A stretch of 47,069 nt of DNA from a virus (taxonomy: Duplodnaviria; Heunggongvirae; Uroviricota; Caudoviricetes): IMG/VR virus record IMGVR_UViG_2778261418_000014, positions 1-47,069 of that record; one strand, given 5' to 3'. Made by a program: the position numbers and the translations under genes. Shown in pieces: positions 1-47,069 of the stretch. The notes under the pieces are model-generated. The model had not been told where the DNA came from. It was given only the letters and a program-made list of their open reading frames with translations, and did not search any database. How positions within the stretch are numbered: the first letter of the stretch is position 1; every line of letters begins with the position of its first letter.

Positions 1-162
1 ATATTCATGATATTTGATTTTTTTAGAGTTAAAGAACGTGTAATTATTTGTTTTCAGATTAAAAAACCTCTATTACTATCACGCACCGGAAAGGCTATGT
101 TTTCGGCGAATGCTTATTACTTAAGATATTTATTTAAATGCAACTGCGACGGGAGTAATCTG

Positions 163-510
163 ATGCAGCAAAGAGATACTTACCTTCATGGGGAACAAAG
201 GCAGTTATTTCTTAGCAAGAAGAATCAGTATCTAGCGATAGGAAAGGTTCCTGAAGATATATTCTGGTTGCTAGTGGAGATGTCAGCCATACGCAGTCAA
301 AGCATCATAAAGGCATTGTATGACTATCTTGTTCTTGGTGATTCGAGAAAAGTTATCTGCGAGCGATACAATGTAAATAATGGATATATAAGTACCAGTT
401 TATCTCGTCTGGAACGTATGAATGAAATGATAAAAGAAATTATACCCCACCATGTAAAATGGTATTTGGGCACCAATAATTACTGTGAATGCTGTGCGCG
501 TGCTATATGA
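163..510 (+). CDS. PapB/FaeB-family adhesin-operon transcriptional regulator
   Basis: Track ORF 7..510. ATG at 163 is preceded by GGGAG (151-155) at 7-nt spacing. The segment SIIKALYDYLVLGDSRKVICERYNVNNGYISTSLSRLERM matches the conserved PapB-family core as I recall it (DYLV.G.SRKEVCEKY.MNNGYFSTTL.RL). Start is uncertain (7 and 97 are alternatives). Confidence 0.6.
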   Translation: MQQRDTYLHGEQRQLFLSKKNQYLAIGKVPEDIFWLLVEMSAIRSQSIIKALYDYLVLGDSRKVICERYNVNNGYISTSLSRLERMNEMIKEIIPHHVKWYLGTNNYCECCARAI

Positions 511-815
511 ATCAGAGAAGGACTGTCTATTCATAGATAAAATAATATCTATATAGGCATTTCTGCATGTTATAAAAATTGCACCTATAGCAATTGTGTT
601 GGTAAACTATCTTTTTCGTTTATAAGGAGGCGTTAATAAAAAAGTCGCAACTAGGTGTTAATTTTTTTCACTATGTATCGGTTATGTGGTCTTGATGATA
701 GTGAAAAGTTATGGATAAAGCTGCCATTAAATAATTATACAGATAACAAATTCTCAAAATATTATCTCATTGAGGCTTCAACTGTAGCTGGTGCAGTAAT
801 TTACTGAAGGTATTT

Positions 816-3800
816 ATGAATAAAATATATAAAGTGATATGGAACCACAGTACTCAGCAGTGGGATGTGGTTTCAGAATTGACAAGTTGTAGAAAAAAAT
901 GTAAATCAACTCGCTTAGGAATTGCTTTATCAGCAATGGTTCTGGGGGGCGCTATTGCAATTAATTGCAATAACGCAATGGCAGATGTCATATTGTCACC
1001 AGACTGGCGTCCGGGTACGAATAACTCGGGTGTTGGGGCTGCAACAGTAAGTGGTAAAACCGAATACATCACTGGTCCAAATGTCGTCCAGTCTGGTGGG
1101 TCAGGTCTTATCTGGATGACTGTAGAACAGGCAATTTTAAATGGCTACACCACTGGAGATAATTTATCCGGATTGATTTACGTCAATACCGGAGAAAAAA
1201 CAAAAACCATTACAGTGAAGGATGAGGTTACTGGCGCTTCTCAAACACTTCAAGTGTTTGATACTGACTCTTTCTCACAACGCGATGCGGGGACTGGGGG
1301 AAATGAAAATATTCCTGGTTTTAGTGGGACTGCGGATTTTTTTAATGCGACACGTTTTGTAACAGCAGAAAATGGCGGTACAGCTATTTTAAATGTGGGT
1401 TCGCCTGCAATCGGTAATTTTTTTAAAAATACACAGCTTGCTGTAGCTGATGGAGACGGTTCCTCTGTTGTATGGAACTCGGTCAATGATTTTTATTTTC
1501 AGCCTGCAGCAACCATGCAGGGGGGCGGCGTTACTCAAAAGATCATTGACTCAATGAAATACGCTGGAACAATTACTGATTGGACGGGTAAAGTACACCA
1601 TATTAACTCTCTTGATGATTTAAAGCAATATAATCAATATTTGATAAAGTCACTAGAGGACAAAACGCTTTCTTATAAGCAGTATGATGCTGAATTTAAT
1701 AAGGCCCTTATTGTCACCAAGCATAATTACAATGTGGATATGACCGCTGGGGGACGTATAGACTCAACTCCTTACAAAGAAAATGTAGGGCTGCTTGCTG
1801 TTCTCCATGCAACCAATAAAGCACGAGCAATATTAGGTAAAACGGGTAAATTAACTGGAGTTCTTCCTGCCTATGGGAATGGAGGAGGGATCGTTGCAAC
1901 TAATGGTGGGACCGGTGTTAATGAAGGGATCATTGATGCCATTGGTACTGAAATGATTGCCTATCAAGACAGTACCATTGTTAACGATGGTACACTTTAT
2001 GTTTGGGATAATAATGATAAATATGCTCTCCAGGCGGAGGGGATGGTTGCTGGGAGTAATAACTCATCAGCCATTAATAATAGTGTCATTAATATTCGCC
2101 CATTTAAAAATGCTTTCGCACCAGAGGGGATTAACACCGCAATTGTTGTTAGCAATGGAGGCATGGCAACAAATAATGGCACGATAAATATTACTGCTGA
2201 TGCATCAACTAATGATAATAATGGAAAAACACGAGGTGTAAATGTTGGAGCAGGAGGCTCTTTTATTAACTCGGCCTTAGGGAACATCAATATAGGTATT
2301 GCGGAGGATAAAACTGCGACTCATTCGGCTGTGGGTTCTGTTGCGATTGAAGTACAAAATGGTGCAAACAAAGTCGTTAATGAAGGTACTATTCTTTTGG
2401 GCACGGGGGCTCAGGGGAACTACGGAATCCTGGCAAAGGATGCCGGGACTGTTGATGTGGTAAATACAGGGACTATCACTATTGACGGTCATGACAGTGA
2501 TGCACCTGCACTGAATATCGGTATGTTTGCAAATAACAGCACCGGGCTGAAAAACACCGGGGTTATTAATGTGAATGGCCTGAACAGTGCCGGATTACAG
2601 GTCATAAACGGAGGCCAGATAGCGTCTGACGGTACTGTAAATGTTGGCGGCAAGGGTATCAGTAGTGGTTTCCGTAACTATGGCGCATGGGTGGAAGGCA
2701 CCGGAAGTCGTGTTGATATATCCGGCGAAATTAGCCTTACCGGTGACGGCGCAGTGGGGGTTTTTGCCAAAGATGGCGGAAACCTGACCCTGTCAGGGAA
2801 TGGTGCGGTGGTATTCGGTGGCAGTGACCAGGTGGGGTTTTATGTCTATGGTGATGGTTCCGCCATTCATAATACCGGGAACAGTGTTATGGATGTTTCC
2901 ACCGAAAATTCAACGTTATTCCGTATTGCCAGCGGGGCGGTATACCGGGGGGGCACAGGGGCATCCTCTGATCTGACGGCATCCGGTAAGAACTCGTATG
3001 CGCTTGTTGCCACTGGCAGGTCTGACACAGGGACTGCCTCAACCGTCACATCCGGAGGGATGACCATCAACCTGACGGGAGAGGGGGCGACAGCTGTCCT
3101 GGTAGAGGGCGGGGCACAGGGCTCAATTGACAGTAGTACCACTATCAATATGGATAATGCCAGCGCGATTGCCGGTATTGCGGATGGCAACGGGTATGAT
3201 ATTTCCGGCAATCTTATTAATCCAAATGACAAGACCACATTATTAACAGCAGGTGCTCAGCTGAGCTCTTCTCAGGATAAAGTAACCGGGTATATCGCCC
3301 GCAATGGGGCAACCCTGGAGAACACCGGTAATATCACCTTTACCGGAAAGAACACGACCGGTATCCGGGTTGAGGAAGGCGCTACTGGCACCAACAGTGG
3401 AAATATCATCGTTCAGGATGGCGGTGTGGGATTACTTGCCCGCGGCTCACAGGACTCCACGACCATTAATAACAGCGGCAATCTGGTCCTCAGTGGGGGG
3501 GATAATGCCAATCGTACCACTGGGGTTAAAGCTTCCGGTGCAGCAACAACGGTTAATATGATCGCCGGCACACTCGAACTGCAGGGGCAGGGGGCGATTG
3601 GCGTTGAGGTCAGTGAACAGGGAACGGTGAATCTTGAGGGGACTGCCATTCCTAAGTTTGCTGCTGACGGTTCCGGTATTACCGATCAGATTGCTTTCCG
3701 TATTATCGGAGATGGTGCAACCATCAATACGAAGGTTGCACAGGGAACGCTGCTGGAAGCCAGTGGGCAGCGGTCAGTGCTCTTCCGCATTGAAGACGGG

Positions 3801-6800
3801 GCAAAACAGACAGGCTCTCTGCTGATGCAAACCTCCGGGACAGGCAGCCGGGGGATCTGGGCCGCAGGGAAAGGGAGCAATGTCCTGGCTGAGGCTGGCA
3901 GTGATTTCCAGATCCTGGGGGCTCAGGCTCAGGGATTATATGTAACTGGTGGTGCGACAGCGACGCTGAAACAGGGGGCATCAGTTAACCTTGTAGGGGA
4001 TGGCGCTGTTGTCGCGGAAGTTGACGGAAATGAATACGCTCTGGATGGCAGTATTACACAAACGAATACTGGCTCGGTTATTACCAATGAGGCAGATATC
4101 TCTTCGCCGCTGAATAATGCCAAGGGCTTTATTACGCGTAATCAGGGACTGTTGATTAACAGCGGCAACATTGATTTCACTGCCGGTACCGATAATATCG
4201 GCGTCTGGGTTGATAACGGCCGCTTTGAAAATACAGGAAGCCGTATTGCGGTCAATGGCGTTGCATTATTTGTTGAAGGCGCACAGTCTCAGATTACCAG
4301 CACAGGAGGGAATATCGTCGCTGTGGATGGTGAGGCTGCCATTAAGCTGGGGGCGGGCGCGTCACTGAACCTGGCAGGGAGTGGCCTGGGTACGATCGAA
4401 GGTCAGAAAAATGCGCATGGCATCCTGCTGGATACAGGGGCTGTGGGGCTGGTTATTGATGGTGCGAAAATCAATGTTAATGCTGCAGGTGCGGTCGGTC
4501 ACGGGATTGAGAACCGCGCAGAAATTGAAGGCATTCAGTTAACCAATACGACTGAAATTAATGTGGCTGATGGCATTGGTGTGCGAACTTCTGCTTCTCT
4601 GGCGAAGACCAACAGCGGCACTATTAATGTAGACGGCAGTGGAATTGCACTGGCGTTCCAGAAAGCTGACGGAAGTGAAACCGATAATAACCTGGATATG
4701 TCTGACTCCGGCGGATTAGTCATTAATCTGAAAGGCACGGGCGGCACGGGTATTTTCGCCAACACTAAAGATGGTGCTGTCGTGAAGAGTGGTGCAAGTG
4801 TCAATGTTACACAGGCCGATGGCGGTTCCGCTCTGGTGGTTAACAATGCGGCCAGTGAAGTGGTTCAGAGCGGTAATCTCATTTCTGCTTCTCTGAATCA
4901 TGCCGTGGTGGATGCATCAAAAGCACTGTCCTTTACCAATAAAGGTCAGATTAAAGCTGCGTCCGCCACCGGGACTGCAATGGCGTTTGATGACGCAGTG
5001 AATACCACCGTACTGAATGACAGCGGTGCTGAAATTCAGGGGGTTGTGGCTCTGAACGGCGGTGATAACACATTCACCAATAAAGGCAGTATTACCGGAA
5101 CCGTCAGTGCAAAAGATGGCAACAACACATTGTTATTTGATGACGGCAGCATACTGACAGGAGAAGTGACTGCAGGAAATGGCAATAACAATGTAACGCT
5201 CAATGGTAAGGCTCATGTTGATAAGATTACTGCCGGTACCGGGAAGAACACCTTCACCATTAAAGGCGAAGGGGCAACCTGGAACCAGCTGGATGGCGGG
5301 CAGGGAGATTCTGATTCCCTGATTTTTGATAACGCCATTCATACGCTGGATTCTGTTGTAAAACTACGGAATTTTGAACATGTCGGGCTGAAGAACAGTT
5401 CGCTTGTCACTCTGAAGGAAGCTCTTGTGCTGACCGATGGGGGGACCGGCCCGGGTTCCGTCGATATTGAATCGGGCAGCGAACTGGCCATTATTCCCGC
5501 AGTTGCAGGCAACTTTACCTTTGATCCATTGTTAACGGGCAAAGGAACGCTGTCTGCTCAGCTTGATGCCGAGACCTCTGCTTTTGAATTCAGCCATAAC
5601 GTCGGGGATCAATTTGCCGGAACTCTGAAGCTGGGTACCAGTAGCTTTGCTCTGGAAGGGCTGAATACGAGCGGGTTAACCCATGCAATGCTGATGTCTG
5701 AAACCGGGAATATCACAACGGTTGGCTCCGGTGTTCAGCAGATTGGCGGTCTTGGGTTCAATGGCGGAACGCTGATTTTTGGTTCCGTTATGCCGGGCGA
5801 TACCATTGCCAGCAACAGTATTGAAACCTCTGCTGCAGGTACGCTGGATATCCGGGGGAAAGGCACAATTCAGGTCACCATGCCAGATGAAGTGATTAAT
5901 GATATTCCGGCTGTTGATACCCGTAAGAATTTGCTGGAGCAGGATGATGCGCAGACCCTGGTCACGCTGGTGAATGCAGCGGGTACCGTCACCGGTACTG
6001 GCGGGCAACTGCAACTGGTGGATGAAAACGGGCAGGCTATTTCTCACAGTCAGACGTTTGATGTCACTCAGGGCGGTGAAGTTGTAGCTCAGGGAAATTA
6101 TGACTATAAGCTGCTGGGAAGCTCCGACGGTATTAAAGGTGACGGACTGTACATAGGCTATGGGCTGAAGTCGCTGGATTTACAGGGAACCGGTGATAAA
6201 GCGCTGGTGCTGACACCGAGAGCGAATGCCCAGGGACTGCAGACAGATCTTGGCGCACAGTTAACGGGGGCAGGGGATCTGGCCATCGAAGCTGCGGGGC
6301 AGGTTGTCACACTGTCTAACGGCGGTAATAACTACACCGGGGATACGCTGGTGCGCAGCGGCACATTACAGATGGCAAATGATAATGTACTTGGCGCAAC
6401 AGGTAATCTGAACGTCGCCAGCAATGCCGTCTTCAGAACAAACGGATACAGCCAGACTGTCGGTGCACTGCAGACAGAAACGGGAGCGCACATTCAGCTT
6501 GATAGCGGTAGTGTACTAACGGTCAGCGGCACGCAGCGTCAGCCGGGGGATGATAATGGTGGCATCATTGAAAACAACGTGCTGTCCGGTGAGGGAACGC
6601 TGGCTGTCACGGGCAGCAATCTGACGGTACATGGCACCAATATCGGGTTTACCGGTAATGCCAGCCTTACCCAGGGGGCGCTGGTTGAAATGAACGGCGC
6701 ACAGGGGCTGGGAAGCCAGGGCTCCATCAGCTTTGAAAGCCTTAATGATCGCCTGGCGATTGATATCGCCGACGGTAGCGGAGTCAGCAGTAACCTGAGT

Positions 6801-8723
6801 AAATCGCTTTCCGGAGAAGGTTCAGTGGGTATACTGAACACCACTGATCTGACGCTTTCCGGGGATAACAGTAATTTCAGCGGTGAATTCCGTGTGCAGA
6901 AAGATGCTGCTCTGCGGGCTTCAGATGAAAAACACCTGGGCACCGGGCTGATTGACAGTGATGGTGTCACCTGGCTTACCGCCAGTGGAAACTGGTTACT
7001 GAAGAATGATATTACTGGCTCCGGCGCTCTGGTGAAACAGGGGGCGGGTAATCTGATCATTAATCATGAGCTGACTTATACCGGTGATACCACGGTTGAA
7101 AATGGCGTTCTGATTGTCGGTGATGATTCAGTCACCCGCGCCGCTGATGCGACGCTATCAGGCTCCGGAAATATTCATGTTCTCAATGGCGGCACACTCA
7201 GTGGGCAGGGTACCGTTGCAGGTCATGTTAATAACCAGGGAACGCTGGCATCACTGAATGCACTTTCAGGCTATGAGAACGCAGAAGTAAGCAATTTTAC
7301 GGTTGGCTCACTGACCAATACCGGCGTCATTCGTCTGGCCGGTGGTAAGACAGGAAATACCCTGACCGTAAATGGCGATTACACCGGTGGCGGTACGTTA
7401 ATTATCAATACCGTGCTGGGGGATGATACCTCTGCCACTGACAAACTGATTGTCACGGGTAACACTTCCGGCGATACCGGCGTGGTGGTGAATAACGTCC
7501 GGGGCCAGGGGGCTCAGACCGCTGACGGCATTGAGATTGTGCATGTCGGTGGTCAGTCTAACGGTAACTTCAGACTGGAGAATCGTGCTGTGGCCGGGGC
7601 ATGGGAATATTTCCTGCATAAAGGTAATGCGGGTGGTACCGACGGTAACTGGTATCTGCGCTCTGAATTGCCGCCGGAGCCGGGGACAAAACCGGAGACA
7701 AAACCGGAGACAAAACCAACACCGGATAAACCTGTGCAGACGGTCTATCGCCCGGAGGCTGGCTCATATATTTCGAACATTGCGGCGGCTAACACGCTGT
7801 TCAACACCAGAATGCACGATCGTGAGGGGGAAACTTACTATACCGACGTGTTTACTGGTGAGAAAAAAGCAACCAGTATGTGGATGCGTCATGTTGGCGG
7901 TCATAATCGCTGGAAGGACAGTAGTTCACAACTGAATACGCAAAGCAACCGCTATGTTGTGCAACTGGGTGGCAGCATTGCACAGTGGACTGACGGTCAG
8001 GAGCGTCTGCAGCTGGGTATTATGGCCGGTTACGGGAATGAGAAGAGCTCCACGACATCCTCGGTTTCGGGATATAAATCTAAAGGCTCGATCAGCGGTT
8101 ACAGTACCGGTTTATACGGAACGTGGCAGCAGAATGACGGCAATGACACCGGGGCTTATGTTGACACCTGGATCCAGTACGGCTGGTTTAATAATACCGT
8201 TAATGGTGAAAAACTGGCGGCGGAGTCCTGGAAATCCCGTGGATTTACCGGTTCAGTGGAAGCAGGTTATACCTTCAAAGCCGGCGAATTTACCGGCAGC
8301 CAGGGAAGCCACTATGACTGGTATATTCAGCCACAGTCCCAGCTTACGTGGATGAATGTAAGAGCCGGCGAACATAAGGAGAAAAACGGCACGAAAGTTC
8401 AGCTTAACGGAGACGGCAATATCCAGAGTCGTCTGGGCGTCAGAACTTACCTGAAAGGTAAGAGTGCGTCTGATGACAATAAGGCGCATCAGTTCGAGCC
8501 TTTTGTGGAGGTTAACTGGATCCATAATACACAGGACTGGAGTGTCAAAATGGATAATACGGTACTCAGTCAGGACGGAGCCACAAATATTGCTGAAGTC
8601 AAAACGGGTGTTCAGGGTAAATTGTCAGACAACCTGAATATCTGGGGCAATGTTGGCGTTCAGGTCGGCGATAAAGGGTACAGTGATGCCCAGGCAATGC
8701 TGGGTATTAAATATACATTTTAA
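816..8723 (+). CDS. Giant type Va autotransporter adhesin (2635 aa)
   Basis: N-terminus MNKIYKVIWNHSTQQWDVVSEL is the extended signal peptide motif typical of autotransporters. The passenger is a long Gly/Thr/Asn-rich beta-helix-like repeat region with PATR-like repeats (GAGDLAIEAAGQVVTLSNGGNNYTGDTLVRSGTLQ; GSGALVKQGAGNLIINHELTYTGDTTVENGVLIV). A pertactin-like autochaperone region and a Pro-rich linker PEPGTKPETKPETKPTPDKP precede a C-terminal beta-barrel-like domain ending KYTF. Confidence 0.85.
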   Translation: MNKIYKVIWNHSTQQWDVVSELTSCRKKCKSTRLGIALSAMVLGGAIAINCNNAMADVILSPDWRPGTNNSGVGAATVSGKTEYITGPNVVQSGGSGLIWMTVEQAILNGYTTGDNLSGLIYVNTGEKTKTITVKDEVTGASQTLQVFDTDSFSQRDAGTGGNENIPGFSGTADFFNATRFVTAENGGTAILNVGSPAIGNFFKNTQLAVADGDGSSVVWNSVNDFYFQPAATMQGGGVTQKIIDSMKYAGTITDWTGKVHHINSLDDLKQYNQYLIKSLEDKTLSYKQYDAEFNKALIVTKHNYNVDMTAGGRIDSTPYKENVGLLAVLHATNKARAILGKTGKLTGVLPAYGNGGGIVATNGGTGVNEGIIDAIGTEMIAYQDSTIVNDGTLYVWDNNDKYALQAEGMVAGSNNSSAINNSVINIRPFKNAFAPEGINTAIVVSNGGMATNNGTINITADASTNDNNGKTRGVNVGAGGSFINSALGNINIGIAEDKTATHSAVGSVAIEVQNGANKVVNEGTILLGTGAQGNYGILAKDAGTVDVVNTGTITIDGHDSDAPALNIGMFANNSTGLKNTGVINVNGLNSAGLQVINGGQIASDGTVNVGGKGISSGFRNYGAWVEGTGSRVDISGEISLTGDGAVGVFAKDGGNLTLSGNGAVVFGGSDQVGFYVYGDGSAIHNTGNSVMDVSTENSTLFRIASGAVYRGGTGASSDLTASGKNSYALVATGRSDTGTASTVTSGGMTINLTGEGATAVLVEGGAQGSIDSSTTINMDNASAIAGIADGNGYDISGNLINPNDKTTLLTAGAQLSSSQDKVTGYIARNGATLENTGNITFTGKNTTGIRVEEGATGTNSGNIIVQDGGVGLLARGSQDSTTINNSGNLVLSGGDNANRTTGVKASGAATTVNMIAGTLELQGQGAIGVEVSEQGTVNLEGTAIPKFAADGSGITDQIAFRIIGDGATINTKVAQGTLLEASGQRSVLFRIEDGAKQTGSLLMQTSGTGSRGIWAAGKGSNVLAEAGSDFQILGAQAQGLYVTGGATATLKQGASVNLVGDGAVVAEVDGNEYALDGSITQTNTGSVITNEADISSPLNNAKGFITRNQGLLINSGNIDFTAGTDNIGVWVDNGRFENTGSRIAVNGVALFVEGAQSQITSTGGNIVAVDGEAAIKLGAGASLNLAGSGLGTIEGQKNAHGILLDTGAVGLVIDGAKINVNAAGAVGHGIENRAEIEGIQLTNTTEINVADGIGVRTSASLAKTNSGTINVDGSGIALAFQKADGSETDNNLDMSDSGGLVINLKGTGGTGIFANTKDGAVVKSGASVNVTQADGGSALVVNNAASEVVQSGNLISASLNHAVVDASKALSFTNKGQIKAASATGTAMAFDDAVNTTVLNDSGAEIQGVVALNGGDNTFTNKGSITGTVSAKDGNNTLLFDDGSILTGEVTAGNGNNNVTLNGKAHVDKITAGTGKNTFTIKGEGATWNQLDGGQGDSDSLIFDNAIHTLDSVVKLRNFEHVGLKNSSLVTLKEALVLTDGGTGPGSVDIESGSELAIIPAVAGNFTFDPLLTGKGTLSAQLDAETSAFEFSHNVGDQFAGTLKLGTSSFALEGLNTSGLTHAMLMSETGNITTVGSGVQQIGGLGFNGGTLIFGSVMPGDTIASNSIETSAAGTLDIRGKGTIQVTMPDEVINDIPAVDTRKNLLEQDDAQTLVTLVNAAGTVTGTGGQLQLVDENGQAISHSQTFDVTQGGEVVAQGNYDYKLLGSSDGIKGDGLYIGYGLKSLDLQGTGDKALVLTPRANAQGLQTDLGAQLTGAGDLAIEAAGQVVTLSNGGNNYTGDTLVRSGTLQMANDNVLGATGNLNVASNAVFRTNGYSQTVGALQTETGAHIQLDSGSVLTVSGTQRQPGDDNGGIIENNVLSGEGTLAVTGSNLTVHGTNIGFTGNASLTQGALVEMNGAQGLGSQGSISFESLNDRLAIDIADGSGVSSNLSKSLSGEGSVGILNTTDLTLSGDNSNFSGEFRVQKDAALRASDEKHLGTGLIDSDGVTWLTASGNWLLKNDITGSGALVKQGAGNLIINHELTYTGDTTVENGVLIVGDDSVTRAADATLSGSGNIHVLNGGTLSGQGTVAGHVNNQGTLASLNALSGYENAEVSNFTVGSLTNTGVIRLAGGKTGNTLTVNGDYTGGGTLIINTVLGDDTSATDKLIVTGNTSGDTGVVVNNVRGQGAQTADGIEIVHVGGQSNGNFRLENRAVAGAWEYFLHKGNAGGTDGNWYLRSELPPEPGTKPETKPETKPTPDKPVQTVYRPEAGSYISNIAAANTLFNTRMHDREGETYYTDVFTGEKKATSMWMRHVGGHNRWKDSSSQLNTQSNRYVVQLGGSIAQWTDGQERLQLGIMAGYGNEKSSTTSSVSGYKSKGSISGYSTGLYGTWQQNDGNDTGAYVDTWIQYGWFNNTVNGEKLAAESWKSRGFTGSVEAGYTFKAGEFTGSQGSHYDWYIQPQSQLTWMNVRAGEHKEKNGTKVQLNGDGNIQSRLGVRTYLKGKSASDDNKAHQFEPFVEVNWIHNTQDWSVKMDNTVLSQDGATNIAEVKTGVQGKLSDNLNIWGNVGVQVGDKGYSDAQAMLGIKYTF
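7685..7718 (+). repeat. Tandem 12-bp repeat (gacaaaaccgga, about 2.8 copies) encoding the PETKPETKP linker of the autotransporter
   Basis: Direct reading: gacaaaaccgga gacaaaaccgga gacaaaacca. Confidence 0.6.
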
Positions 8724-8730
8724 TCACATA

Positions 8731-8755
8731 GTGGCAGGAGGATCCCTCCTGCCAC
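8731..8755 (+). other. Perfect 11-bp stem hairpin between the autotransporter and Skp-like genes
   Basis: gtggcaggagg-atc-cctcctgccac. No U-tract follows, so it is more likely a stabiliser or attenuator than an efficient intrinsic terminator. Confidence 0.4.
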
Positions 8756-8770
8756 ATCCGGGTAGTCATA

Positions 8771-9313
8771 ATGAGTTCTGTAATGAAATTTTCTGTTGCT
8801 AATGCAGTATTGTTGCTGTTGCTGATTGGATTTACTGGTGTTATTTATATGAATAAATCAAAAGAAATTGCAGTTGTTAATATTGATGCTGTTTATAATC
8901 AGTCTTCTGCCGGAGAACTGGCCAGAACGCATCTGAGTGAAGTTAAGATTATTCTTGAAAAGGGATACAAGGATGCGCTAAAAGCATTCGCAGATAACGA
9001 AAATAAAGATGCACTGCTTCTTGATGCCAGACAAAAACTGGAGAGGCAATATGTTATCGAGGAGCACAATGCAAAAATGGTGTTATCCCGTGTAATAGAT
9101 AATGCCATAAATAACTGGAGAAAAGATAACACAGGAAATATTGCTGTGTTGTCTTCAGGTGTTGTGCTTGCACATAACGATTCAGCTGATATCACAAAAG
9201 AAATTATGGCTCTGGTTGAAAAAGAACATCTGGTTTTTAATCAGTTACCTAAAGTGGAAGTGAAAGTTCAGGAGGAGGTGACAAGTAAAGAGGGAACAGA
9301 AGAAGATAAATAA
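8771..9313 (+). CDS. Skp/OmpH-like periplasmic chaperone
   Basis: 180-aa ORF with a hydrophobic N-terminus. KEIAVVNIDAVYNQSSAG and VLAHNDSADITKEIMALV resemble the Skp motifs (KIAIVN...; VAYNSSDVKDITADVLKQV). It lies immediately downstream of the autotransporter. Confidence 0.55.
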   Translation: MSSVMKFSVANAVLLLLLIGFTGVIYMNKSKEIAVVNIDAVYNQSSAGELARTHLSEVKIILEKGYKDALKAFADNENKDALLLDARQKLERQYVIEEHNAKMVLSRVIDNAINNWRKDNTGNIAVLSSGVVLAHNDSADITKEIMALVEKEHLVFNQLPKVEVKVQEEVTSKEGTEEDK

Positions 9314-9351
9314 CCATTAGTTCCCGATAACGTTTGTTGAGGCGATTCACA

Positions 9352-9390
9352 AGCCGGTATCTGTTATCACTCAGATACCGGCTTATTGTT
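9352..9390 (+). terminator. Rho-independent terminator-like hairpin after the Skp-like gene
   Basis: Inverted repeat agccggtatctg / cagataccggct with an 8-nt loop, followed by tattgtt. Confidence 0.45.
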
Positions 9391-9547
9391 GGGGCCGGGT
9401 ATAATCCGGCAACAGCGTCAAATATCAGGAGGAGGAATGCTGGTTAGGTAACTTTATCATCTTCAGTCTCAAATTCTGATAAATGACAGGAATGTGCGGC
9501 ATGCATTACTTAACGTATACCATCTATAGCTAGATGAAAATTTATTT

Positions 9548-9952
9548 TTGATGTGGGGATTGATATATGGAAATGAAAAAAACATTTGCTATATAAAGAG
9601 TGAAATAAAAGAACATGATATTACTGTTCACTTATGGGTATTTGCATCGCTGACAAAAACTGAGTGTGATGTTCTTGAGTTAATAATGAAAGGGTATAGT
9701 TCTACAAAAATATCACACCTCCGGTCTCGTAGTAATAAAACTGTATCGTTACAAAAGAGACATATATACAAAAAACTTGGTGTCCGAAATGATGTTACAT
9801 TCTGGATTGATATTTTTTTGTCACCAGCGATAAGAACAGTTTTTTACCGAAAAGGCGAGGTTATTAACATAGAAAATGAAATTTTCGAAATGTCCGGTGA
9901 TTCATTTAAGCTTTTGAATAAGTCACTGAACACATTACTGGACAAAAAGTGA
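9548..9952 (+). CDS. LuxR-family HTH protein, possibly a truncated regulator
   Basis: LTKTECDVLELIMKGYSSTKISHLRSRSNKTVSLQKRHIYKKLGV is a typical LuxR-type HTH. It sits N-terminally rather than C-terminally, in very AT-rich DNA, so it may be a remnant. Confidence 0.4.
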   Translation: MMWGLIYGNEKNICYIKSEIKEHDITVHLWVFASLTKTECDVLELIMKGYSSTKISHLRSRSNKTVSLQKRHIYKKLGVRNDVTFWIDIFLSPAIRTVFYRKGEVINIENEIFEMSGDSFKLLNKSLNTLLDKK

Positions 9953-10017
9953 GTATTAATAATTACTGCGGTATCAGTTTAAAGACGGGGTAATTAATCT
10001 ACTGGTTATTATATACA

Positions 10018-10048
10018 CGCCGGGTCAGGCCGGCGCGTTCCTTTTTTG
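10018..10048 (+). terminator. Rho-independent terminator
   Basis: acgccgggtcaggccggcg hairpin followed by ttccttttttg. Confidence 0.55.
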
Positions 10049-10271
10049 TATATGGATTTTCTATTTGTGTATAAGACCCATACTTATCACGTGTTTGTGG
10101 ATTAAACCTCTAAAGAGGTTAAGCACTAGCAAGAAGGGCGATGGTGGGCAGCAATGCTGTTTTTGGTGTGATCACTCATGTCATCAATGATGCCCGAAGT
10201 GGGGAATTTGATGATTGTCCGGTTATTTAAGCTGCAAAGGGCTGGTGCTTTATGCCTGTGAGGTTTATAAT

Positions 10272-10298
10272 TGTGTACACATAACGAGTACACGAGGT
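10272..10298. promoter_or_regulatory. phd-doc promoter/operator palindromes
   Basis: TGTGTACACA palindrome plus the neighbouring GAGTACACGAG half-site repeat lie immediately upstream of phd. The phd/doc operon is autoregulated through palindromic operators. Confidence 0.5.
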
Positions 10299-10302
10299 GT
10301 TT

Positions 10303-10524
10303 ATGCAATCCATTAACTTCCGTACCGCGCGCGGCAACCTTTCTGAAGTGCTCAACAATGTTGAAGCCGGGGAAGAGGTTGAAATCACCCGCAGAGGCCG
10401 TGAGCCAGCAGTAATTGTCAGCAAGGCTACTTTCGAAGCCTACAAAAAAGCGGCGCTGGATGCTGAATTTGCATCCCTGTTTGACACCCTGGACTCCACC
10501 AACAAGGAACTGGTTAACCGATAA
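10303..10524 (+). CDS. phd: Phd antitoxin (prevent host death)
   Basis: [73 protein letters not shown] matches P1 Phd as I recall it. GAGGTG SD; TAATG overlap with doc. Confidence 0.93.
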
Positions 10525-10904
10525 TGAGGCATATATCACCGGAAGAACTTATTGCGCTTCATGATGCGAATATAAGCCGCTACGGCGGCCTGCCTGGCAT
10601 GTCAGATCCGGGCAGGGCAGAGGCCATTATCGGGAGAGTTCAGGCCAGAGTTGCCTACGAAGAGATCACCGACCTTTTCGAAGTCTCCGCCACCTACCTG
10701 GTGGCTACAGCGAGAGGGCATATATTCAATGATGCCAATAAGCGTACCGCGCTAAACAGCGCGCTGCTATTTCTACGCCGTAACGGGGTGCAGGTATTTG
10801 ATTCACCTGAACTGGCAGACCTTACTGTAGGCGCTGCGACTGGCGAGATATCTGTATCTTCTGTCGCCGACACGTTACGTAGATTGTATGGTTCTGCGGA
10901 GTAG
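10524..10904 (+). CDS. doc: Doc toxin (Fic-fold kinase)
   Basis: 126 aa with the Fic motif [11 protein letters not shown]; translationally coupled to phd. Confidence 0.93.
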
Positions 10905-10908
10905 ATTA

Positions 10909-11088
10909 ATGGCACGCAAATACAACAAATTGTCCCGTGAAGCGTTAAAGATGCTTCTTGATGGCGTGAGTCGCCGCGAGGTAAAGCAATACCTGGTTGG
11001 TAAGCAAATTGGAGCCAGGGCTGCTATTGCTGTGTTATGCCGTCAGGAAATGGTTGTGCTTAAACAGAGAATGCCGGGCAGCAGATAA
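10909..11088 (+). CDS. Small hypothetical protein at the P1 pdcB position
   Basis: ATG at 10909 with GGAG upstream. Positional equivalence only. Confidence 0.4.
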   Translation: MARKYNKLSREALKMLLDGVSRREVKQYLVGKQIGARAAIAVLCRQEMVVLKQRMPGSR

Positions 11089-11115
11089 AGCCCAATCAGT
11101 GATGAAAGGTGTGAT

Positions 11116-12159
11116 GTGAAAGCCGTAATTACTCCCTTTGTACAAAAAGAGCTTGGCGTCGCCACATTCAAAGTGGATCAGGAAGTCAGAAAGCTGGTGG
11201 AGGCTGGCCGTAAATTTATTATGGAGCCGGTGCCGCGTGAGTTAATCGAGCACATGGAAGACGGCCTCGTTGTTACCGAGCAAACCATGGCAACAAATGA
11301 GGCGTTGCAGCCGTTTTTTAACAGCGATGAACTGTTTCGCCGTATTGGTGGAATTGACTCGCTGGTGGCGTGGTTGCGCAGGAAAGAGGGGCAATGCCAG
11401 GCCGCAGATCGTAGCTGGTGTGACAACCATATTGTCCACGCAGAACGAGACAATAGCGCGGTGTTGTTGTGCTGGCATCACGATAACCATTACCGGATGC
11501 GTGGTTTTAATGAGCTGAAAGAAACGCTGCACAATAATCGCGTTAACTGGATACTGGATGTCGCCCGTCAGGAAATGGGCCTTTCAAATAGCCATGATTT
11601 AAGTATTCAGGAGCTGTGCTGGTGGGCTTTCATGCGCAACATGATGCACCTGATGCCGGAAGAAGTCTGCCGCATATCAATAAATAAGATGAAGGCTACT
11701 CCGCAGGATAGCGGACCTCTGAAAGAGGCGGATATTCGCCCGTATGACGATCGCGCTACAGCATATGTTCAGATGATGGAAGAACGCGCCGCGCCGATGC
11801 GTGCAAAAGTATGCCCTGTGGATGTTGACTCCGACCCAGGTATGGCGCATTTCAAAATACCAAAACTTCAATCGCTAAAATTGCCCGAGTACATGGACTT
11901 TGTGGCTTCCCGTCCATGCTGTGGCTGTGGAGCTGCGGGAGCTGGCGCTCACATTACGCCTTATATCGTTCGTCATAGTCGATTATGCGCGCATGACATT
12001 TATGCTATTCCTCTGTGCCAGTCATGCCAGCGTGATATTGAGCGTGACCGCGATAATTGGGAGAAGACGCACGGTAGGCTGGCGATGCATCAACGATTGT
12101 TCTTTGATTACGCGCTTGGAGTCGGCGCTATCACAAGTCACTCGTCGAGCGTTAGATAA
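11116..12159 (+). CDS. Cys-rich hypothetical protein (347 aa) at the P1 pdcA position
   Basis: GTG start with AAAGG SD. Cys/His clusters ([13 protein letters not shown]; [40 protein letters not shown]) suggest a metal-binding, possibly HNH-like fold. Confidence 0.55.
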
Positions 12160-12160
12160 A

Positions 12161-12177
12161 ATTGCTCTAATGTATTG
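12161..12177 (+). promoter_or_regulatory. C1 repressor operator upstream of lpa
   Basis: ATTGCTCTAATGTATTG versus the 17-bp consensus ATTGCTCTAATAAATTT. Confidence 0.65.
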
Positions 12178-12247
12178 CTATTTCTTTAATCGAGGGTATT
12201 ATATTCGACGTTGATTAGTTGACATGGGCTAATCAGTAGGTGACAGG

Positions 12248-12700
12248 ATGTTACTTAACTGGCAGGGACGCCACTTCATGGAAATAAATCACTCACGAAT
12301 AACATCGTACGAGATTGCGGATTACATGATCCGCACTAAATCTCTTCTATCAGCGAAAGAACTCGCAGCAATTCTTGAAAAGGAATACCCGCATCTGGAT
12401 GTCGATAAGCGCGATGTTTATCTGCGCTTAAAGGCTATCGCTGTGTCTAAGTATTCGTCTGTTTTGATTGATGACAGTACACGCCCACGTAGATTTCAGA
12501 TCCACTCTCTGAATCCTGAATTCTTTCGCCGCAGCCGCGCTCCGCGCCGGTTTGATGAAAAACTCCAGAACGAACTCTATATGACGCAGGACGAAAAGGA
12601 ACGCCGGGAGCACCAGCCTTGGGTGATGGCGCGTCAACTTTTCAATAAGGTGGTCCGTCAGCACCGTCATTACGGTAATGCCACATCCGCACGTATCTGA
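12248..12700 (+). CDS. lpa: Late promoter activator Lpa
   Basis: 150-aa ORF directly upstream of pacA and downstream of a C1 operator, as in P1. Alternative start at 12278. Confidence 0.65.
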   Translation: MLLNWQGRHFMEINHSRITSYEIADYMIRTKSLLSAKELAAILEKEYPHLDVDKRDVYLRLKAIAVSKYSSVLIDDSTRPRRFQIHSLNPEFFRRSRAPRRFDEKLQNELYMTQDEKERREHQPWVMARQLFNKVVRQHRHYGNATSARI

Positions 12701-12786
12701 TTGATTGCTTGCCCGTTCCGGGCCTTTTGACATGTGACTTTCGTTACCCTCGCGTCAAAAAGAGTTTTATACGAAAGGAAGCATAA

Positions 12787-13980
12787 GTGACCTGGGACGA
12801 TCACAAGAAGAATTTTGCTCGCCTGGCGCGAGATGGTGGTTACACCATCGCACAATATGCCGCCGAGTTTAATCTCAACCCAAACACCGCACGTCGTTAT
12901 CTCCGTGCATTCAAAGAAGACACCGGAACAGCGGACAGCCGTAAGCCAAATAAGCCTGTCAGAAAACCACTAAAAAGCATGATCATTGATCACGCTAATG
13001 ATCAACGTGCAGGTGATCACATTGTGGCTGAAATGGCTGAAAAACAAAGAGTTAATGCTGTTGTCAGTGCCGCAGTCGAGAACGCGAAGCGCCAGAATAA
13101 GCGCATAAATGATCGTTCTGATGATCATGACGTGATCACCCGCGCCCACCGGACCTTACGTGATCGCCTGGAACGCGACACCCTGGATGATGATGGTGAA
13201 CGCTTTGAATTCGAAGCTGGCGATTACCTGATAGATAACGTTGAAGCGCGGAAGGCCGCGCGCGCTATGTTGCGTCGGTCCGGGGCCGATGTTCTGGAAA
13301 CCACTCTTCTGGAAAAGTCTCTTTCTCATCTCCTTATGCTGGAGAACGCCAGGGATACGTGTATTCGTCTGGTGCAGGAAATGCGCGATCAGCAAAAAGA
13401 CGATGATGAAGGGACTCCGCCTGAATATCGTATCGCGAGCATGCTAAACAGCTGTTCCGCGCAGATAAGCAGCCTGATCAACACCATTTACAGCATCCGG
13501 AATAACTATCGAAAAGAAAGCCGGGAGGCGGAAAAGCACGCTTTATCTATGGGGCAAGCTGGCATTGTTAAGCTGGCATACGAACGAAAGCGTGAAAATA
13601 ACTGGTCAGTGCTGGAAGCAGCTGAATTCATCGAGGCGCATGGCGGAAAAGTGCCGCCCCTGATGCTGGAGCAAATCAAAGCCGATCTGCGTGCTCCTAA
13701 GACCAATACCGATGATGAGGAAAGGCAAACAGCCGTCGGTGGCCCTTCTCTTGAAGATCTGGACAAAGTTGCGCGAGAACGGGCCGCCAACCGCCGCGCC
13801 GATGCCGCATTGTGGATTGAGCAGCGTAGGGAAGAAATCGCCGATATCGTTGATACAGGCGGTTATGGAGATGTTGATACTGAAGGTGTATCAAACGACC
13901 CATGGCTGGAACAAGACCTGGACGAAGACGAGGAGGAAGATGAAGAAGTTACCCGCAAGCTATACGGGGATGATGATTAA
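12787..13980 (+). CDS. pacA: Terminase small/pac-recognition subunit PacA
   Basis: 397 aa, GTG start with GAAAGGAAG SD, contains the pac site, acidic C-terminus, overlaps pacB at TAATG. Confidence 0.85.
12980..13138. other. pac packaging site
   Basis: Four TGATCA hexamers (12980, 12987, 12999, 13014) and three TGATCG/A hexamers (13110, 13122, 13133) flank a roughly 90-bp core. This is the P1 pac architecture with Dam GATC sites. Confidence 0.85.
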
Positions 13981-15464
13981 TGGCCAGAAGTTGCGTAACG
14001 GATCCACGTTGGCGCGAGCTGGTGGCGCTATATCGTTATGACTGGATTGCTGCCGCTGATGTTTTGTTCGGCAAAACACCTACCTGGCAGCAGGATCTGA
14101 TTATTGAGTCTGTGCAGGAACAGGGTAGCAAGACATCTGTTTCGTCTGGTCACGGTACCGGGAAATCAGACATGACTTCTATCATGATCATGTTGTTCAT
14201 AATCATGTATCCCGGTGCCCGCGCCATTATCGTTGCGAACAAAATTCAGCAGGTAATGACCGGTATATTCAAGTACATCAAGATAAACTGGGCTACTGCC
14301 ACCAGCCGTTTTCCATGGCTTGCTGATTATTTTGTTCTGACAGAAACCGCTTTCTATGAGGTTACTGGTAAAGGTGTATGGACTGTAGTACCGAAGGGCT
14401 TTCGTCTGGGAAGTGAAGAAGCTCTCGCCGGTGAACACGCAGATCATCTTCTGTATATTATCGATGAAGCCTCCGGTGTCAGTGATAGAGCTTTCGGTAT
14501 CATCACCGGTGCTCTTACCGGACAGGATAACCGCATCTTATTACTGTCACAGCCTACACGCCCAAGCGGCTATTTCTACGATACTCACCATAAACTGGCC
14601 AAGCGTCCTGGTAACCCTGATGGCGTTTATACGGCGATCACGCTTAACAGTGAGGAATCACCGCTGGTAACTCCAGCATTTATCAAAATGAAGCTGGCGG
14701 AGTACGGCGGGCGTGATAACCCTATGTACATGATTAAGGTACGCGGACTATTCCCTAAATCACAGGATGGCTTCCTTCTTGGACGTGATGAGGTTGAACG
14801 TGCGACGCGGCGGAAAGTCAAGATTGCCAAAGGATGGGGCTGGCTTGCATGTGTGGACGTTGCTGGTGGTACAGGACGGGATAAGTCCGTTATCAATATC
14901 ATGATGGTGTCCGGCCAGCGAAATAAACGCCGTGTAATCAACTATCGAATGCTGGAATACACAGACGTTACAGAAACGCAGCTTGCCGCCAAAATTTTCG
15001 CAGAATGTAATCCTGAGCGATTCCCCAATATCACCATAGCGATAGACGGCGATGGCCTGGGTAAAGCAACGGCGGATCTGATGTACGAGTATTATGGTAT
15101 TACCGTACAGCGTATACGCTGGGGTAAAAAGATGCATAGCCGTGAAGATAAGAGCCTGTACTTTGATAAACGTGCTTATGCCAATGTTCAAGCCGCAGAG
15201 GCCGTAAAATCTGGTCGTATGAGACTGGATAAGGGTAATGAAACTATTGAGGAAGCGTCGAAAATCCCTGTAGGGATTAACTCCGCAGGTCAATGGAAGG
15301 TGATGAGTAAGGAGGATATGAAGAAAAAACTCAACCTGCACTCACCAGACCATTGGGATACATATTGTTTCGCTATGCTGGCGGATTATGTTCCCCAGGA
15401 TGAAGTGCTTAGCGTCGAAGACGAAGCGCAGGTTGATGAAGCTCTGGCATGGCTTAATGAATGA
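13980..15464 (+). CDS. pacB: Terminase large subunit PacB
   Basis: 494 aa; Walker A-like GHGTGKSD and a nuclease-like acidic region; follows pacA. Confidence 0.85.
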
Positions 15465-15467
15465 ACA

Positions 15468-15484
15468 TTTGCTCTAATGAATTG
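15468..15484 (+). promoter_or_regulatory. C1 operator-like site at the head of the icd/ant module
   Basis: TTTGCTCTAATGAATTG matches the consensus ATTGCTCTAATAAATTT at 14 of 17 positions. It overlaps the pacB stop. Confidence 0.5.
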
Positions 15485-15649
15485 TGTTTTTTAACTACCG
15501 ATGTTACATTGAACCTGACCTCTTGCGCCTTGAGGCATTTTCGGTTTATGCTTATCAGGCACCTCATTAAAACGGGTGCCGGGATTGGCCTCCCGCTTAA
15601 GTCTAAGGCGATACAGACGCCGCTCGCGTCTTTTTTTGTATCGGCGTAC

Positions 15650-15730
15650 ACGCACACCTCTACAATGGTGGGCTGTATGGGGCTACCTTCGGGTAGGCTG
15701 GTTACCTTGGACGCCAGTAAGGCCAACTCC
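15650..15730 (+). ncRNA. Candidate c4-like antisense RNA (boundaries approximate)
   Basis: A stable UUCG-loop hairpin (15681-15698) is followed by CCTTGGACG (15705-15713). That segment is complementary, with one G-U wobble, to GTCTAAGG at 15601-15608 and to CGTCTAAGG at 15783-15791, which overlaps the SD of the icd-like gene. This mirrors the P1 c4 b'/b1/b2 arrangement. Confidence 0.35.
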
Positions 15731-15802
15731 GTACAGTCCACCGCCAGCAAGATTGGTCTCTTCTGCGGTGGTTACATACCAACGTCTAAGGAGGCTGCCA
15801 AT

Positions 15803-16024
15803 ATGGCTACTATCCCTACCCCAACTCATCCTGAATTTATCTGGCGCTTTTACTCCTGCCAAAAACGTCACTATCACTTCGTTATTGCACCAACAGAAGA
15901 TGAGGCCCGCTCTCAGCTTCCTGACGCCCCATGTATTTTCTCTGCCCGTTTTTCCACTGATTCACGCAATTCTCTCAGTTACTGGTGCCTCCCTGTTAAC
16001 GCTTCTGCTCAGGAGGGACTATGA
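15803..16024 (+). CDS. icd: Icd-like cell-division inhibitor (73 aa)
   Basis: TAAGGAGG SD 8 nt upstream. FIWRFYSC...HFVIAPTEDEARSQLPDAPCIFSARF fits the Icd-like pattern as I recall it. The stop overlaps the ant start (ATGA). Confidence 0.55.
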   Translation: MATIPTPTHPEFIWRFYSCQKRHYHFVIAPTEDEARSQLPDAPCIFSARFSTDSRNSLSYWCLPVNASAQEGL

Positions 16025-17139
16025 GAACATCGTTAGTTACCCGTGAAGAGATGATCGAGGCAATTGAACAGCACACTGCCTGTATCAGTACCAGGGATAT
16101 ACCAGGCGTTATTGCCAACTACTTCATGATCACCAAACAACTTTACCGGAGAAAGGACAAGAACGCGGTTCACCGTATCCTGTTGTCTGATATCCGCGAA
16201 TACCTGCTCGAACAGGGTCATCTGAATTACGCAACCGTCGCAGCCGAAGCACGCAAGGAGGCACACAGAATGAAAGCAACTAACGTTAAATCAGAAAAAA
16301 TTCATGCACCTTCAGTTCAGGAATCGGAGCTGGTGGTTGTTCAGAATCAGTCTGATGAAATTCCCGTTCTGGAATGGCAGGGAGTGCGTGTAGTGACAAC
16401 CGAGACTCTTGCTAGAGGGTATGGGACAGAAACAATCCGTATTCGCCAAAATCATCATGAGAACAAAGTACGCTTTGTTGAAGGGAAGCACTTTTTCAAA
16501 GTTGAAGGAGAATCATTGCGCGAGTTGAAGCACAGAGTAGCTTTAAACTACTCTGTAAAAATTGCTCGCAATGTTCGCTCACTCACCCTCTGGACAGAAC
16601 GCGGCGCAGCCCGCCACGCTAAAATGCTCGAAACCGATCAGGCATGGGCATTCTTTGAAAAACTGGAAGACAGCTACTTCCGGCAAAAAGAACAGCAACC
16701 GGTTGCAATCCCCCAAACATTACCAGAAGCCCTACGCCTGGCTGCCGAACTGGCTGAACAAAAGCAGCTTCTGGAACAGAAAGCCCACCAGCTAAATCAG
16801 CAGCTGGTGGCCGCCGCTCCTAAGGTCGATTTTGCCGACCGGGTATCAGTAGCTAAAGGGATCCTGATTGGGAATTTTGCAAAGGTTGTTGGACTTAAGC
16901 AAAACGCGCTGTTTGTCTGGTTACGGGAGAACGGCATCCTGATAGCGTCCGGTGGACGTAAAAATGTGCCGTTCCAGCAGTACATCAACGCGGGGTATTT
17001 CACGGTGAAAGAAGTGGTGCTGGATGATGAAGATGGCTACCAGATACGGTTGACGCCTCAATTAACGGGTAAAGGCCAGCAGTGGTTGACGCGTAAACTG
17101 CTCGATGCTGGCTTGTTAAAACCGGTGGCGGCTGAATAA
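16021..17139 (+). CDS. ant: Antirepressor Ant1 (372 aa) with in-frame internal start for Ant2 at 16270 (289 aa)
   Basis: Two in-frame ATGs each have a strong SD (AGGAGGG before 16021; AAGGAGG before 16270), as described for P1 ant1/ant2. ORF6N/Bro-N-like and KilAC-like antirepressor regions are present (LEWQGVRVVTTETLARGYG; DFADRVSVAKGILIGNFAKVVGLKQNALFVWLRENG). Confidence 0.65.
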   Translation: MRTSLVTREEMIEAIEQHTACISTRDIPGVIANYFMITKQLYRRKDKNAVHRILLSDIREYLLEQGHLNYATVAAEARKEAHRMKATNVKSEKIHAPSVQESELVVVQNQSDEIPVLEWQGVRVVTTETLARGYGTETIRIRQNHHENKVRFVEGKHFFKVEGESLRELKHRVALNYSVKIARNVRSLTLWTERGAARHAKMLETDQAWAFFEKLEDSYFRQKEQQPVAIPQTLPEALRLAAELAEQKQLLEQKAHQLNQQLVAAAPKVDFADRVSVAKGILIGNFAKVVGLKQNALFVWLRENGILIASGGRKNVPFQQYINAGYFTVKEVVLDDEDGYQIRLTPQLTGKGQQWLTRKLLDAGLLKPVAAE

Positions 17140-17146
17140 TGGAAGA

Positions 17147-17168
17147 ATGCCCGGTTGATGCCGGGCAT
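17147..17168. terminator. Bidirectional terminator hairpin between convergent ant and c1
   Basis: atgcccgg-ttgatg-ccgggcat followed by aatttatt. Confidence 0.5.
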
Positions 17169-17171
17169 AAT

Positions 17172-18023
17172 TTATTGCGCGCTTTCGGGGTTGTCGTTTA
17201 CTGGCTGCCCCTTCTTGGTTTTACGGCTGCGCGTAACTGATGCGGCTGACTTAACCTTTTTCTCTTCGCGAGTGATGGCAATTTGTTTTTTTACATTTTC
17301 AATATCTGCCAGGCGATATATTTTTGCTTGCGGCCAGCGGTCGCAGATGATCGGTTCTATGGAGTCATAAAGGCTAAATTTTGCTTTTTCGAATTCACCG
17401 TTGATGATAATTCCATCACGGAGAGTTTCATCGCAGATAAACACGCCACACAGTGGCACATGGTAACTAACTGATTTACCATCATTGTAGTTAGGGCTAC
17501 TGGAAATGTAGTGGACGCGCAGCATTGTTTCGCTAAAGCCGTGTACGCGCATACGGAATTTTTCATCCTCCGGGTACTGCTTCATTAGCTCTTTTGTTGC
17601 TTCCAGGTTCTCTATGTATTTCGCACTGTGCTCATTGATCCCCGCGCTTTTTTGGATGCGAATGTCCTTATCAATCAGATGAATAATGCGGCCAGCGGTC
17701 ATGTTGACGCTGTTCACAGCCTCTGTCTGATAAGTTGTAACCTTACGCACACCGCGAAGGATGTTAGGCACTGGATATAAAATAGTCTTTGGGATATTGA
17801 GGTCTGGGTACTGTTCCAGTTCCCGCGCCATTAAAGTCCATTTATCAATTTCAGCCTGAATGCTGTCAGTTTCTTTGAACGGTAGAACGACAACCGGGCG
17901 TACAGGACGACCGTCGCTGGCTGTATCAACGTGTTGGGCGCGTGCAACAGCTTTTTTTAGAAAGAGATCCCTGAAGCTGACGAACTCCTGGTACAGTTGT
18001 TCGCCGTAGACATAATTTATCAT
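17172..18023 (-). CDS. c1: C1 master repressor
   Basis: 283 aa beginning MINYVYGEQLYQEFVSFRDLFLKK, recognised as P1 C1 from memory. Confidence 0.9.
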   Translation of the reverse strand: MINYVYGEQLYQEFVSFRDLFLKKAVARAQHVDTASDGRPVRPVVVLPFKETDSIQAEIDKWTLMARELEQYPDLNIPKTILYPVPNILRGVRKVTTYQTEAVNSVNMTAGRIIHLIDKDIRIQKSAGINEHSAKYIENLEATKELMKQYPEDEKFRMRVHGFSETMLRVHYISSSPNYNDGKSVSYHVPLCGVFICDETLRDGIIINGEFEKAKFSLYDSIEPIICDRWPQAKIYRLADIENVKKQIAITREEKKVKSAASVTRSRKTKKGQPVNDNPESAQ

Positions 18024-18133
18024 TGATCCTCCTCCAGAATTGACATGGTCAATAACGCCCGGCTGAGAAAACCGGTCATTACTGACCTATATTATAGAGG
18101 GATCAAACAAAAATAATAGATTTATTAGTGCAT

Positions 18134-18343
18134 TTATTGTGAGTCCAACTGGTTAGTTGCCATGAGATATTCGATTGTGTCAGTGAGGTCATCCAGGTCG
18201 TCTTGGGTGATGCGGTACTCCTGATTGGATATCTTTGAGTAGTGTTCAGCAATGGCGCGGGCAGCGTCGGTTTCGGCAGGGTCTACAGATAAAGCGTTAG
18301 AGCAATGTCTAACGTCGTCGATGGTTGGTTGAATGAAAGCCAT
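18134..18343 (-). CDS. coi: Coi, C1 inactivator
   Basis: 69-aa acidic protein directly upstream of c1 on the same strand. Confidence 0.8.
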   Translation of the reverse strand: MAFIQPTIDDVRHCSNALSVDPAETDAARAIAEHYSKISNQEYRITQDDLDDLTDTIEYLMATNQLDSQ

Positions 18344-18581
18344 AATTATGCCTCACTGTATTGACAACACAGAGCCTGAAGCTCTGACCTACTGTTTCAC
18401 CCATGATCCATGCTGGGGTAATCTAACAACATTGCGCTGTGTGTAAGATGAGCAATGCATAGCTGTAATGCCGTTGTATAAGGTTTCCCTGTTTGCTCAT
18501 TTCCTTCTGAGCCGCTCTACAACGCTGAAGACACATTAAATAGTGAATCCAAAGTCGTATTACGTAACGTCGGCAAAACTA

Positions 18582-18598
18582 TAATTTATTAGAGCAAT
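18582..18598 (-). promoter_or_regulatory. C1 operator (Op99-type) in the c1/coi leader
   Basis: The reverse complement matches the consensus at 16 of 17 positions. Confidence 0.7.
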
Positions 18599-18664
18599 TG
18601 TCAAACAACTATGAAAAACAATCCAGTTTTTAGCTGGTGGAGTGGGATTTTTCTCTCTAAATTT

Positions 18665-18681
18665 ATTGCTCTAATAATTAT
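18665..18681 (+). promoter_or_regulatory. C1 operator (Op99-type)
   Basis: ATTGCTCTAATAATTAT. Confidence 0.7.
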
Positions 18682-18724
18682 TGATTTTTGTGCACAGCTG
18701 GACGTAAACTCCTCTTCGGACCTG

Positions 18725-18758
18725 ATAACTTCGTATAGCATACATTATACGAAGTTAT
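18725..18758. other. loxP: loxP site
   Basis: ATAACTTCGTATA-GCATACAT-TATACGAAGTTAT is the canonical 13-8-13 loxP. Confidence 0.98.
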
Positions 18759-18829
18759 CTTAAGAGTTATTGAACATGATCAATTTACCTGTAAATCCAT
18801 ACAGTTCAATACCTTATCAGGTCAAATAG

Positions 18830-18851
18830 TGATCACTTGATCATTTGATCA
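18830..18851. promoter_or_regulatory. Cluster of three TGATCA (Dam GATC) sites in the cre leader
   Basis: TGATCA at 18830, 18838 and 18846 with 8-bp spacing. Confidence 0.5.
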
Positions 18852-18855
18852 AGGT

Positions 18856-18915
18856 TGCGCTACGTAAAATCTGTGAAATGTTGGCAGTGTTTGTGCTCCA
18901 GATTTCGCGTAGCGC
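18856..18915. promoter_or_regulatory. 18-bp imperfect inverted repeat in the cre leader
   Basis: tgcgctacgtaaaatctg (18856-18873) and cagatttcgcgtagcgca (18898-18915), separated by 24 bp. Confidence 0.4.
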
Positions 18916-18947
18916 ACTTAGCACCACCAATCAATCAGAGGTGAAAA

Positions 18948-19169
18948 ATGGGATATTCAGCTGCTAAAGTGTCCACTCATCTTGAGCTTGAGAAAAACCG
19001 TGGTTACTGGCGGGCAAAAGGGTTTGATCGTGATAGTTGTCAACTGTCATTATCGCGCGGTGAAGAGAAAATAGAACGCACGCGCGGTCGCTGGCGTTTC
19101 TATGACGAGAACCATAAACAGGTAAAGGCAGAGCCGATCCTGTACACTTTACTTAAAACCATTATCTGA
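18948..19169 (+). CDS. Small basic hypothetical protein (73 aa) between loxP and cre
   Basis: ATG with GAGGTGA SD 6 nt upstream. No recognisable motif. Confidence 0.35.
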   Translation: MGYSAAKVSTHLELEKNRGYWRAKGFDRDSCQLSLSRGEEKIERTRGRWRFYDENHKQVKAEPILYTLLKTII

Positions 19170-19176
19170 GTGTTAA

Positions 19177-20208
19177 ATGTCCAATTTACTGACCGTACAC
19201 CAAAATTTGCCTGCATTACCGGTCGATGCAACGAGTGATGAGGTTCGCAAGAACCTGATGGACATGTTCAGGGATCGCCAGGCGTTTTCTGAGCATACCT
19301 GGAAAATGCTTCTGTCCGTTTGCCGGTCGTGGGCGGCATGGTGCAAGTTGAATAACCGGAAATGGTTTCCCGCAGAACCTGAAGATGTTCGCGATTATCT
19401 TCTATATCTTCAGGCGCGCGGTCTGGCAGTAAAAACTATCCAGCAACATTTGGGCCAGCTAAATATGCTTCATCGTCGGTCCGGGCTGCCACGACCAAGT
19501 GACAGCAATGCTGTTTCACTGGTCATGCGACGGATCCGAAAAGAAAACGTTGATGCCGGTGAGCGTGCAAAACAGGCATTGGCGTTCGAACGCACTGATT
19601 TCGACCAGGTTCGTTCACTCATGGAAAATAGCGATCGCTGCCAGGATATACGTAATCTGGCATTTCTTGGGATTGCTTATAATACCCTGCTACGTATAGC
19701 AGAAATTGCCAGGATCAGGGTTAAAGATATCTCACGTACTGACGGTGGGAGAATGTTAATCCATATTGGCAGAACGAAAACGCTGGTTAGCGCCGCAGGT
19801 GTAGAGAAGGCACTTAGCCTGGGGGTAACTAAACTGGTCGAGCGATGGATTTCTGTCTCTGGTGTAGCTGATGATCCTAATAACTACCTGTTTTGCCGGG
19901 TCAGAAAAAATGGTGTTGCCGCGCCATCTGCCACCAGCCAGCTATCAACTCGCGCCCTGGAAGGGATTTTTGAAGCAACTCATCGATTGATTTACGGCGC
20001 TAAGGATGACTCTGGTCAGAGATACCTGGCCTGGTCTGGACACAGTGCCCGTGTCGGAGCCGCGCGAGATATGGCCCGCGCTGGAGTTTCAATACCGGAG
20101 ATCATGCAAGCTGGTGGCTGGACCAATGTAAATATTGTCATGAACTATATCCGTAACCTGGATAGTGAAACAGGGGCAATGGTGCGCCTGCTGGAAGATG
20201 GCGATTAG
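19177..20208 (+). CDS. cre: Cre site-specific tyrosine recombinase
   Basis: 343 aa beginning MSNLLTVHQNLPALPVDATSDEVRKNLMDMFRDRQAFSEHTWKMLLSVCRSWAAWCKLNNRKWFPAEPEDVRDYLLYLQARGLAVKTIQQHLGQLNMLHRRSGLPRPSDSNAVSLVMRRIRKENVDAGERAKQALAFERTDFDQVRSLMENSDRCQDIRNLAFLGIAYNTLLRIAEIARIRVKDISRTDGGRMLIHIGRTKTLVSTAGVEKALSLGVTKLVERWISVSGVADDPNNYLFCRVRKNGVAAPSATSQLSTRALEGIFEATHRLIYGAKDDSGQRYLAWSGHSARVGAARDMARAGVSIPEIMQAGGWTNVNIVMNYIRNLDSETGAMVRLLEDGD in P1. The ORF here is essentially identical to that as far as I can recall, and ends ...AWSGHSARVGAARDMARAGVSIPEIMQAGGWTNVNIVMNYIRNLDSETGAMVRLLEDGD. Confidence 0.97.
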   Translation: MSNLLTVHQNLPALPVDATSDEVRKNLMDMFRDRQAFSEHTWKMLLSVCRSWAAWCKLNNRKWFPAEPEDVRDYLLYLQARGLAVKTIQQHLGQLNMLHRRSGLPRPSDSNAVSLVMRRIRKENVDAGERAKQALAFERTDFDQVRSLMENSDRCQDIRNLAFLGIAYNTLLRIAEIARIRVKDISRTDGGRMLIHIGRTKTLVSAAGVEKALSLGVTKLVERWISVSGVADDPNNYLFCRVRKNGVAAPSATSQLSTRALEGIFEATHRLIYGAKDDSGQRYLAWSGHSARVGAARDMARAGVSIPEIMQAGGWTNVNIVMNYIRNLDSETGAMVRLLEDGD

Positions 20209-20225
20209 CCATTAACGCGTAAATG

Positions 20226-20242
20226 ATTGCTCTAATTCTTTG
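20226..20242 (+). promoter_or_regulatory. C1 operator upstream of cra
   Basis: ATTGCTCTAATTCTTTG. Confidence 0.6.
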
Positions 20243-20258
20243 ATATTTATGGTGGCAT

Positions 20259-20570
20259 ATGAGAAAGGATTTCAACATCGACGGAAAATATGTAGTGCTG
20301 TCTGTAAGCACTAATATTCTGTCACCATCTGTCATTGTCACCGTAAAGTTGAGCGATAGGATGCCTGATATCGACTCGATATCTGTTGCGTTCCCCGTTA
20401 AAAGCATGCGGAGTGCTGAACATTTTGTGATGAATGCAACGGAGGAGGAAGCGCGGCGCGGGCTTACTAGAGTGATGGGGGAATTTGGCGAACTCCTGGG
20501 TAAGGTAAACAATGCCCTTTCAATCAGTTCAGCAAGGTCCAAAGCGTTAACAGCTTCCATGATGAAATAA
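20259..20570 (+). CDS. cra: Cra-like protein (cre-associated)
   Basis: 103-aa ORF at the P1 cra position, downstream of a C1 operator. Confidence 0.55.
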   Translation: MRKDFNIDGKYVVLSVSTNILSPSVIVTVKLSDRMPDIDSISVAFPVKSMRSAEHFVMNATEEEARRGLTRVMGEFGELLGKVNNALSISSARSKALTASMMK

Positions 20571-20575
20571 AAAAA

Positions 20576-20596
20576 AGCCTGGCAAGGAGCCAGGCT
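20576..20596 (-). terminator. Hairpin with the U-tract on the minus strand
   Basis: agcctggc-aagga-gccaggct preceded on the plus strand by an A-run. It would terminate leftward transcription entering cra/cre. Confidence 0.3.
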
Positions 20597-20702
20597 GCAC
20601 AAAAGAGCGGGTTTGTATTCCGCATCCAATCAATCAAGAAGGAGTATAGCACACAGGTACTGAAGTGAAAAAATGTGATTCGCGATAAACAAAATATCTG
20701 CC

Positions 20703-20719
20703 ATTGCTCTAATTGATTG
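20703..20719 (+). promoter_or_regulatory. C1 operator overlapping the ref promoter
   Basis: ATTGCTCTAATTGATTG followed by a TATAAT -10 box at 20721-20726. Confidence 0.65.
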
Positions 20720-20786
20720 CTATAATTTAGCCGCAGTTTTTGTCAACTACGAAGACGTTGCCATTACTTCACTCCTTGACATCATT

Positions 20787-20812
20787 GGCGGCCATTAGGC
20801 CGCCTTTTTTTT
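20787..20812 (+). terminator. Intrinsic-terminator-like leader hairpin 6 nt upstream of the ref start codon
   Basis: ggcggcc-atta-ggccgcc followed by T8. Confidence 0.5.
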
Positions 20813-20817
20813 GCCAT

Positions 20818-21378
20818 ATGAAAACAATCGAACAAAAACTTGAACAGCGCCGCGAGTGGCAGAAGGCAGCCAGAGAACGAGCGATCGCTCGGCAACGGGA
20901 AAAGTTGGCTGACCCCGCCTGGCGAGAATCGCAATATCAGAAAATGCGGGATTCTATCGACCGCCGTATCGCTAAACAGAAAGAGCGCCCACCAGCCAGC
21001 AAAACGCGGAAAAGTGCGGTAAAAATAAAATCTCGTGGCTTGAAGGGGCGAACACCGACGGCGGAGGAACGGACCATCGCCAATGCTCTTGGCACTCTCC
21101 CCTGCATTGCCTGCTACATGCATGGAGTAATATCTGAAGAGGTGTCTCTGCACCATATCTCCGGTCGTACCGCGCCGGGTTGTCACAAAAAGCAATTGCC
21201 CCTTTGCAGATGGCACCACCAGCATGCAGCACCGGCTGAAGTAAGAGAAAAATACCCTTGGCTGGTCCCTGTTCATGCAGATGGCGTGGTAGGAGGCAAG
21301 AAAGAATTCACCTTGTTGAACAAGTCAGAGATGGAGTTGCTGGCTGACGCCTATGAAATGGCAAACATCATGCACTAA
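20818..21378 (+). CDS. ref: Ref, recombination enhancement function (HNH endonuclease)
   Basis: 186 aa from MKTIEQKLEQRREWQKAARERA, with a Cys/His-rich HNH-like C-terminus (CIACYMHGV...HHISGRTAPGCHKKQLPLCRWHHQHAAP). The track ORF begins earlier at TTG 20740. Confidence 0.85.
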   Translation: MKTIEQKLEQRREWQKAARERAIARQREKLADPAWRESQYQKMRDSIDRRIAKQKERPPASKTRKSAVKIKSRGLKGRTPTAEERTIANALGTLPCIACYMHGVISEEVSLHHISGRTAPGCHKKQLPLCRWHHQHAAPAEVREKYPWLVPVHADGVVGGKKEFTLLNKSEMELLADAYEMANIMH

Positions 21379-21406
21379 TAAATATATTATTTTTAATCTT
21401 AAATGA

Positions 21407-21431
21407 TTGACAACTGACAAGTGACTTGAGT
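21407..21431 (+). promoter_or_regulatory. Promoter-like element with conserved ACAAGTGACT motif upstream of mat
   Basis: TTGACA (21407-21412) followed by ACAAGTGACTTGAGT. The same 10-mer recurs upstream of prt, and a shorter ACAAGTGA version upstream of lyz. Confidence 0.35.
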
Positions 21432-21566
21432 CAGAATCATCACACGCCCGGTACGGATGGATCCCTTTTCAAATATTCCATGGACGGCACAGTCTGAGTA
21501 CCGGGCGCTACCTTCAGTTGTATTGCTAAGCCGCCGCTGGTGGCTTTTCTTTTTTGTAGGGGCGCT

Positions 21567-22208
21567 ATGGATAAGAAAATATGCGTTGTTTCAATGAGCG
21601 TCGGCAAACCGGCGTCAATGACTGCTGCATGGATCAACAATGAGCTGATAATGGCTGAGCGGACCAGCTACCCTGAACGCCGCCGCGATATGGAACTCCA
21701 GCTGCTGCGCGAATTGCGAGAAAAAGAGGAAAAGGGTTTTATCGTGCTGGTGGAAGAGGAAAACAGCTTTATTACCGGTCGAGTTGGCCAGCGTGTAAGG
21801 TTGCGTGATCCCTTCATGAACGGCAGACCGGTACTGATTGAAGCAATGCAGATTTACAAGGAATTGGAACGCCAGAAAGCGATCAAGTTACCGCGCAAGG
21901 AATCCGGCAAATACATCCTTCACCAAAGCATCTTCGATTCCGAACACGATAAAAAAGGCGATGAATTTTTCAACATCAACTGGAGCGAAATAACGACAGA
22001 ACATGTTCTGACGTTACTATGTTGCTTTGCGACGGAATACAACAACGTTGCCAGCGCCGACTACATCAGGGCAATGGCTGGAGAAGTTGAGGCCCATCAG
22101 GAACCATCATTACTAAGTCCCCTGATTAACATAATTCGCGGAACTCAAACACTAACGCAAAAACAAGTGCCGCAAGGAGAATTAACAGGTAAACAGAACT
22201 ATTTATAA
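21567..22208 (+). CDS. mat: Mat-like maturation control protein
   Basis: ORF at the P1 mat position. ATG at 21567 with GTAGGGG SD (track ORF starts at 21540). Confidence 0.55.
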   Translation: MDKKICVVSMSVGKPASMTAAWINNELIMAERTSYPERRRDMELQLLRELREKEEKGFIVLVEEENSFITGRVGQRVRLRDPFMNGRPVLIEAMQIYKELERQKAIKLPRKESGKYILHQSIFDSEHDKKGDEFFNINWSEITTEHVLTLLCCFATEYNNVASADYIRAMAGEVEAHQEPSLLSPLINIIRGTQTLTQKQVPQGELTGKQNYL

Positions 22209-22228
22209 TAGTTACGTTAGGTAACATT

Positions 22229-22255
22229 ATGGGTATGTTTCATTTTCATACCCAT
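22229..22255 (+). terminator. Hairpin after mat
   Basis: atgggtatg-tttcatttt-catacccat followed by tgatttct. Confidence 0.4.
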
Positions 22256-22283
22256 TGATTTCTAGCTTGATTTGTTATTATAT
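22255..22283 (+). promoter_or_regulatory. Sigma70-like promoter for the toxSAS-like gene
   Basis: TTGATT (22255-22260), 17-bp spacer, TTATAT (22278-22283). Confidence 0.4.
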
Positions 22284-22320
22284 GTAACAACACATTAATC
22301 ATTTGAACTGGATGTTAGTA

Positions 22321-23442
22321 ATGGGCAGTGAAGTATATCAAAGCCAAAAATGCGAACTTAAATATTCGAAATCTCAAATAGAAAAAGCAGCCAGAAAAAT
22401 TAGACATGGTTGTGAGGGCGCAGAGCGAGAAGAAGCAATTAAAATGATTCAAAATTTCCGCGAGCTTCATTTATATCCATTGATGCTAATGAAAAATCAT
22501 CTTGATAGGGCTGCAAAAAAAGTTGATAAAGAGAATAAGATTATTGTTGCAAGACGCCTAAAAAGACTTAGCACAATAATTGATAAACTGGAGCGTCCAA
22601 GTCTTGACGGCGGCGCAACAAATAATGCAATAGCCCTTACTAGAATGCAGGATATTGGCGGATGTAGAGCTATAGTTAGAAACATCGAACAACTAAAGAA
22701 ACTAAAAGACCGACTAGTTAAAAGTCGCTCCAAGCATAAAATCTTAAAGGAATATGACTATTTAACTCCAAAGCCAAGCGGATATAGTGGCATTCACCTT
22801 GCATATAGTTGTTTTGATGAAGAAAACGGTAACAATCCGTGGAGTAAAACTAAAATCGAAGTACAACTAAGAACAGAACTCCAACATGCTTGGGCAACAA
22901 GTCTGGAGATAATAGATACACTTGAAAATATTAAGCTGAAAACTTCTAATGAAGGTCACCCTGAGTGGAGAAGATTTTTTTATCTTTCTGGATGCCTAGT
23001 TGCTCATGATGAAGGTGCCTGTATTCTTGATGATGAAACCATCAAAAATTATCAAACAGAGCTTAAAACATTGGAGGAGGCTTTATCTGTTCGCTCAAAA
23101 TTAAGTACATATACATTTGCAATGAAGCTGACATCAGATGCAAACCTAAAGAAAAGCCTGCCCAAAAACCATAATGGATTCTTTTTGGTGAGGATGAGAA
23201 ACGCCATAACAAAAAATGGCAAGGATACTGGAAAGTTTCTTGTTTCTGTGAAACCTTTTAGGAAAAAAGAATCGGAACAAGCCCTCCAGGAACTTAATAA
23301 GGATGATGCGGATCCTGAAGTATTAATTGCGGTGCTGCTTGCCACTAACAACATTAAATCTCTTAAAAAGGCTTATCCTAACTATTTTGGGTCAACAAAT
23401 CAGTTCGGGAGATTCCTTAGCAGACACATTGATACTGTGTAA
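22321..23442 (+). CDS. RelA/SpoT-family small alarmone synthetase-like toxin with C-terminal extension (CapRel-type fused toxin-antitoxin candidate)
   Basis: 373 codons from ATG 22321 (track ORF from TTG 22303). Synthetase-fold motifs are MQDIGGCRAIV, PSGYSGIHLAY and EVQLRTELQHAWATSLE, followed by a roughly 170-aa Lys-rich C-terminal domain. The gene is AT-rich relative to its flanks and sits where P1 carries res/mod. Confidence 0.7.
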   Translation: MGSEVYQSQKCELKYSKSQIEKAARKIRHGCEGAEREEAIKMIQNFRELHLYPLMLMKNHLDRAAKKVDKENKIIVARRLKRLSTIIDKLERPSLDGGATNNAIALTRMQDIGGCRAIVRNIEQLKKLKDRLVKSRSKHKILKEYDYLTPKPSGYSGIHLAYSCFDEENGNNPWSKTKIEVQLRTELQHAWATSLEIIDTLENIKLKTSNEGHPEWRRFFYLSGCLVAHDEGACILDDETIKNYQTELKTLEEALSVRSKLSTYTFAMKLTSDANLKKSLPKNHNGFFLVRMRNAITKNGKDTGKFLVSVKPFRKKESEQALQELNKDDADPEVLIAVLLATNNIKSLKKAYPNYFGSTNQFGRFLSRHIDTV

Positions 23443-23446
23443 ATTC

Positions 23447-23471
23447 CTATGCCTGGCTTAGCCAGGCATAG
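23447..23471. terminator. Bidirectional terminator hairpin between the convergent toxSAS-like gene and lxc
   Basis: ctatgcctggc-tta-gccaggcatag. Confidence 0.5.
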
Positions 23472-23479
23472 CCAAAGAT

Positions 23480-23728
23480 TTAATCAGCATTCAGGAGCAA
23501 TGCGTTATCTATGATGATCTGCTCCCATTCTTCGAATGCCCGGTCGCGGACGCCCTGGGGAACGCTGTTAGTTTTGAAATCGACGACCGTACGCCATTTC
23601 CCGTCCGGACGGTACATGCGCAGAGCTTTACTTCCCCCTTCCCTGCGCACCTCAACGTTATGCTTATCAGCAAACTCTTGTAATGCTCGTAGCGTCCCAT
23701 GCTTTACTGTGTAGTATCGCTTTTTCAA
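23480..23728 (-). CDS. lxc: Lxc/Bof-like C1 co-regulator
   Basis: 82-aa ORF, 4-bp overlap with the upstream gene. Size and position match P1 lxc (bof). Confidence 0.5.
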   Translation of the reverse strand: MKKRYYTVKHGTLRALQEFADKHNVEVRREGGSKALRMYRPDGKWRTVVDFKTNSVPQGVRDRAFEEWEQIIIDNALLLNAD

Positions 23729-24165
23729 GTTTTCTCTCCAGCCTGTGCCAAGGCTTCAACTTCCAAATCGTAAGACTCAAACTCATAGTCCTGGTCGTCA
23801 ACTTCTTCAGGCACTGGCAGTAAATGCCAGGCTGAGTATATCTGACCATTATCAAAACGCTCCTGGCTGTAGAGCGTCGCGGCTATGAGTGTTAGCGCCG
23901 GGCGGTCATAACGGTAAATTTTGCGAACGTCACGGTCAACGAGACGACCGAAATTACCATAACCGCGCTCCAGTAATAATTTTTTAATTTCCGGCCAGTA
24001 TGGACCATAGCTGCGGTACAGGCGGGGATTTTTCAGTAATCGCCCGCGTAGCCCTGACAGGAAGAAATCAACGTATTCGTCTTCTGTCTTTCCTAACAAC
24101 GCTGTACGGAGTACCGCCTCAAGATATGTTTTATTCGGTTTTATTGTATCAGATAGTGTGGCCAT
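23725..24165 (-). CDS. ulx: Ulx-like protein
   Basis: 146-aa ORF between darB and lxc on the same strand. Confidence 0.45.
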   Translation of the reverse strand: MATLSDTIKPNKTYLEAVLRTALLGKTEDEYVDFFLSGLRGRLLKNPRLYRSYGPYWPEIKKLLLERGYGNFGRLVDRDVRKIYRYDRPALTLIAATLYSQERFDNGQIYSAWHLLPVPEEVDDQDYEFESYDLEVEALAQAGEKT

Positions 24166-24198
24166 ATTATGCGACGCCCGGCGAACCGGGCGCTCCTG

Positions 24199-27100
24199 TT
24201 ATGCGTATTGTTGGATGACGGCCAGAACGTCCGCCACGTTGTGTTTTGTCTCGATAATCCACCAGTTACCCGGGAAATCGCTGTTCTTCGCCTTCGCTGG
24301 CAGCCAGCGAGCGCCGAATTTCGCCTTGATTGCGTCTTTCGCACGGAAAAGAACGCCTTTCATGCCTGAGGCTTCCTGAAGCCCAAATACCTCGCCAGCG
24401 GCGAATTTTGGTGCGTACATCATCTTCAGGTCGGCGGTGGATACGCGATAATTCAGACCAAGAGACTGAGCTATGCTGGTGGCATCACCCTGTATTGATG
24501 ATAACTCTTCTTGTTTCTCGTTTCTGGCGGCAATCTCTTCCTCCGTGATGTTGCCAAGGGCCAGGTTTATCCGATCAGCGTCGGCCTGTTTCTCTTCATC
24601 GGTGCGCCCGGCAAGAACCGTGTTAATTCTCTGCAATATCTCCACATGATTCTTGCGCATGCTGAGCAATTCCGGCGTAACCTCGTTAAGATCCACCAGC
24701 CCAAGGATGGCAAGGTCGGAAAACATTGATACCAGGTTGTAGGTCATGCGATAGCTGAGTTGACCATAGGCTGATGGCAACTTCACCGCATCCATTTGAT
24801 AGGCATCCATAAATTTAGAGCCGTCGTTTACGACATCCGCTATTGCAGGTGTGATTTTCCCTGTGGTGGCGGCCTCCCTGATTGCTGTTACCCACGATTG
24901 AGTCAGCGCGGCGACTGCATGATTCAGATTGGCTTCCCGTTCTGCTGCGATGCGCGCGCTTGCTGCGTCCATTGCCTGCTTGATCTCGGCTTTATTGCTG
25001 TAAATGCCAATGGTGCCAAACTGTGCTGTGGTGATCTCATAATCTGACGCCCGGAACTCATTGGTACCGAAAATGGCATTGGTGACTTCAAGTTCAGAAT
25101 CCCCGTTACGAGTAGCCCCCTGGCTTGTTTTCTCCGGCATTCTGGCGATCGCATCCGCTATTTTCTCCTGAAGTGCTTCAGGGGATAGCGTATCTCCGTA
25201 TGACGCGATTACATCGCCATAATTGGAGCCAAACAGTTCAACCAGGAATGCTTCTGCCGAACGGATCTGGCGGTTATTCCCTTCCGACATCATACCAAGC
25301 ACCCATTTTGCAATTGACGACTTCAGCGCGCCGTCACGGCGATCCGGGTAAACCGCATGCTTCAGTGGGTCCGTATAGGTACCAACAAAATCAATGCTAT
25401 AGCCTGACTCTGTAGTCTGAACGCCGTATGAGTCAGTGATTTTGATCATGCCGCGCTGCTGGAAACGGTAGAAATCGTCACAGGAAACGATGTCGTTAAT
25501 CCCGGCGATGGAGACGCCACCACTGATTTTCTGCATAACAGCATCTTCATCGGGAGTTACATCAACCTGTTTATCCAGCGTCTTCACATCCCAGTTACCC
25601 GATTTGGTGCCTTTGAAGGTAAAGATGATCTCCACGTCTGCGCGCTGGCTGTCGAAGTCCAGCGACTTAATGCGAACGATATCACCGGCACAATCATAGT
25701 ATTGGCCTACACGCCATGAGCGATCGCCGATAACAAGGAACTCATTCGCATGGTTAACCAGATCAGGATCAACATCCAGAATGCCTTTATTTATTGCATC
25801 CTCCACCAGCGGGCGCAGGCGTTTGATATCCGTCGCGGCCTTCTGAGTACGGTTCAATAATTTCTCATAGCGGGAGATGGCCTGAGAGATATTAGCCTTG
25901 CGCTGAATGGCGCTTTTCAACGACGCGCGATACTGTGCTAACAACATACGGTCTGTGTGATGGACGCTACCCCAGCGGGCTTTCCAGTCTGCGTTATCAG
26001 CTGCTTTGGCCATTACCGCCTGTTTGAATTTGGCGACGTCGGCGGTGGTCTTTTCAAGTTCCGCTTTGCTTCGCTCCAATTCAGCGGTAAGTACCTCCAC
26101 ATCCTCACCAGCTGCGTGCTGCGCCTTGATGTAGTTCTGAAGGTCGATAGTAGCCTGTTCTTTCTGGCGAGCGCGTTTCGCAGCTTTCGCCTTATCCATT
26201 TGAACCTGCATCATTGCCAGACGTTCGCCGTCATCCTTCGCGGTATACATCTGCATTTCGATCATATCGTTGGCGTCGGCGTTCTCCATTTCTGACTTAT
26301 CTGAACGGAGGATATCGGAGATCCAGCCTGCTTTACGCTTCAGCGTCTTCAGTCGGTATTCATCGAAAGACCCCTTGCCGCAGTAGTAGTGAACGCGAAC
26401 GCTTGCACGGTTGGAGCCAACTCGGGCACCGCGACCGTTTCGTTGCGCAATACTGGCTGGAGTCCATGGCAACGTCAGATGATGGATGTCAGTCGTTCCT
26501 CGATGCAGGTTGATACCCACCTCTGCCTTTTTGTTGCAGATGATGATCGGAGTCCGGCCCTCCTGGAAGTCGGCTGCAATCTTTTCCAGACCGCCCAACG
26601 ACATTTCATTTTGCTGCGCGATATAGGCGTCATACAGAGCCATTTGCTCGTTGTATTTCGCTATCTGTGCATCTGTTGGTTCATCCGGTAACTCTTTCGG
26701 CGGTTTAACCGCTTTCAGTTTCTTACCGGTTTTACCTGCCTCGGCAACCGTCTGAGCATTCAGTATCCCCACCTTTGAAGGTTCAAGGTTAAGAGCATTG
26801 CAGATAATGCGCTTGAGCTTCTGGTGCTGCGTTTTTTCATCGGTGAAGATGATTTGCTTACCTTCCGGGAAAAACTCCTTCAGCGTGGCAATCAGCTTCG
26901 CGTATTTGGGCGTAACGGGGTGAGTTACGGTCTGTTCGTCAATGCCAAACCTGGCCAGGCGCTTATTCACTTCCTGCTCGAACGCTTCCGGAACCTGCAA
27001 CTGAATAAACTCGCCCTTATCTATCAGGGAGTATTGCGATTGCTGCGTGATTGAATCATCACTGTCGTCGTCTTCGCTGGTGGCTTGTTTAGGCAAACTG

Positions 27101-30100
27101 TCCGCCAGCTGCTGCACCGCATCGGCGTACTCCGGCAGGAAACGATAGGTGATCCGGCGATAGTACAGGTCCATGTCAGTACATACGCGGTCCATATCCC
27201 TGATTATTGAGAAGATCGGACGGGCTTTCTCGTGCTCAATCACGCCGTCTTCATTGACCGAGGTCGTTACGCCATTGTTGGCTTTGGCCGCCGCTTCCGC
27301 CTGCTGACGCAATTCTTCATACGCCGCCAGTTGTTCTTCAGTAAGTGGTGCATCCTGCTGGTGTTCGTCCAGCTCCGGGATCTCCACGGTATCCTTAACG
27401 TCTTCCGCCGTTTTAAGCGTTACCCAGCGATGGAATATACCGCGCAGCGCATCAAGGTTTTCAAAGCCCACCAGCGCCATTTTTTCTTCAACTTCACCGC
27501 TAATTTTCTGTACCGTTTCCAGCCTGGTCTTGCCGAAGAATTTAACGAAGTCATCAGGACCGTAGATCCCCATGTTCTGCCAGTATTCCTTCGGCAGAAC
27601 ATGAGAAAGCATGTTGTATGCATCGATCGGGGTGTTAACGACTGGCGTTGCAGTCAGGAGAACCGGCCCGCGCCCACCATTCTTTTTCATCAGGTACGCG
27701 TTTTTAATTGCCATATCTCGCGCCGATTGCGCTACCGCGCTGGTGGGCAGATAGGCTAGCTGTGACGCTTCGCGACCATTTTTATAGCTATTGCGGTAGT
27801 TGTGGCCTTCGTCGGCGATCACACTATCGAAGCCCATATCCTCAAAGTACGGATACTTCTCTGCTTTTTCGGTGCCGGTATCTGAATACTCCGACAATAC
27901 CCGGCGACGCGCGGCCTCTTTGCGGTGGGAGTCGGAGTCCATTGCGCTGGCTACGCGTCCGGCGGCAACGAAGTCATAAAGCATATCCTGTGCATGCTCA
28001 TCTACGGTGTCATCACGTAGCGGAATGCGGGCGTATTGTTCTTTGGTAAACACGACTGCACGGTAATTTGAGTGCGGGATCGCGTTCATCCGCGCCGTGA
28101 TAGTGGCTTCATCTGCCAGCTTAAGAGCATCGCGCATAACTGGAGTGCCATCAGTACCAAGAACAGGTTTACCGTTCTCATCGAGCACCTGCACCTGGCG
28201 AATCTGATCGCCATCCATCAGCACATCAAGACCGACGAACAGGTAGTTACTGAATGCCTCTTCACTCAGGAATTCTTTTGCTTCGTAATACCAGTTTTCC
28301 AGCACTGATTTAGGCACTACATACGCAGTACGGGTGGAGCGACCGTTCTCATAGTTGAACGCCTCAAGCGCCAGCGCGGTCGTGGTTTTACCCAGCCCGG
28401 TGCCGAAGCCCAGGATGCCGCGCCCATCTTCGGACAGTCGGCGCACCTCGCTATTCTGGTAATCAAATGGCTGGCGCTTACCGCTTAATCCCTTCAACCC
28501 AAGCGGATCGCCAGAGTGTTCATACGGGATATTGCTATTGAACACATCGTTGTATTTAGCAACCAGCTCATCGTAGCGATCGTGCGTCTTGATCCACTTA
28601 TTGAACTGGTCCTCAAGCAGTGCCATCTGCTCGCGGTAGCCGTTCGCCGTCGCGCTATCTTTGCCACCGATACGCGCACCATTGAGATACTTTTCCAGCT
28701 GTGCCGGGAACCCGGTCGCGTTTTCACCTGATTTACGGTCCCACTCGTAGCGGATCTCGCCTGTTTCTTTATCCTTACGCTGGACGACACCGTATCGGTG
28801 CCCGACGAACAGGCCATCACCACCGTGATAGGTGTCAGAAACCATTTCGTCGCCTTCCAGCTGCACTGACTGCACATAGCGCAGATCCGGATAGCCGTTT
28901 TCCTGCAAAAACTCCAGAATGACGGAACGGTCGAACCAACGGCTATTGAGCTTAAAGCGGATATTCTCTGCTGGCGTCTTGATGCGCTTCTCTTCGATCG
29001 CTGCCAGCTGATTAAGGACGTTGTTCTTTACTGGACCGTCGGGGAGCGTGGCGAGGAATTCCTGTTTTGGAGCCACTATCTCGTTAATGTCGCCGCTGGT
29101 GGCGCGGGCGAACGGAACAATCCCGCCATACGGTGAAACCGCAATGCCAGGGGTGCTGGCCAATAAATTAAGCAACTCGTCATCACTGGCTGGCAGTTCG
29201 CCGGTAAACGCAAGGCGGAAATCATCGAGCTGGATTGGATCGCGAGTGAGATCACTGTAGAGATAACGCAGGGTGTCCTGATAGCTGGTGGAGTCATAAC
29301 TGGCGCTGGAATCATGCGTAACCAGTTTTCCTGTCAGCTCGTCAGAAATAGTGCCATCCAGCTTAATTGCACCACGGAAAGCAAACCAGGCGCGCGCACC
29401 GCTCCCCGATAATTTCGCTATCGGACCGCGACCGGGGTTACCAAAACGGTCAATCTCTGCCTGCAAACGGGATACCAGAGAAAGGCGCTGCTGTTCGATT
29501 TGTTCAGCACTATGCCCGGCGGCCTTCATGTCCTGATATTCAATTAACATCCGGCCAATCATCGCCCCGCGATACAAGCGTTCACGGTATTTTTCAGGCT
29601 GGCTGTTAATCCAGTCCACCAGCTGCACCATATCGTCGCTGATTGATGTGGTGTACTTATCGCGGACATTTGCCATCTGGGTAAATGTCATGCCGAGACG
29701 GCCTTCTGTTGTAGTCAGGTTACGCTGAAGAGCCTCCCAGCTATCCGCGCCATAACTGGCAGCATCGATCTTAAGTTCCTTCCCTGCATCAGCTTCAATC
29801 CAGCGACCACCAGCATATTTTTGCCATACGCCATTAATCAGGCGCATTTCCCCTTCACCAACAACGTCTGCGGTCGGTGACGGTTCAGCCATATCGAGCA
29901 AAGACCAGTCGATACGGCTTTCGAAACGATGAATCAGCTTCGCTTTAAGAGCCTGGTTATCAATCTGACCGTCGGCACGAACCTCAATACGCCCCTGGAA
30001 GCCCTTTTCCTGGGTGCCATGAACAAACCGGCGGCCGTCCTTTTCAAACCACTTGCCAGAAATAAACGTTGGCCAAAGCACATTTGCCGATTCGAGAGTG

Positions 30101-30966
30101 CTTTCATCCACCAGGGGGATTTTCTCAGCCATCTCTGCCGGATGTTTGCGCATCAGCACCACATCAACAACTGTACTGGTCCCGTTTGCGTCAAAAGTAC
30201 CGGTAGGCAAGCGGTGGGCACCAAGAAATTCAGCTTTCCGTGATAGGCGCAGGCGTAACCGTTTCATGTTTGAACCTGAAACAATGGACGGCGGCACAAT
30301 CACACACATGAATCCGCCAGGTTTTATCTTGTCCAGCATGCGGAGCATGAAGTAAGACCCCATGTCCGTTTCTTCTGCGTAAGGCTTATCGATGTTGCGT
30401 GTGTTATCACGACCGCCGAACGGAACGTTACCCACAACATGGTCGAATGAATCGTTAGGCGTGTTTATAGCCAGCTGTTCGAACGGGGAAATCTGTACGC
30501 TGTCTTCCGGGTGTAACAACTGGTTTATACGACCGGAAACACTGCTGATCTCAGTCGCGGTCATCACCGTACCAACCGGTTTTGTCTCATTAAAAACGCC
30601 GGTTCCCGCCGATGGTTCCAGAGTGTTACCTACGTCCGCGCCGTAGAGCTTCATGATCTCCCAGACACCTTCAGCGATAGGCTTTGGTGTGTAATATTCG
30701 GAGACGGACCCGCCAATGCCGCCTTCACCAGTGTACCCGGCCAGGATCTGGCGCTGTTCATCTGTCAGTGTCGCGCCGTCCACCAGCGAATTAAGCAAAT
30801 CTATCGCCTTCTGATTCGCCTCCCGGCGCAGTCGGTCATAGCTTTTGCCTTCCACCTTTTCCACGCCGTATTTAATCGGCGCTCGGTGAGATGTTATTGC
30901 CCTAATGTATTTCAATATTTCGCTGACACTTGAACAGCGAAACACACCCATAGATAGCTTGTTCAT
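24199..30966 (-). CDS. darB: DarB antirestriction protein (N6-adenine methyltransferase plus DExH helicase)
   Basis: 2255 aa. Methyltransferase motifs LEPSAGTGVF and GNVPFGG in the N-terminal part; helicase Walker A GFGTGLGKTT and DEGH box further on. Confidence 0.85.
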   Translation of the reverse strand: MNKLSMGVFRCSSVSEILKYIRAITSHRAPIKYGVEKVEGKSYDRLRREANQKAIDLLNSLVDGATLTDEQRQILAGYTGEGGIGGSVSEYYTPKPIAEGVWEIMKLYGADVGNTLEPSAGTGVFNETKPVGTVMTATEISSVSGRINQLLHPEDSVQISPFEQLAINTPNDSFDHVVGNVPFGGRDNTRNIDKPYAEETDMGSYFMLRMLDKIKPGGFMCVIVPPSIVSGSNMKRLRLRLSRKAEFLGAHRLPTGTFDANGTSTVVDVVLMRKHPAEMAEKIPLVDESTLESANVLWPTFISGKWFEKDGRRFVHGTQEKGFQGRIEVRADGQIDNQALKAKLIHRFESRIDWSLLDMAEPSPTADVVGEGEMRLINGVWQKYAGGRWIEADAGKELKIDAASYGADSWEALQRNLTTTEGRLGMTFTQMANVRDKYTTSISDDMVQLVDWINSQPEKYRERLYRGAMIGRMLIEYQDMKAAGHSAEQIEQQRLSLVSRLQAEIDRFGNPGRGPIAKLSGSGARAWFAFRGAIKLDGTISDELTGKLVTHDSSASYDSTSYQDTLRYLYSDLTRDPIQLDDFRLAFTGELPASDDELLNLLASTPGIAVSPYGGIVPFARATSGDINEIVAPKQEFLATLPDGPVKNNVLNQLAAIEEKRIKTPAENIRFKLNSRWFDRSVILEFLQENGYPDLRYVQSVQLEGDEMVSDTYHGGDGLFVGHRYGVVQRKDKETGEIRYEWDRKSGENATGFPAQLEKYLNGARIGGKDSATANGYREQMALLEDQFNKWIKTHDRYDELVAKYNDVFNSNIPYEHSGDPLGLKGLSGKRQPFDYQNSEVRRLSEDGRGILGFGTGLGKTTTALALEAFNYENGRSTRTAYVVPKSVLENWYYEAKEFLSEEAFSNYLFVGLDVLMDGDQIRQVQVLDENGKPVLGTDGTPVMRDALKLADEATITARMNAIPHSNYRAVVFTKEQYARIPLRDDTVDEHAQDMLYDFVAAGRVASAMDSDSHRKEAARRRVLSEYSDTGTEKAEKYPYFEDMGFDSVIADEGHNYRNSYKNGREASQLAYLPTSAVAQSARDMAIKNAYLMKKNGGRGPVLLTATPVVNTPIDAYNMLSHVLPKEYWQNMGIYGPDDFVKFFGKTRLETVQKISGEVEEKMALVGFENLDALRGIFHRWVTLKTAEDVKDTVEIPELDEHQQDAPLTEEQLAAYEELRQQAEAAAKANNGVTTSVNEDGVIEHEKARPIFSIIRDMDRVCTDMDLYYRRITYRFLPEYADAVQQLADSLPKQATSEDDDSDDSITQQSQYSLIDKGEFIQLQVPEAFEQEVNKRLARFGIDEQTVTHPVTPKYAKLIATLKEFFPEGKQIIFTDEKTQHQKLKRIICNALNLEPSKVGILNAQTVAEAGKTGKKLKAVKPPKELPDEPTDAQIAKYNEQMALYDAYIAQQNEMSLGGLEKIAADFQEGRTPIIICNKKAEVGINLHRGTTDIHHLTLPWTPASIAQRNGRGARVGSNRASVRVHYYCGKGSFDEYRLKTLKRKAGWISDILRSDKSEMENADANDMIEMQMYTAKDDGERLAMMQVQMDKAKAAKRARQKEQATIDLQNYIKAQHAAGEDVEVLTAELERSKAELEKTTADVAKFKQAVMAKAADNADWKARWGSVHHTDRMLLAQYRASLKSAIQRKANISQAISRYEKLLNRTQKAATDIKRLRPLVEDAINKGILDVDPDLVNHANEFLVIGDRSWRVGQYYDCAGDIVRIKSLDFDSQRADVEIIFTFKGTKSGNWDVKTLDKQVDVTPDEDAVMQKISGGVSIAGINDIVSCDDFYRFQQRGMIKITDSYGVQTTESGYSIDFVGTYTDPLKHAVYPDRRDGALKSSIAKWVLGMMSEGNNRQIRSAEAFLVELFGSNYGDVIASYGDTLSPEALQEKIADAIARMPEKTSQGATRNGDSELEVTNAIFGTNEFRASDYEITTAQFGTIGIYSNKAEIKQAMDAASARIAAEREANLNHAVAALTQSWVTAIREAATTGKITPAIADVVNDGSKFMDAYQMDAVKLPSAYGQLSYRMTYNLVSMFSDLAILGLVDLNEVTPELLSMRKNHVEILQRINTVLAGRTDEEKQADADRINLALGNITEEEIAARNEKQEELSSIQGDATSIAQSLGLNYRVSTADLKMMYAPKFAAGEVFGLQEASGMKGVLFRAKDAIKAKFGARWLPAKAKNSDFPGNWWIIETKHNVADVLAVIQQYA

Positions 30967-30977
30967 TGGTAATCCTT

Positions 30978-30992
30978 AACAAGTGACTAGTG
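30978..30992 (+). promoter_or_regulatory. ACAAGTGACT promoter-like motif upstream of prt, in the divergent darB/prt region
   Basis: AACAAGTGACTAGTG, about 50 bp upstream of the prt ATG. Confidence 0.35.
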
Positions 30993-31032
30993 TTAAATTC
31001 CGTTCAAACACGATGCGAATTATTCTAATTAA

Positions 31033-33763
<2,731 letters not shown>

Positions 33764-33774
33764 CCACCAAAAAT

Positions 33775-33797
33775 AACCCCGGCGGCTGCCGGGGTTA
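33775..33797. terminator. Bidirectional terminator hairpin between pro and the holin-like gene
   Basis: taaccccggc-ggct-gccggggtta. Confidence 0.5.
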
Positions 33798-33807
33798 TCG
33801 TTAACTA

Positions 33808-34062
33808 TTATCGCCTTCGCCTGCGTGCCATATATTTGCGCACCGCGCGGCGTGGACAATCTGAAGCGGTTTCTTTCTGCTGCATCAATCTTGCAGCCAT
33901 GCTCAAAAATGTCAGGCACAGTCGAAGCCCAGCATACAATAGCGGTTCCAGTGGCCACGTCTCATTGAGCACATATACCGCCATGAAAATCGAGTCGAAA
34001 ACTATCGCCGCCAGCGATAACTTCATTGTCGAAAGTCGGCGGAGCTGCCGGAGTTTATTCAT
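33808..34062 (-). CDS. Holin-like small membrane protein (P1 lydD/lydE position)
   Basis: 84 aa with two hydrophobic segments and a highly basic C-terminus (RKYMARRRRR). It overlaps the lyz stop. Confidence 0.45.
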   Translation of the reverse strand: MNKLRQLRRLSTMKLSLAAIVFDSIFMAVYVLNETWPLEPLLYAGLRLCLTFLSMAARLMQQKETASDCPRRAVRKYMARRRRR

Positions 34063-34612
34063 TGATCAGCCCCGTCAGGCAAAGCTGGCGTTCTTTTTCA
34101 CGGCGAATCTTTAAACCTCGCAGGGGCACGCCGTTACTGTTCACAAAATCAGGGAGATGGTTACACATATTTACCCATTCCCCTTTCTGCGCCCACTTGT
34201 GGATGGACGTTTCGACTCGCATGCCTCGCGCTTTGCTGTAGTAGGTCCGTAAGCTATTGCATCCCATATTGAATGCCGCGCTTGTCATTGCACTGAAGGC
34301 ATTATCGGGCATGTCTTTGCCCCGAAAGTGCTGATTAATACAGCGTTCAGCGATCAGGATATTCTTTTCCCAATCAGCGGCGATTTGCTGGTCGGTTTTT
34401 CGCACACCCGGCGTTACCCCGTGTGTATTACCGATCCCGTCAGTCCATACCCCCGCCGGGCACATGTATGGATCACGTCGGCAACCTTCAGCGTTACCAA
34501 TCAGCTCAAGCCCCGCCTGGTTGGTTCGCACATTGCCATTACCCATCACGATGGTAATCATCACCGCGATAGCGCAAATTGCACCGCCTCCTGCGGCTGT
34601 TTTTCCCTTCAT
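34055..34612 (-). CDS. lyz: SAR endolysin Lyz
   Basis: 185 aa from MKGKTAAGGGAICAIAVMITIVMGNGNV (N-terminal signal-anchor-release domain), with a lysozyme catalytic region. The track ORF extends upstream to 34711. Confidence 0.85.
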   Translation of the reverse strand: MKGKTAAGGGAICAIAVMITIVMGNGNVRTNQAGLELIGNAEGCRRDPYMCPAGVWTDGIGNTHGVTPGVRKTDQQIAADWEKNILIAERCINQHFRGKDMPDNAFSAMTSAAFNMGCNSLRTYYSKARGMRVETSIHKWAQKGEWVNMCNHLPDFVNSNGVPLRGLKIRREKERQLCLTGLINE

Positions 34613-34711
34613 AAAGACCTCATAAGCGAATTTTTTACGCTCCAGGACAAACACCCATTCACAGCCAATACCGACTGACTCGATCCCTTTAGAAGACACA
34701 GGATAATGCAA

Positions 34712-34722
34712 ATCACTTGTTA
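34712..34722 (-). promoter_or_regulatory. AACAAGTGATT motif upstream of lyz
   Basis: Reverse complement of aatcacttgtt. It shares the ACAAGTGA core with the mat and prt upstream elements. Confidence 0.3.
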
Positions 34723-34745
34723 GCTACGTTTCAAAGATATACATT

Positions 34746-34762
34746 ATTGCTCTAATTAATTT
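34746..34762 (+). promoter_or_regulatory. C1 operator upstream of ssb
   Basis: ATTGCTCTAATTAATTT matches the consensus at 15 of 17 positions. Confidence 0.65.
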
Positions 34763-34781
34763 ATTTTATTGGGTAAGAAAA

Positions 34782-35270
34782 GTGGCACAACGCGGTGTAA
34801 ACAAAGTCATCCTGATTGGTACCCTGGGGCAAGACCCGGAGATCAGGTATATACCAAATGGCGGAACGGTCGGAAGACTAAGCATCGCAACAAATGAATC
34901 ATGGCGCGACAAGCAAACGGGCCAACAGAAAGAGCAAACAGAATGGCATAGAGTCGTTTTGTTCGGGAAACTTGCTGAAATTGCGAGTGAGTATTTACGA
35001 AAAGGTTCTCAGGTCTACATCGAAGGGAAACTTAAAACCCGTAAGTGGACAGATGACGCCGGTGTAGATCGTTACACGACGGAAATTATCGTCAGCCAGG
35101 GCGGCACCATGCAAATGATCGGCGCTCGCCGCGACGATTCACAATTCTCAAATGGCTGGGGGCAGTCAAACCAACCTCAAAACCACCAGCAATACAGCGG
35201 TGGCAGTAAACCTCAGAGCAACGCCAATAGCGAACCTCCAATGGACTTTGAAGACGATATTCCATTTTGA
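34782..35270 (+). CDS. ssb: Single-stranded DNA-binding protein
   Basis: Begins [23 protein letters not shown], contains [14 protein letters not shown], ends with the acidic tail MDFEDDIPF. Confidence 0.95.
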
Positions 35271-35320
35271 GAGGGCTGAAAGTTGCTCGATTACTTAAAA
35301 ATAACTTTACCTAATTGGTG

Positions 35321-35347
35321 TAAAAAAATGGGCGCAACAAAGCGCCC
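35321..35347 (-). terminator. Terminator for the porin transcript
   Basis: gggcgc-aacaaa-gcgccc preceded on the plus strand by an A-run, giving a U-tract on the minus strand. Confidence 0.45.
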
Positions 35348-35503
35348 CAACAATAGAGTTTCAAATTAATAAAAAGGTAATAAATAACATGAAGTTAAAT
35401 TGAGAAGAGGCAATTTTATTGCCTCTTCAAAGGTGGCATGAGGGTGCCACCTATATGCGGGCAGTGACATCACTCCCTTCCCGCATATTCTTACCTACCA
35501 AAA

Positions 35504-36619
35504 TTAGAATTGGTAGGTCATACCAACAGCAACGATGTTGTCGGTTGCAACCTCAGATGTTTTGGTAAATTCACTTTCATCAATCAGGTTGATCTTGTAG
35601 TCAACGAAAGCGGACATATTTTTGTTAAAGTAATAAGTCGCGCCCACGTCGATGTATTCAACCAGATCCTGGTTACCGAACGCACCAATATTTTCACCGC
35701 GAGAGTGTAGGTAAGCGATGGACGGACGCAGGCCGAAATCAAACTGGTATTGAGCAACGGCTTCAAAGTTTTTCGCCTTGTTCGCGATATGGTCATCACC
35801 GAAGACTGTCATATTCTGAGTTTCAGAATAAGTTGTAGCCAGGTAAATGTTGTTTGCATCATATTTCAGGCCCGTAGCCCATACTTCAGCAGTTTTACCA
35901 GAGGCATTCAGATTCAGAGGGGCTTTAGCATAGGATACCTGTCCATCAGTACGGTCAGATTTTGCATAAGTTGCGCCAATGCCAAATCCTTCATAATCAT
36001 AAGTAGCTGACAGACCGAAGCCATCACCATTAGATTCAACTACGTCGCGGCCTTTCCAGTTGTTCACTTTTGCAGCACTATCATTTTTACCCTGATACTG
36101 CAAAGCAAAGTTCAGACCATCAACCAAGCCGAAGAAATCATTGTTACGATAGGTCGCGACGCCAGTAGCACGCTGGGTCATAAATACATCAGTCTGAGTC
36201 CAGGTATCTCCACCAAACTCCGGCAGCACGTCAGTCCAAGCGCCAACATCATACGCTACACCGTAGTTGCGACCATAGTCGAGCGAACCATAATCGCCAA
36301 AGCGAAGCCCTGCAAACGCAAGACGAGTTTTATCTTTATCAGAACCTTCAGTTTCAGTACGGTTACCTTTAAATTCGTACTCCCACTGACCAAAACCGGT
36401 TAACTGGTCATTAATCTGAGTTTCACCTTTGAAACCCATACGAGCATAAGTTTTATCCCCGTCATCACTAGCTGAAGAAGAGAAGTAATGCTCTGCATTA
36501 ACTTTGCCGTACAGATCCAGTTTGTTACCGTCTTTGTTATAGATTTCTGCCGCTTGTGCAGACATTGCCATCAGGACTGATGCTGCAACCGCAGAAAGTG
36601 CCACTGTGATTTTTTTCAT
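35504..36619 (-). CDS. General porin of the OmpC/NmpC/Lc family
   Basis: Signal peptide [23 protein letters not shown], then [23 protein letters not shown], and the C-terminal VAVGMTYQF. Confidence 0.9.
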
Positions 36620-36730
36620 TTTTTTGCCCTTTAGATTGAACTTTTCAGTAGAAAAGAGGTCACTGCGGACAAATGTTTATCTTTTTTGGATTCGTGTTTC
36701 AAGTTTTGCAAATAAAAATCAAGGTATTTT

Positions 36731-36746
36731 TGTGATCAAAATCACA
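36731..36746. promoter_or_regulatory. CRP-like binding site upstream of the porin gene
   Basis: TGTGA-tcaaaa-TCACA is a perfect TGTGA-N6-TCACA core, about 115 bp upstream of the porin ATG. Confidence 0.35.
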
Positions 36747-37358
36747 AATAATAACCTTGAAAACCCAATGGACTATTAGAAAAATCTCAATTCACAGAAT
36801 AAAAATTGACAAAATAGAACAAAACACAATCAACAATAAGCACAAAAGACAAACAATTAAATTAGCACAAAAATAATAACTGCAAAAATAGATAGTCTGT
36901 TAATTAATAGGGTTTTAATGGATGTGGATTTGAAATCTACTTAAAAAGTAGAGTCAAATTAATTACTGTCGATTGGGTATTAAACTGAATCTATATTGTG
37001 AGAGTTAAAGACGATGTGTTTTAGTTATACATGTTATTCCCTAAAATGGAGTAGTCTCATCGAATTCTGATTAATAACGAGCTAAGCCAATTCATTTTAG
37101 TATGTGTATATCTTTACCCTCTGAATATGCAATGACGAAGAGATATTAAACAATATGTAGCTTCAGGATTGACTCTGGAAGAATTAAAAGATCGGCTAAA
37201 GTGTTCAATATGTGGTGAGCGAAACGCAAAAATTAAAATTTTTTGATCTAACATATTAGGCAATAGCTTGCTTCCATAACCTAAAGCAAGCCACTACGCG
37301 TTTACTTTAAGTACACAATTAACATATCAGAACAGATTATTTGTGCACTATCAGGGAG

Positions 37359-37664
37359 TTAATATACGATCTGGTCTACATGATCCCCAAAATCATCGTC
37401 GTCCTCATCGCCACCCTCTACTGCTGGCCAATCGACAAACCAGCCAGCGTAAAGATGCAGCGTTCGGAGAACATCACTTGCGGGAGCATCAAGGGTGTTA
37501 ACGAATCCCATATAGCTATTGGGATTTGCCCCAGCTATGGCTTCAGCGATCATGTCCTCGGTAATGTCACCGGAGATAATGCTTAAACGCCCGGAAACTT
37601 CTTCATTATCATCAAATTCGATAATGGCATCTCCGCCTAATGGCGCTGCGATTTTAATCTGCAT
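37359..37664 (-). CDS. hxr: Hxr-like protein, last gene of the darA operon
   Basis: 101-aa acidic ORF overlapping the ddrB stop. Confidence 0.45.
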   Translation of the reverse strand: MQIKIAAPLGGDAIIEFDDNEEVSGRLSIISGDITEDMIAEAIAGANPNSYMGFVNTLDAPASDVLRTLHLYAGWFVDWPAVEGGDEDDDDFGDHVDQIVY

Positions 37665-40641
37665 TATTTAGCTCCTTTGCCACACCTAATAACAGTTCCA
37701 GCAATCCGTCACCATTCATCAGTGATGCGGCAGCGGCCTCTTTGTCATGATACAACTGAAGAGCCATAGAGAATACTTCCGTTGCTGATGTTTTTGAAAT
37801 AGTCGGTGCTTTCTGCCGAATTTTCCCGGAGTTACTCACTGAGGCTGGCGGGTATACCTTCGCCATATAAATATTACTCAATCGAGATCTGAAGCACCAT
37901 TCAGGCTTGCCACGCCCACCGATATTAACGAAAGATGGCTTATCCCCTTCAACATTGGCCTTCAGGAATGACCGGGCTTTCTCTAACAAACCAGGGTTAC
38001 TGTACTCAAGATGATGACCCAGCTCGTGCCACAGTGCACTTGCATTTTCATCGTTCAAATTGACAGCAACAACACCATTAAGATTTGCATATGCCCTTCC
38101 CTGGTGGTGAACCACCTTTGATAAGGTCGAAATTTTACCGCCGGTCAGGCGATAAATATCAGCAAGTTCCTTGCGCAGGTCTATCCCACCATTCTGTCCA
38201 GCGCGGGCTTCTTCCACTTCTTCCGTGATAAAAGAGTCGGCCCACTCAAGAGCTTTTTCTTCAGATACGGATGAGTTTGCGATCGCACTGTTCATGGCAG
38301 ATAACACTTTCTCGTGGACCGAACCCATACTTCGCTGATTCATTTGCCAGCGTGTCTGCGGGTTATATGAGAATCGCTTAAGTAGTTGGTCAAGCTGCTC
38401 AAGTTCTTCTTCACTGACATACCTTTTAGCCTCACCAATAATGCCAGGGAGAATATTGCCGTTAGGATTAAACGCTCGCGAAAGGAAGAGTTTCAGCGCC
38501 CCCATGCCCTCCGATGCTTCAATATCACCAATAACCCGGTTAACAATGGCCGCACTCTTCGGATTAGCATCCGCCAATGCTCTGGCTACAATTTGCAGGG
38601 ACGATACGACCTCACGCTGCATATCCGTCCTGATCTCATCAATAAACTCTGGCGTTATACCGTGCTCTTTAAGGATATCCCTGCCTTCCGCCGTTACCCC
38701 ATCGATATCACCGACATGTTTATTAACCCGACTTTGCAATGCCTTAAATGCCTTCAGAATTCCACGGGCATCATCCGCTTTACTAACGGCCTTCCTGAAT
38801 GCTGGCAAGAAGTCTGAGTTAACCTCATTTTGTTGATCGGCCCACTGAATGGAGGCTTCTTTCATCTCGTCCAGAGTCAGATCACCCAACGCGGTATGGT
38901 CTGTGAATATGAGCGACAACCTCTGAACCATTTCTGCCAATGGTGATGCCGAATGCGCCGCGCTAAGGAATGCTTTCACCCTGGTTGGGCGAATGGAAAA
39001 CCAGTCAATAGCTGGTGGCATATCTCCGTTTTTTATCGCCTGCGCTATCTCGTCAAAGCCATCGCGCCCAAGGGAGGATGCGTGATTTAACAAGCCGCGA
39101 AGTAACGAATTGCTGATACCGAATAATCGGCACCATTTTTTCACGTCGGCAACAGGCATTCGAACAAAATGCGCAAGCACTTGAACAAGCTGTTCATCCT
39201 GGGGATCTGTACGGGAAAGCAGCCTGATCAGATGAATAATGTCTTTGATGCCGGATGCCCGATGTAATAGCAAACTGGTATATGGAGCAACACCGTTGTA
39301 ACTACCGCCGGAAACGGACTCGAAAAGACCGCCGGATATCCCTTGCATGCCTTCGTTTTCCAGTTCCTGAGACACCTGGCGAAGGATATCCTGTAACGAC
39401 ACATCACCACCGCCAAACATATCCCCCAGCGCCTGGCACTGGTGCTGTAACTCATCATTGATACGTTGAGCCATCAATTTAAAGGCGGTGGCCATACGCT
39501 TCGCGCTACGGTTATTCGCGACGATGAATAACGCGAGAGCTTTCACTTCCGGGGCTGTTTCGCTGAACATATCCCCCTGAGCAATAACATCGGTAATATG
39601 TTGGCCTGACTCCTTCGATTGCCTTACCAGGTCTACCGCATCTTTCAATGCCGCCAGCGCCTTTTTATCGAGACTATCCGCTGTCTCAATACCATCAACA
39701 ATAGTTGTCACAGCCTGCTTGTGCGCTTCACCTGATAAAGCCTGCATCTGGACAAAATCATTGGCTGCCGCATTAAGCGACGTCAGAACATTACGCATAT
39801 CTGGATCAGGTTCTTCTGCAACCATCCTTACCAGGCGCGCATCCTTATATGCCTTGGCAAAGATCGCGTTTTGTATACGGTCTACAAGTTGCCGTGTTGG
39901 TCGCCCATCTTCCGTTACAAGGCCAGCAGCCTGTGTGGCACCAACTTGCGTCATGAATCCGCGGATAAACGCGTCATTACTGCGGCTAAGCAGATCTCCG
40001 CTTTCTGACGGGTTAAACAGCGCCATCATCGCCGAAGTTATGTTGTCGGCATCAACAAAAGCCTTTTCACTGGCTGCCATTTCCTGAAGATCAGAAATAT
40101 TTGAGTCCTTGGCAAACTGAACGCGGTCAACCTTAGTTAACCGGCGGCGCACCAGTACCGGAGCCGCCATTGATTCAACCTTTTCAGGTCGTATGCCGAA
40201 TTCGGTCGCATGATCAATCAGGTACTCACGATACCGATCCGCATTGCCGTCCTGATAGGCTTTGATGATCCCCATGGTCCGTCCATTACCTGACTCAACG
40301 GCATTGTCCTCACCAATTATCGGCGCTCCATGGCTGGATAAACCGGAATCGGTAAGCTGAGCAGGCCGCAAATCCTTGGATATCTGGTTAACCTGAAGAA
40401 GGCTGGATGCGCGGGTCCGGTCGCGCGGCTGAAGTTCCTGGGGATAGTCCGGATTAATTTTCCCGTCCAGAGTATTGGATACCAAAAGAGCTGAGGCATC
40501 GACGATATCAAACGCTGTTTTTACCTCGTCTCCCTTCGCTGTCACCACATACGAAACCCGCCCGAAATCGGGCAGGTTTTTTAGCAGCTCGATCAGCGTT
40601 TCTATGCTGGTGGCCATTACCACCTGATCGCTTAAGCTCAT
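37654..40641 (-). CDS. ddrB: DdrB-like internal head / antirestriction protein
   Basis: 995-aa ORF downstream of ddrA and darA in the same operon. Confidence 0.55.
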   Translation of the reverse strand: MSLSDQVVMATSIETLIELLKNLPDFGRVSYVVTAKGDEVKTAFDIVDASALLVSNTLDGKINPDYPQELQPRDRTRASSLLQVNQISKDLRPAQLTDSGLSSHGAPIIGEDNAVESGNGRTMGIIKAYQDGNADRYREYLIDHATEFGIRPEKVESMAAPVLVRRRLTKVDRVQFAKDSNISDLQEMAASEKAFVDADNITSAMMALFNPSESGDLLSRSNDAFIRGFMTQVGATQAAGLVTEDGRPTRQLVDRIQNAIFAKAYKDARLVRMVAEEPDPDMRNVLTSLNAAANDFVQMQALSGEAHKQAVTTIVDGIETADSLDKKALAALKDAVDLVRQSKESGQHITDVIAQGDMFSETAPEVKALALFIVANNRSAKRMATAFKLMAQRINDELQHQCQALGDMFGGGDVSLQDILRQVSQELENEGMQGISGGLFESVSGGSYNGVAPYTSLLLHRASGIKDIIHLIRLLSRTDPQDEQLVQVLAHFVRMPVADVKKWCRLFGISNSLLRGLLNHASSLGRDGFDEIAQAIKNGDMPPAIDWFSIRPTRVKAFLSAAHSASPLAEMVQRLSLIFTDHTALGDLTLDEMKEASIQWADQQNEVNSDFLPAFRKAVSKADDARGILKAFKALQSRVNKHVGDIDGVTAEGRDILKEHGITPEFIDEIRTDMQREVVSSLQIVARALADANPKSAAIVNRVIGDIEASEGMGALKLFLSRAFNPNGNILPGIIGEAKRYVSEEELEQLDQLLKRFSYNPQTRWQMNQRSMGSVHEKVLSAMNSAIANSSVSEEKALEWADSFITEEVEEARAGQNGGIDLRKELADIYRLTGGKISTLSKVVHHQGRAYANLNGVVAVNLNDENASALWHELGHHLEYSNPGLLEKARSFLKANVEGDKPSFVNIGGRGKPEWCFRSRLSNIYMAKVYPPASVSNSGKIRQKAPTISKTSATEVFSMALQLYHDKEAAAASLMNGDGLLELLLGVAKELNNAD

Positions 40642-40653
40642 CCCTGTTACGCC

Positions 40654-41019
40654 TTATGCTGCCTCTTTAATGTTGGCGGCTATCCATGCCGCCGTGTGCT
40701 GTTTAACCTGGTCCAGGTCGATGTATGTGCCAACATATTGACTCAAGTCCTGTAACGTACCGATAAATGCATCAGTGCTCTGATCGACGAATTTATCAGC
40801 CAGGAATTCAGCAACCAGTTTTGGCACACCATCATGTTCCGAAGGTTGTTTTTCTTCGCCACTACCGCCGCCAGACGCGCCGTACCCCATCTGTTGCATG
40901 ATCTGGTCAATTTCATCGCTGATATCCAGCAACTCCATGCCACTCGCGGTAGCCGCTTTGGACATCAGAGCATCCAACTTATCGCTGAGGTCCATTAACT
41001 CAATCGCTGATAGTGTCAT
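40654..41019 (-). CDS. ddrA: DdrA-like protein
   Basis: 121-aa acidic ORF overlapping the darA stop. Confidence 0.5.
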   Translation of the reverse strand: MTLSAIELMDLSDKLDALMSKAATASGMELLDISDEIDQIMQQMGYGASGGGSGEEKQPSEHDGVPKLVAEFLADKFVDQSTDAFIGTLQDLSQYVGTYIDLDQVKQHTAAWIAANIKEAA

Positions 41020-42935
41020 GCCGCTACCCCCGCTTTCTGGATTGCTACCAGCAGATCAGCCAGGTGGCGAGCTGCGCCATTAACCAGCTCTTCGTTTTCC
41101 TCAAAACGCCCGGCAGCCTGAAGGGCTGCAATCGCTTCCCGGACATTACCCCGGGCGTTACGGATCTCCGCCATGTCAGTGCTTTGCATATCCATCACGC
41201 TATTGAGATATTCAATGGCTTTATTAGCCTCTGCATCTGCTTCGCTAACCGTTTCATCAGGCTGTGCCGGGACCGGTTCTGGTTGAGTAATCTCACCGAC
41301 TTCGGCCTGCAATGCATTGATCATGCTCTGCACCATTTTCTCGATGCCAGCGCCCCCTGGAAACGCAATATTGGGGAAAGTTTTTTGAAACTGAGTTTTC
41401 AGCATTACGCGGAACTCGTCTGGTGAGCTGGTGGCCAGCTCCAGAGCTTTTTGTGCATATTTGCCAAACGGACCATTAGTAAGTGTCTTCGCCAGGAAGT
41501 CGAAAGAATCCTCGCGAGGCAATAACTTCAGGTCGTACTCACTCATTTGCTGATCAGAAAGCGGGGTATCGTAAGTAACAATGCCGTAGCGTGCATATTC
41601 ATAATACGGGTCACCTTCATCAGGGCGCGGCAGAATTGCTTTGTTACCTTCAGGTATTGCGCCAGGGGCCGCCGGACGCATTTGCAGGGCATATCGATAT
41701 GCACCTACAGAGACTTCTGGTTCAGGCAAAGAGCTACCGGTATCCTCCGCTGATTCAGGTTCGACGTTTTCCGGTTTATGTTCTTCTGGTTGGACCAGAT
41801 ATTCCGATACATTACCCGCTTTATAGGCTTTAAACAGCTTGCCGATCGCATCTGCCATGTCCACACCCTGTATGGATTTAGCCTTGATCATGTACACGCT
41901 GCCATCCGAATCGGTTAACTGGATATACCCTTCGCCGTCCTCAATGAATTGCTTCATTGATGCACCATTACTGAGCGTCACTTCCCCGTTCATATGCATA
42001 CGATTTTTGATACTGGCAAGGCGATCCGTCATCGCGCGAGAGTGTCCACCAGTCATCCCCGCAGGAGCAATGGTTTCGCGCCCACCAGTGCGATTGAGCT
42101 GATCAATCTCCGTCTGCAAACGCTCATTCTCTTCATAAAGAGAATCCGCTTCCGATGCAACAGCGTTAATTTTCTGCTCCAGATCTGCCTTCTGCCCTTC
42201 TACCGCTGCCACCTGATCCGCGAGGTCGCTCATGGCATCCTCTTTCTGGTCACTGTCAGCCTGTAGTTGGGTTATTTCATCAACAAGGGCTTTTTTCTTC
42301 TTCTGCGCACGCTGGAATTTTGCCGAGTTTTTCTCTGCAAGGTTGGCAAGTTTCATGGTGACCTGCGCCAGCGTCATATCACGTCCACTCATCGGAGCAA
42401 CGGTGTGAGTAACGTCTTTTTTATTCAGTAAGAACTGGAAAGCAACCAGCGTATCGCTATTGGTGATCCGGTTTTCCGCTGTCGGGCTATGAAACAGAAT
42501 GCTGATAGTCTGACCATCACTGAGCGGAATAATGGCTGGCAGGACTGGCAGCCCGTTAACGTTACGTGCCCGGCCAATTTCAGCGCCGCCGATCGCGCGC
42601 GCGCCGCTCTGGGCCACATCCCCCGTTTTATCACTCCCCGCAGAGATTCCGGTACCATTCAGCTTCTGGTTCAATGCCCGGACAAATGCCTGCATGGTCC
42701 GGTGTAACTGCAAACGAGTAGAACTAATCGCCTCCAGTAAATCCGTAGCACACCAGTGGATCGGCGTGTCATAGAAGAACGTAGCCTCGATTTCCTCCAG
42801 GGTGTTGGATTCCGTCATCAGATAGCGGTCCTCACCGGCCATTAATGCGCGATATTCATCATCAGTCACTGGCGGGGGAAGCACGTCAAGCCCAGGTTTG
42901 ATCGTCACCCCTTTATTGATATTGAACTGTTCCAT
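41016..42935 (-). CDS. darA: DarA antirestriction internal head protein
   Basis: 639 aa, the size of P1 DarA, flanked by hdf and ddrA as in P1. Confidence 0.7.
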   Translation of the reverse strand: MEQFNINKGVTIKPGLDVLPPPVTDDEYRALMAGEDRYLMTESNTLEEIEATFFYDTPIHWCATDLLEAISSTRLQLHRTMQAFVRALNQKLNGTGISAGSDKTGDVAQSGARAIGGAEIGRARNVNGLPVLPAIIPLSDGQTISILFHSPTAENRITNSDTLVAFQFLLNKKDVTHTVAPMSGRDMTLAQVTMKLANLAEKNSAKFQRAQKKKKALVDEITQLQADSDQKEDAMSDLADQVAAVEGQKADLEQKINAVASEADSLYEENERLQTEIDQLNRTGGRETIAPAGMTGGHSRAMTDRLASIKNRMHMNGEVTLSNGASMKQFIEDGEGYIQLTDSDGSVYMIKAKSIQGVDMADAIGKLFKAYKAGNVSEYLVQPEEHKPENVEPESAEDTGSSLPEPEVSVGAYRYALQMRPAAPGAIPEGNKAILPRPDEGDPYYEYARYGIVTYDTPLSDQQMSEYDLKLLPREDSFDFLAKTLTNGPFGKYAQKALELATSSPDEFRVMLKTQFQKTFPNIAFPGGAGIEKMVQSMINALQAEVGEITQPEPVPAQPDETVSEADAEANKAIEYLNSVMDMQSTDMAEIRNARGNVREAIAALQAAGRFEENEELVNGAARHLADLLVAIQKAGVAA

Positions 42936-42936
42936 G

Positions 42937-43548
42937 TTAATTTCCTGCTTTCAGTTGCTTAAGACGGCGTTTGAGTTCGCCATTTCGGGCCTTTTCGTTA
43001 TTGAGTCGGCCTGTCTCCTTATCCAGCTTCGCCCGCAAATCAGTGATCTGCTGTTGATTGAAAGACACCGAGTTCTGCGCGGACTTATAAGCGGCAACCA
43101 CCTGAGCATTCCGCTGTTTTGCCTCTTGCAGGCGCTGAAAGTTGGATTTAACTGCTGGTTTCTTGTCTACCGGATTAGCAACACGCTTCGCTTTGGCGAT
43201 CAGTGATTTCTGGAATTTTGCGGAGTTTTTGCGGGCCGCTTGCCCCATGACGGTACCAAGCGTCTTGATATCTGGCGACTGTGCGTTAGGAATAGCTTTT
43301 CCATTCAGTTTCACTGCCGATATATCGCCAGTATCGTTTACCTGTATGGCAAGAATTTGTCCGTCGTTAAGAACCAGCTTTGCGGTTTTAACTTTAACCC
43401 CATCTTTCGTTGTTGCGCGGTTGCTGGAGTCAACCTCAATTACCGTAACACCGGTTTTATTGATCGCCGCGATAAGGGATTTCAGCCCCTTTTCATTAAC
43501 CTGGTCAAAATCGACCGTTGCATACTTATTTTTCGTCATCTGACACAT
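42937..43548 (-). CDS. hdf: Hdf-like protein
   Basis: 203-aa ORF immediately upstream of darA. Confidence 0.5.
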   Translation of the reverse strand: MCQMTKNKYATVDFDQVNEKGLKSLIAAINKTGVTVIEVDSSNRATTKDGVKVKTAKLVLNDGQILAIQVNDTGDISAVKLNGKAIPNAQSPDIKTLGTVMGQAARKNSAKFQKSLIAKAKRVANPVDKKPAVKSNFQRLQEAKQRNAQVVAAYKSAQNSVSFNQQQITDLRAKLDKETGRLNNEKARNGELKRRLKQLKAGN

Positions 43549-43969
43549 CCTGTGCGAGATTTATTACGTAACTTCTGCGGATTTGCTGAGTAACAGGGAA
43601 AATCCGATACAACGGGTTAATGAACGAGTCGCCATGCGTAACCATGACGTTGAAATGCCACAGTCGCTCTCCTTTACCCATATATTCAGTGGGTATGTAC
43701 AACCATTCACTGTTTTCGCCCTGTTCAGCCGACGTCAAACAACGTTGTTCGCCTTCAATCACTGTCGTCGGCTTCTGAACATCGCGGATCCAATATCTGA
43801 CCGTTGCGCCGCGCAAAAACGGGAATTTAGACCGGTATTTGAACGGCACCCGGATGAAACCCGGTTTAATTTCCACATCACCAAGTTCTAAATGTGTGAT
43901 GTCCTTGCGTTTTAGCAAATAGCGATCGGCTAAGGCTAACGCAAGAACGCATACACCCCAGCCAATCAT
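43526..43969 (-). CDS. lydB: LydB antiholin-like protein
   Basis: 147-aa ORF downstream of lydA with 4-bp overlap. Confidence 0.55.
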   Translation of the reverse strand: MIGWGVCVLALALADRYLLKRKDITHLELGDVEIKPGFIRVPFKYRSKFPFLRGATVRYWIRDVQKPTTVIEGEQRCLTSAEQGENSEWLYIPTEYMGKGERLWHFNVMVTHGDSFINPLYRIFPVTQQIRRSYVINLAQDVSDDEK

Positions 43970-44295
43970 TTCCCGCCTCCCTTTTTCACCAAACTTGTAA
44001 GAACATTCAGAATGCTATCGATATTCACTCGTTTCATCCCTGAAATCACCTCATGACCGTTATTGCTGGCTATCGTTACCATTAAGTACGTAATTGATAA
44101 CTCCCAGCCCTCGTGTTGCCCCAATAGGTACGCCACCGCGCCAGCTGTCACTGCAACAAAGATCTCCGTAACCAATCCCAACAAATTACCAGACTGGCGA
44201 CCGTCTCGGACATCCATCAGGAACGTGCCTATCCCACCAATTACTGAAAGCAGGAGCGCAATAGCAACTGGAGCTAATTCCTGTGTGTCAAGCAC
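43966..44295 (-). CDS. lydA: LydA holin
   Basis: 109 aa with hydrophobic transmembrane segments and a basic C-terminus (KKGGGK). Confidence 0.6.
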   Translation of the reverse strand: MLDTQELAPVAIALLLSVIGGIGTFLMDVRDGRQSGNLLGLVTEIFVAVTAGAVAYLLGQHEGWELSITYLMVTIASNNGHEVISGMKRVNIDSILNVLTSLVKKGGGK

Positions 44296-44362
44296 AAGTT
44301 CCCTCCTACGTTGTCAGGAGGTAATGGTATGCAAAGTAACTTCTCAACCGGTCATTTGTTGC

Positions 44363-44644
44363 TTAAGAGGCATTTCTATTGAGGTACGAATCGATAATCC
44401 TTTGTGACTTTTCAAGAATGAGCCTGTTATTGATGCTGCAAATAATAGTCACGCAATTCTGAAGACTTTCATCCATACCCTTATATTCCGCGAAATACAT
44501 GCCTATAAAGCCTGCAAGTACGGCAGCAATACACTCGGCCATCAATTGCCTGCATGACGCTTCGTAACGTTTTTCACGAACCCCATTCAGAAACGAATGC
44601 ACCCCGCCAAGGATGGAGAGGAGCATTATTGTGAAATCAAACAT
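44363..44644 (-). CDS. lydC: LydC-like holin-family membrane protein
   Basis: 93 aa with two hydrophobic segments; first gene of the leftward operon, divergent from cin. Confidence 0.45.
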   Translation of the reverse strand: MFDFTIMLLSILGGVHSFLNGVREKRYEASCRQLMAECIAAVLAGFIGMYFAEYKGMDESLQNCVTIICSINNRLILEKSQRIIDSYLNRNAS

Positions 44645-44771
44645 AACTATTTCCTCAATAGTGAATTAAATCTCATTGGGAAACGGTATGTACTTTGTGA
44701 TTTCCACACATACTGGTTTTTGTTAATTAAAATCAGCAGCTTGCTATAAATAACGATAGTGAGCAGAAAAT

Positions 44772-45332
44772 ATGCTAATAGGCTATGTACGCGTATCAAC
44801 AAATGAACAAAACACTGCTTTACAACGAAATGCCCTTGAAAGCGCAGGATGTGAGCTAATTTTTGAGGACAAGGCGAGCGGCAAAAAGGCTGAACGCCCT
44901 GGGTTAAAAAAGGTTCTTCGTATGCTTTCCAGAGGTGACACCCTGGTCGTATGGAAGTTAGATCGTCTTGGGCGCAGCATGCGTCACTTAGTTGTGCTGG
45001 TGGAAGAGCTGCGTGACAGAGGCATTAACTTCCGGAGTCTCACTGACTCCATCGACACCAGTACACCAATGGGGCGCTTTTTCTTTCACGTAATGGGGGC
45101 GCTGGCAGAAATGGAACGTGAACTTATTGTTGAACGTACACGCGCTGGACTTGATGCAGCTCGCGCAGAAGGTCGAATAGGTGGGCGTCGGCCTAAATAC
45201 CAGAAAGAAACATGGCAGCAAATGCGGCGATTGCTGGAGAAGGGCATCCCCCGTAAGCAGGTTGCAATCATCTATGATGTGGCTGTTTCCACTCTTTATA
45301 AGAAGTTTCCGGCGTCATCATTTCAATCCTAA
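44772..45332 (+). CDS. cin: Cin serine DNA invertase
   Basis: 186 aa with the catalytic motif GYVRVSTNEQ and a C-terminal HTH (Hin/Gin/Cin family). Confidence 0.9.
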   Translation: MLIGYVRVSTNEQNTALQRNALESAGCELIFEDKASGKKAERPGLKKVLRMLSRGDTLVVWKLDRLGRSMRHLVVLVEELRDRGINFRSLTDSIDTSTPMGRFFFHVMGALAEMERELIVERTRAGLDAARAEGRIGGRRPKYQKETWQQMRRLLEKGIPRKQVAIIYDVAVSTLYKKFPASSFQS

Positions 45333-45350
45333 ACCTTGGTTTAAGAGAAC
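45325..45350. other. cix recombination site (cixL)
   Basis: caatcctaaacc-tt-ggtttaagagaa is a 26-bp imperfect palindrome around a 2-bp core, at the cin 3' end. Confidence 0.6.
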
Positions 45351-45379
45351 TCGGTACCAGCGGTGAAAAGATCCCCCTG

Positions 45380-46615
45380 TTGAGCACGGCTAACACATGG
45401 AGTGCGCGCCAGACTTTCAACGGCGGGATCACCGGGGCACTGACAGGGAACGCCGACACCGCGACGAAATTGAAAACAGCACGCACGATTGGCGGTGTGT
45501 CATTCGATGGTAGTGCCAATATCGACCTGCCAGGTGTGAATAAAACAGGTAATCAGAACACAACCGGTAATGCAGCGACAGCGACCAAGTTACAAACCGC
45601 TCGAACTATAAATGGGGTCTCGTTTGATGGTTCTAAAAATATTGAGCTAACGGCTGAAAATTTAAATCTTGAGCGAACAGTAGAATTAGCCGCTGGGTCA
45701 TTGCAGAAAAATCAGAACGGCGCGGATATTCCTGGAAAAGATACCTTCACTAAAAATATTGGTGCATGTCGCGCTTTTCACAGTTCTATTAGTACAGGTG
45801 CAGGGAACTGGACAACGGCACAATTGATTGAATGGCTGGATTCTCAAGGGGCATTCAATCACCCATACTGGATGTGCAAATGTTCATGGTCGTACGGCAA
45901 TAATAAAATTATAACCGATACTGGCTGTGGAACTATTCATCTTGCAGGTTGCGTTATTGAGGTTATGGGTAATAAAGGTGCCATGACCATCCGTGTAACA
46001 ACACCAAGCACTTCCAGCGGTGGCGGAATCACTAATGCTCAATTCACTTATATTAATCATGGTGATGCTTACGCTCCTGGCTGGCGACGAGACTACAACA
46101 CGAAAAACCAGCAGCCTGCATTTGCTTTAGGGCAAACAGGACGCAGGGTCGCAAATGATAAAGCTGTTGGCTGGAACTGGAATAGCGGCGTTTATGATGC
46201 AGATATCAGTGGCGCATCGACATTAATCCTCCACTTTAATATGAATGCGGGGAGTTGCCCTGCTGTACAGTTCCGCGTGAATTACAGAAATGGCGGTATC
46301 TTTTATCGTTCAGCGCGTGATGGTTATGGCTTTGAAGCTAACTGGTCAGAGTTTTACACCACAACACGCAAACCCTCTGCGGGAGATGTTGGTGCATATA
46401 CGCAGGCAGAATGTAACTCAAGGTTTATTACAGGTATTCGCCTTGGCGGTCTGTCATCTGTTCAGACATGGAATGGTCCTGGCTGGTCTGACAGGTCAGG
46501 TTATGTCGTTACTGGTTCAGTTAACGGAAACCGTGATGAATTAATTGATACAACTCAGGCAAGGCCAATTCAGTATTGCATTAATGGAACGTGGTATAAC
46601 GCGGGGAGTATTTAA
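45380..46615 (+). CDS. Tail-fibre variable C-terminal segment (Sv'-type, in-frame cassette without its own ATG)
   Basis: Open frame starts right after cix with no ATG (track used TTG). It contains fibre repeats [27 protein letters not shown] / [27 protein letters not shown]. Confidence 0.6.
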
Positions 46616-46617
46616 TT

Positions 46618-47069
46618 ATGATGCACTTAAAAAATATTACTGCTGGCAACCCTAAAACAAAAGAGCAATACCAGCTAACGAAACGATTTAACATCAAATG
46701 GCTTTATACAGAGGATGGGAAGAACTGGTATGAGGAACAAAAGAACTTTCAGCCTGATACGTTGAAAATGGTCTATGACCACAACGACGTTATTATTTGT
46801 ATTGAAAAGGATGTTTCAGCAATTAATCCAGAAGGCGCAAGCGTCGTTGAGGTTCCTGATATTACAGCAAATCGCCGGGCTGATATTTCGGGTAAATGGA
46901 TGTTCAAAGATGGCGTAGTGATAAAGCGAACTTATACCGAGGAGGAACAGAGGCAGCAGGCAGAGAATGAAAAGCAAAGCCTGTTGCAACTTGTCAGGGA
47001 TAAAACCCAGCTATGGGACTCACAGCTACGGCTGGGCATCATTTCCGACGAGAATAAACAAAAATTAAC
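46618..47069 (+). CDS. Tail-fibre assembly chaperone (U'-type), 3'-truncated by the window end
   Basis: ATGATGCAC start just after Sv'. Translation [65 protein letters not shown] resembles tail-fibre assembly (Tfa) proteins. No stop within the window. Confidence 0.65.

Follow-up and report, generated by a model that had tools for sequence, protein, structure and literature searches.

What fills the first 10 kb of a P1-like phage-plasmid, where that DNA came from and what it may do for its carrier are the questions raised by the window, i.e. the whole stretch of 47,069 nucleotides analysed here. The initial annotation described this region as cargo devoid of P1 backbone genes, and both statements held. 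In a comparison with P1 (NC_005856), homology is absent before position 10146, leaving positions 1-10145 as non-backbone DNA; it restarts at P1 87893, within humD (87584-87973 in P1). The boundaries could, as proposed, be drawn from related phage-plasmids: the right one lies in humD, and on the left P1 homology stops within pap, at positions 7238-7327 of locus L001 (position 1 of the window corresponds to L001 8001). Judged from these junctions, a cassette of ~10.6 kb has displaced the segment pap'-pmgTUV-upfMNO-hot-lxr-humD' (~4 kb in P1), and positions 1-10097 hold most of it. The cassette ends carry no transposase, homology to the chromosomal cassette copies ends at 10060-10097, and the GC content drops to 0.31 at 9501-10000. 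Across different P1-like phages, the pap-to-phd interval measures 4-8.8 kb. While at least 339 PLSDB plasmids match the backbone to the right of the island (≥80% coverage), one shows a match to the island itself, which makes it rare cargo rather than general P1-like backbone. Six P1-like elements carrying the cassette were found (this window, pAPEC201602, L004, L005, L006 and L032), and a seventh, pRHB14-C21_2, is an IS1 deletion derivative, a scar that keeps both cassette junctions. Against phage records the island gave no genuine match, the GER2 match representing chromosomal flank. The features of the region are as follows.

1..162, no strand assigned: AT-rich regulatory region between papI and papB, its right-hand portion
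163..510, + strand: papB-like transcriptional regulator, 115 aa (PF03333, 95.4 bits, E 2e-27)
511..815, + strand: autotransporter gene leader with putative promoter, AT-rich (30% GC); chromosomal homology starts only at 806/814
816..8723, + strand: UpaE-family AIDA-I-type (type Va) autotransporter adhesin, 2635 aa, 270 kDa (by domain and identity searches)
816..944, + strand: extended signal peptide, ESPR (E 3e-13)
879..2502, + strand: chromosomal (ipuR-linked) UpaE-type block, N-terminal passenger region, about aa 22-562 (531/560 informative sites)
2519..3854, + strand: PapB-linked (plasmid/cassette) type block in two sub-blocks (227/229 informative sites)
3864..7109, + strand: mostly chromosomal-type block (36/36 sites in 3864-4604, 119/119 in 5612-7109) with a mixed stretch at 4916-5576
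7139..9296, + strand: PapB-linked-type block spanning autochaperone, linker, barrel, hairpin and Skp-like gene (200/202 informative sites)
about 7302..7616, + strand: AC_1 autochaperone (E 6e-26)
7680..7717, + strand: PETK-encoding tandem repeat with a 12-bp unit, within the proline-rich linker that joins autochaperone and barrel (TRF: period 12, 3.2 copies, 96% matches)
about 7878..8654, + strand: beta-barrel (PF03797, E 4e-41)
8731..8755, + strand: conserved intercistronic hairpin, 11-bp perfect stem (8731-8741/8745-8755), 3-nt loop, no U-tract
8771..9313, + strand: Skp/OmpH-fold protein, 180 aa (ATG 8771) or 176 aa (ATG 8783)
9351..9384, + strand: terminator-like hairpin, 13-bp perfect stem followed by ATTGTT, closing the autotransporter/Skp-like unit
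9551..9952, + strand: stand-alone LuxR/GerE-type helix-turn-helix regulator, 133 aa here (PF00196, E 2e-12; ORF 9548/9551-9952)
10018..10035, + strand: terminator-like GC hairpin and T-run after the LuxR-type gene, near the right end of the cassette
10146..10226, + strand: right junction, P1 humD 3' remnant, restart of the backbone
10297..10904, + strand: phd/doc addiction module, P1 backbone outside the cassette (PF02604, E 3e-13; PF02661, E 3e-9; P1 annotation)

On domain and identity evidence, the large open reading frame is a member of the already characterized UpaE adhesin family. It has the same length as the RefSeq protein "phase-variable autotransporter adhesin UpaE", to which it is 94.0% identical (93% at the nucleotide level), its computed mass compares with a published 271 kDa, and its identity to the sister-plasmid allele is 86.8%. 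Besides the elements listed above, it has a PATR match in Pfam and a TIGR01414 match (E 2e-118), such that the giant autotransporter with extended signal peptide, PATR repeats and barrel foreseen in the initial annotation is well founded; the barrel was missing from the full-length Pfam scan, a filter artefact, and was found when the C-terminus was scanned alone. UpaE from strain CFT073 mediates biofilm formation and binding of extracellular-matrix proteins (PMC6083910), a function that may reasonably be transferred to the window protein by analogy. The linker repeat, suspected earlier of varying in copy number, does so, with three copies here and four in sister plasmids L004 and L005, and chromosomal upaE alleles have a PQ-type repeat at this place, also of variable length; since the repeat is in frame, it alters the linker length and cannot turn expression on or off. 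The leader region (511-815) is not related to the chromosomal ipuR-upaE junction and has a promoter-like site at 736-765, although such sites are not enriched relative to shuffled sequences.

The cassette consists of a papI-like gene (left of the window), the papB-like gene, the autotransporter gene, the Skp-like gene and a short LuxR/GerE-type regulator gene (product 128-133 aa), in this order, with the conserved hairpin preceding the Skp-like gene and a terminator separating it from the LuxR-type gene. All five genes recur in this order in the chromosomal locus L008 (89.6% identity over 10.5 kb) and, twice in tandem, IS-flanked and adjoining a T6SS cluster, in NZ_CM185151.1. By gene order and identity, the cassette thus pre-exists in E. 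coli chromosomes, is not peculiar to the phage-plasmid, and is probably of chromosomal origin. A Skp paralogue beside an autotransporter had been regarded as unusual; the pair is, however, found in 241 of the 5426 complete chromosomes of E. coli.

As a single sequence, the Skp-like protein scores 21 bits against Pfam OmpH, below the gathering score of 32.4, whereas at the level of family profiles 97 of 100 members match PF03938; a PDB profile search gave 4kqt (E 8e-5), and with the AF2 model (pLDDT 89.8) the top ten PDB matches in Foldseek were all Skp/OmpH. The modelled fold is that of Skp, in keeping with the original OmpH-like assignment. Its hydrophobic N-terminus is predicted to act either in export or as an anchor; the body is acidic, and behind a conserved F-x-x-L-P-x-V motif comes an acidic tail predicted to be disordered. 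P156 is conserved. The computed pI is 5.3-5.8, whereas for E. coli Skp it is 9.5. A lipobox is present in about 44% of the remote relatives. In seven of nine contexts (L003, L008, L013, L015, L016, L018 and L021), a small sample with one negative and one uninformative locus, an autotransporter gene precedes the homologue (down to 28% identity) at a distance of 25-123 bp; the homologue in L019/L020 does not adjoin an autotransporter. In the window, the gap between the two genes is 47 bp and contains the hairpin, whose perfect stem, noticed from the beginning, was verified. It is located 8 nt past the autotransporter stop, in a region that folds better than shuffled sequences (z = -3.0), and it recurs in seven other loci with loops that vary; in L021 three pairs have changed in compensatory fashion, and L016 has another stem, again perfect. 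A terminator is found only after the Skp-like gene, and at the chromosomal locus, where both arms have changed, its stem is retained. A probable role of the hairpin is to set the adhesin:chaperone mRNA ratio, either by stabilizing the upstream transcript or by attenuating read-through.

Whether the Skp-fold protein serves the adjacent adhesin can be debated. In the published work, ipuR-upaE is a two-gene operon, the downstream OmpH-like gene is never mentioned, and upaE cloned without it was surface-displayed and functional in K-12 (PMC6083910). The Skp-like protein is thus not essential and at most accessory, so that of the dedicated chaperone initially postulated, the fold and the linkage to an autotransporter remain, while the need for it is weakened. 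The protein could instead be a membrane-tethered periplasmic factor, a general envelope-stress helper or a display regulator, in line with this display in K-12, the acidic pI unlike that of Skp, the possible uncleaved N-terminal anchor, the additional C-terminal motif missing in Skp, and the L019/L020 homologue remote from any autotransporter. We consider this somewhat unlikely in view of the preceding barrel gene in most contexts, maintained down to low sequence identity, the Skp fold predicted at high confidence, and the conserved intergenic hairpin with a common terminator after both genes.

According to the distribution of informative sites, the adhesin gene combines chromosomal upaE with the rarer PapB-linked paralogue in a mosaic. 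Positions 879-2502 are 94-100% identical to L003/L002 as opposed to 58-67% to the plasmid-type allele; in 2519-3854 the relation is reversed (96-100% to L001, about 80% to L003). Bins within 3864-7109 are 100% identical to L003/L002, and 7139-9296 is 99-100% identical to L001/L005 compared with about 92% to L003. Such a pattern might arise in assembly, if chromosomal upaE and a plasmid paralogue in the same host had been merged and the real copy were a pure PapB-linked allele as in L005 and L032. The other island plasmids examined do carry a non-mosaic 2641-aa allele or a frameshifted form, the switch points fall in stretches conserved between both alleles, and the complete identity of some blocks to chromosomal alleles would fit as well. 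On the other hand, the reading frame is intact across at least six switches, the product has exactly the 2635-aa length of UpaE, and a single-copy plasmid is expected to recombine with homologous chromosomal DNA; as the alleles are only 58-67% identical over 879-2502, an assembler would be likelier to break there than to cross. An artefact is unlikely, and the reading we favour is that this gene and a chromosomal upaE allele have exchanged four or more blocks, the N-terminal passenger region included.

The LuxR-type gene was initially taken for a fragment. Its GerE helix-turn-helix was recovered, yet the family is uniformly short (126-133 aa), and the protein is 60% identical to a 126-aa protein following another autotransporter, such that the gene is full-length and the fragment designation was rejected. 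An A7 tract at 9576-9582 is one base below the A8 of most relatives; this puts the usual start (MEMKK) out of frame, and the gene begins at an upstream ATG instead. Phase variation by slipped-strand mispairing in poly-A, at the signal-peptide codons of the adhesin (A7-A11) and at the LuxR-type 5' end (A7-A9), comes to mind. For the adhesin, A9 is in frame in L001, L005 and L008 and A11 out of frame in L004; for the LuxR-type gene, A8 occurs in eight loci, A7 here and A9 in L004, and the 133-aa A7 form recurs in 21 database sequences. However, the adhesin tract of the window is only A7, interrupted as AGA7 like the chromosomal alleles, both aberrant L004 tracts could reflect homopolymer errors in sequencing, very few sequences were compared, and A7-A9 is short for efficient slippage in E. 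coli, which renders this mechanism decidedly unlikely.

The cassette might also be decaying hitch-hiker DNA with no role for phage-plasmid or host. The adhesin gene is disrupted in two sister plasmids, by an annotated frameshift in pAPEC201602 and by an A11 tract in place of A9 in L004, the whole cassette was lost via IS1 in pRHB14-C21_2, and the LuxR-type start is shifted in the window. Nevertheless, the 7.9-kb reading frame is intact here, in L005 and in L032, the five genes are kept in order across several plasmids and chromosomes, and hairpin and terminator are preserved by compensatory changes; we give little credence to decay.

With regard to control, the PapB-family regulator originally proposed is firmly placed by its PF03333 match. 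Its start at 163 follows a GGAG Shine-Dalgarno motif and is used by RefSeq in pAPEC201602; relatives at 82-97% identity are nearly all 115 aa long, those at 82% adjoining fimbrial operons on IncF plasmids. A 167-aa frame from base 7 is less likely, judged by the relative lengths and the Shine-Dalgarno motif. A divergent papI/FaeA-like gene lies ~220-430 bp left of the window start (L001 7570-7782, - strand), and is likewise present in L005, L032, L008 and L023. The PapB-type phase variation initially suggested found no support, since the defining GATC pair is missing and no invertible element was seen. An epigenetic pap-type switch, in which Dam methylation is set against Lrp/PapI binding at two GATC sites, is very improbable, given that, although papI-like and papB-like genes diverge from a ~370-bp intergenic region in the manner of pap operons, this region holds 0-1 GATC in three loci (none in L001 7783-8162, none in L008, one in L005), and none occurs in window 1-162 or between papB and the adhesin gene (511-815), whereas the two-GATC arrangement defines the switch.

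Taken together, it is likely that the window carries a ~10.6-kb UpaE/Skp-like/regulator cassette of chromosomal origin on a P1-like phage-plasmid, working as follows and having undergone mosaic exchange. The extended signal peptide would direct the adhesin through Sec, and in the periplasm the Skp-like protein, encoded on the same transcript, would help to keep it from folding; BAM would insert the C-terminal barrel, and the passenger would fold at the surface starting from the autochaperone domain. Biofilm formation and matrix-protein binding may follow as for CFT073 UpaE, presumably controlled by the PapI/PapB-like and LuxR-like regulators and not by the ipuS invertase switch of chromosomal upaE. 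Carriage on a phage-plasmid would make the cassette a lysogenic-conversion adhesion module, and a complete adhesion system may travel in this way into new E. coli hosts.

Among known systems, UpaE of CFT073, encoded in the ipuA/ipuB-ipuS-ipuR-upaE locus (Battaglioli et al. 2018, PMC6083910), shares family, size and architecture, and chromosomal upaE loci have the same downstream Skp-like gene and hairpin. By contrast, the ipuA/ipuB recombinase, the ipuS invertible promoter and the 214-aa IpuR are all absent here, papI/papB-like genes replace the upstream region up to the start codon, the gene resides on a P1-like phage-plasmid instead of the chromosome, and ~40% of it is of the PapB-linked type. 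The chromosomal PapB-linked cassette (NZ_CM185151.1, GCA_045573185.1), annotated in genomes but not found described in the literature searched, has papI, papB, autotransporter, OmpH-like and 128-aa helix-turn-helix genes in identical order at 85-90% nucleotide identity over ~10.5 kb; it is IS-flanked, sometimes duplicated and next to a T6SS cluster, whereas the window copy, located on a phage-plasmid, has gained blocks of the ipuR-type upaE. Fimbrial regulation of the Pap/Sfa/Fae type resembles the locus in its divergent papI-like and papB-like genes, with a PapB domain well above threshold, and differs in its target, a chaperone-usher fimbrial operon rather than an autotransporter, and in the GATC pair for Dam/Lrp switching. 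Skp (HlpA/OmpH), the general periplasmic chaperone for outer-membrane proteins and autotransporters, has in common the beta-strand body and long helical hairpin (top PDB matches 1sg2, 1u2m and 4kqt) and the family profile; identity is ~15%, Skp is basic and encoded in the bamA-skp-lpxD cluster, and the window protein is acidic, is encoded beside a putative client gene, and has an extra conserved C-terminal motif, an acidic tail and possibly an N-terminal anchor. The best structural match is SkpA of the Bacteroidota type IX secretion translocon (PDB 8gl8), a Skp fold dedicated to one secretion system, although system and phylum differ, identity is 10%, and the window protein is not known to form a physical complex. 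Finally, the cargo-carrying P1-like phage-plasmids RCS47 and SJ46 have the same backbone (phd/doc, pdcB, lpa, pacAB and C4 RNA), with cargo between pmgS/pap and phd, a segment of variable length. The literature searched revealed no link between a P1-like phage-plasmid and an autotransporter. For RCS47, SJ46 and comparable P1-like elements, the cargo described consists mainly of antibiotic resistance that came in with IS elements or transposons, whereas the window carries a 10.6-kb adhesin and secretion cassette with transposase-free ends.

The genes of the island and the elements between them are compiled below.

Features of the island within the window
7–510: PapB-like open reading frame, 167 aa as listed; the likely start at 163 gives 115 aa
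816–8723: autotransporter open reading frame, 2635 aa (ORF list)
7680–7717: linker tandem repeat, 12-bp unit, 3.2 copies
8731–8755: intercistronic hairpin, 11-bp perfect stem, 8 nt past the adhesin stop
8771–9313: Skp-like open reading frame, 180 aa (ORF list)
9548–9952: LuxR-type open reading frame, 134 aa as listed, in DNA of 31% GC

To the right of the island, phd, doc, pdcA/B, lpa and pacA/B follow in P1 order, with 92–99% identity to P1, P7, SJ46 and RCS47; phd/doc are found from window position 10297, and Pfam matches were obtained for Phd, Doc and DUF968 (PdcB). The P1/P7 immI C4 antisense RNA was located at 15661–15748 (Rfam, 75.9 bits), adjoined by an isrK-like RNA (60.8 bits; both within 15559–15748), as expected for a P1-like immunity region, and the rest of the window is P1-like. 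The backbone (about 10100–35000) matches at least 339 PLSDB plasmids at a coverage of at least 80%, the island only one, which agrees with the initial annotation of the region as cargo; the opposite possibility, that it belongs to all P1-like backbones, gave way to the picture of a rare cargo of one sub-lineage. In P1, P7, RCS47, SJ46 and others the corresponding interval measures anywhere from 4 to 8.8 kb, so it is regarded as a variable cargo region. Five further P1-like assemblies bear the island (the sister plasmid pAPEC201602, L001, together with L004, L005, L006 and L032), and for several carriers the source was poultry or avian-pathogenic E. coli, or an environmental strain. Among the phage records no genuine phage was found to carry it. 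Phage GER2 was considered as a second phage carrier and rejected, as its upaE region precedes the prophage integrase and att features and represents chromosomal flank. In the record of this Stx phage (MG710528.1), 4284–12775 is chromosomal DNA ahead of the prophage itself that contains upaE and the Skp-like gene; upaE is split there and wrongly labelled "long tail fiber proximal subunit", an artefact of the database by which searches for phage cargo can be misled.

With pAPEC201602 providing the left end, where L001 8001 corresponds to window position 1, P1 homology reaches L001 7238–7327, inside pap, and restarts on the right at window 10146, 80 bp short of the humD end. Homology to chromosomal cassettes runs from L001 7532 to window 10097, and the left cassette edge and the papI-like gene lie ~0.5–0.8 kb to the left of the window. 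As the boundaries of P1 and cassette homology lie there, a cassette of ~10.6 kb with short junctions evidently replaces the 4-kb P1 segment pap'-pmgTUV-upfMNO-hot-lxr-humD'. The junction DNA itself (L001 7328–7531, ~200 bp; window 10098–10145, ~50 bp) has no match in P1 or in the chromosomal cassettes, and no transposase, repeats or att sites that would account for capture were found at the island ends. The 48.9-kb IncY/IncFIA P1-like plasmid pRHB14-C21_2 (CP057803.1) retains both island junctions and carries a 768-bp IS1 (InsA/InsB) at 3234–4001, corresponding to window 9943–10100, in place of the whole cassette. Since both junctions are kept and IS1 sits where the cassette should be, this plasmid can be assigned as the product of an IS1-mediated deletion in a plasmid that once bore the island.

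The giant autotransporter of the initial annotation, with its extended signal, PATR repeats and barrel, was recovered in all its parts, which are those of a type Va (AIDA-I-type) autotransporter: an ESPR-type extended Sec signal (PF13018, E 3e-13, residues 1–43), a PATR repeat (PF12951, 29.2 bits vs a gathering score of 27), an autochaperone AC_1 domain (PF18883, E 6e-26) and a C-terminal β-barrel translocator (TIGR01414, E 2e-118; PF03797, E 4e-41, the C-terminal 407 aa being scanned separately), the protein ending in KYTF. The barrel was missing from the full-length Pfam scan, a filter artefact, and was recovered as PF03797 by scanning the C-terminus only. In a megablast search of 5426 complete E. 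coli genomes, window 806/814–9262 matches 241 chromosomes at 93% identity, where the adhesin is annotated as "phase-variable autotransporter adhesin UpaE" and the Skp-like protein as "OmpH family outer membrane protein". The chromosomal match breaks off in the final 50 nt of the Skp-like gene, and neither the papB-like nor the LuxR-like gene belongs to this ipuR-upaE locus.

A second chromosomal arrangement, rarer than ipuR-upaE, is the PapB-linked cassette, with the order papI/FaeA-like, papB-like, autotransporter, OmpH-like and 128-aa GerE protein. One chromosome (L008) carries it; over 10.5 kb this copy is 89.6% identical to that of the sister plasmid. Within the set of 5426 complete genomes the papB-linked upstream region occurs in only two, and a matching cassette-type N-terminal passenger allele in only four. 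On the chromosome NZ_CM185151.1 two tandem cassette copies were observed (8287–18774 and 22295–32791), with ISL3 and other transposase remnants between them and IS110 and IS66 remnants flanking; they adjoin a tssB T6SS cluster, a position held by ipuR-upaE in other strains.

The first gene in the window encodes a PapB-family regulator, as had been proposed (PF03333, 95.4 bits vs a gathering score of 29.4, E 2e-27). Its start most likely lies at 163, giving 115 aa, because GGAG precedes it and because almost all relatives, like the RefSeq annotation, have this length. A papB 82% identical to it was observed as an orphan on IncFII plasmids (L025–L028, ~8500–18800), between EAL fragments and a second papB with a K88-like chaperone-usher operon. 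That such close relatives adjoin EAL fragments and K88-like operons on IncF plasmids suggests that the regulators of the window were recruited from the fimbrial pool and that regulators are shuffled among adhesin loci.

At the other end, the LuxR-type protein carries a GerE helix-turn-helix (PF00196, 47 bits vs a gathering score of 23.5, E 2e-12, residues 34–83), preceded by 33 residues, followed by a C-terminal extension of ~50 aa and lacking an N-terminal receiver or autoinducer-binding domain. With only 33 residues ahead of the helix-turn-helix and all relatives measuring 126–133 aa, it is best classified as a stand-alone helix-turn-helix protein and not as a truncated two-domain protein; the "fragment" of the initial annotation is thus a full-length member of its family. 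IpuR is only remotely related to it, through the helix-turn-helix alone. In the chromosomal ipuR-upaE record L003 (1–3925) a 126-aa GerE protein, 60% identical to that of the window, comes straight after a second AIDA-type autotransporter, with no Skp-like gene between the two, and an EAL pseudogene lies behind it. As this second autotransporter directly precedes such a protein, short LuxR-type proteins seem to be linked to autotransporter loci generally.

The same two ends of the cassette bear on whether the adhesin is switched. Slipped-strand switching at poly-A tracts of the adhesin and the LuxR-type gene may be considered, at a low probability, given that tract lengths differ between isolates and alter the reading frame. 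The tract in the adhesin signal peptide (893–899) reads A7 both in this window and in chromosomes, cassette alleles have A9, and L004 has a frameshifting A11; the tract at the 5' end of the LuxR-type gene (9576–9582) is A7 here and A8 or A9 in other loci, and A7 instead of A8 places the usual start out of frame, so that the upstream ATG at 9551 gives a 133-aa form, which recurs in 21 database sequences. On the other side, the tracts of L004 (2025+ and 10814−), both of them aberrant, may be sequencing errors. The 12-bp linker repeat does vary in copy number across isolates, as had been anticipated, with three PETK units in the window and pAPEC201602 and four in L004 and L005, and chromosomal alleles carry a different, PQ-type linker repeat also of variable length; being in frame, the PETK repeat alters linker length only. 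In CFT073, IpuA, IpuB, FimE and FimX invert the ipuS promoter, from which ipuR and upaE are transcribed together (PMC6083910). No candidate invertible element for such ipuS-type, ipuA/ipuB/ipuR control was found upstream of the adhesin, and the cassette has no recombinase; an ipuS- or fimS-like promoter inversion was dismissed there, since the inverted repeats present are all short, imperfect and of the kind usual in AT-rich DNA. A pap-type Dam/Lrp switch is rejected because its defining feature, two GATC sites ~100 bp apart, is absent: GATC occurs neither in the papI-papB intergenic region of L001 and L008 nor in window 1–162 and 511–815, and once in that of L005. The PapB-type phase variation proposed earlier thus finds neither a GATC pair nor an invertible element. 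PapB-type autoregulation and cross-talk with host fim/ipu recombinases might be imagined, a speculation; a literature search for PapB control of an autotransporter returned nothing relevant.

The adhesin gene is a mosaic of the chromosomal (ipuR-linked) and cassette (PapB-linked) alleles, as mapped by sliding identity and two-state segmentation over 1221 informative sites.

Blocks of the window adhesin gene and downstream sequence
Up to 866: plasmid/cassette type, 9 of 9 informative sites
879–2502: chromosomal UpaE type, 531 of 560 sites
2519–3854: cassette type, 227 of 229 sites, in two sub-blocks flanking a 4-site chromosomal-type stretch at 2648–2656
3864–4604: chromosomal type, 36 of 36 sites
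4916–5576: mixed, assigned to neither allele
5612–7109: chromosomal type, 119 of 119 sites
7139–9296: cassette type, 200 of 202 sites

Over 879–2502 the cassette and chromosomal alleles are only 58–67% identical, and the other island-bearing plasmids carry an unmixed 2641-aa allele. An assembly chimera, in which the mosaic would have arisen in the reconstruction of the window, is considered improbable. On the simplest reading, the single-copy plasmid prophage would have recombined several times, by homology, with a chromosomal upaE of its host, which would have made the gene mosaic and brought an N-terminal passenger region of the UpaE type under PapB-linked regulation.

The 180-aa protein encoded next was placed in the OmpH family by the initial annotation, and this holds for the fold and the family profile; the single-sequence match to PF03938 (21.4 bits) stays below the gathering score of 32.4. 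A profile search yielded 214 relatives among 1.84 billion representatives, and 97 of the 100 aligned ones match PF03938 at E ≤ 0.01; the family profile matches OmpH-like chains in the PDB with E values from 8e-5 to 3e-4. The AlphaFold2 monomer, built on the family alignment (pLDDT 89.8), shows E28–32, H42–68, H75–115 and E119–124, the Skp order of strand, helical hairpin and strand, and the top ten Foldseek matches in the PDB are all Skp, OmpH-like or T9SS SkpA (probability 1.0; next match at E ~2). With this pLDDT and these matches, the predicted Skp fold is a sound assignment. The N-terminus forms a hydrophobic helix (Kyte–Doolittle maximum 2.3) with neither lipobox nor clear A-x-A cleavage site; it may serve export either as a cleaved signal or as an anchor, and a lipobox occurs in 44% of remote relatives. 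An F-x-x-L-P-x-V motif precedes an acidic disordered tail (window 9236–9313, residues about 152–176), with P156 near-invariant among 100 relatives. Besides this N-terminus, two features set the protein apart from E. coli Skp: it is acidic (computed pI 5.3–5.8), whereas Skp is strongly basic (computed pI 9.5), and the F-x-x-L-P-x-V motif conserved in its subfamily is absent from E. coli Skp.

A Skp-like gene next to an autotransporter had been considered unusual. This has to be revised, since in seven of the nine contexts compared the gene lies 25–123 bp downstream of the autotransporter barrel gene, so the pairing is conserved and not peculiar to the phage-plasmid. The paired contexts comprise E. 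coli chromosomes (L003, L008), Salmonella diarizonae (L013), L015, L016 (40% identity, on a contig bearing a relaxase), L018 (28%, a lipoprotein form) and L021 (49%); one of the remaining two has an EamA gene upstream and the other is uninformative. A family search in species-representative genomes found no relative, and a literature search for an OmpH- or Skp-like gene beside an autotransporter gave nothing relevant. The UpaE paper makes no mention of a gene downstream of upaE, and upaE cloned alone, with a reverse primer ending at the stop codon, was still displayed and functional in K-12 (PMC6083910). As upaE alone gives surface display and function, the Skp-like protein is rated a putative accessory chaperone, which may improve efficiency.

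Between the two genes, the perfect 11-bp hairpin noted earlier is present; every E. coli and Salmonella locus has this stem-loop, the loop itself varying (ATC, GGA, TGT, ACA, AGC). In L021 three stem pairs are changed on both sides, and L016 has an unrelated perfect 11-bp stem at the same position. In an alignment of six sequences 98.5% of cells pair and three pairs show double changes, a level reached by 4 of 500 shuffles; slid controls gave 42–68%. The hairpin has no U-tract, and only after the Skp-like gene does a 13-bp hairpin followed by ATTGTT appear, a terminator-like stem that the chromosomal locus preserves despite changes on both arms. Adhesin and Skp-like gene would thus form one transcription unit, in which the intercistronic hairpin may stabilise an mRNA 3' end or attenuate transcription in part, and in this way set the ratio between the two. 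As a consensus scan for promoters and terminators showed no enrichment over shuffles, no promoter is claimed.

Cargo of P1-like phage-plasmids described so far is mostly antibiotic resistance. With a complete adhesin module aboard such an element, lysogeny could alter how the host adheres and forms biofilm, and a literature search for autotransporters on P1-like phage-plasmids returned nothing relevant. The UpaE literature searched mentions neither a downstream Skp-fold gene or hairpin, nor a PapI/PapB-linked paralogue cassette, nor allele block exchange. The presence of the cassette on P1-like phage-plasmids of one lineage, the existence of a PapI/PapB-linked paralogous cassette, the exchange of blocks between the adhesin gene and chromosomal upaE, and the conserved autotransporter-hairpin-Skp-fold pairing all appear to be new or undescribed. 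A joint reading, to be taken as tentative and rather doubtful, would give giant UpaE/BigA-type autotransporters an acidic Skp-fold chaperone of their own, transcribed together with them and belonging to a separate OmpH subfamily that is marked by a conserved C-terminal F-x-x-L-P-x-V and is often lipidated or anchored, and a structurally conserved hairpin between the genes that sets their expression ratio; the P1-like phage-plasmid would mobilise a self-sufficient adhesin/chaperone/regulator cassette and swap passenger blocks with the host chromosomal copy, resulting in phage-driven adhesin diversification. If the Skp-like protein is indeed a client-specific chaperone, the pair would be a convenient system in which to study the survival of 270-kDa passengers in the periplasm.

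The adhesin-island interpretation as a whole is supported in part: it stands for its features and its cargo status, and falls for the LuxR fragment and pap-type switching. CFT073 UpaE, of 271 kDa, is located on the cell surface, where it promotes biofilm formation and binding to fibronectin, laminin and collagens; these activities and the display of the passenger have been demonstrated for this protein only (PMC6083910). The window protein has the same length as RefSeq-named UpaE, a computed mass of 270 kDa and 94.0% amino acid identity to it; for these reasons the adhesin is, judged from its sequence, of a known kind, a member of the UpaE family, and the core of the cassette is not new. The locus differs from that of UpaE in its upstream gene, papB-like here instead of the 214-aa LuxR-type gene of L003, and chromosomal homology begins only 2–10 nt before the adhesin ATG. 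The gene differs as well: ~60% of its informative sites are of the UpaE type, and ~40% are of the type of the PapB-linked paralogue.

Follow-up and report, generated by a model that had tools for sequence, protein, structure and literature searches.

A 1.7-kb insert, acquired in the spacer between pacB and c1 of a P1-like phage-plasmid, is probably a second immunity cassette of the immI type, complete and functional. The cassette as such is real, and, to judge by its sequence, it is probably functional. In the analysed stretch of 47,069 nucleotides (hereafter the window), alignment places the insert at positions 15465-17157, whereas the pacB-c1 spacer of P1 comprises only 24 bp. The insert consists, in this order, of a C1-operator-like 17-mer, an isrK-type leader with a terminator, a C4 antisense RNA, icd and ant. 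The features of the region are as follows.

15468-15484, + strand: C1 operator-like 17-mer TTTGCTCTAATGAATTG, counterpart of P1 Op51/Oc4 (14/17 to the P1 consensus).
15482-15510, + strand: candidate operator-overlapped promoter, P51a-like (-35 TTGTGT at 15482-15487, 17-nt spacer, extended -10 TGtTACATT at 15502-15510).
15523-15552, + strand: candidate second promoter, P51b-like (-35 TTGCGC at 15523-15528, 18-nt spacer, -10 TATGCT at 15547-15552).
15559-15636, + strand: isrK-type leader sRNA (Rfam RF01394, 60.8 bits vs. a gathering score of 50; model positions 1-77, full length).
15661-15748, + strand: C4 antisense RNA (Rfam RF01695, 75.9 bits vs. a gathering score of 45).
15753-15794, + strand: target sites in the icd 5′UTR (a2 UUGGUCU at 15753-15759; b2 (C)GUCUAAGG at 15783-15791).
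15803-16024, + strand: icd, 73 aa (80% identical to P1 Icd; NCBIfam phage_ICD_like, 49.8 bits; phrog_1426).
16021-17139, + strand: ant, Ant1 of 372 aa (56% identical to P1 Ant1; phrog_63, anti-repressor Ant).
17147-17168: GC-rich hairpin between the convergent ant and c1 (terminator scan; fold -18 kcal/mol, z = -4.4).
17172-18023, - strand: c1 repressor gene, given as context (ORF list, homologous P1 annotation and RCS47 annotation).

The pacB stop codon TGA occupies 15462-15464, and the operator-like 17-mer begins three bases later, directly after pacB, where the initial annotation had placed it. The same annotation described an immI-type module between pacB and c1, lacking kilA-repL and convergent with c1, and this description is supported. 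The insert does not lie beside sim with kilA-repL downstream, as P1-type immI does, but ends at the hairpin before c1, and homology to P1 resumes at 17158, that is, in the right half of this hairpin. The P1 map given there, with immI far from c1 and followed by kilA-repL, agrees with the P1 GenBank annotation, which gives immI at 48.1-49.7 kb, then kilA-repL, and the pacB-c1 junction at 93.2 kb. Ant presumably acts on the c1 product, which in turn presumably regulates the operator. Between the convergent ant and c1 stands a strong hairpin; that the cassette might be functionally coupled to c1 through adjacency is speculation.

Two other accounts of this location were rejected. The ordinary P1 arrangement, named beforehand as the outcome that would overturn the proposal, does not apply, because the pacB-c1 junction is empty in both P1 and P7. 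A relocated immI does not apply either: plasmid pQ502 is identical over 15400-17250 and bears, in addition, a canonical c4-icd-ant-kilA-repL locus elsewhere. Since relatives such as pQ502 carry both loci, the pacB-c1 cassette is an additional copy. In PLSDB, 268 plasmids have a cassette at this junction and 314 have an empty one, so the arrangement is common, being present in about half of P1-like plasmids. The insert recurs at this junction in RCS47, pTZ20_1P, vB_EcoM-673R5, JL22 and many P1-like plasmids, with an identity of 88.6-98.7% in the phage records and up to 100% in plasmids. The RCS47 annotation names the insert gene as ant, and the accessible part of Venturini 2019 (PMC6906374) reports ant together with two short hypothetical orfs in the pacB-c1 interval, an arrangement that it likens to RCS47. 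These phage records and that part of PMC6906374 deal with the protein genes only; the two RNAs (leader and C4), their target sites and the specificity alleles were not found described there. The cassette is therefore ordinary in the sense that about half of P1-like plasmids have it and that it has already been noted in print.

The 17-mer after pacB has three mismatches to the consensus, one of them lineage-specific (G at position 12). Its position is kept in relatives, mostly as TTTGCTCTAATAAATTG, which matches the consensus at 15/17 positions. The whole window contains eight C1-operator-like sites with at most three mismatches vs. 0.23 expected, and none of 100 shuffles reached eight. The geometry of the putative operator corresponds to that of P1 Oc4, which overlaps the -35 element of P2c4, as is proper to an immI operator. 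The P51a-like candidate is collinear with the annotated P1 P2c4 promoter (TTTGTA ... TGcTATCTT) and conserved in relatives. The P51b-like candidate, whose block is invariant across 26 relatives, would start the RNA near G15559, a position that fits the 5′ end of the isrK model. A generic sigma-70 scan called neither of the proposed promoters, nor any site upstream of the leader; we infer both from collinearity with P1 and from conservation. For P51a/P51b control we follow the P1 GenBank annotation and the general picture of this system.

The leader shows every hallmark of an isrK RNA, i.e., two hairpins, a single-stranded stretch, a terminator and the covariance-model score. Its second hairpin exposes a1 (UUGGCCU, 15585-15591) in the loop, b1 (GUCUAAGG, 15601-15608) follows as a single strand, and the terminator scan located an intrinsic terminator at 15615-15636, directly after b1. 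The P1-type leader family RF03163 (c4-a1b1) had no match in the window at its gathering score, while it is matched by P1, by the canonical locus of pQ502 and by Gifsy-1. By its sequence, the leader is thus of the isrK/P4 seqA type, not of the P1 c4-a1b1 type.

The C4 RNA comprises a 17-bp outer stem, a UUCG hairpin (hairpin 1), a second hairpin bearing b′ in its loop, and an unpaired a′ (AGGCCAA, 15720-15726). The UUCG hairpin in the structured region seen in the initial annotation proved to be C4 hairpin 1. The single-sequence fold has an energy of -41.6 kcal/mol (z = -3.5), and the MFE structure equals the Rfam fold. As suggested earlier, the 9-nt segment CCTTGGACG at 15705-15713, which is b′ and reads CCUUGGAC(G) as RNA, is complementary, with one G-U pair, to two GTCTAAGG sites. 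Exactly two copies of this target exist in 47 kb, one on either side of C4 (15601-15608 and 15784-15791) and each on the + strand, and the downstream one, b2, overlaps the icd Shine-Dalgarno sequence AAGGAGG (15788-15794). The first GTCTAAGG lies inside the isrK-type leader sRNA with its own terminator, which the earlier reading had missed, as it had a second recognition element: GGCCAA of a′ pairs with UUGGCC in the leader (a1) and with UUGGUC downstream (a2). The a2 and b contacts each include one G-U pair here. The sites are spaced slightly wider than in P1: a1 to b1, 16 nt vs. 14; a2 to b2, 31 nt vs. 29. By these sequence features, the insert has what defines an immI: the C4 fold, a′/b′ opposite a2/b2 with b2 over the icd ribosome-binding site, and a1/b1 upstream.

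The pairings are clearly supported by covariation. The 27 pairs that make up the three C4 helices are kept in all 26 sequences (100% paired), and 9/27 pairs change on both sides. Among these 26 distinct relatives, which represent five specificity alleles, the contacts a1:a′ plus b1:b′ are 99.7% paired and a′:a2 plus b′:b2 100% paired, with 7/15 pairs changing on both sides in each contact set. None of 500 column shuffles reached the observed score, and slid registers were only 25-56% paired (25-54% for a′:a2 plus b′:b2). For instance, the b′ loop reads CCUUUUGC in the L022 allele vs. CCUUGGAC here. Canonical P1-like cassettes use the same code, with five b′ and two a′ variants covarying with their targets, and the code was also found in other Enterobacterales. 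The hairpin-1 loop is GAAA or AAAA instead of UUCG in about half of the loci. A scan of genome contigs with a 17-base leader pattern returned mostly chance matches in unrelated phyla, together with about 20 real loci, from Enterobacterales or related bacteria; no Salmonella locus was among those retained.

This variation also decides against a protein-coding origin of the region. RefSeq annotation would have 15461-15800 encode an “Ash family” protein rather than regulatory RNAs: PGAP marks an “ash family protein” pseudogene there, Pfam PF10554 matches the translation of 15563-15799 with 31 bits, and in this allele a frame is open from an ATG inside C4 through icd. However, the changes obey base-pairing, with compensatory double substitutions, and not codon rules. 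The ATGs at the 5′ end of C4 (15665 and 15677) open into icd here, but other alleles have a stop ahead of b2, which limits the frame to 39 codons. Two curated Rfam families match the region, and PMC12197685 relays that orf45 is conserved in its nucleotide sequence but not in its amino-acid sequence. We therefore reject an Ash protein gene, which is hardly credible.

The specificity of the cassette was further compared in terms of duplex energies. The cognate duplexes here have -13.9 and -8.6 kcal/mol; in general, cognate b duplexes lie at -12 to -14 kcal/mol and a duplexes at about -9, vs. mostly -1 to -8 kcal/mol for non-cognate ones (-10.0 for one slot pair). Against the canonical C4 of pQ502 and its targets, the values are only -1.7 to -6.1 kcal/mol. 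By this calculation, the canonical C4 of pQ502 is orthogonal in specificity to the pacB-c1 C4. With a/b specificities that are not shared, the pacB-c1 cassette and the canonical immI of this kind of plasmid are orthogonal to each other.

When the unprocessed transcript (15559-15815) is folded, the predicted MFE structure pairs a1 with a′ and b1 with b′ in cis, and the icd ribosome-binding site stays mostly accessible. With a′/b′ tied up in this way, repression would depend on processing or on C4 supplied in trans. The same fold corresponds to “structure A” of PMC4825925 and bears on an alternative in which the cassette follows the logic of Gifsy-1 IsrK instead of superinfection immunity. There, the short leader RNA would be the regulator: accumulating under particular conditions, it would bind the C4 part of the long transcript, open the ribosome-binding site and lead to Ant synthesis and prophage induction, with C4 serving mainly as a lock in cis. 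This alternative overlaps with our explanation, the difference being which RNA carries the signal. It gains from the fact that the leader matches isrK and not c4-a1b1 and has its own terminator, and from the matching isrK-C4-a2-b2/SD layout of Gifsy-1, where IsrK in trans switches on antirepressor translation, anrP being activated 100-fold or more (PMC4825925). Still, the module keeps icd, the nested ant1/ant2 and the C1 operator, like P1 immI; C4 of P1 and P7 acts in trans and sets heteroimmunity (PMC12197685; PMC8546580); and the many orthogonal a/b alleles are what selection on a trans-acting immunity specificity predicts. We regard the IsrK logic as less likely than the reading we favor.

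P4 immunity works by premature transcription termination, and the present cassette might do likewise, with C4 binding nascent a1/b1 and a2/b2 and causing termination at the leader terminator and/or within icd, so that a translation block would not be the main effect. The RNA segment is indeed 85-89% identical to that of P4-like integrative satellites (with an integrase, an Icd-like gene and a primase), a terminator directly follows b1, and P4 seqA is cited as a structural homologue of IsrK (PMC4825925). Nevertheless, b2 overlaps the Shine-Dalgarno sequence in every allele, which points to translational control, and the terminator scan found no terminator-like site between C4 and icd. In P1, termination is reportedly secondary to the translational block. 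Transcriptional immunity of the P4 type is thus an unlikely description of this locus.

The icd gene was correctly recognized at the outset as an icd-like ORF of 73 aa, but its start is ATG 15803, not 15804. The ATGA overlap with ant (16021-16024) and the two ant starts, 16021 and 16270, are also as first described. The nested Ant2 start, ATG 16270, is preceded by AAGGAGG (16255-16261), and Met84 aligns with the start of P1 Ant2. The two genes would be translationally coupled through ATGA. A search with the icd region retrieved 80 homologous DNA loci. The 73-aa icd with its ATGA overlap is present in 65/66 places, in 54 of which ant is intact (340-372 aa).

Pfam recognizes ORF6N at residues 116-202 of Ant and ANT/KilAC at residues 260-361. 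The N-terminal 95 and C-terminal 145 residues are clearly P1 Ant1-like, the KilAC C-terminus being about 90% identical, whereas the central third (approximately residues 100-230) is an ORF6N domain that shares 60-68% identity with antirepressors of Stx-converting phages and has no relation to the middle part of P1 Ant. Because its centre is nearest to Stx-phage antirepressors and not to P1 Ant, the target of Ant could differ. Ant might then be directed at a repressor encoded by a different element in the cell, e.g., a lambdoid or Stx prophage, as a weapon of cross-induction, and an isrK-C4 unit also stands upstream of Rha/Ant genes in Stx phages. However, the P1-like termini, the retained Ant1/Ant2 nesting, the putative C1 operator and the position next to c1 argue for P1 C1 as the target, and make cross-induction rather improbable.

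In several relatives, ant is frameshifted or truncated, and in one (L010) both the leader and C4 have been lost. The breakage of ant in some relatives means that the cassette is dispensable, and one could regard it as a decaying, non-functional hitch-hiker left by recombination. Such decay is very improbable here: most copies retain an intact icd-ATGA-ant, the RNA contacts are all maintained by compensatory change, and the cassette persists in the 268 PLSDB plasmids mentioned above.

Taken together, these data suggest the following mechanism for a second immI. Transcription would start at two tandem promoters, the upstream one overlapping the C1 operator, and the transcript would either end at the leader terminator, as a short IsrK-like RNA, or extend through C4, icd and ant. 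C4 would be excised from the extended transcript; in P1, RNase P generates its 5′ end. The b′ loop and the unpaired a′ of C4 would then bind b2 and a2, thereby covering the icd ribosome-binding site, and with ant translation dependent on icd via ATGA, neither Ant1 nor Ant2 would be made in the lysogen. Ant would be synthesized where C4 is missing, as on entry into a cell lacking a matching C4. It may also appear when excess a1/b1 leader RNA titrates C4, e.g., when the loss of C1 opens the operator-controlled promoter. Most probably, Ant would then inactivate C1, as the Ant1/Ant2 complex does in a P1-type immI. With two orthogonal cassettes, immunity would be of a two-key type.

In E. coli and Salmonella, ESBL and mcr genes are often carried by P1-like phage-plasmids, and immunity specificity decides which of these plasmids can live together, keep each other out or cause each other's induction. 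Given that about half of them have a second orthogonal C4/Ant cassette, and that this slot has at least five alleles, there should be many more immunity types than the classical P1 and P7, and the a′/b′ loops offer a simple sequence read-out for typing immunity. The cassette links three systems usually treated apart, namely P1 immI, P4 immunity and Gifsy-1 IsrK, but it does not change the paradigm, since the parts and the principle are already known. As a tentative extension, which we put forward with reservation, two and sometimes three orthogonal C4/Ant cassettes may form a combinatorial immunity barcode, the pacB-c1 slot being a hot spot for allele exchange with P4-like satellites and with Stx phages. 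In that case, a cross-element network of C4 RNAs and of decoy leaders like IsrK, extending to AMR-carrying P1-like plasmids, would determine whether an element that is co-resident or incoming is silenced or induced. As corollaries, IsrK would be seen above all as a decoy, an anti-antisense RNA directed at a C4 RNA, and both Gifsy-1 “orf45” and Pfam's “Ash” family would largely reflect C4 RNA.

Among known systems, the immI of P1 and P7 shares with the insert the order of parts, a C1-type operator over the first promoter, the C4 fold, the a/b targets on both sides, b2 over the icd ribosome-binding site, the ATGA coupling and the nested Ant1/Ant2. The insert differs in lacking kilA-repL, in lying between pacB and c1, in co-existing with a canonical immI, and in having an isrK leader with a terminator after b1, another a/b specificity and an ORF6N centre in Ant. 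In sequence, its RNA segment is closer to Gifsy-1 isrK-C4-anrP, to P4-like satellites and to Stx phages than to the P1 leader.

The Gifsy-1 isrK-orf45-anrP region likewise has an isrK leader with a terminator, a C4-family RNA, a2, and b2 over the antirepressor Shine-Dalgarno sequence. The “orf45” AUGs, at nt 107 and 119, coincide with the pair of AUGs found at the C4 5′ end, equivalent to 15665 and 15677 here, and helix b-I (PMC4825925) is the a1:a′ pairing. For the short ORF that starts inside C4 in the window, no strong ribosome-binding site was seen. The compensatory mutants of Hershko-Shalev et al. 2016 (PMC4825925), G28A/C162U and G31A/C159U, map exactly onto the a1:a′ helix of the Gifsy-1 sequence, thus giving experimental support to this contact in the Gifsy-1 homologue. 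Gifsy-1 differs in that it lacks icd, b2 lies directly on the anrP ribosome-binding site, the antirepressor is a small, different protein, antQ and isrJ form the flanks, a C1 operator is absent, and the a/b sequences are other ones. For isrJ, there was no Rfam match in the window, and the flanks of the insert are pacB and c1.

The P4-like satellites are the closest nucleotide relatives of the RNA segment and have the same a specificity (UUGGCC/GGCCAA). Their region, of the P4 seqA-CI RNA-seqC kind, shares the leader-C4-a2-b2 layout, followed by an Icd-like gene. They are chromosomal, integrase-borne and located next to rph/yicC in E. coli, and they differ in their b specificities and in bearing primase/replication genes downstream, vs. 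icd and ant here. Stx-converting phages, finally, are lambdoid genomes without the icd-ant1/ant2 nesting and without a C1 operator. Yet their isrK-C4 units upstream of Rha/antirepressor genes are about 79% identical over the leader and C4, two of these phages (LC710660 and LC710661) are annotated with both “C4 antisense RNA” and “isrK”, and their antirepressors contain the ORF6N domains closest to that of the present Ant.

In P1, the stop codons of pacB and c1 are separated by 24 bp. In the window, which is part of a P1-like phage-plasmid, the alignment showed that P1 homology stops at 15466 and restarts at 17158; therefore, about 1.7 kb stands in place of a spacer of about 10 bp. The immI-type module lies, as the initial annotation had claimed, at a location other than that of P1 immI.

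Features of the insert and its surroundings, in local gene order (window positions)
13980-15464: pacB, preceded by lpa and pacA
15468-15484: C1 operator-like 17-mer
15482-15487 and 15502-15510: candidate upstream promoter, -35 TTGTGT and extended -10 TGtTACATT, overlapped by the operator and collinear with P1 P2c4/P51a
15523-15528 and 15547-15552: candidate second promoter, TTGCGC and TATGCT; the RNA start would be near G15559
15559-15636: isrK-type RNA (leader), Rfam, 60.8 bits (threshold 50)
15615-15636: intrinsic terminator of the leader; the leader also holds a1 and b1 (the first GTCTAAGG)
15661-15748: C4 antisense RNA, Rfam, 75.9 bits (threshold 45)
15803-16024: icd, 73 aa, 80% identical to P1 Icd, NCBIfam phage_ICD_like match
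16021-17139: ant
17147-17168: GC-rich hairpin between ant and the convergent c1, -18 kcal/mol, z = -4.4
17172-18023, minus strand: c1, followed by coi
19177-20208: cre
12161, 18118, 18582, 18665, 20703, 30896, 34746: seven other C1-operator-like 17-mers with three or fewer mismatches

The operator-like 17-mer reported after pacB (TTTGCTCTAATGAATTG) shares 14 of its 17 bases with the C1 operator consensus. Its position is kept in relatives, where the sequence is mostly TTTGCTCTAATAAATTG. The window holds eight such sites with three or fewer mismatches vs. 0.23 expected, and several of the other seven lie upstream of lpa and around c1/coi/cre, as the P1 arrangement would lead one to expect.

Exactly two RNAs were found in the 47-kb window at the Rfam curated thresholds, and both lie within the insert. 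The 9-nt segment CCTTGGACG (15705-15713), proposed earlier as an antisense element, lies in the hairpin 2 loop of C4, and its two proposed targets were borne out: GTCTAAGG occurs in the whole window only at 15601 and 15784, flanking C4, with the second copy overlapping the icd Shine-Dalgarno (SD) sequence. A second C4 recognition element had been overlooked: a′ (AGGCCAA, 15720-15726), an unpaired stretch of C4 that links hairpin 2 to the outer stem. Its pairing partners are a1 (UUGGCCU, 15585-15591), presented by the loop of the second leader hairpin, and a2 (UUGGUCU, 15753-15759), part of the icd 5′UTR. The insert thereby reproduces the layout of the P1 annotation (a1, b1, c4, a2, b2, icd) with nearly equal spacings, but its leader is not of the P1 c4-a1b1 type. 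RNAfold on 15559-15815 predicted that the leader pairs in cis with C4. Across the isrK leader and C4 (window 15461-15800; 1797-2114 in locus L209), the RefSeq/PGAP annotation places an "ash family protein", often marked as a pseudogene, and Pfam PF10554 (Phage_ASH) matched the translation of 15563-15799 with 31 bits; what the "Ash" family describes may for the most part be the translated form of a structured RNA region that is conserved.

The 73-aa icd-like ORF is present as described, except that its ATG is at 15803 and not at 15804. It is joined to ant by an ATGA overlap, and the second in-frame start of ant, Met84 of Ant2 (ATG 16270 behind AAGGAGG), aligns with P1. Ant (372 aa) is 56% identical to P1 Ant1; the resemblance to P1 is clear in the first 95 and the last 145 residues. 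The centre (residues 116-202) consists of an ORF6N domain that P1 Ant lacks and that is 60-68% identical to antirepressors of Stx-converting phages. The 73-aa icd with the ATGA overlap was found at 65 of 66 places, 54 of which have an intact ant (340-372 aa); a few ant copies are truncated.

The pairing was examined in 80 related loci from IMG/VR, which gave an alignment of 26 distinct isrK-type sequences spanning leader, C4 and UTR. These fall into five specificity alleles, with a being GGCC/GGUC, GGAAC or GAGAC and b being GUCUAAGG, GCAAAAGG or GUCAAAGG. Among the 26 sequences, a1:a′ plus b1:b′ are 99.7% paired and a′:a2 plus b′:b2 100% paired, each set with both-sided changes in 7 of 15 pairs; in the three C4 helices (27 pairs), pairing is 100%, with both-sided changes in nine. 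The observed covariation score was reached by none of 500 column shuffles, and sliding the 3′ partners by 1-3 columns lowered the pairing to 25-56%. Cognate duplexes have energies of -12 to -14 kcal/mol for b and about -9 kcal/mol for a, and non-cognate duplexes are clearly weaker. The same pairing code was found in leader-C4 units of other Enterobacterales, and the canonical P1-type cassettes of the IMG/VR collection show five b′ and two a′ variants, each matching its own b2 and a2. The non-standard cell and the one G-U cell in the a1:a′ helix come from a single locus, L085, in which a GAGAC-type C4 a′ and a2 accompany a leader a1 of UUGGAAC (compare L086), so that a1 is unmatched to a′; L085 looks like a recombinant.

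A relocated immI was rejected in view of the plasmid pQ502 (NZ_CP127257), which is 100% identical over 15400-17250 and in which the slot cassette is accompanied, at a distance of about 50 kb, by a canonical icd-ant-kilA-repL locus; in the phage-plasmid under study, the canonical region would lie beyond the window ends. A separate C4 (70.8 bits) and a c4-a1b1 leader belong to the canonical locus of pQ502; neither b′ (CGUAAGUG) nor a′ (UGCUAA) of this C4 pairs with the slot-cassette sites. Nearly all top plasmid hits have a second match consistent with canonical ant. A sok antitoxin RNA (hok/sok-type, RF01794, 94.7 bits) adjoins the canonical repL region of pQ502 (36131-36305). Although otherwise a close relative, pQ502 lacks window segments 1-10145, 22080-23479 and 35271-37358. 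For the first 10 kb, the match is to a plasmid region (NZ_CP127299) whose annotation includes a type III restriction-modification system.

About half of P1-like plasmids have an occupied slot. In PLSDB, 268 plasmids have the filled and 314 the empty P1-type junction, and therefore the insert is present in roughly 46% of intact-junction records (a raw record count, redundancy included). The exact a′/b′ segment of the window allele occurs in 132 of 5426 complete E. coli genomes, 129 of its 134 places there being on plasmids. The occupied slot has already been noted: "ant" was annotated at this position in RCS47 (2014), Venturini et al. (PMC6906374) mention, with reference to RCS47, two short hypothetical ORFs plus ant at this junction, and RefSeq names the Icd-like and KilAC antirepressor genes of the insert. 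No description of its RNA parts, specificity alleles or orthogonality to immI was found in the literature searched.

Cassette parts are shuffled among loci. In L022, L028, L085 and L086, an isrK-type leader and C4 stand ahead of icd-ant-kilA in the canonical position. A third immI-type site, combining canonical-type c4 with slot-type icd-ant, was found in L040, L054, L062 and L070 (about 2160-3870 in each), adjoining sequence that matches window 20493-22208; it probably corresponds to "RD-1" of PMC6906374. Contig IMGVR_UViG_648276648_000009 carries the third-site and pacB-c1 slot cassettes together. In a deletion variant (L010, about 2470-2500), the match to window 14567 within pacB runs straight into 15779, immediately ahead of b2 and the icd SD. 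Operator, leader and C4 are gone and icd-ant (372 aa) is intact, so that this copy would be an unregulated ant.

Taken together, the module recognized in the initial annotation is real and was correctly interpreted; the insert looks functional and belongs to the C4/icd/ant immunity family, with a leader of the isrK type and a specificity of its own. The best-supported reading as a whole, which we consider probable, comprises tandem promoters, a C4 block of icd-ant and C1 as the presumed target of Ant. Transcription would start from two promoters in tandem, with the operator overlapping the upstream one; some transcripts would end at the leader terminator and others continue past it. Excised C4 would pair with a2/b2 and cover the icd ribosome-binding site, the ATGA coupling extending the block to Ant1/Ant2 synthesis. 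Ant would be made when cognate C4 is absent or titrated by leader RNA, and would then most probably inactivate C1. Candidate roles of a1/b1 are a decoy, a cis-lock or P4-like terminator control. Two orthogonal cassettes would turn immunity into a two-key property.

The closest relatives of the RNA segment are of two kinds. P4-like integrative satellites adjoining rph/yicC, 85-89% identical, have the same a specificity as the window, different b specificities, and an Icd-like gene and primase downstream. Two E. coli chromosomes (L087, 6001-6270; L088, 6001-6232; rph/yicC) carry leader-C4 units with UUGGCC/GGCCAA as in the window and other b loops. Partial cross-recognition between such satellites and this plasmid's C4 is conceivable. 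Stx phages have isrK-C4 units, about 79% identical, upstream of Rha/antirepressor genes; both RNAs are annotated in two of these records.

Gifsy-1 (NC_010392, 34076-34316, minus strand) has the layout of the insert: isrK (79.3 bits), C4 (RF01695, 69 bits), a2, and then b2 (AUCACCG) overlapping the anrP SD. Rfam isrK and c4-a1b1 both match its leader, so both families appear to model one leader element there. We mapped the coordinates of Hershko-Shalev et al. (PMC4825925), whose own terms are STnc1160 and P4 seqA/CI, onto the Gifsy-1 sequence. The "orf45" AUGs (nt 107 and 119) are the two AUGs at the C4 5′ end, with window counterparts at 15665 and 15677, and we infer that orf45 equates with C4. 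"Helix b-I/structure A" is the leader:C4 cis pairing, and the compensatory mutants G28A/C162U and G31A/C159U fall exactly on a1:a′, thus directly supporting this contact in this leader type. These experiments likewise support the view that the short leader RNA can switch on antirepressor translation in trans. For specialists, the interest lies in the allele diversity and in the link of P1 immI, P4 immunity and Gifsy-1 IsrK.

Follow-up and report, generated by a model that had tools for sequence, protein, structure and literature searches.

CapRel^SJ46, from the Salmonella temperate phage SJ46, is the founding fused toxin-antitoxin toxSAS defence protein, and the PDB entries 7ZTB and 9ERV are its crystal structures (Zhang et al., Nature 2022 and 2024). 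The N-terminal fragment (toxSYNTH) is toxic and is rescued in trans by a C-terminal fragment comprising residues 273-373; the full-length protein is non-toxic in the absence of a phage trigger (PMC9712102). Protection depends on a low multiplicity of infection, which indicates abortive infection, and is abolished by the substitution Y155A; Y155 is the G-loop tyrosine, and R79 and R116 coordinate ATP (PMC9712102). The structure solved at 2.3 Å is an open state. A closed state is supported by AlphaFold and by mutagenesis (Y352A, Y355A and interface residues); in this state the pseudo-zinc-finger domain packs against the toxSYNTH sheet, and a YXXY motif placed between R79 and R116 obstructs the adenine site. 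Escape mutants of phage SECΦ27 carry changes in the major capsid protein Gp57 (L114P and I115F), and Gp57 binds directly to the C-terminal domain of CapRel^SJ46, as determined by ITC and HDX-MS. Activated CapRel labels tRNA from [γ-32P]ATP, and translation is blocked but transcription is not. The 66-aa Gp54 of Bas11, unrelated to Gp57, is a second trigger, and the surface to which it binds overlaps that for Gp57 (Zhang et al., Nature 2024); the 2024 paper describes a CapRel^SJ46-Gp54^Bas11 co-crystal structure and also cites 9ERV. Constructs described as carrying the 'native promoter' confer strong defence (Zhang et al., Nature 2022 and 2024), and the protein has been followed by immunoblot after SECPhi27 infection (Fig. 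3a legend). All these functional results were obtained with the cloned gene in E. coli K-12, rather than with a lysogen of the phage-plasmid considered here.

Several other systems are related to CapRel^SJ46 to different degrees. CapRel^Ebc (Enterobacter chengduensis) and CapRel^Kp (Klebsiella pneumoniae), as judged from their published descriptions, have the same fusion of toxSYNTH to a pseudo-zinc-finger domain (pseudo-ZFD) and the same abortive-infection logic as the gene described below. CapRel^Ebc, which is 70% identical overall and 47% identical in the C-terminal region, defends against T7 (PMC9712102), and is reported to sense T7 Gp0.4 together with FtsZ (2026 paper). The systems PhRel/ATphRel (mycobacteriophage Phrann) and FaRel2/ATfaRel2 possess a homologous toxSAS toxin but are bicistronic, whereas the present gene is one fused ORF; FaRel2 likewise pyrophosphorylates tRNA 3'-CCA ends, and the Phrann system likewise excludes superinfecting phages. 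More distant are the housekeeping small alarmone synthetases RelQ, RelP and YjbM (PDB 5DEC, 6EWZ and 2BE3), which have the RelA/SpoT nucleotidyltransferase fold and the G-loop in common with CapRel, but with weak similarity (E = 1e-7 or weaker), no antitoxin domain, and GDP/GTP rather than tRNA as the substrate.

The window analysed here, i.e. the whole stretch of 47,069 nucleotides, is a P1-like phage-plasmid of the Punavirus type, a sister of SJ46. One of its genes is almost certainly an allele of capRel^SJ46, which encodes an identical protein, differs by one synonymous change, and constitutes a one-gene cargo cassette in the slot between mat and lxc. The features of this locus are as follows.

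22182..22209, + strand: best sigma70-like promoter candidate, TTAACA-16 nt-TATAAT, matching 11 of 12 consensus positions
22194..23473: AT-rich cargo cassette between mat and lxc, 1,280 bp, about 37% G+C
22229..22255, + strand: upstream hairpin of capRel, within its 5' leader or promoter region; 9-bp perfect stem, 9-nt loop
22321..23442, + strand: capRel coding sequence, ATG at 22321 and TAA at 23440-23442, 373 codons plus TAA; the product is CapRel^SJ46
22555..22899, + strand: RelA/SpoT nucleotidyltransferase core of the toxSYNTH toxin domain, aa 79-193, Pfam PF04607
23137..23439, + strand: C-terminal antitoxin/sensor region, pseudo-zinc-finger domain plus anchors, aa 273-373
23447..23471: perfect 12-bp palindrome, CTATGCCTGGCT t AGCCAGGCATAG, lying 5 nt past the capRel stop codon and, on the other side, 8 nt short of the end of the convergent lxc

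An AT-rich ORF of about 373 codons had been described at 22321..23442 in the initial annotation, and this description is correct: the G+C content of the ORF is 37.0% vs 48.0% for the window, with a dip that spans about 22000 to 23400. The ORF listing also contains a 379-aa alternative that starts at an in-frame TTG (22303) and adds six residues; the 373-aa start is preferred because this length equals that of the crystallised protein. In a PDB sequence search, 373/373 residues match 7ZTB_A and 372/372 match 9ERV_A, both labelled 'RelA/SpoT family protein', and the runners-up are small alarmone synthetases of the RelQ/RelP/YjbM type (E = 1.8e-7 or weaker). The earlier proposal of a CapRel-type fused toxSAS toxin-antitoxin protein is thus borne out, in that the protein is CapRel^SJ46 itself. 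The gene is already known as the type member of the fused CapRel family, its structure and mechanism are published, and the identification meets no contrary evidence. At the DNA level, positions 21500-24300 match phage SJ46 (NC_031129 / KU760857) over the full length with one base different, at position 22356, the third base of codon 12 (GAA/GAG, both Glu). Apart from this synonymous base, the two elements agree in the cassette and in the sequence on either side of it, from mat to darB, and the protein is the same in both. The SJ46 counterpart is locus BI168_gp058, annotated as 'RelA/SpoT family protein; GTP pyrophosphokinase'.

The ORF is bracketed by the two hairpins listed above, as originally reported; both lie within the cassette and are real in the sense of being stabler than shuffled sequence (z = -3.1 and -4.7). 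The upstream one folds at -11.7 kcal/mol (z = -3.07), and the palindrome at 23447-23471 folds at -19.5 kcal/mol (z = -4.7) on one strand and at -20.2 kcal/mol (z = -4.1) on the other. Neither was called in a terminator scan, because T-runs are absent. The downstream palindrome is probably a bidirectional terminator-like hairpin, and the two flanking hairpins may act in transcription control or termination. The initial annotation also assigned to capRel a sigma70-like promoter of its own, and this claim stands in part. A strong site does exist at 22182-22209, where it shares bases with the mat stop codon and spans the left cassette junction. On the other hand, promoter-like sites in the region number 3, against a shuffle expectation of 5.0 +/- 2.3. 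As this count lies below the shuffle mean, the scan alone cannot support an 'own promoter', and the claim draws its support from the 'native promoter' constructs of the published work.

These features bear on the possibility that capRel, though intact, is silent or has no role in this element; for example, repression in the lysogen or expression restricted to a late stage would leave the element without native protection. The chance-level count of promoter-like sites, and a best site that straddles both the cassette junction and the mat stop codon, would suit such a scenario. It is nevertheless very improbable: the window and SJ46 do not differ at any of the 821 bp before the ATG (21500-22320), and native-promoter constructs were active in the published work; moreover, 22 plasmids from three genera retain the ORF with at least 99% identity, although a copy that appears to be disrupted by IS1 is also known. 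We infer that the gene would be expressed and protective in a lysogen of the present phage-plasmid.

The domain content of the product agrees with the structural work. Similarity of the N-terminal part to RelA/SpoT synthetases, which had been set as a check on the first reading, was found both in the RelQ/RelP/YjbM structures and in Pfam, where RelA_SpoT (PF04607) matches aa 79-193 with E = 3e-13 and 50.5 bits vs a cut-off of 27; by sequence comparison, this similarity is far above chance. The three RelA/SpoT motifs quoted previously are all present, namely DIGGCRAIV (aa 111-119), SGYSGIHLAY (aa 153-162) and EVQLRTELQHAWATSLE (aa 180-196). The PADLOC candidate-defence model PDC-S33 spans aa 11-370 (7e-87), and phrog_4773 likewise matches the product over its full length (1e-144). 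R79, R116 and the G-loop Y155 (codon 22783-22785) are found at their published positions, the YXXY neutralisation motif is YPNY (aa 352-355, nt 23374-23385), and L280, L307, Y352 and Y355 are all present, so that every residue named in the CapRel^SJ46 studies is retained. All the sequence-readable defining features of a fused CapRel toxSAS were found: a toxSYNTH domain, the catalytic residues, a C-terminal domain with YXXY, and a single ORF. Two details of the earlier description have to be changed. The C-terminus had been called Lys-rich, but Lys is equally frequent in both parts (11.5% in aa 1-200 vs 11.0% in aa 201-373), and a boundary dividing the protein into about 200 and 170 residues does not hold, since the published antitoxin construct 273-373 puts the break at about residue 272/273.

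A protein with this catalytic core could also be read as an ordinary small alarmone synthetase (RelQ/RelP/YjbM-like), which would make (p)ppGpp for the stringent response of the phage or the host. The core does align weakly with RelQ/RelP/YjbM structures (E = 1.8e-7 to 2e-4) and with the NCBIfam model GTPPhKinYjbM (E = 5e-10), and database records name the product 'GTP pyrophosphokinase' or '(p)ppGpp synthetase'. That model (NF053588, the GTP diphosphokinase YjbM equivalog) aligns to aa 73-193 alone and scores 39.4 bits vs a cut-off of 320, so the capRel product is no equivalog; in addition, it has an extra pseudo-ZFD antitoxin domain of about 100 residues, and the identical protein pyrophosphorylated tRNA in published assays, in which translation was inhibited and transcription was not. 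The probability of this reading is negligible, and it is excluded on the NCBIfam score (39 bits vs 320) and on tRNA being the published substrate.

In the window, cre, c8, ref, mat and capRel follow one another and are succeeded by lxc, ulx and darB on the opposite strand, the immediate neighbours of capRel being mat (+, ends at 22208) and the convergent lxc (23480..23728, -). Homology to phage RCS47 ends at 22193 and restarts at 23474, and homology to P1 ends at 22163 and restarts at 23475. No separate antitoxin ORF lies beside capRel in the ORF listing, as had been stated, and the other ORFs of the cassette are short ones that overlap capRel. The view that cargo is swapped between mat and lxc also holds, since mat and lxc/ulx/darB are conserved on its two sides and the contents of the slot differ in RCS47, P1, JL22 and Ro157c2YLVW. 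Mat and lxc are adjacent in RCS47, with an empty slot of only 49 bp (2196..2244 of the compared locus), hence capRel is dispensable. In JL22 the slot encodes a PIN-domain protein that PADLOC PDC-S34 matches in part (952..1902 of the compared locus), and vB_EcoM-Ro157c2YLVW carries an EAL-domain gene and an AraC-type regulator (1056..2630 of the compared locus). For P1, the initial annotation had named res/mod and IS1 as the occupants; the EcoPI res/mod genes do fill the slot of the P1 reference record, but no IS1 is annotated in that record, and an IS5 lies within mod instead. The mat-lxc slot is therefore a true variable cargo site, often with defence genes and sometimes not. The type III EcoPI res/mod resembles capRel in being a prophage-carried defence in this same slot, but its genes and mechanism are unrelated and it takes up about 6.3 kb including IS5 (reference record), vs 1.28 kb here.

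A divergent capRel allele is present in the same slot of phage vB_EcoM-673R5 (ON470615.2, 2310..3409 of the compared locus). Its DNA is about 83% identical up to window position 23033, and the C-terminal sensor region is too diverged for the BLAST settings used. In the record, this allele has two frame changes and is annotated as two CDS, which reflects either a pseudogene or a sequencing error.

The phage-plasmid in the window is distinct from SJ46. Directly upstream of mat, the window carries ref and no Tn1721, which occupies that place in SJ46; darB is one intact ORF of 2,255 aa (24199..30966) in the window and two CDS in the SJ46 record; and an island of about 10 kb at the left of the window is missing from SJ46. 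Over window positions 17000-31000, the closest plasmid records are those of E. coli AP026465 and CP128965, with 99.5% identity. The left island (7..9952) is also missing from P1 and adjoins humD and phd/doc. Its ORFs, together with the adjoining addiction module, are as follows.

7..510: PapB-family regulator, island ORF
816..8723: 2,635-aa type V autotransporter with an ESPR signal, PATR repeat and autochaperone domain, island ORF (adhesin island)
8771..9313: weak OmpH-like ORF, island ORF
9548..9952: LuxR/GerE regulator, island ORF
10297..10904, + strand: phd/doc addiction module of the P1 type (PhdYeFM antitoxin 3e-13, Fic/DOC 3e-9)

Phage GER2 has a region with 93% identity to the island, annotated there as 'long tail fiber proximal subunit', a label that is probably a misannotation. 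Elsewhere in the window, a full-length gene for an OmpC/OmpF-type porin (35504..36619, -; Pfam Porin_1 E = 3e-148) adjoins an AT-rich island with 35-39% G+C around 36000-37500. This porin gene looks like further non-phage cargo, and it could alter the lysogen surface or the phage receptors.

With phd/doc, the element already has a classical toxin-antitoxin (TA) system for plasmid maintenance, and the notion that capRel is instead a plasmid-addiction (post-segregational killing) module that stabilises the phage-plasmid, which might be suggested by the presence of a toxin-antitoxin gene in a low-copy plasmid prophage and by the use of TA addiction in P1-type elements, this one included (10297..10904), has a vanishingly small probability and was dropped, since toxin and antitoxin form one polypeptide with no separately degradable antitoxin to which the usual addiction logic could apply, full-length CapRel is non-toxic absent a phage trigger in the published work, phd/doc is already in the element, and the slot of RCS47 is empty.

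What remains is an anti-phage defence gene of the CapRel^SJ46 type, whose action is outlined below as published for the identical protein. Gene identity, the domains and key residues, the cassette boundaries and the distribution were obtained in the present analysis, and toxicity, triggers, tRNA pyrophosphorylation and the defence phenotype are derived from the literature. The experiments proposed with the first reading, i.e. fragment toxicity, domain docking, a phage panel with escape mutants, and tRNA pyrophosphorylation, have all been published for CapRel^SJ46. In an uninfected cell, the C-terminal pseudo-zinc-finger antitoxin domain is folded back on the N-terminal toxSYNTH domain with its RelA/SpoT fold, and the YXXY motif (Y352-Y355) inserts between R79 and R116, so that the ATP (adenine) site is blocked and the closed enzyme has no activity. 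Upon infection, binding of a phage protein to the C-terminal domain keeps the enzyme open; two such proteins are known, the HK97-fold major capsid protein of SECPhi27-like phages and, unrelated to it, the 66-aa Gp54 of Bas11. The open enzyme then moves pyrophosphate from ATP to tRNA, translation stops, and the infected cell releases no phage (abortive infection).

A P1-like phage-plasmid that carries CapRel must assemble its own HK97-fold capsids on induction without tripping its own sensor. It might be proposed that the element holds a particular arrangement to avert self-triggering, and that the terminal hairpins aid cargo swapping at the mat-lxc slot, but this combination is improbable. Candidate routes of self-avoidance possibly include a capsid that does not trigger the sensor, an anti-CapRel factor, and repression of capRel in the lytic cycle, the last possibly through the leader hairpin at 22229-22255 or through read-through from a late mat promoter.

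Two crystal structures and two phage triggers are on record for CapRel^SJ46, the reference protein for fused CapRel defence systems, and no new explanation is required for the gene in the window; for the initial annotation, three short motifs and the gene context sufficed for a correct family call. P1-like phage-plasmids from E. coli, Salmonella and Klebsiella carry the identical gene, within a 1.28-kb cassette of defined extent in the variable mat-lxc slot. At an identity of at least 99%, capRel is found in 22 PLSDB plasmids (15 Escherichia, 4 Salmonella and 3 Klebsiella) and in 14 of 5,426 complete E. coli genomes, where it is plasmid-borne every time. This distribution agrees with the report that E. 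coli prophages also encode CapRel^SJ46 at 100% identity (PMC9712102). Nevertheless, the labels in NC_031129, in AP026465 and in RefSeq plasmids are 'GTP pyrophosphokinase', '(p)ppGpp synthetase' or 'RelA/SpoT domain-containing protein', and these are at odds with the published activity of a defence protein that pyrophosphorylates tRNA. An accurate annotation, and a correction for the public records, would be 'CapRel fused toxSAS anti-phage defence protein'. In plasmid NZ_JCATIJ010000003.1 of E. coli MEW (82056..83963), capRel is matched in two pieces over 1,908 bp with an IS1B transposase beneath, and this appears to be an IS1-disrupted copy.

Follow-up and report, generated by a model that had tools for sequence, protein, structure and literature searches.

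A porin cassette of phage P7 related to the lambdoid lc/nmpC-ipeX module, with a conserved CRP-type site and a predicted IpeX-type 3'-UTR RNA

The closest described relatives of the locus studied here are the lc-ipeX module of phage PA-2 and the nmpC-ipeX module of DLP12 (qsr'), which lie in lambdoid phages between Q and the lysis genes. In both, a CRP-type site about 119 nt before the ATG and a set of promoter and leader blocks precede the porin gene, and the 3' UTR that begins directly after the stop codon folds into three hairpins, followed by a single-stranded stretch rich in AU and then by a terminator. This element was reported to repress OmpC and OmpF in trans, and its mechanism, by base-pairing or not, is disputed; the original IpeX paper reportedly described no simple complementarity with ompC. 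Other points of comparison are OmpD of Salmonella and Citrobacter, a major porin under heavy sRNA regulation (PMC3333887), and svsR, an sRNA of the lambdoid prophage NC-SV which lowers lamB, an outer-membrane receptor for phages, and thereby restricts infection by others (PMC12803456). The concept of svsR resembles the one proposed below for P7, with the differences that its target is lamB and that no replacement porin goes with it; it was considered as a relative of IpeX and ruled out, being an unrelated RNA.

The DNA analysed here (the window, 47,069 nucleotides) is phage P7, with 100% identity to AF503408. Its porin gene is not new: GenBank already names the ORF nmpC in P7, and P7 nmpC is also mentioned in PMC6906374. 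In contrast to the lambdoid modules, the carrier is a P1-like phage-plasmid and the cassette occupies the ssb-hxr interval. P1/P7 homology stops just past the ssb stop codon and restarts at about 37138, and between these points the isaA-IS1-isaB 5' part of P1 is replaced in P7 by the porin cassette (Table 1). The original prediction had placed a complete minus-strand porin gene between ssb and the darA operon, and both statements agree with what we found: the flanks are ssb (34782-35270, plus strand) and hxr/odaA plus ddrB/prt (37359-40641, minus strand), and the 371-residue ORF is complete. Signal peptide, mature N-terminus, L3 PEFGG motif and C-terminal YQF are all present and conserved in the alignment. 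Residues 29-371 cover profile positions 1-337 of 337 of the Pfam family Porin_1 (PF00267, E=3e-148), and the PDB structures of OmpC, OmpK36, PhoE and OmpF were matched with E values from 1e-104 to 2e-136, so that the protein would be expected to form a trimeric 16-stranded beta-barrel diffusion channel.

Within the porin family, the P7 protein shares 79-82% of its residues with lambdoid Lc/NmpC, 72-73% with OmpD, which belongs to the same clade, and 61% with K-12 OmpC. An identity as OmpC proper, the name used by NCBI, was ruled out by this last figure and by the P1-like plasmid context, which is without micF. Of the earlier assignment to an OmpC/NmpC/Lc family borne by a phage-plasmid, the NmpC/Lc part is retained, the protein being nearest to Lc/NmpC and carried on a temperate phage, but the label "OmpC" is too loose. 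The likeness to Lc/NmpC goes further than the protein. Homology detected by blastn to lambdoid lc/nmpC covers window positions 35372-36682, with both non-coding flanks aligning, and because it reaches beyond the coding sequence the analogy drawn in the original prediction amounts to a true orthology of the whole module. Some differences separate the two carriers: 7 residues inserted into a variable loop of the P7 porin are absent from lambdoid Lc/NmpC and shared with Escherichia fergusonii, and a 388-bp distal AT-rich segment is peculiar to the P7-type cassette.

The closest protein outside P1-like plasmids is a chromosomal porin of E. fergusonii (P0009; loci L087-L089), with 88% identity. It resembles P7 in its perfect CRP core at -119 (the 16-mer being identical in L089), its promoter blocks and its IpeX-type 3' UTR, the seed of which is of the lambdoid type, unlike that of P7. 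Its context is chromosomal and non-prophage, in the order yedA-vsr-yedR-porin-PORIN-trkH-hchA, where a second porin stands in tandem with it. OmpD lacks an IpeX-type element, its stop codon being followed by a simple terminator only.

Table 1. Annotated and predicted features of the P7 porin cassette and of the adjoining P1 backbone (positions in the window)
Feature	Positions	Strand	Remarks
Whole porin cassette	35271..37137	-	1,867 bp, 39.5% GC; between ssb stop and isaB 3' remnant
IpeX-type 3'-UTR RNA element (predicted)	35322..35506	-	~185 nt; stop codon to terminator T-run
Rho-independent terminator	35322..35347	-	GGGCGC-N6-GCGCCC plus T7
Single-stranded AU-rich stretch	35349..35403	-	seed core ACUUCAUGUUAUUUAUUACCUU at 35374-35395
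Hairpin H3	35404..35428	-	compensatory double changes across lineages in 7/9 pairs
Hairpin H2	35432..35451	-	GGUGGC...GCCACC, conserved loop CCCUCA
Hairpin H1	35453..35488	-	from fold and covariation analysis
Porin CDS nmpC	35504..36619	-	371 aa; signal peptide 36551-36619; NmpC/Lc/OmpD clade
Predicted 5' UTR	36620..36666	-	GCAGTGAC at 36659-36666; Shine-Dalgarno AAGGG ~36627-36631; homologous to lc/nmpC leader
Candidate -10 hexamer TAAACA	36674..36679	-	17-nt spacer; inside conserved AGATrAAyAT block; putative
Candidate -35 hexamer TTGAAA	36697..36702	-	inside invariant CTTGAAA block; putative promoter role
Perfect CRP core palindrome TGTGA-TTTTGA-TCACA	36731..36746		centre 119.5 nt upstream of ATG
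Cassette-specific distal AT-rich DNA	36750..37137		388 bp, 28.6% GC; candidate H-NS target
P1 backbone outside cassette	37138..37358		isaB 3' remnant ~37139-37246 (+); hxr terminator hairpin 37266-37292

The original prediction drew attention to a palindrome of the form TGTGA-N6-TCACA upstream of the gene. It is indeed present (TGTGATTTTGATCACA as read on the porin strand, with 10 of 10 core positions matching) and is the sole perfect core of the 47-kb window, where shuffles of the window gave 0.07 such cores by chance and at least one in 7 of 100 cases; taken alone, this uniqueness is only suggestive. These shuffles would allow the palindrome to be fortuitous, as would its flanks (ATT...AAA, the reverse of the CRP consensus flanks) and the lambdoid versions, which have one good half-site only; or it might serve something other than the porin promoter, for instance a divergent transcript into the AT-rich region, given that a generic promoter scan returned a plus-strand promoter-like match at 36757-36785, adjoining the palindrome. 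We regard such explanations as highly improbable in view of the comparison between lineages. Each of the four module lineages has a CRP-type site between -117 and -120, at the same distance from the ATG despite diverged spacers, and the core is perfect in two independently diverged lineages (P7-type and E. fergusonii) and carries two mismatches in the lambdoid and Escherichia albertii ones. The depositors of the PA-2 lc record annotated a CRP site there, with a centre about 119 nt from the ATG, and it aligns with the P7 site. Since the same position is conserved in homologous modules, the palindrome is more than chance. As for the divergent transcript, JL22 has an annotated ORF on the plus strand, but P7 does not share it. 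Orthologues of OmpD, OmpC, OmpF and PhoE have no CRP-type site at that position, and the 330 nt upstream of OmpD contain no core with one mismatch or fewer. A second CRP site like that of PA-2 was not found in P7, where matches with two mismatches were at the chance level (23 versus 21.8 expected).

Downstream of the palindrome, the motifs CTTGAAA, AGATrAAyAT and GCAGTGAC are kept across the module lineages while the spacers between them have diverged, and the promoter-proximal 130 nt differ by 1.5% between the P7 and JL22 types of the cassette, against 5.9% and 7.3% in the flanks. The candidate -10 hexamer fits the consensus weakly (3/6), and the generic promoter scan, which returned no minus-strand match, did not detect it. 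If TTGAAA-17-TAAACA is the promoter, transcription would start at about 36666-36668 and the centre of the CRP site would fall near -71.5. Class I CRP sites have permissive centres at -61.5, -71.5, -82.5 and so on. From the PA-2 lc annotation at the homologous position and the CRP-type site in four lineages, we infer that control by cAMP-CRP is the best-supported regulation for the porin, in line with the catabolite control first put forward for it. No operator for the P1 C1 repressor was found upstream of the porin, compared with eight elsewhere in the window, so that expression in the lysogen is possible. An osmotic control had also been envisaged as a possibility and is unsupported here; homology searches detected no relationship between the DNA upstream of the P7 porin and ompC/ompF regulatory DNA, and NmpC/Lc were originally observed in ompB (ompR) mutants, which argues against a dependence on OmpR.

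The region further upstream had been described as some 720 bp of AT-rich DNA without ORFs. Positions 36620-37358 are indeed ORF-poor and AT-rich (739 bp, 30% GC versus 48% for the window), but their composition is not uniform: they combine the conserved promoter/5'-UTR block (36620-36749), the distal cassette-specific DNA and a portion of P1 backbone. No homologue of the distal DNA was detected outside P7-type cassettes, and it accompanies the porin in every one of the 95 E. coli genomes that contain it, nearly all copies being plasmid-borne. Its P7 and JL22 versions differ by 5.9%, a constraint no stronger than at synonymous sites. The E. fergusonii chromosome was ruled out as its origin, blastn revealing no homology of the flanks.

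The richness in AT of the upstream DNA suggests silencing by H-NS, and the cassette could then be silent cargo, unexpressed in lysogens under normal conditions. Such a scenario would agree with the 28-30% GC of the region, the weak match of the core promoter, the insertions of IS10/ISVsa5, IS3 and IS5 in a minority of the cassette copies (IS-disrupted copies are also described in PMC6906374) and the description of E. coli nmpC and ompN as quiescent (PMC3333887, PMC5745476). We nevertheless find it distinctly unlikely, because the silence of K-12 nmpC is due to an IS5 insertion and not to its promoter, conservation extends to the CRP site and the promoter blocks, and selection has maintained the protein. 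The dN/dS ratio of the P7 porin is 0.09 relative to the JL22 type (dS=0.23) and 0.06-0.08 relative to the other lineages; a ratio this low over such a divergence within the P1-like lineage means that the porin protein is under purifying selection. The cassette is present in about 100-110 of the 487 P1-like plasmids of PLSDB (~20%), and it is mostly intact in them. The original prediction held that a porin decayed to a pseudogene in homologues would count against it, which applies to a few IS-disrupted copies only.

Sequence and predicted fold identify the 3' UTR of the P7 porin, which had no prior annotation, as homologous to the IpeX sRNA but diverged from it. Its fold is strong (z=-6.0 in P7, z=-8.4 in DLP12), and the same architecture was predicted for the two separately. 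A covariance model matched every one of the 86 phage-type loci, in each case immediately past the stop codon, and none of the 82 other porin loci, ordinary chromosomal porin genes being followed by a single terminator hairpin only; P7 itself scored 127.7 bits (E=2.6e-25), a match obtained partly by construction since the P7 sequence is in the seed alignment, together with DLP12 and PA-2. Weak minus-strand matches of the model over ompC-like start regions were not significant (E=0.3-0.7). The hairpin stems of P7 have been rewritten by compensatory changes relative to lambdoid ipeX: with 96% of the cells paired, 12 of 36 pairs show double changes, against 2.2 +/- 1.2 in shuffles (0/500) and 1-2 in slid registers, in an alignment that holds four independent lineages only and was fitted to the model. 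This alignment was built with an explicit structure and Infernal, MAFFT having misregistered H3 and the terminator, both of which RNAalifold missed. The single-stranded stretch is invariant in three lineages despite their diverged stems. The 3' UTR is also 100% identical between the P7 and JL22 types; this identity runs on into ssb and may thus reflect a recombination block rather than constraint, and we rejected it as ambiguous evidence. This RNA, which would be the likely effector if host porins are replaced or phages excluded, had been overlooked in the original prediction.

The only Rfam match of the 3' UTR was GcvB (RF00022), which we rejected because it lies below the threshold (30.5 bits for a gathering score of 42) and is without R1, a 43-nt segment containing R1 being replaced by 14 nt in P7. 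Rfam holds no IpeX model, and the authentic ipeX region of DLP12 had no Rfam match at all.

The P7 seed differs from that of lambdoid ipeX at about five positions and by an 18-nt insertion, and its best partner differs too: the lambdoid seed pairs best with the ompC 5' UTR (-32 to -2), the P7 seed with the Shine-Dalgarno/AUG region of ompF. Pairing was computed for the single-stranded stretch only, against shuffles and a genomic background, with energies that ignore accessibility; RNAduplex runs of the full-length 3' UTR against leaders were discarded as meaningless long-range pairings. With the K-12 ompF translation initiation region (TIR), the P7 seed forms a predicted 22-bp duplex from the Shine-Dalgarno sequence to codon 3 at -24.5 kcal/mol, matched by 4 of 2000 shuffles. 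For ompC the energy is -20.8 kcal/mol, reached by 41 of 2000 shuffles, and for the TIR of its own porin -10.9, which is the background level. Energies of -24.5 or lower occurred in 0.063% of non-TIR and 3.0% of porin-TIR windows (93,000 background windows), and with the P7 seed porin TIRs show a 26- to 48-fold enrichment. Several non-porin windows outscore K-12 ompF, and since the P7 seed is very AU-rich it is less specific in its matches than the lambdoid seed, whose top background matches are mostly porin leaders.

These data suggest that the 3'-UTR RNA probably shuts down host OmpC and OmpF. The proposed action is the one of MicF and MicC, an imperfect antisense over the Shine-Dalgarno/AUG region of a major porin mRNA, to which the P7 RNA is related neither in sequence nor in structure; these two RNAs have chromosomal genes of their own, transcribed divergently from ompC and ompN, whereas the P7 RNA would be the 3' UTR of the competing porin. 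A simpler reading makes the porin a host gene for permeability and nutrient uptake under carbon limitation, and its 3' UTR a terminator and mRNA stabiliser acting in cis only. CRP control would suit scavenging, NmpC activation alone affects both collective resistance and the permeability to cefotaxime (bioRxiv 10.64898/2026.08.19.745717), the combination of stable 3' hairpins with a terminator is typical of mRNA 3'-end protectors, covariation proves structure and not trans-action, and the complementarity of the P7 seed to ompC stands only at the 0.6% tail of the background. We hold this reading to be unlikely, as the homologous element of DLP12/PA-2 was reported as a trans repressor, porin TIRs are enriched with the P7 seed and porin leaders prevail among the top background matches of the lambdoid seed, a pure stabiliser needs no invariant single-stranded stretch, and ordinary chromosomal porin genes end in a single terminator hairpin only.

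Altogether, we consider it fairly probable that the P7 locus is a "porin-swap" lysogenic-conversion cassette, orthologous to the whole lc/nmpC-ipeX module and acting as follows. In the lysogen, a sigma-70 promoter (TTGAAA-17-TAAACA), free of C1 repressor control, would be activated by cAMP-CRP bound to the perfect palindrome in a class I arrangement at about -71.5. The transcript would code for a general porin of the NmpC/Lc type, and its structured 3' UTR of about 185 nt would be released as an IpeX-type sRNA, the AU-rich stretch of which would pair over the Shine-Dalgarno/AUG of host ompF and ompC mRNAs and lower their expression. With the promoter on, the phage porin would take the place of host porins, and the outcome may be a changed sensitivity to OmpC/OmpF-dependent phages and colicins and a changed outer-membrane permeability. 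As P1 and P7 use the LPS core for adsorption, self-exclusion through receptor loss cannot be the role of the cassette.

More tentatively, one may picture a self-contained unit that passes horizontally between lambdoid phages, phage-plasmids of the P1 type and the E. fergusonii chromosome, and the seed of which evolves to retarget host porin leaders, that of P7 having shifted to the Shine-Dalgarno/AUG region of ompF with the ompC match kept; this broader view is possible, though we would not yet favour it. IpeX, a poorly understood sRNA, gains here a family in which the seed varies naturally and covariation supports the structure, which makes its disputed mechanism directly testable. Resistance genes are known to be carried by P1-like phage-plasmids, and these occur widely in E. 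coli, Salmonella and Klebsiella (PMC9600943, PMC6906374). If the P7 cassette works like Lc/NmpC-IpeX, lysogens would swap OmpF/OmpC for the phage porin at high cAMP, and P7-type plasmids, often carriers of resistance genes, would rewrite the porin set of their host under catabolite control, altering its phage, colicin and beta-lactam permeability profile; a changed susceptibility to porin-dependent phages would also bear on phage therapy.

The porin region is 100% identical to that of Enterobacteria phage P7 (AF503408 / NC_050152), where the ORF carries the depositors' label 'nmpC, NmpC precursor, outer membrane porin precursor'. The complete minus-strand gene announced by the original prediction is there, with a signal peptide, the mature N-terminus (17 residues) and a C-terminal YQF, flanked by ssb on one side and by hxr/odaA plus ddrB/prt on the other. 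In phage P1, the slot between ssb and hxr is occupied by isaA-IS1-isaB. The P1/P7 homology ends right after the ssb stop codon and restarts at about 37138, within the 3' end of P1's isaB, and therefore the porin came in as a cassette, which replaced isaA-IS1-isaB and left a remnant of isaB (ending in RDIKQYVASGLTLEELKDRLKCSICGERNAKIKIF and a stop); beyond it lies the hxr terminator hairpin. The AT-rich, ORF-poor region upstream of the gene also exists (739 bp, 30% GC versus 48% in the window), but it is composite. Going away from the gene, a conserved promoter/leader block of 130 nt is followed by 388 nt of AT-rich DNA specific to the cassette and then by 221 nt belonging to the P1 backbone. 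These distal 388 nt are present only together with the cassette, and no homologue was found outside it.

Features of the porin cassette and related sites in the window
Feature	Position	Strand	Remark
ssb	34782-35270		neighbour of nmpC
Porin cassette	35271-37137		1,867 bp
Rfam GcvB match	35322-35508	-	directly after the stop codon
nmpC porin ORF	35504-36619	-	371 aa
Candidate -10, TAAACA	36674-36679		weak; 17-nt spacer from the -35
Candidate -35, TTGAAA	36697-36702
CRP core, TGTGA-N6-TCACA	36731-36746		perfect
isaB 3'-end remnant	37139-37246	+
hxr terminator hairpin	37266-37292	-
hxr/odaA plus ddrB/prt	37359-40641		neighbours of nmpC
C1 operator matches (17-mers)	12161, 15468, 18118, 18582, 18665, 20703, 30896, 34746		P7 immunity operator network

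The hxr-ddrB backbone occurs in 487 PLSDB plasmids and the cassette in 130 (99 at a coverage of at least 80%), mostly from E. coli, with some from E. fergusonii, Salmonella and Klebsiella. Among complete E. coli genomes, 91 carry it at a coverage of at least 80%, nearly always on a plasmid. Most copies have an intact annotated porin and a few are broken by IS10/ISVsa5, IS3 or IS5, pSvP1 being a published interrupted copy (PMC6906374). Cassette variants of about 92-93% identity on plasmids of E. coli (CP136027) and E. fergusonii (CP070875, AP028818, CP137858, CP099340) match in two pieces spread across about 2.7 kb; the extra insertion that this implies measures about 600 bp and carries further ORFs annotated as hypothetical. 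P7 and the second P1-like allele (JL22 type) show no difference across 358 nt (35201-35558, from the 3' end of ssb through the 3' UTR into the final 55 nt of the porin CDS) versus 4-7% elsewhere in the cassette, suggesting a recombination boundary within the porin 3' end.

The protein matches Pfam Porin_1 across the full profile (E=3e-148), as well as solved structures of OmpC/OmpK36/PhoE/OmpF. Its identity is 96% to the JL22-type allele, 88% to the E. fergusonii chromosomal porin, 79-82% to lambdoid Lc/NmpC-type porins (Lc from phage PA-2, NmpC from cryptic prophage DLP12) and E. albertii, 72-73% to Salmonella/Citrobacter OmpD, and 62%, 61% and 56% to K-12 PhoE, OmpC and OmpF, respectively; a wider protein search gave the same order. 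The P7 porin is a member of the NmpC/Lc/OmpD clade, the RefSeq label 'porin OmpC' being generic. Amino-acid changes and indels are concentrated in short stretches of variable sequence, with conservation of the L3 PEFGG motif and of the barrel segments. The dN/dS ratio is 0.093 for the P7-JL22 allele pair (dS=0.23) and 0.06-0.08 in comparisons with the other lineages; the gene is under purifying selection.

The homology extends beyond the coding sequence. By blastn, about 40 lambdoid phages and the PA-2 lc record match at about 75% nucleotide identity over 35372-36682, a span that takes in, besides the coding sequence, about 130 nt past the stop codon and about 60 nt ahead of the ATG; direct alignments to lc/nmpC reach about 130 nt on the 5' side and the terminator on the 3' side. 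Judged from these alignments, the relationship is module-wide, comprising CRP-type site, promoter, porin and 3' UTR. A complete module is also found in the E. fergusonii chromosome (loci L087-L089, porin at 5001-6113 of each), in the non-prophage context yedA-vsr-HD-yedR-porin-PORIN-trkH-hchA and in tandem with a second porin that is only 48-50% identical. The phage module may have originated from this chromosomal copy, or the copy may be what is left of a domesticated phage.

The predicted CRP core is the sole perfect one in the 47-kb window, where shuffles give 0.07 by chance (7 of 100 with at least one) and matches with two mismatches are at chance level. Its centre lies 119.5 nt upstream of the ATG, in register, when aligned, with one of the two CRP-binding sites annotated for PA-2 lc in GenBank record J02580 (1363-1383, centre about 119 nt upstream of the ATG). 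Comparing the 5' flanks of all porin genes from about 170 fetched loci, we found a CRP-type site at -117 to -120 in all four module-bearing lineages: TGTGATTTTGATCACA in the P7 type and TGTGACTGTGATCACA, or a 16-mer identical to P7's, in the E. fergusonii chromosome (no mismatch to the core), AGAGATCTACTTCACA in lambdoid phages and GGAGATCAAATTCACA in E. albertii (two mismatches each). Chromosomal OmpD/OmpC/OmpF/PhoE genes have no such site. Between this site and the next conserved blocks the spacers have diverged almost completely across lineages, while CTTGAAA, AGATrAAyAT, GCAGTGAC and the SD are kept, a phylogenetic footprint; the promoter-proximal 130 nt are 1.5% divergent between the two P1-like alleles, versus 5.9% and 7.3% for the flanks. 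If TTGAAA and TAAACA are the -35 and -10 boxes, transcription would start at about 36666-36668 and CRP would bind at about -71.5, a class I position; a generic scan found no minus-strand promoter. In one IMG/VR lambdoid contig (L173, porin at 1501), everything upstream of the -10 block is replaced by unrelated DNA, with loss of the CRP site and the -35, as a natural promoter-swap or rearrangement variant. No P1 C1 operator was found near the porin promoter, versus eight consensus matches elsewhere in the window (at most three mismatches; 0.23 expected), among them a close pair (18582-18598 / 18665-18681) and Op(ssb) (34746-34762); on this operator search, nothing appears to tie the gene to prophage repression. 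For the osmotic (OmpR) control also proposed as a possibility, our homology searches found no evidence.

The 3' UTR appears to encode an IpeX-type RNA, an element that the original prediction overlooked; in PA-2 and DLP12, the sRNA gene ipeX likewise occupies the position right after the porin stop codon, and its RNA is reported to repress OmpC/OmpF in trans. The sole Rfam match in the region is to GcvB, below threshold (30.5 bits, E=3.5e-4; the gathering score is 42). Within it, UUAACUUCAUGU is similar to the GcvB R2 region, but R1 is absent, and we read the match as an architectural resemblance of an IpeX-type RNA and not as a GcvB. Rfam holds no IpeX model, and the authentic DLP12 ipeX region gives no Rfam match. 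The P7 and DLP12 3' UTRs share a fold in which three hairpins precede an AU-rich single-stranded stretch and the terminator (z-scores of -6.0 and -8.4, respectively). A covariance model that was built from 12 distinct variants and given an explicit structure of four helices found the element right after the stop codon in all 86 phage-type loci, E. fergusonii chromosomal copies included, and gave no significant match in 82 other enterobacterial porin loci, which have a single terminator hairpin instead. In the structural alignment 96% of cells pair, and compensatory double changes affect 12 of 36 pairs versus 2.2 ± 1.2 in shuffles (0/500 as many) and 1-2 in slid registers, figures that come from only four independent lineages and from an alignment fitted to the model; in hairpin 3, both sides changed in seven of nine pairs.

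The single-stranded stretch, or seed, AAACCUUCUGUUAUAUAUUACCCUUUAUUUU is invariant in the lambdoid, E. albertii and E. fergusonii lineages despite differing stems; in P7 it takes the distinct form UUAACUUCAUGUUAUUUAUUACCUUUUU, with an insertion of 18 nt. Duplex energies were computed against real K-12 leaders with 2000 shuffles per pair. The P7 seed pairs with ompF at -24.5 kcal/mol (4/2000 shuffles as good) through a core at -13 to +9 in which 15 pairs, with a perfect 12-nt GGUAAUAAAUAA match among them, are followed, after a 1-nt bulge in the target, by six more over AUGAAG, and with ompC at -20.8 kcal/mol (41/2000) through AAUAACAUGAA plus GUUAAA, over the AUG. The lambdoid seed pairs with the ompC 5' UTR at -26.7 kcal/mol (1/2000; -32 to -2) and with ompF at -18.6 kcal/mol (49/2000; -15 to +9). 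For phoE, ompN and the leader of the phage porin itself, pairing is at background (-7 to -15 kcal/mol). In a scan of 93,000 windows of 70 nt taken from 78 enterobacterial chromosomal loci, the P7 seed reached -24.5 or lower in 0.063% of windows outside translation-initiation regions (TIRs) versus 3.0% of porin-TIR windows, and -20.8 or lower in 0.63% versus 16.5%; the top matches of the lambdoid seed are nearly all porin leaders. The complementarity is above chance, and that of the AU-rich P7 seed is not unique. The original IpeX paper reportedly found no simple complementarity with ompC, at odds with the pairing computed here. Weak, non-significant covariance-model matches (E=0.3-0.7; L059, L074, L078, L080 and L082, about 2430-2600, minus strand) lie on the antisense strand over the starts of OmpC-like genes; they are consistent with seed-leader complementarity and are not evidence for it.

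Together, the observation of a porin gene with a perfect CRP core upstream is confirmed, and the interpretation given to it is partly supported. No annotation or description of the conserved perfect CRP site, the covariation-supported IpeX homologue or the variant seed was found in the records and literature searched. In the mechanism we infer at every functional step, cAMP-CRP would activate the porin promoter in the lysogen, and the mRNA would be translated into an NmpC/Lc-type porin, with its 3' end yielding an IpeX-type sRNA. This RNA would pair with the ompF/ompC initiation regions, and host porins would then be replaced by the phage porin. P1 and P7 adsorb to the LPS core, and any exclusion would therefore act on other porin-dependent phages and colicins, not on P7. 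Just as plausible is an effect on permeability, because NmpC activation alters cefotaxime uptake (bioRxiv 10.64898/2026.08.19.745717). The P7 module, whose gene was already annotated, belongs to the known Lc/NmpC-IpeX kind, here on a different type of mobile element.
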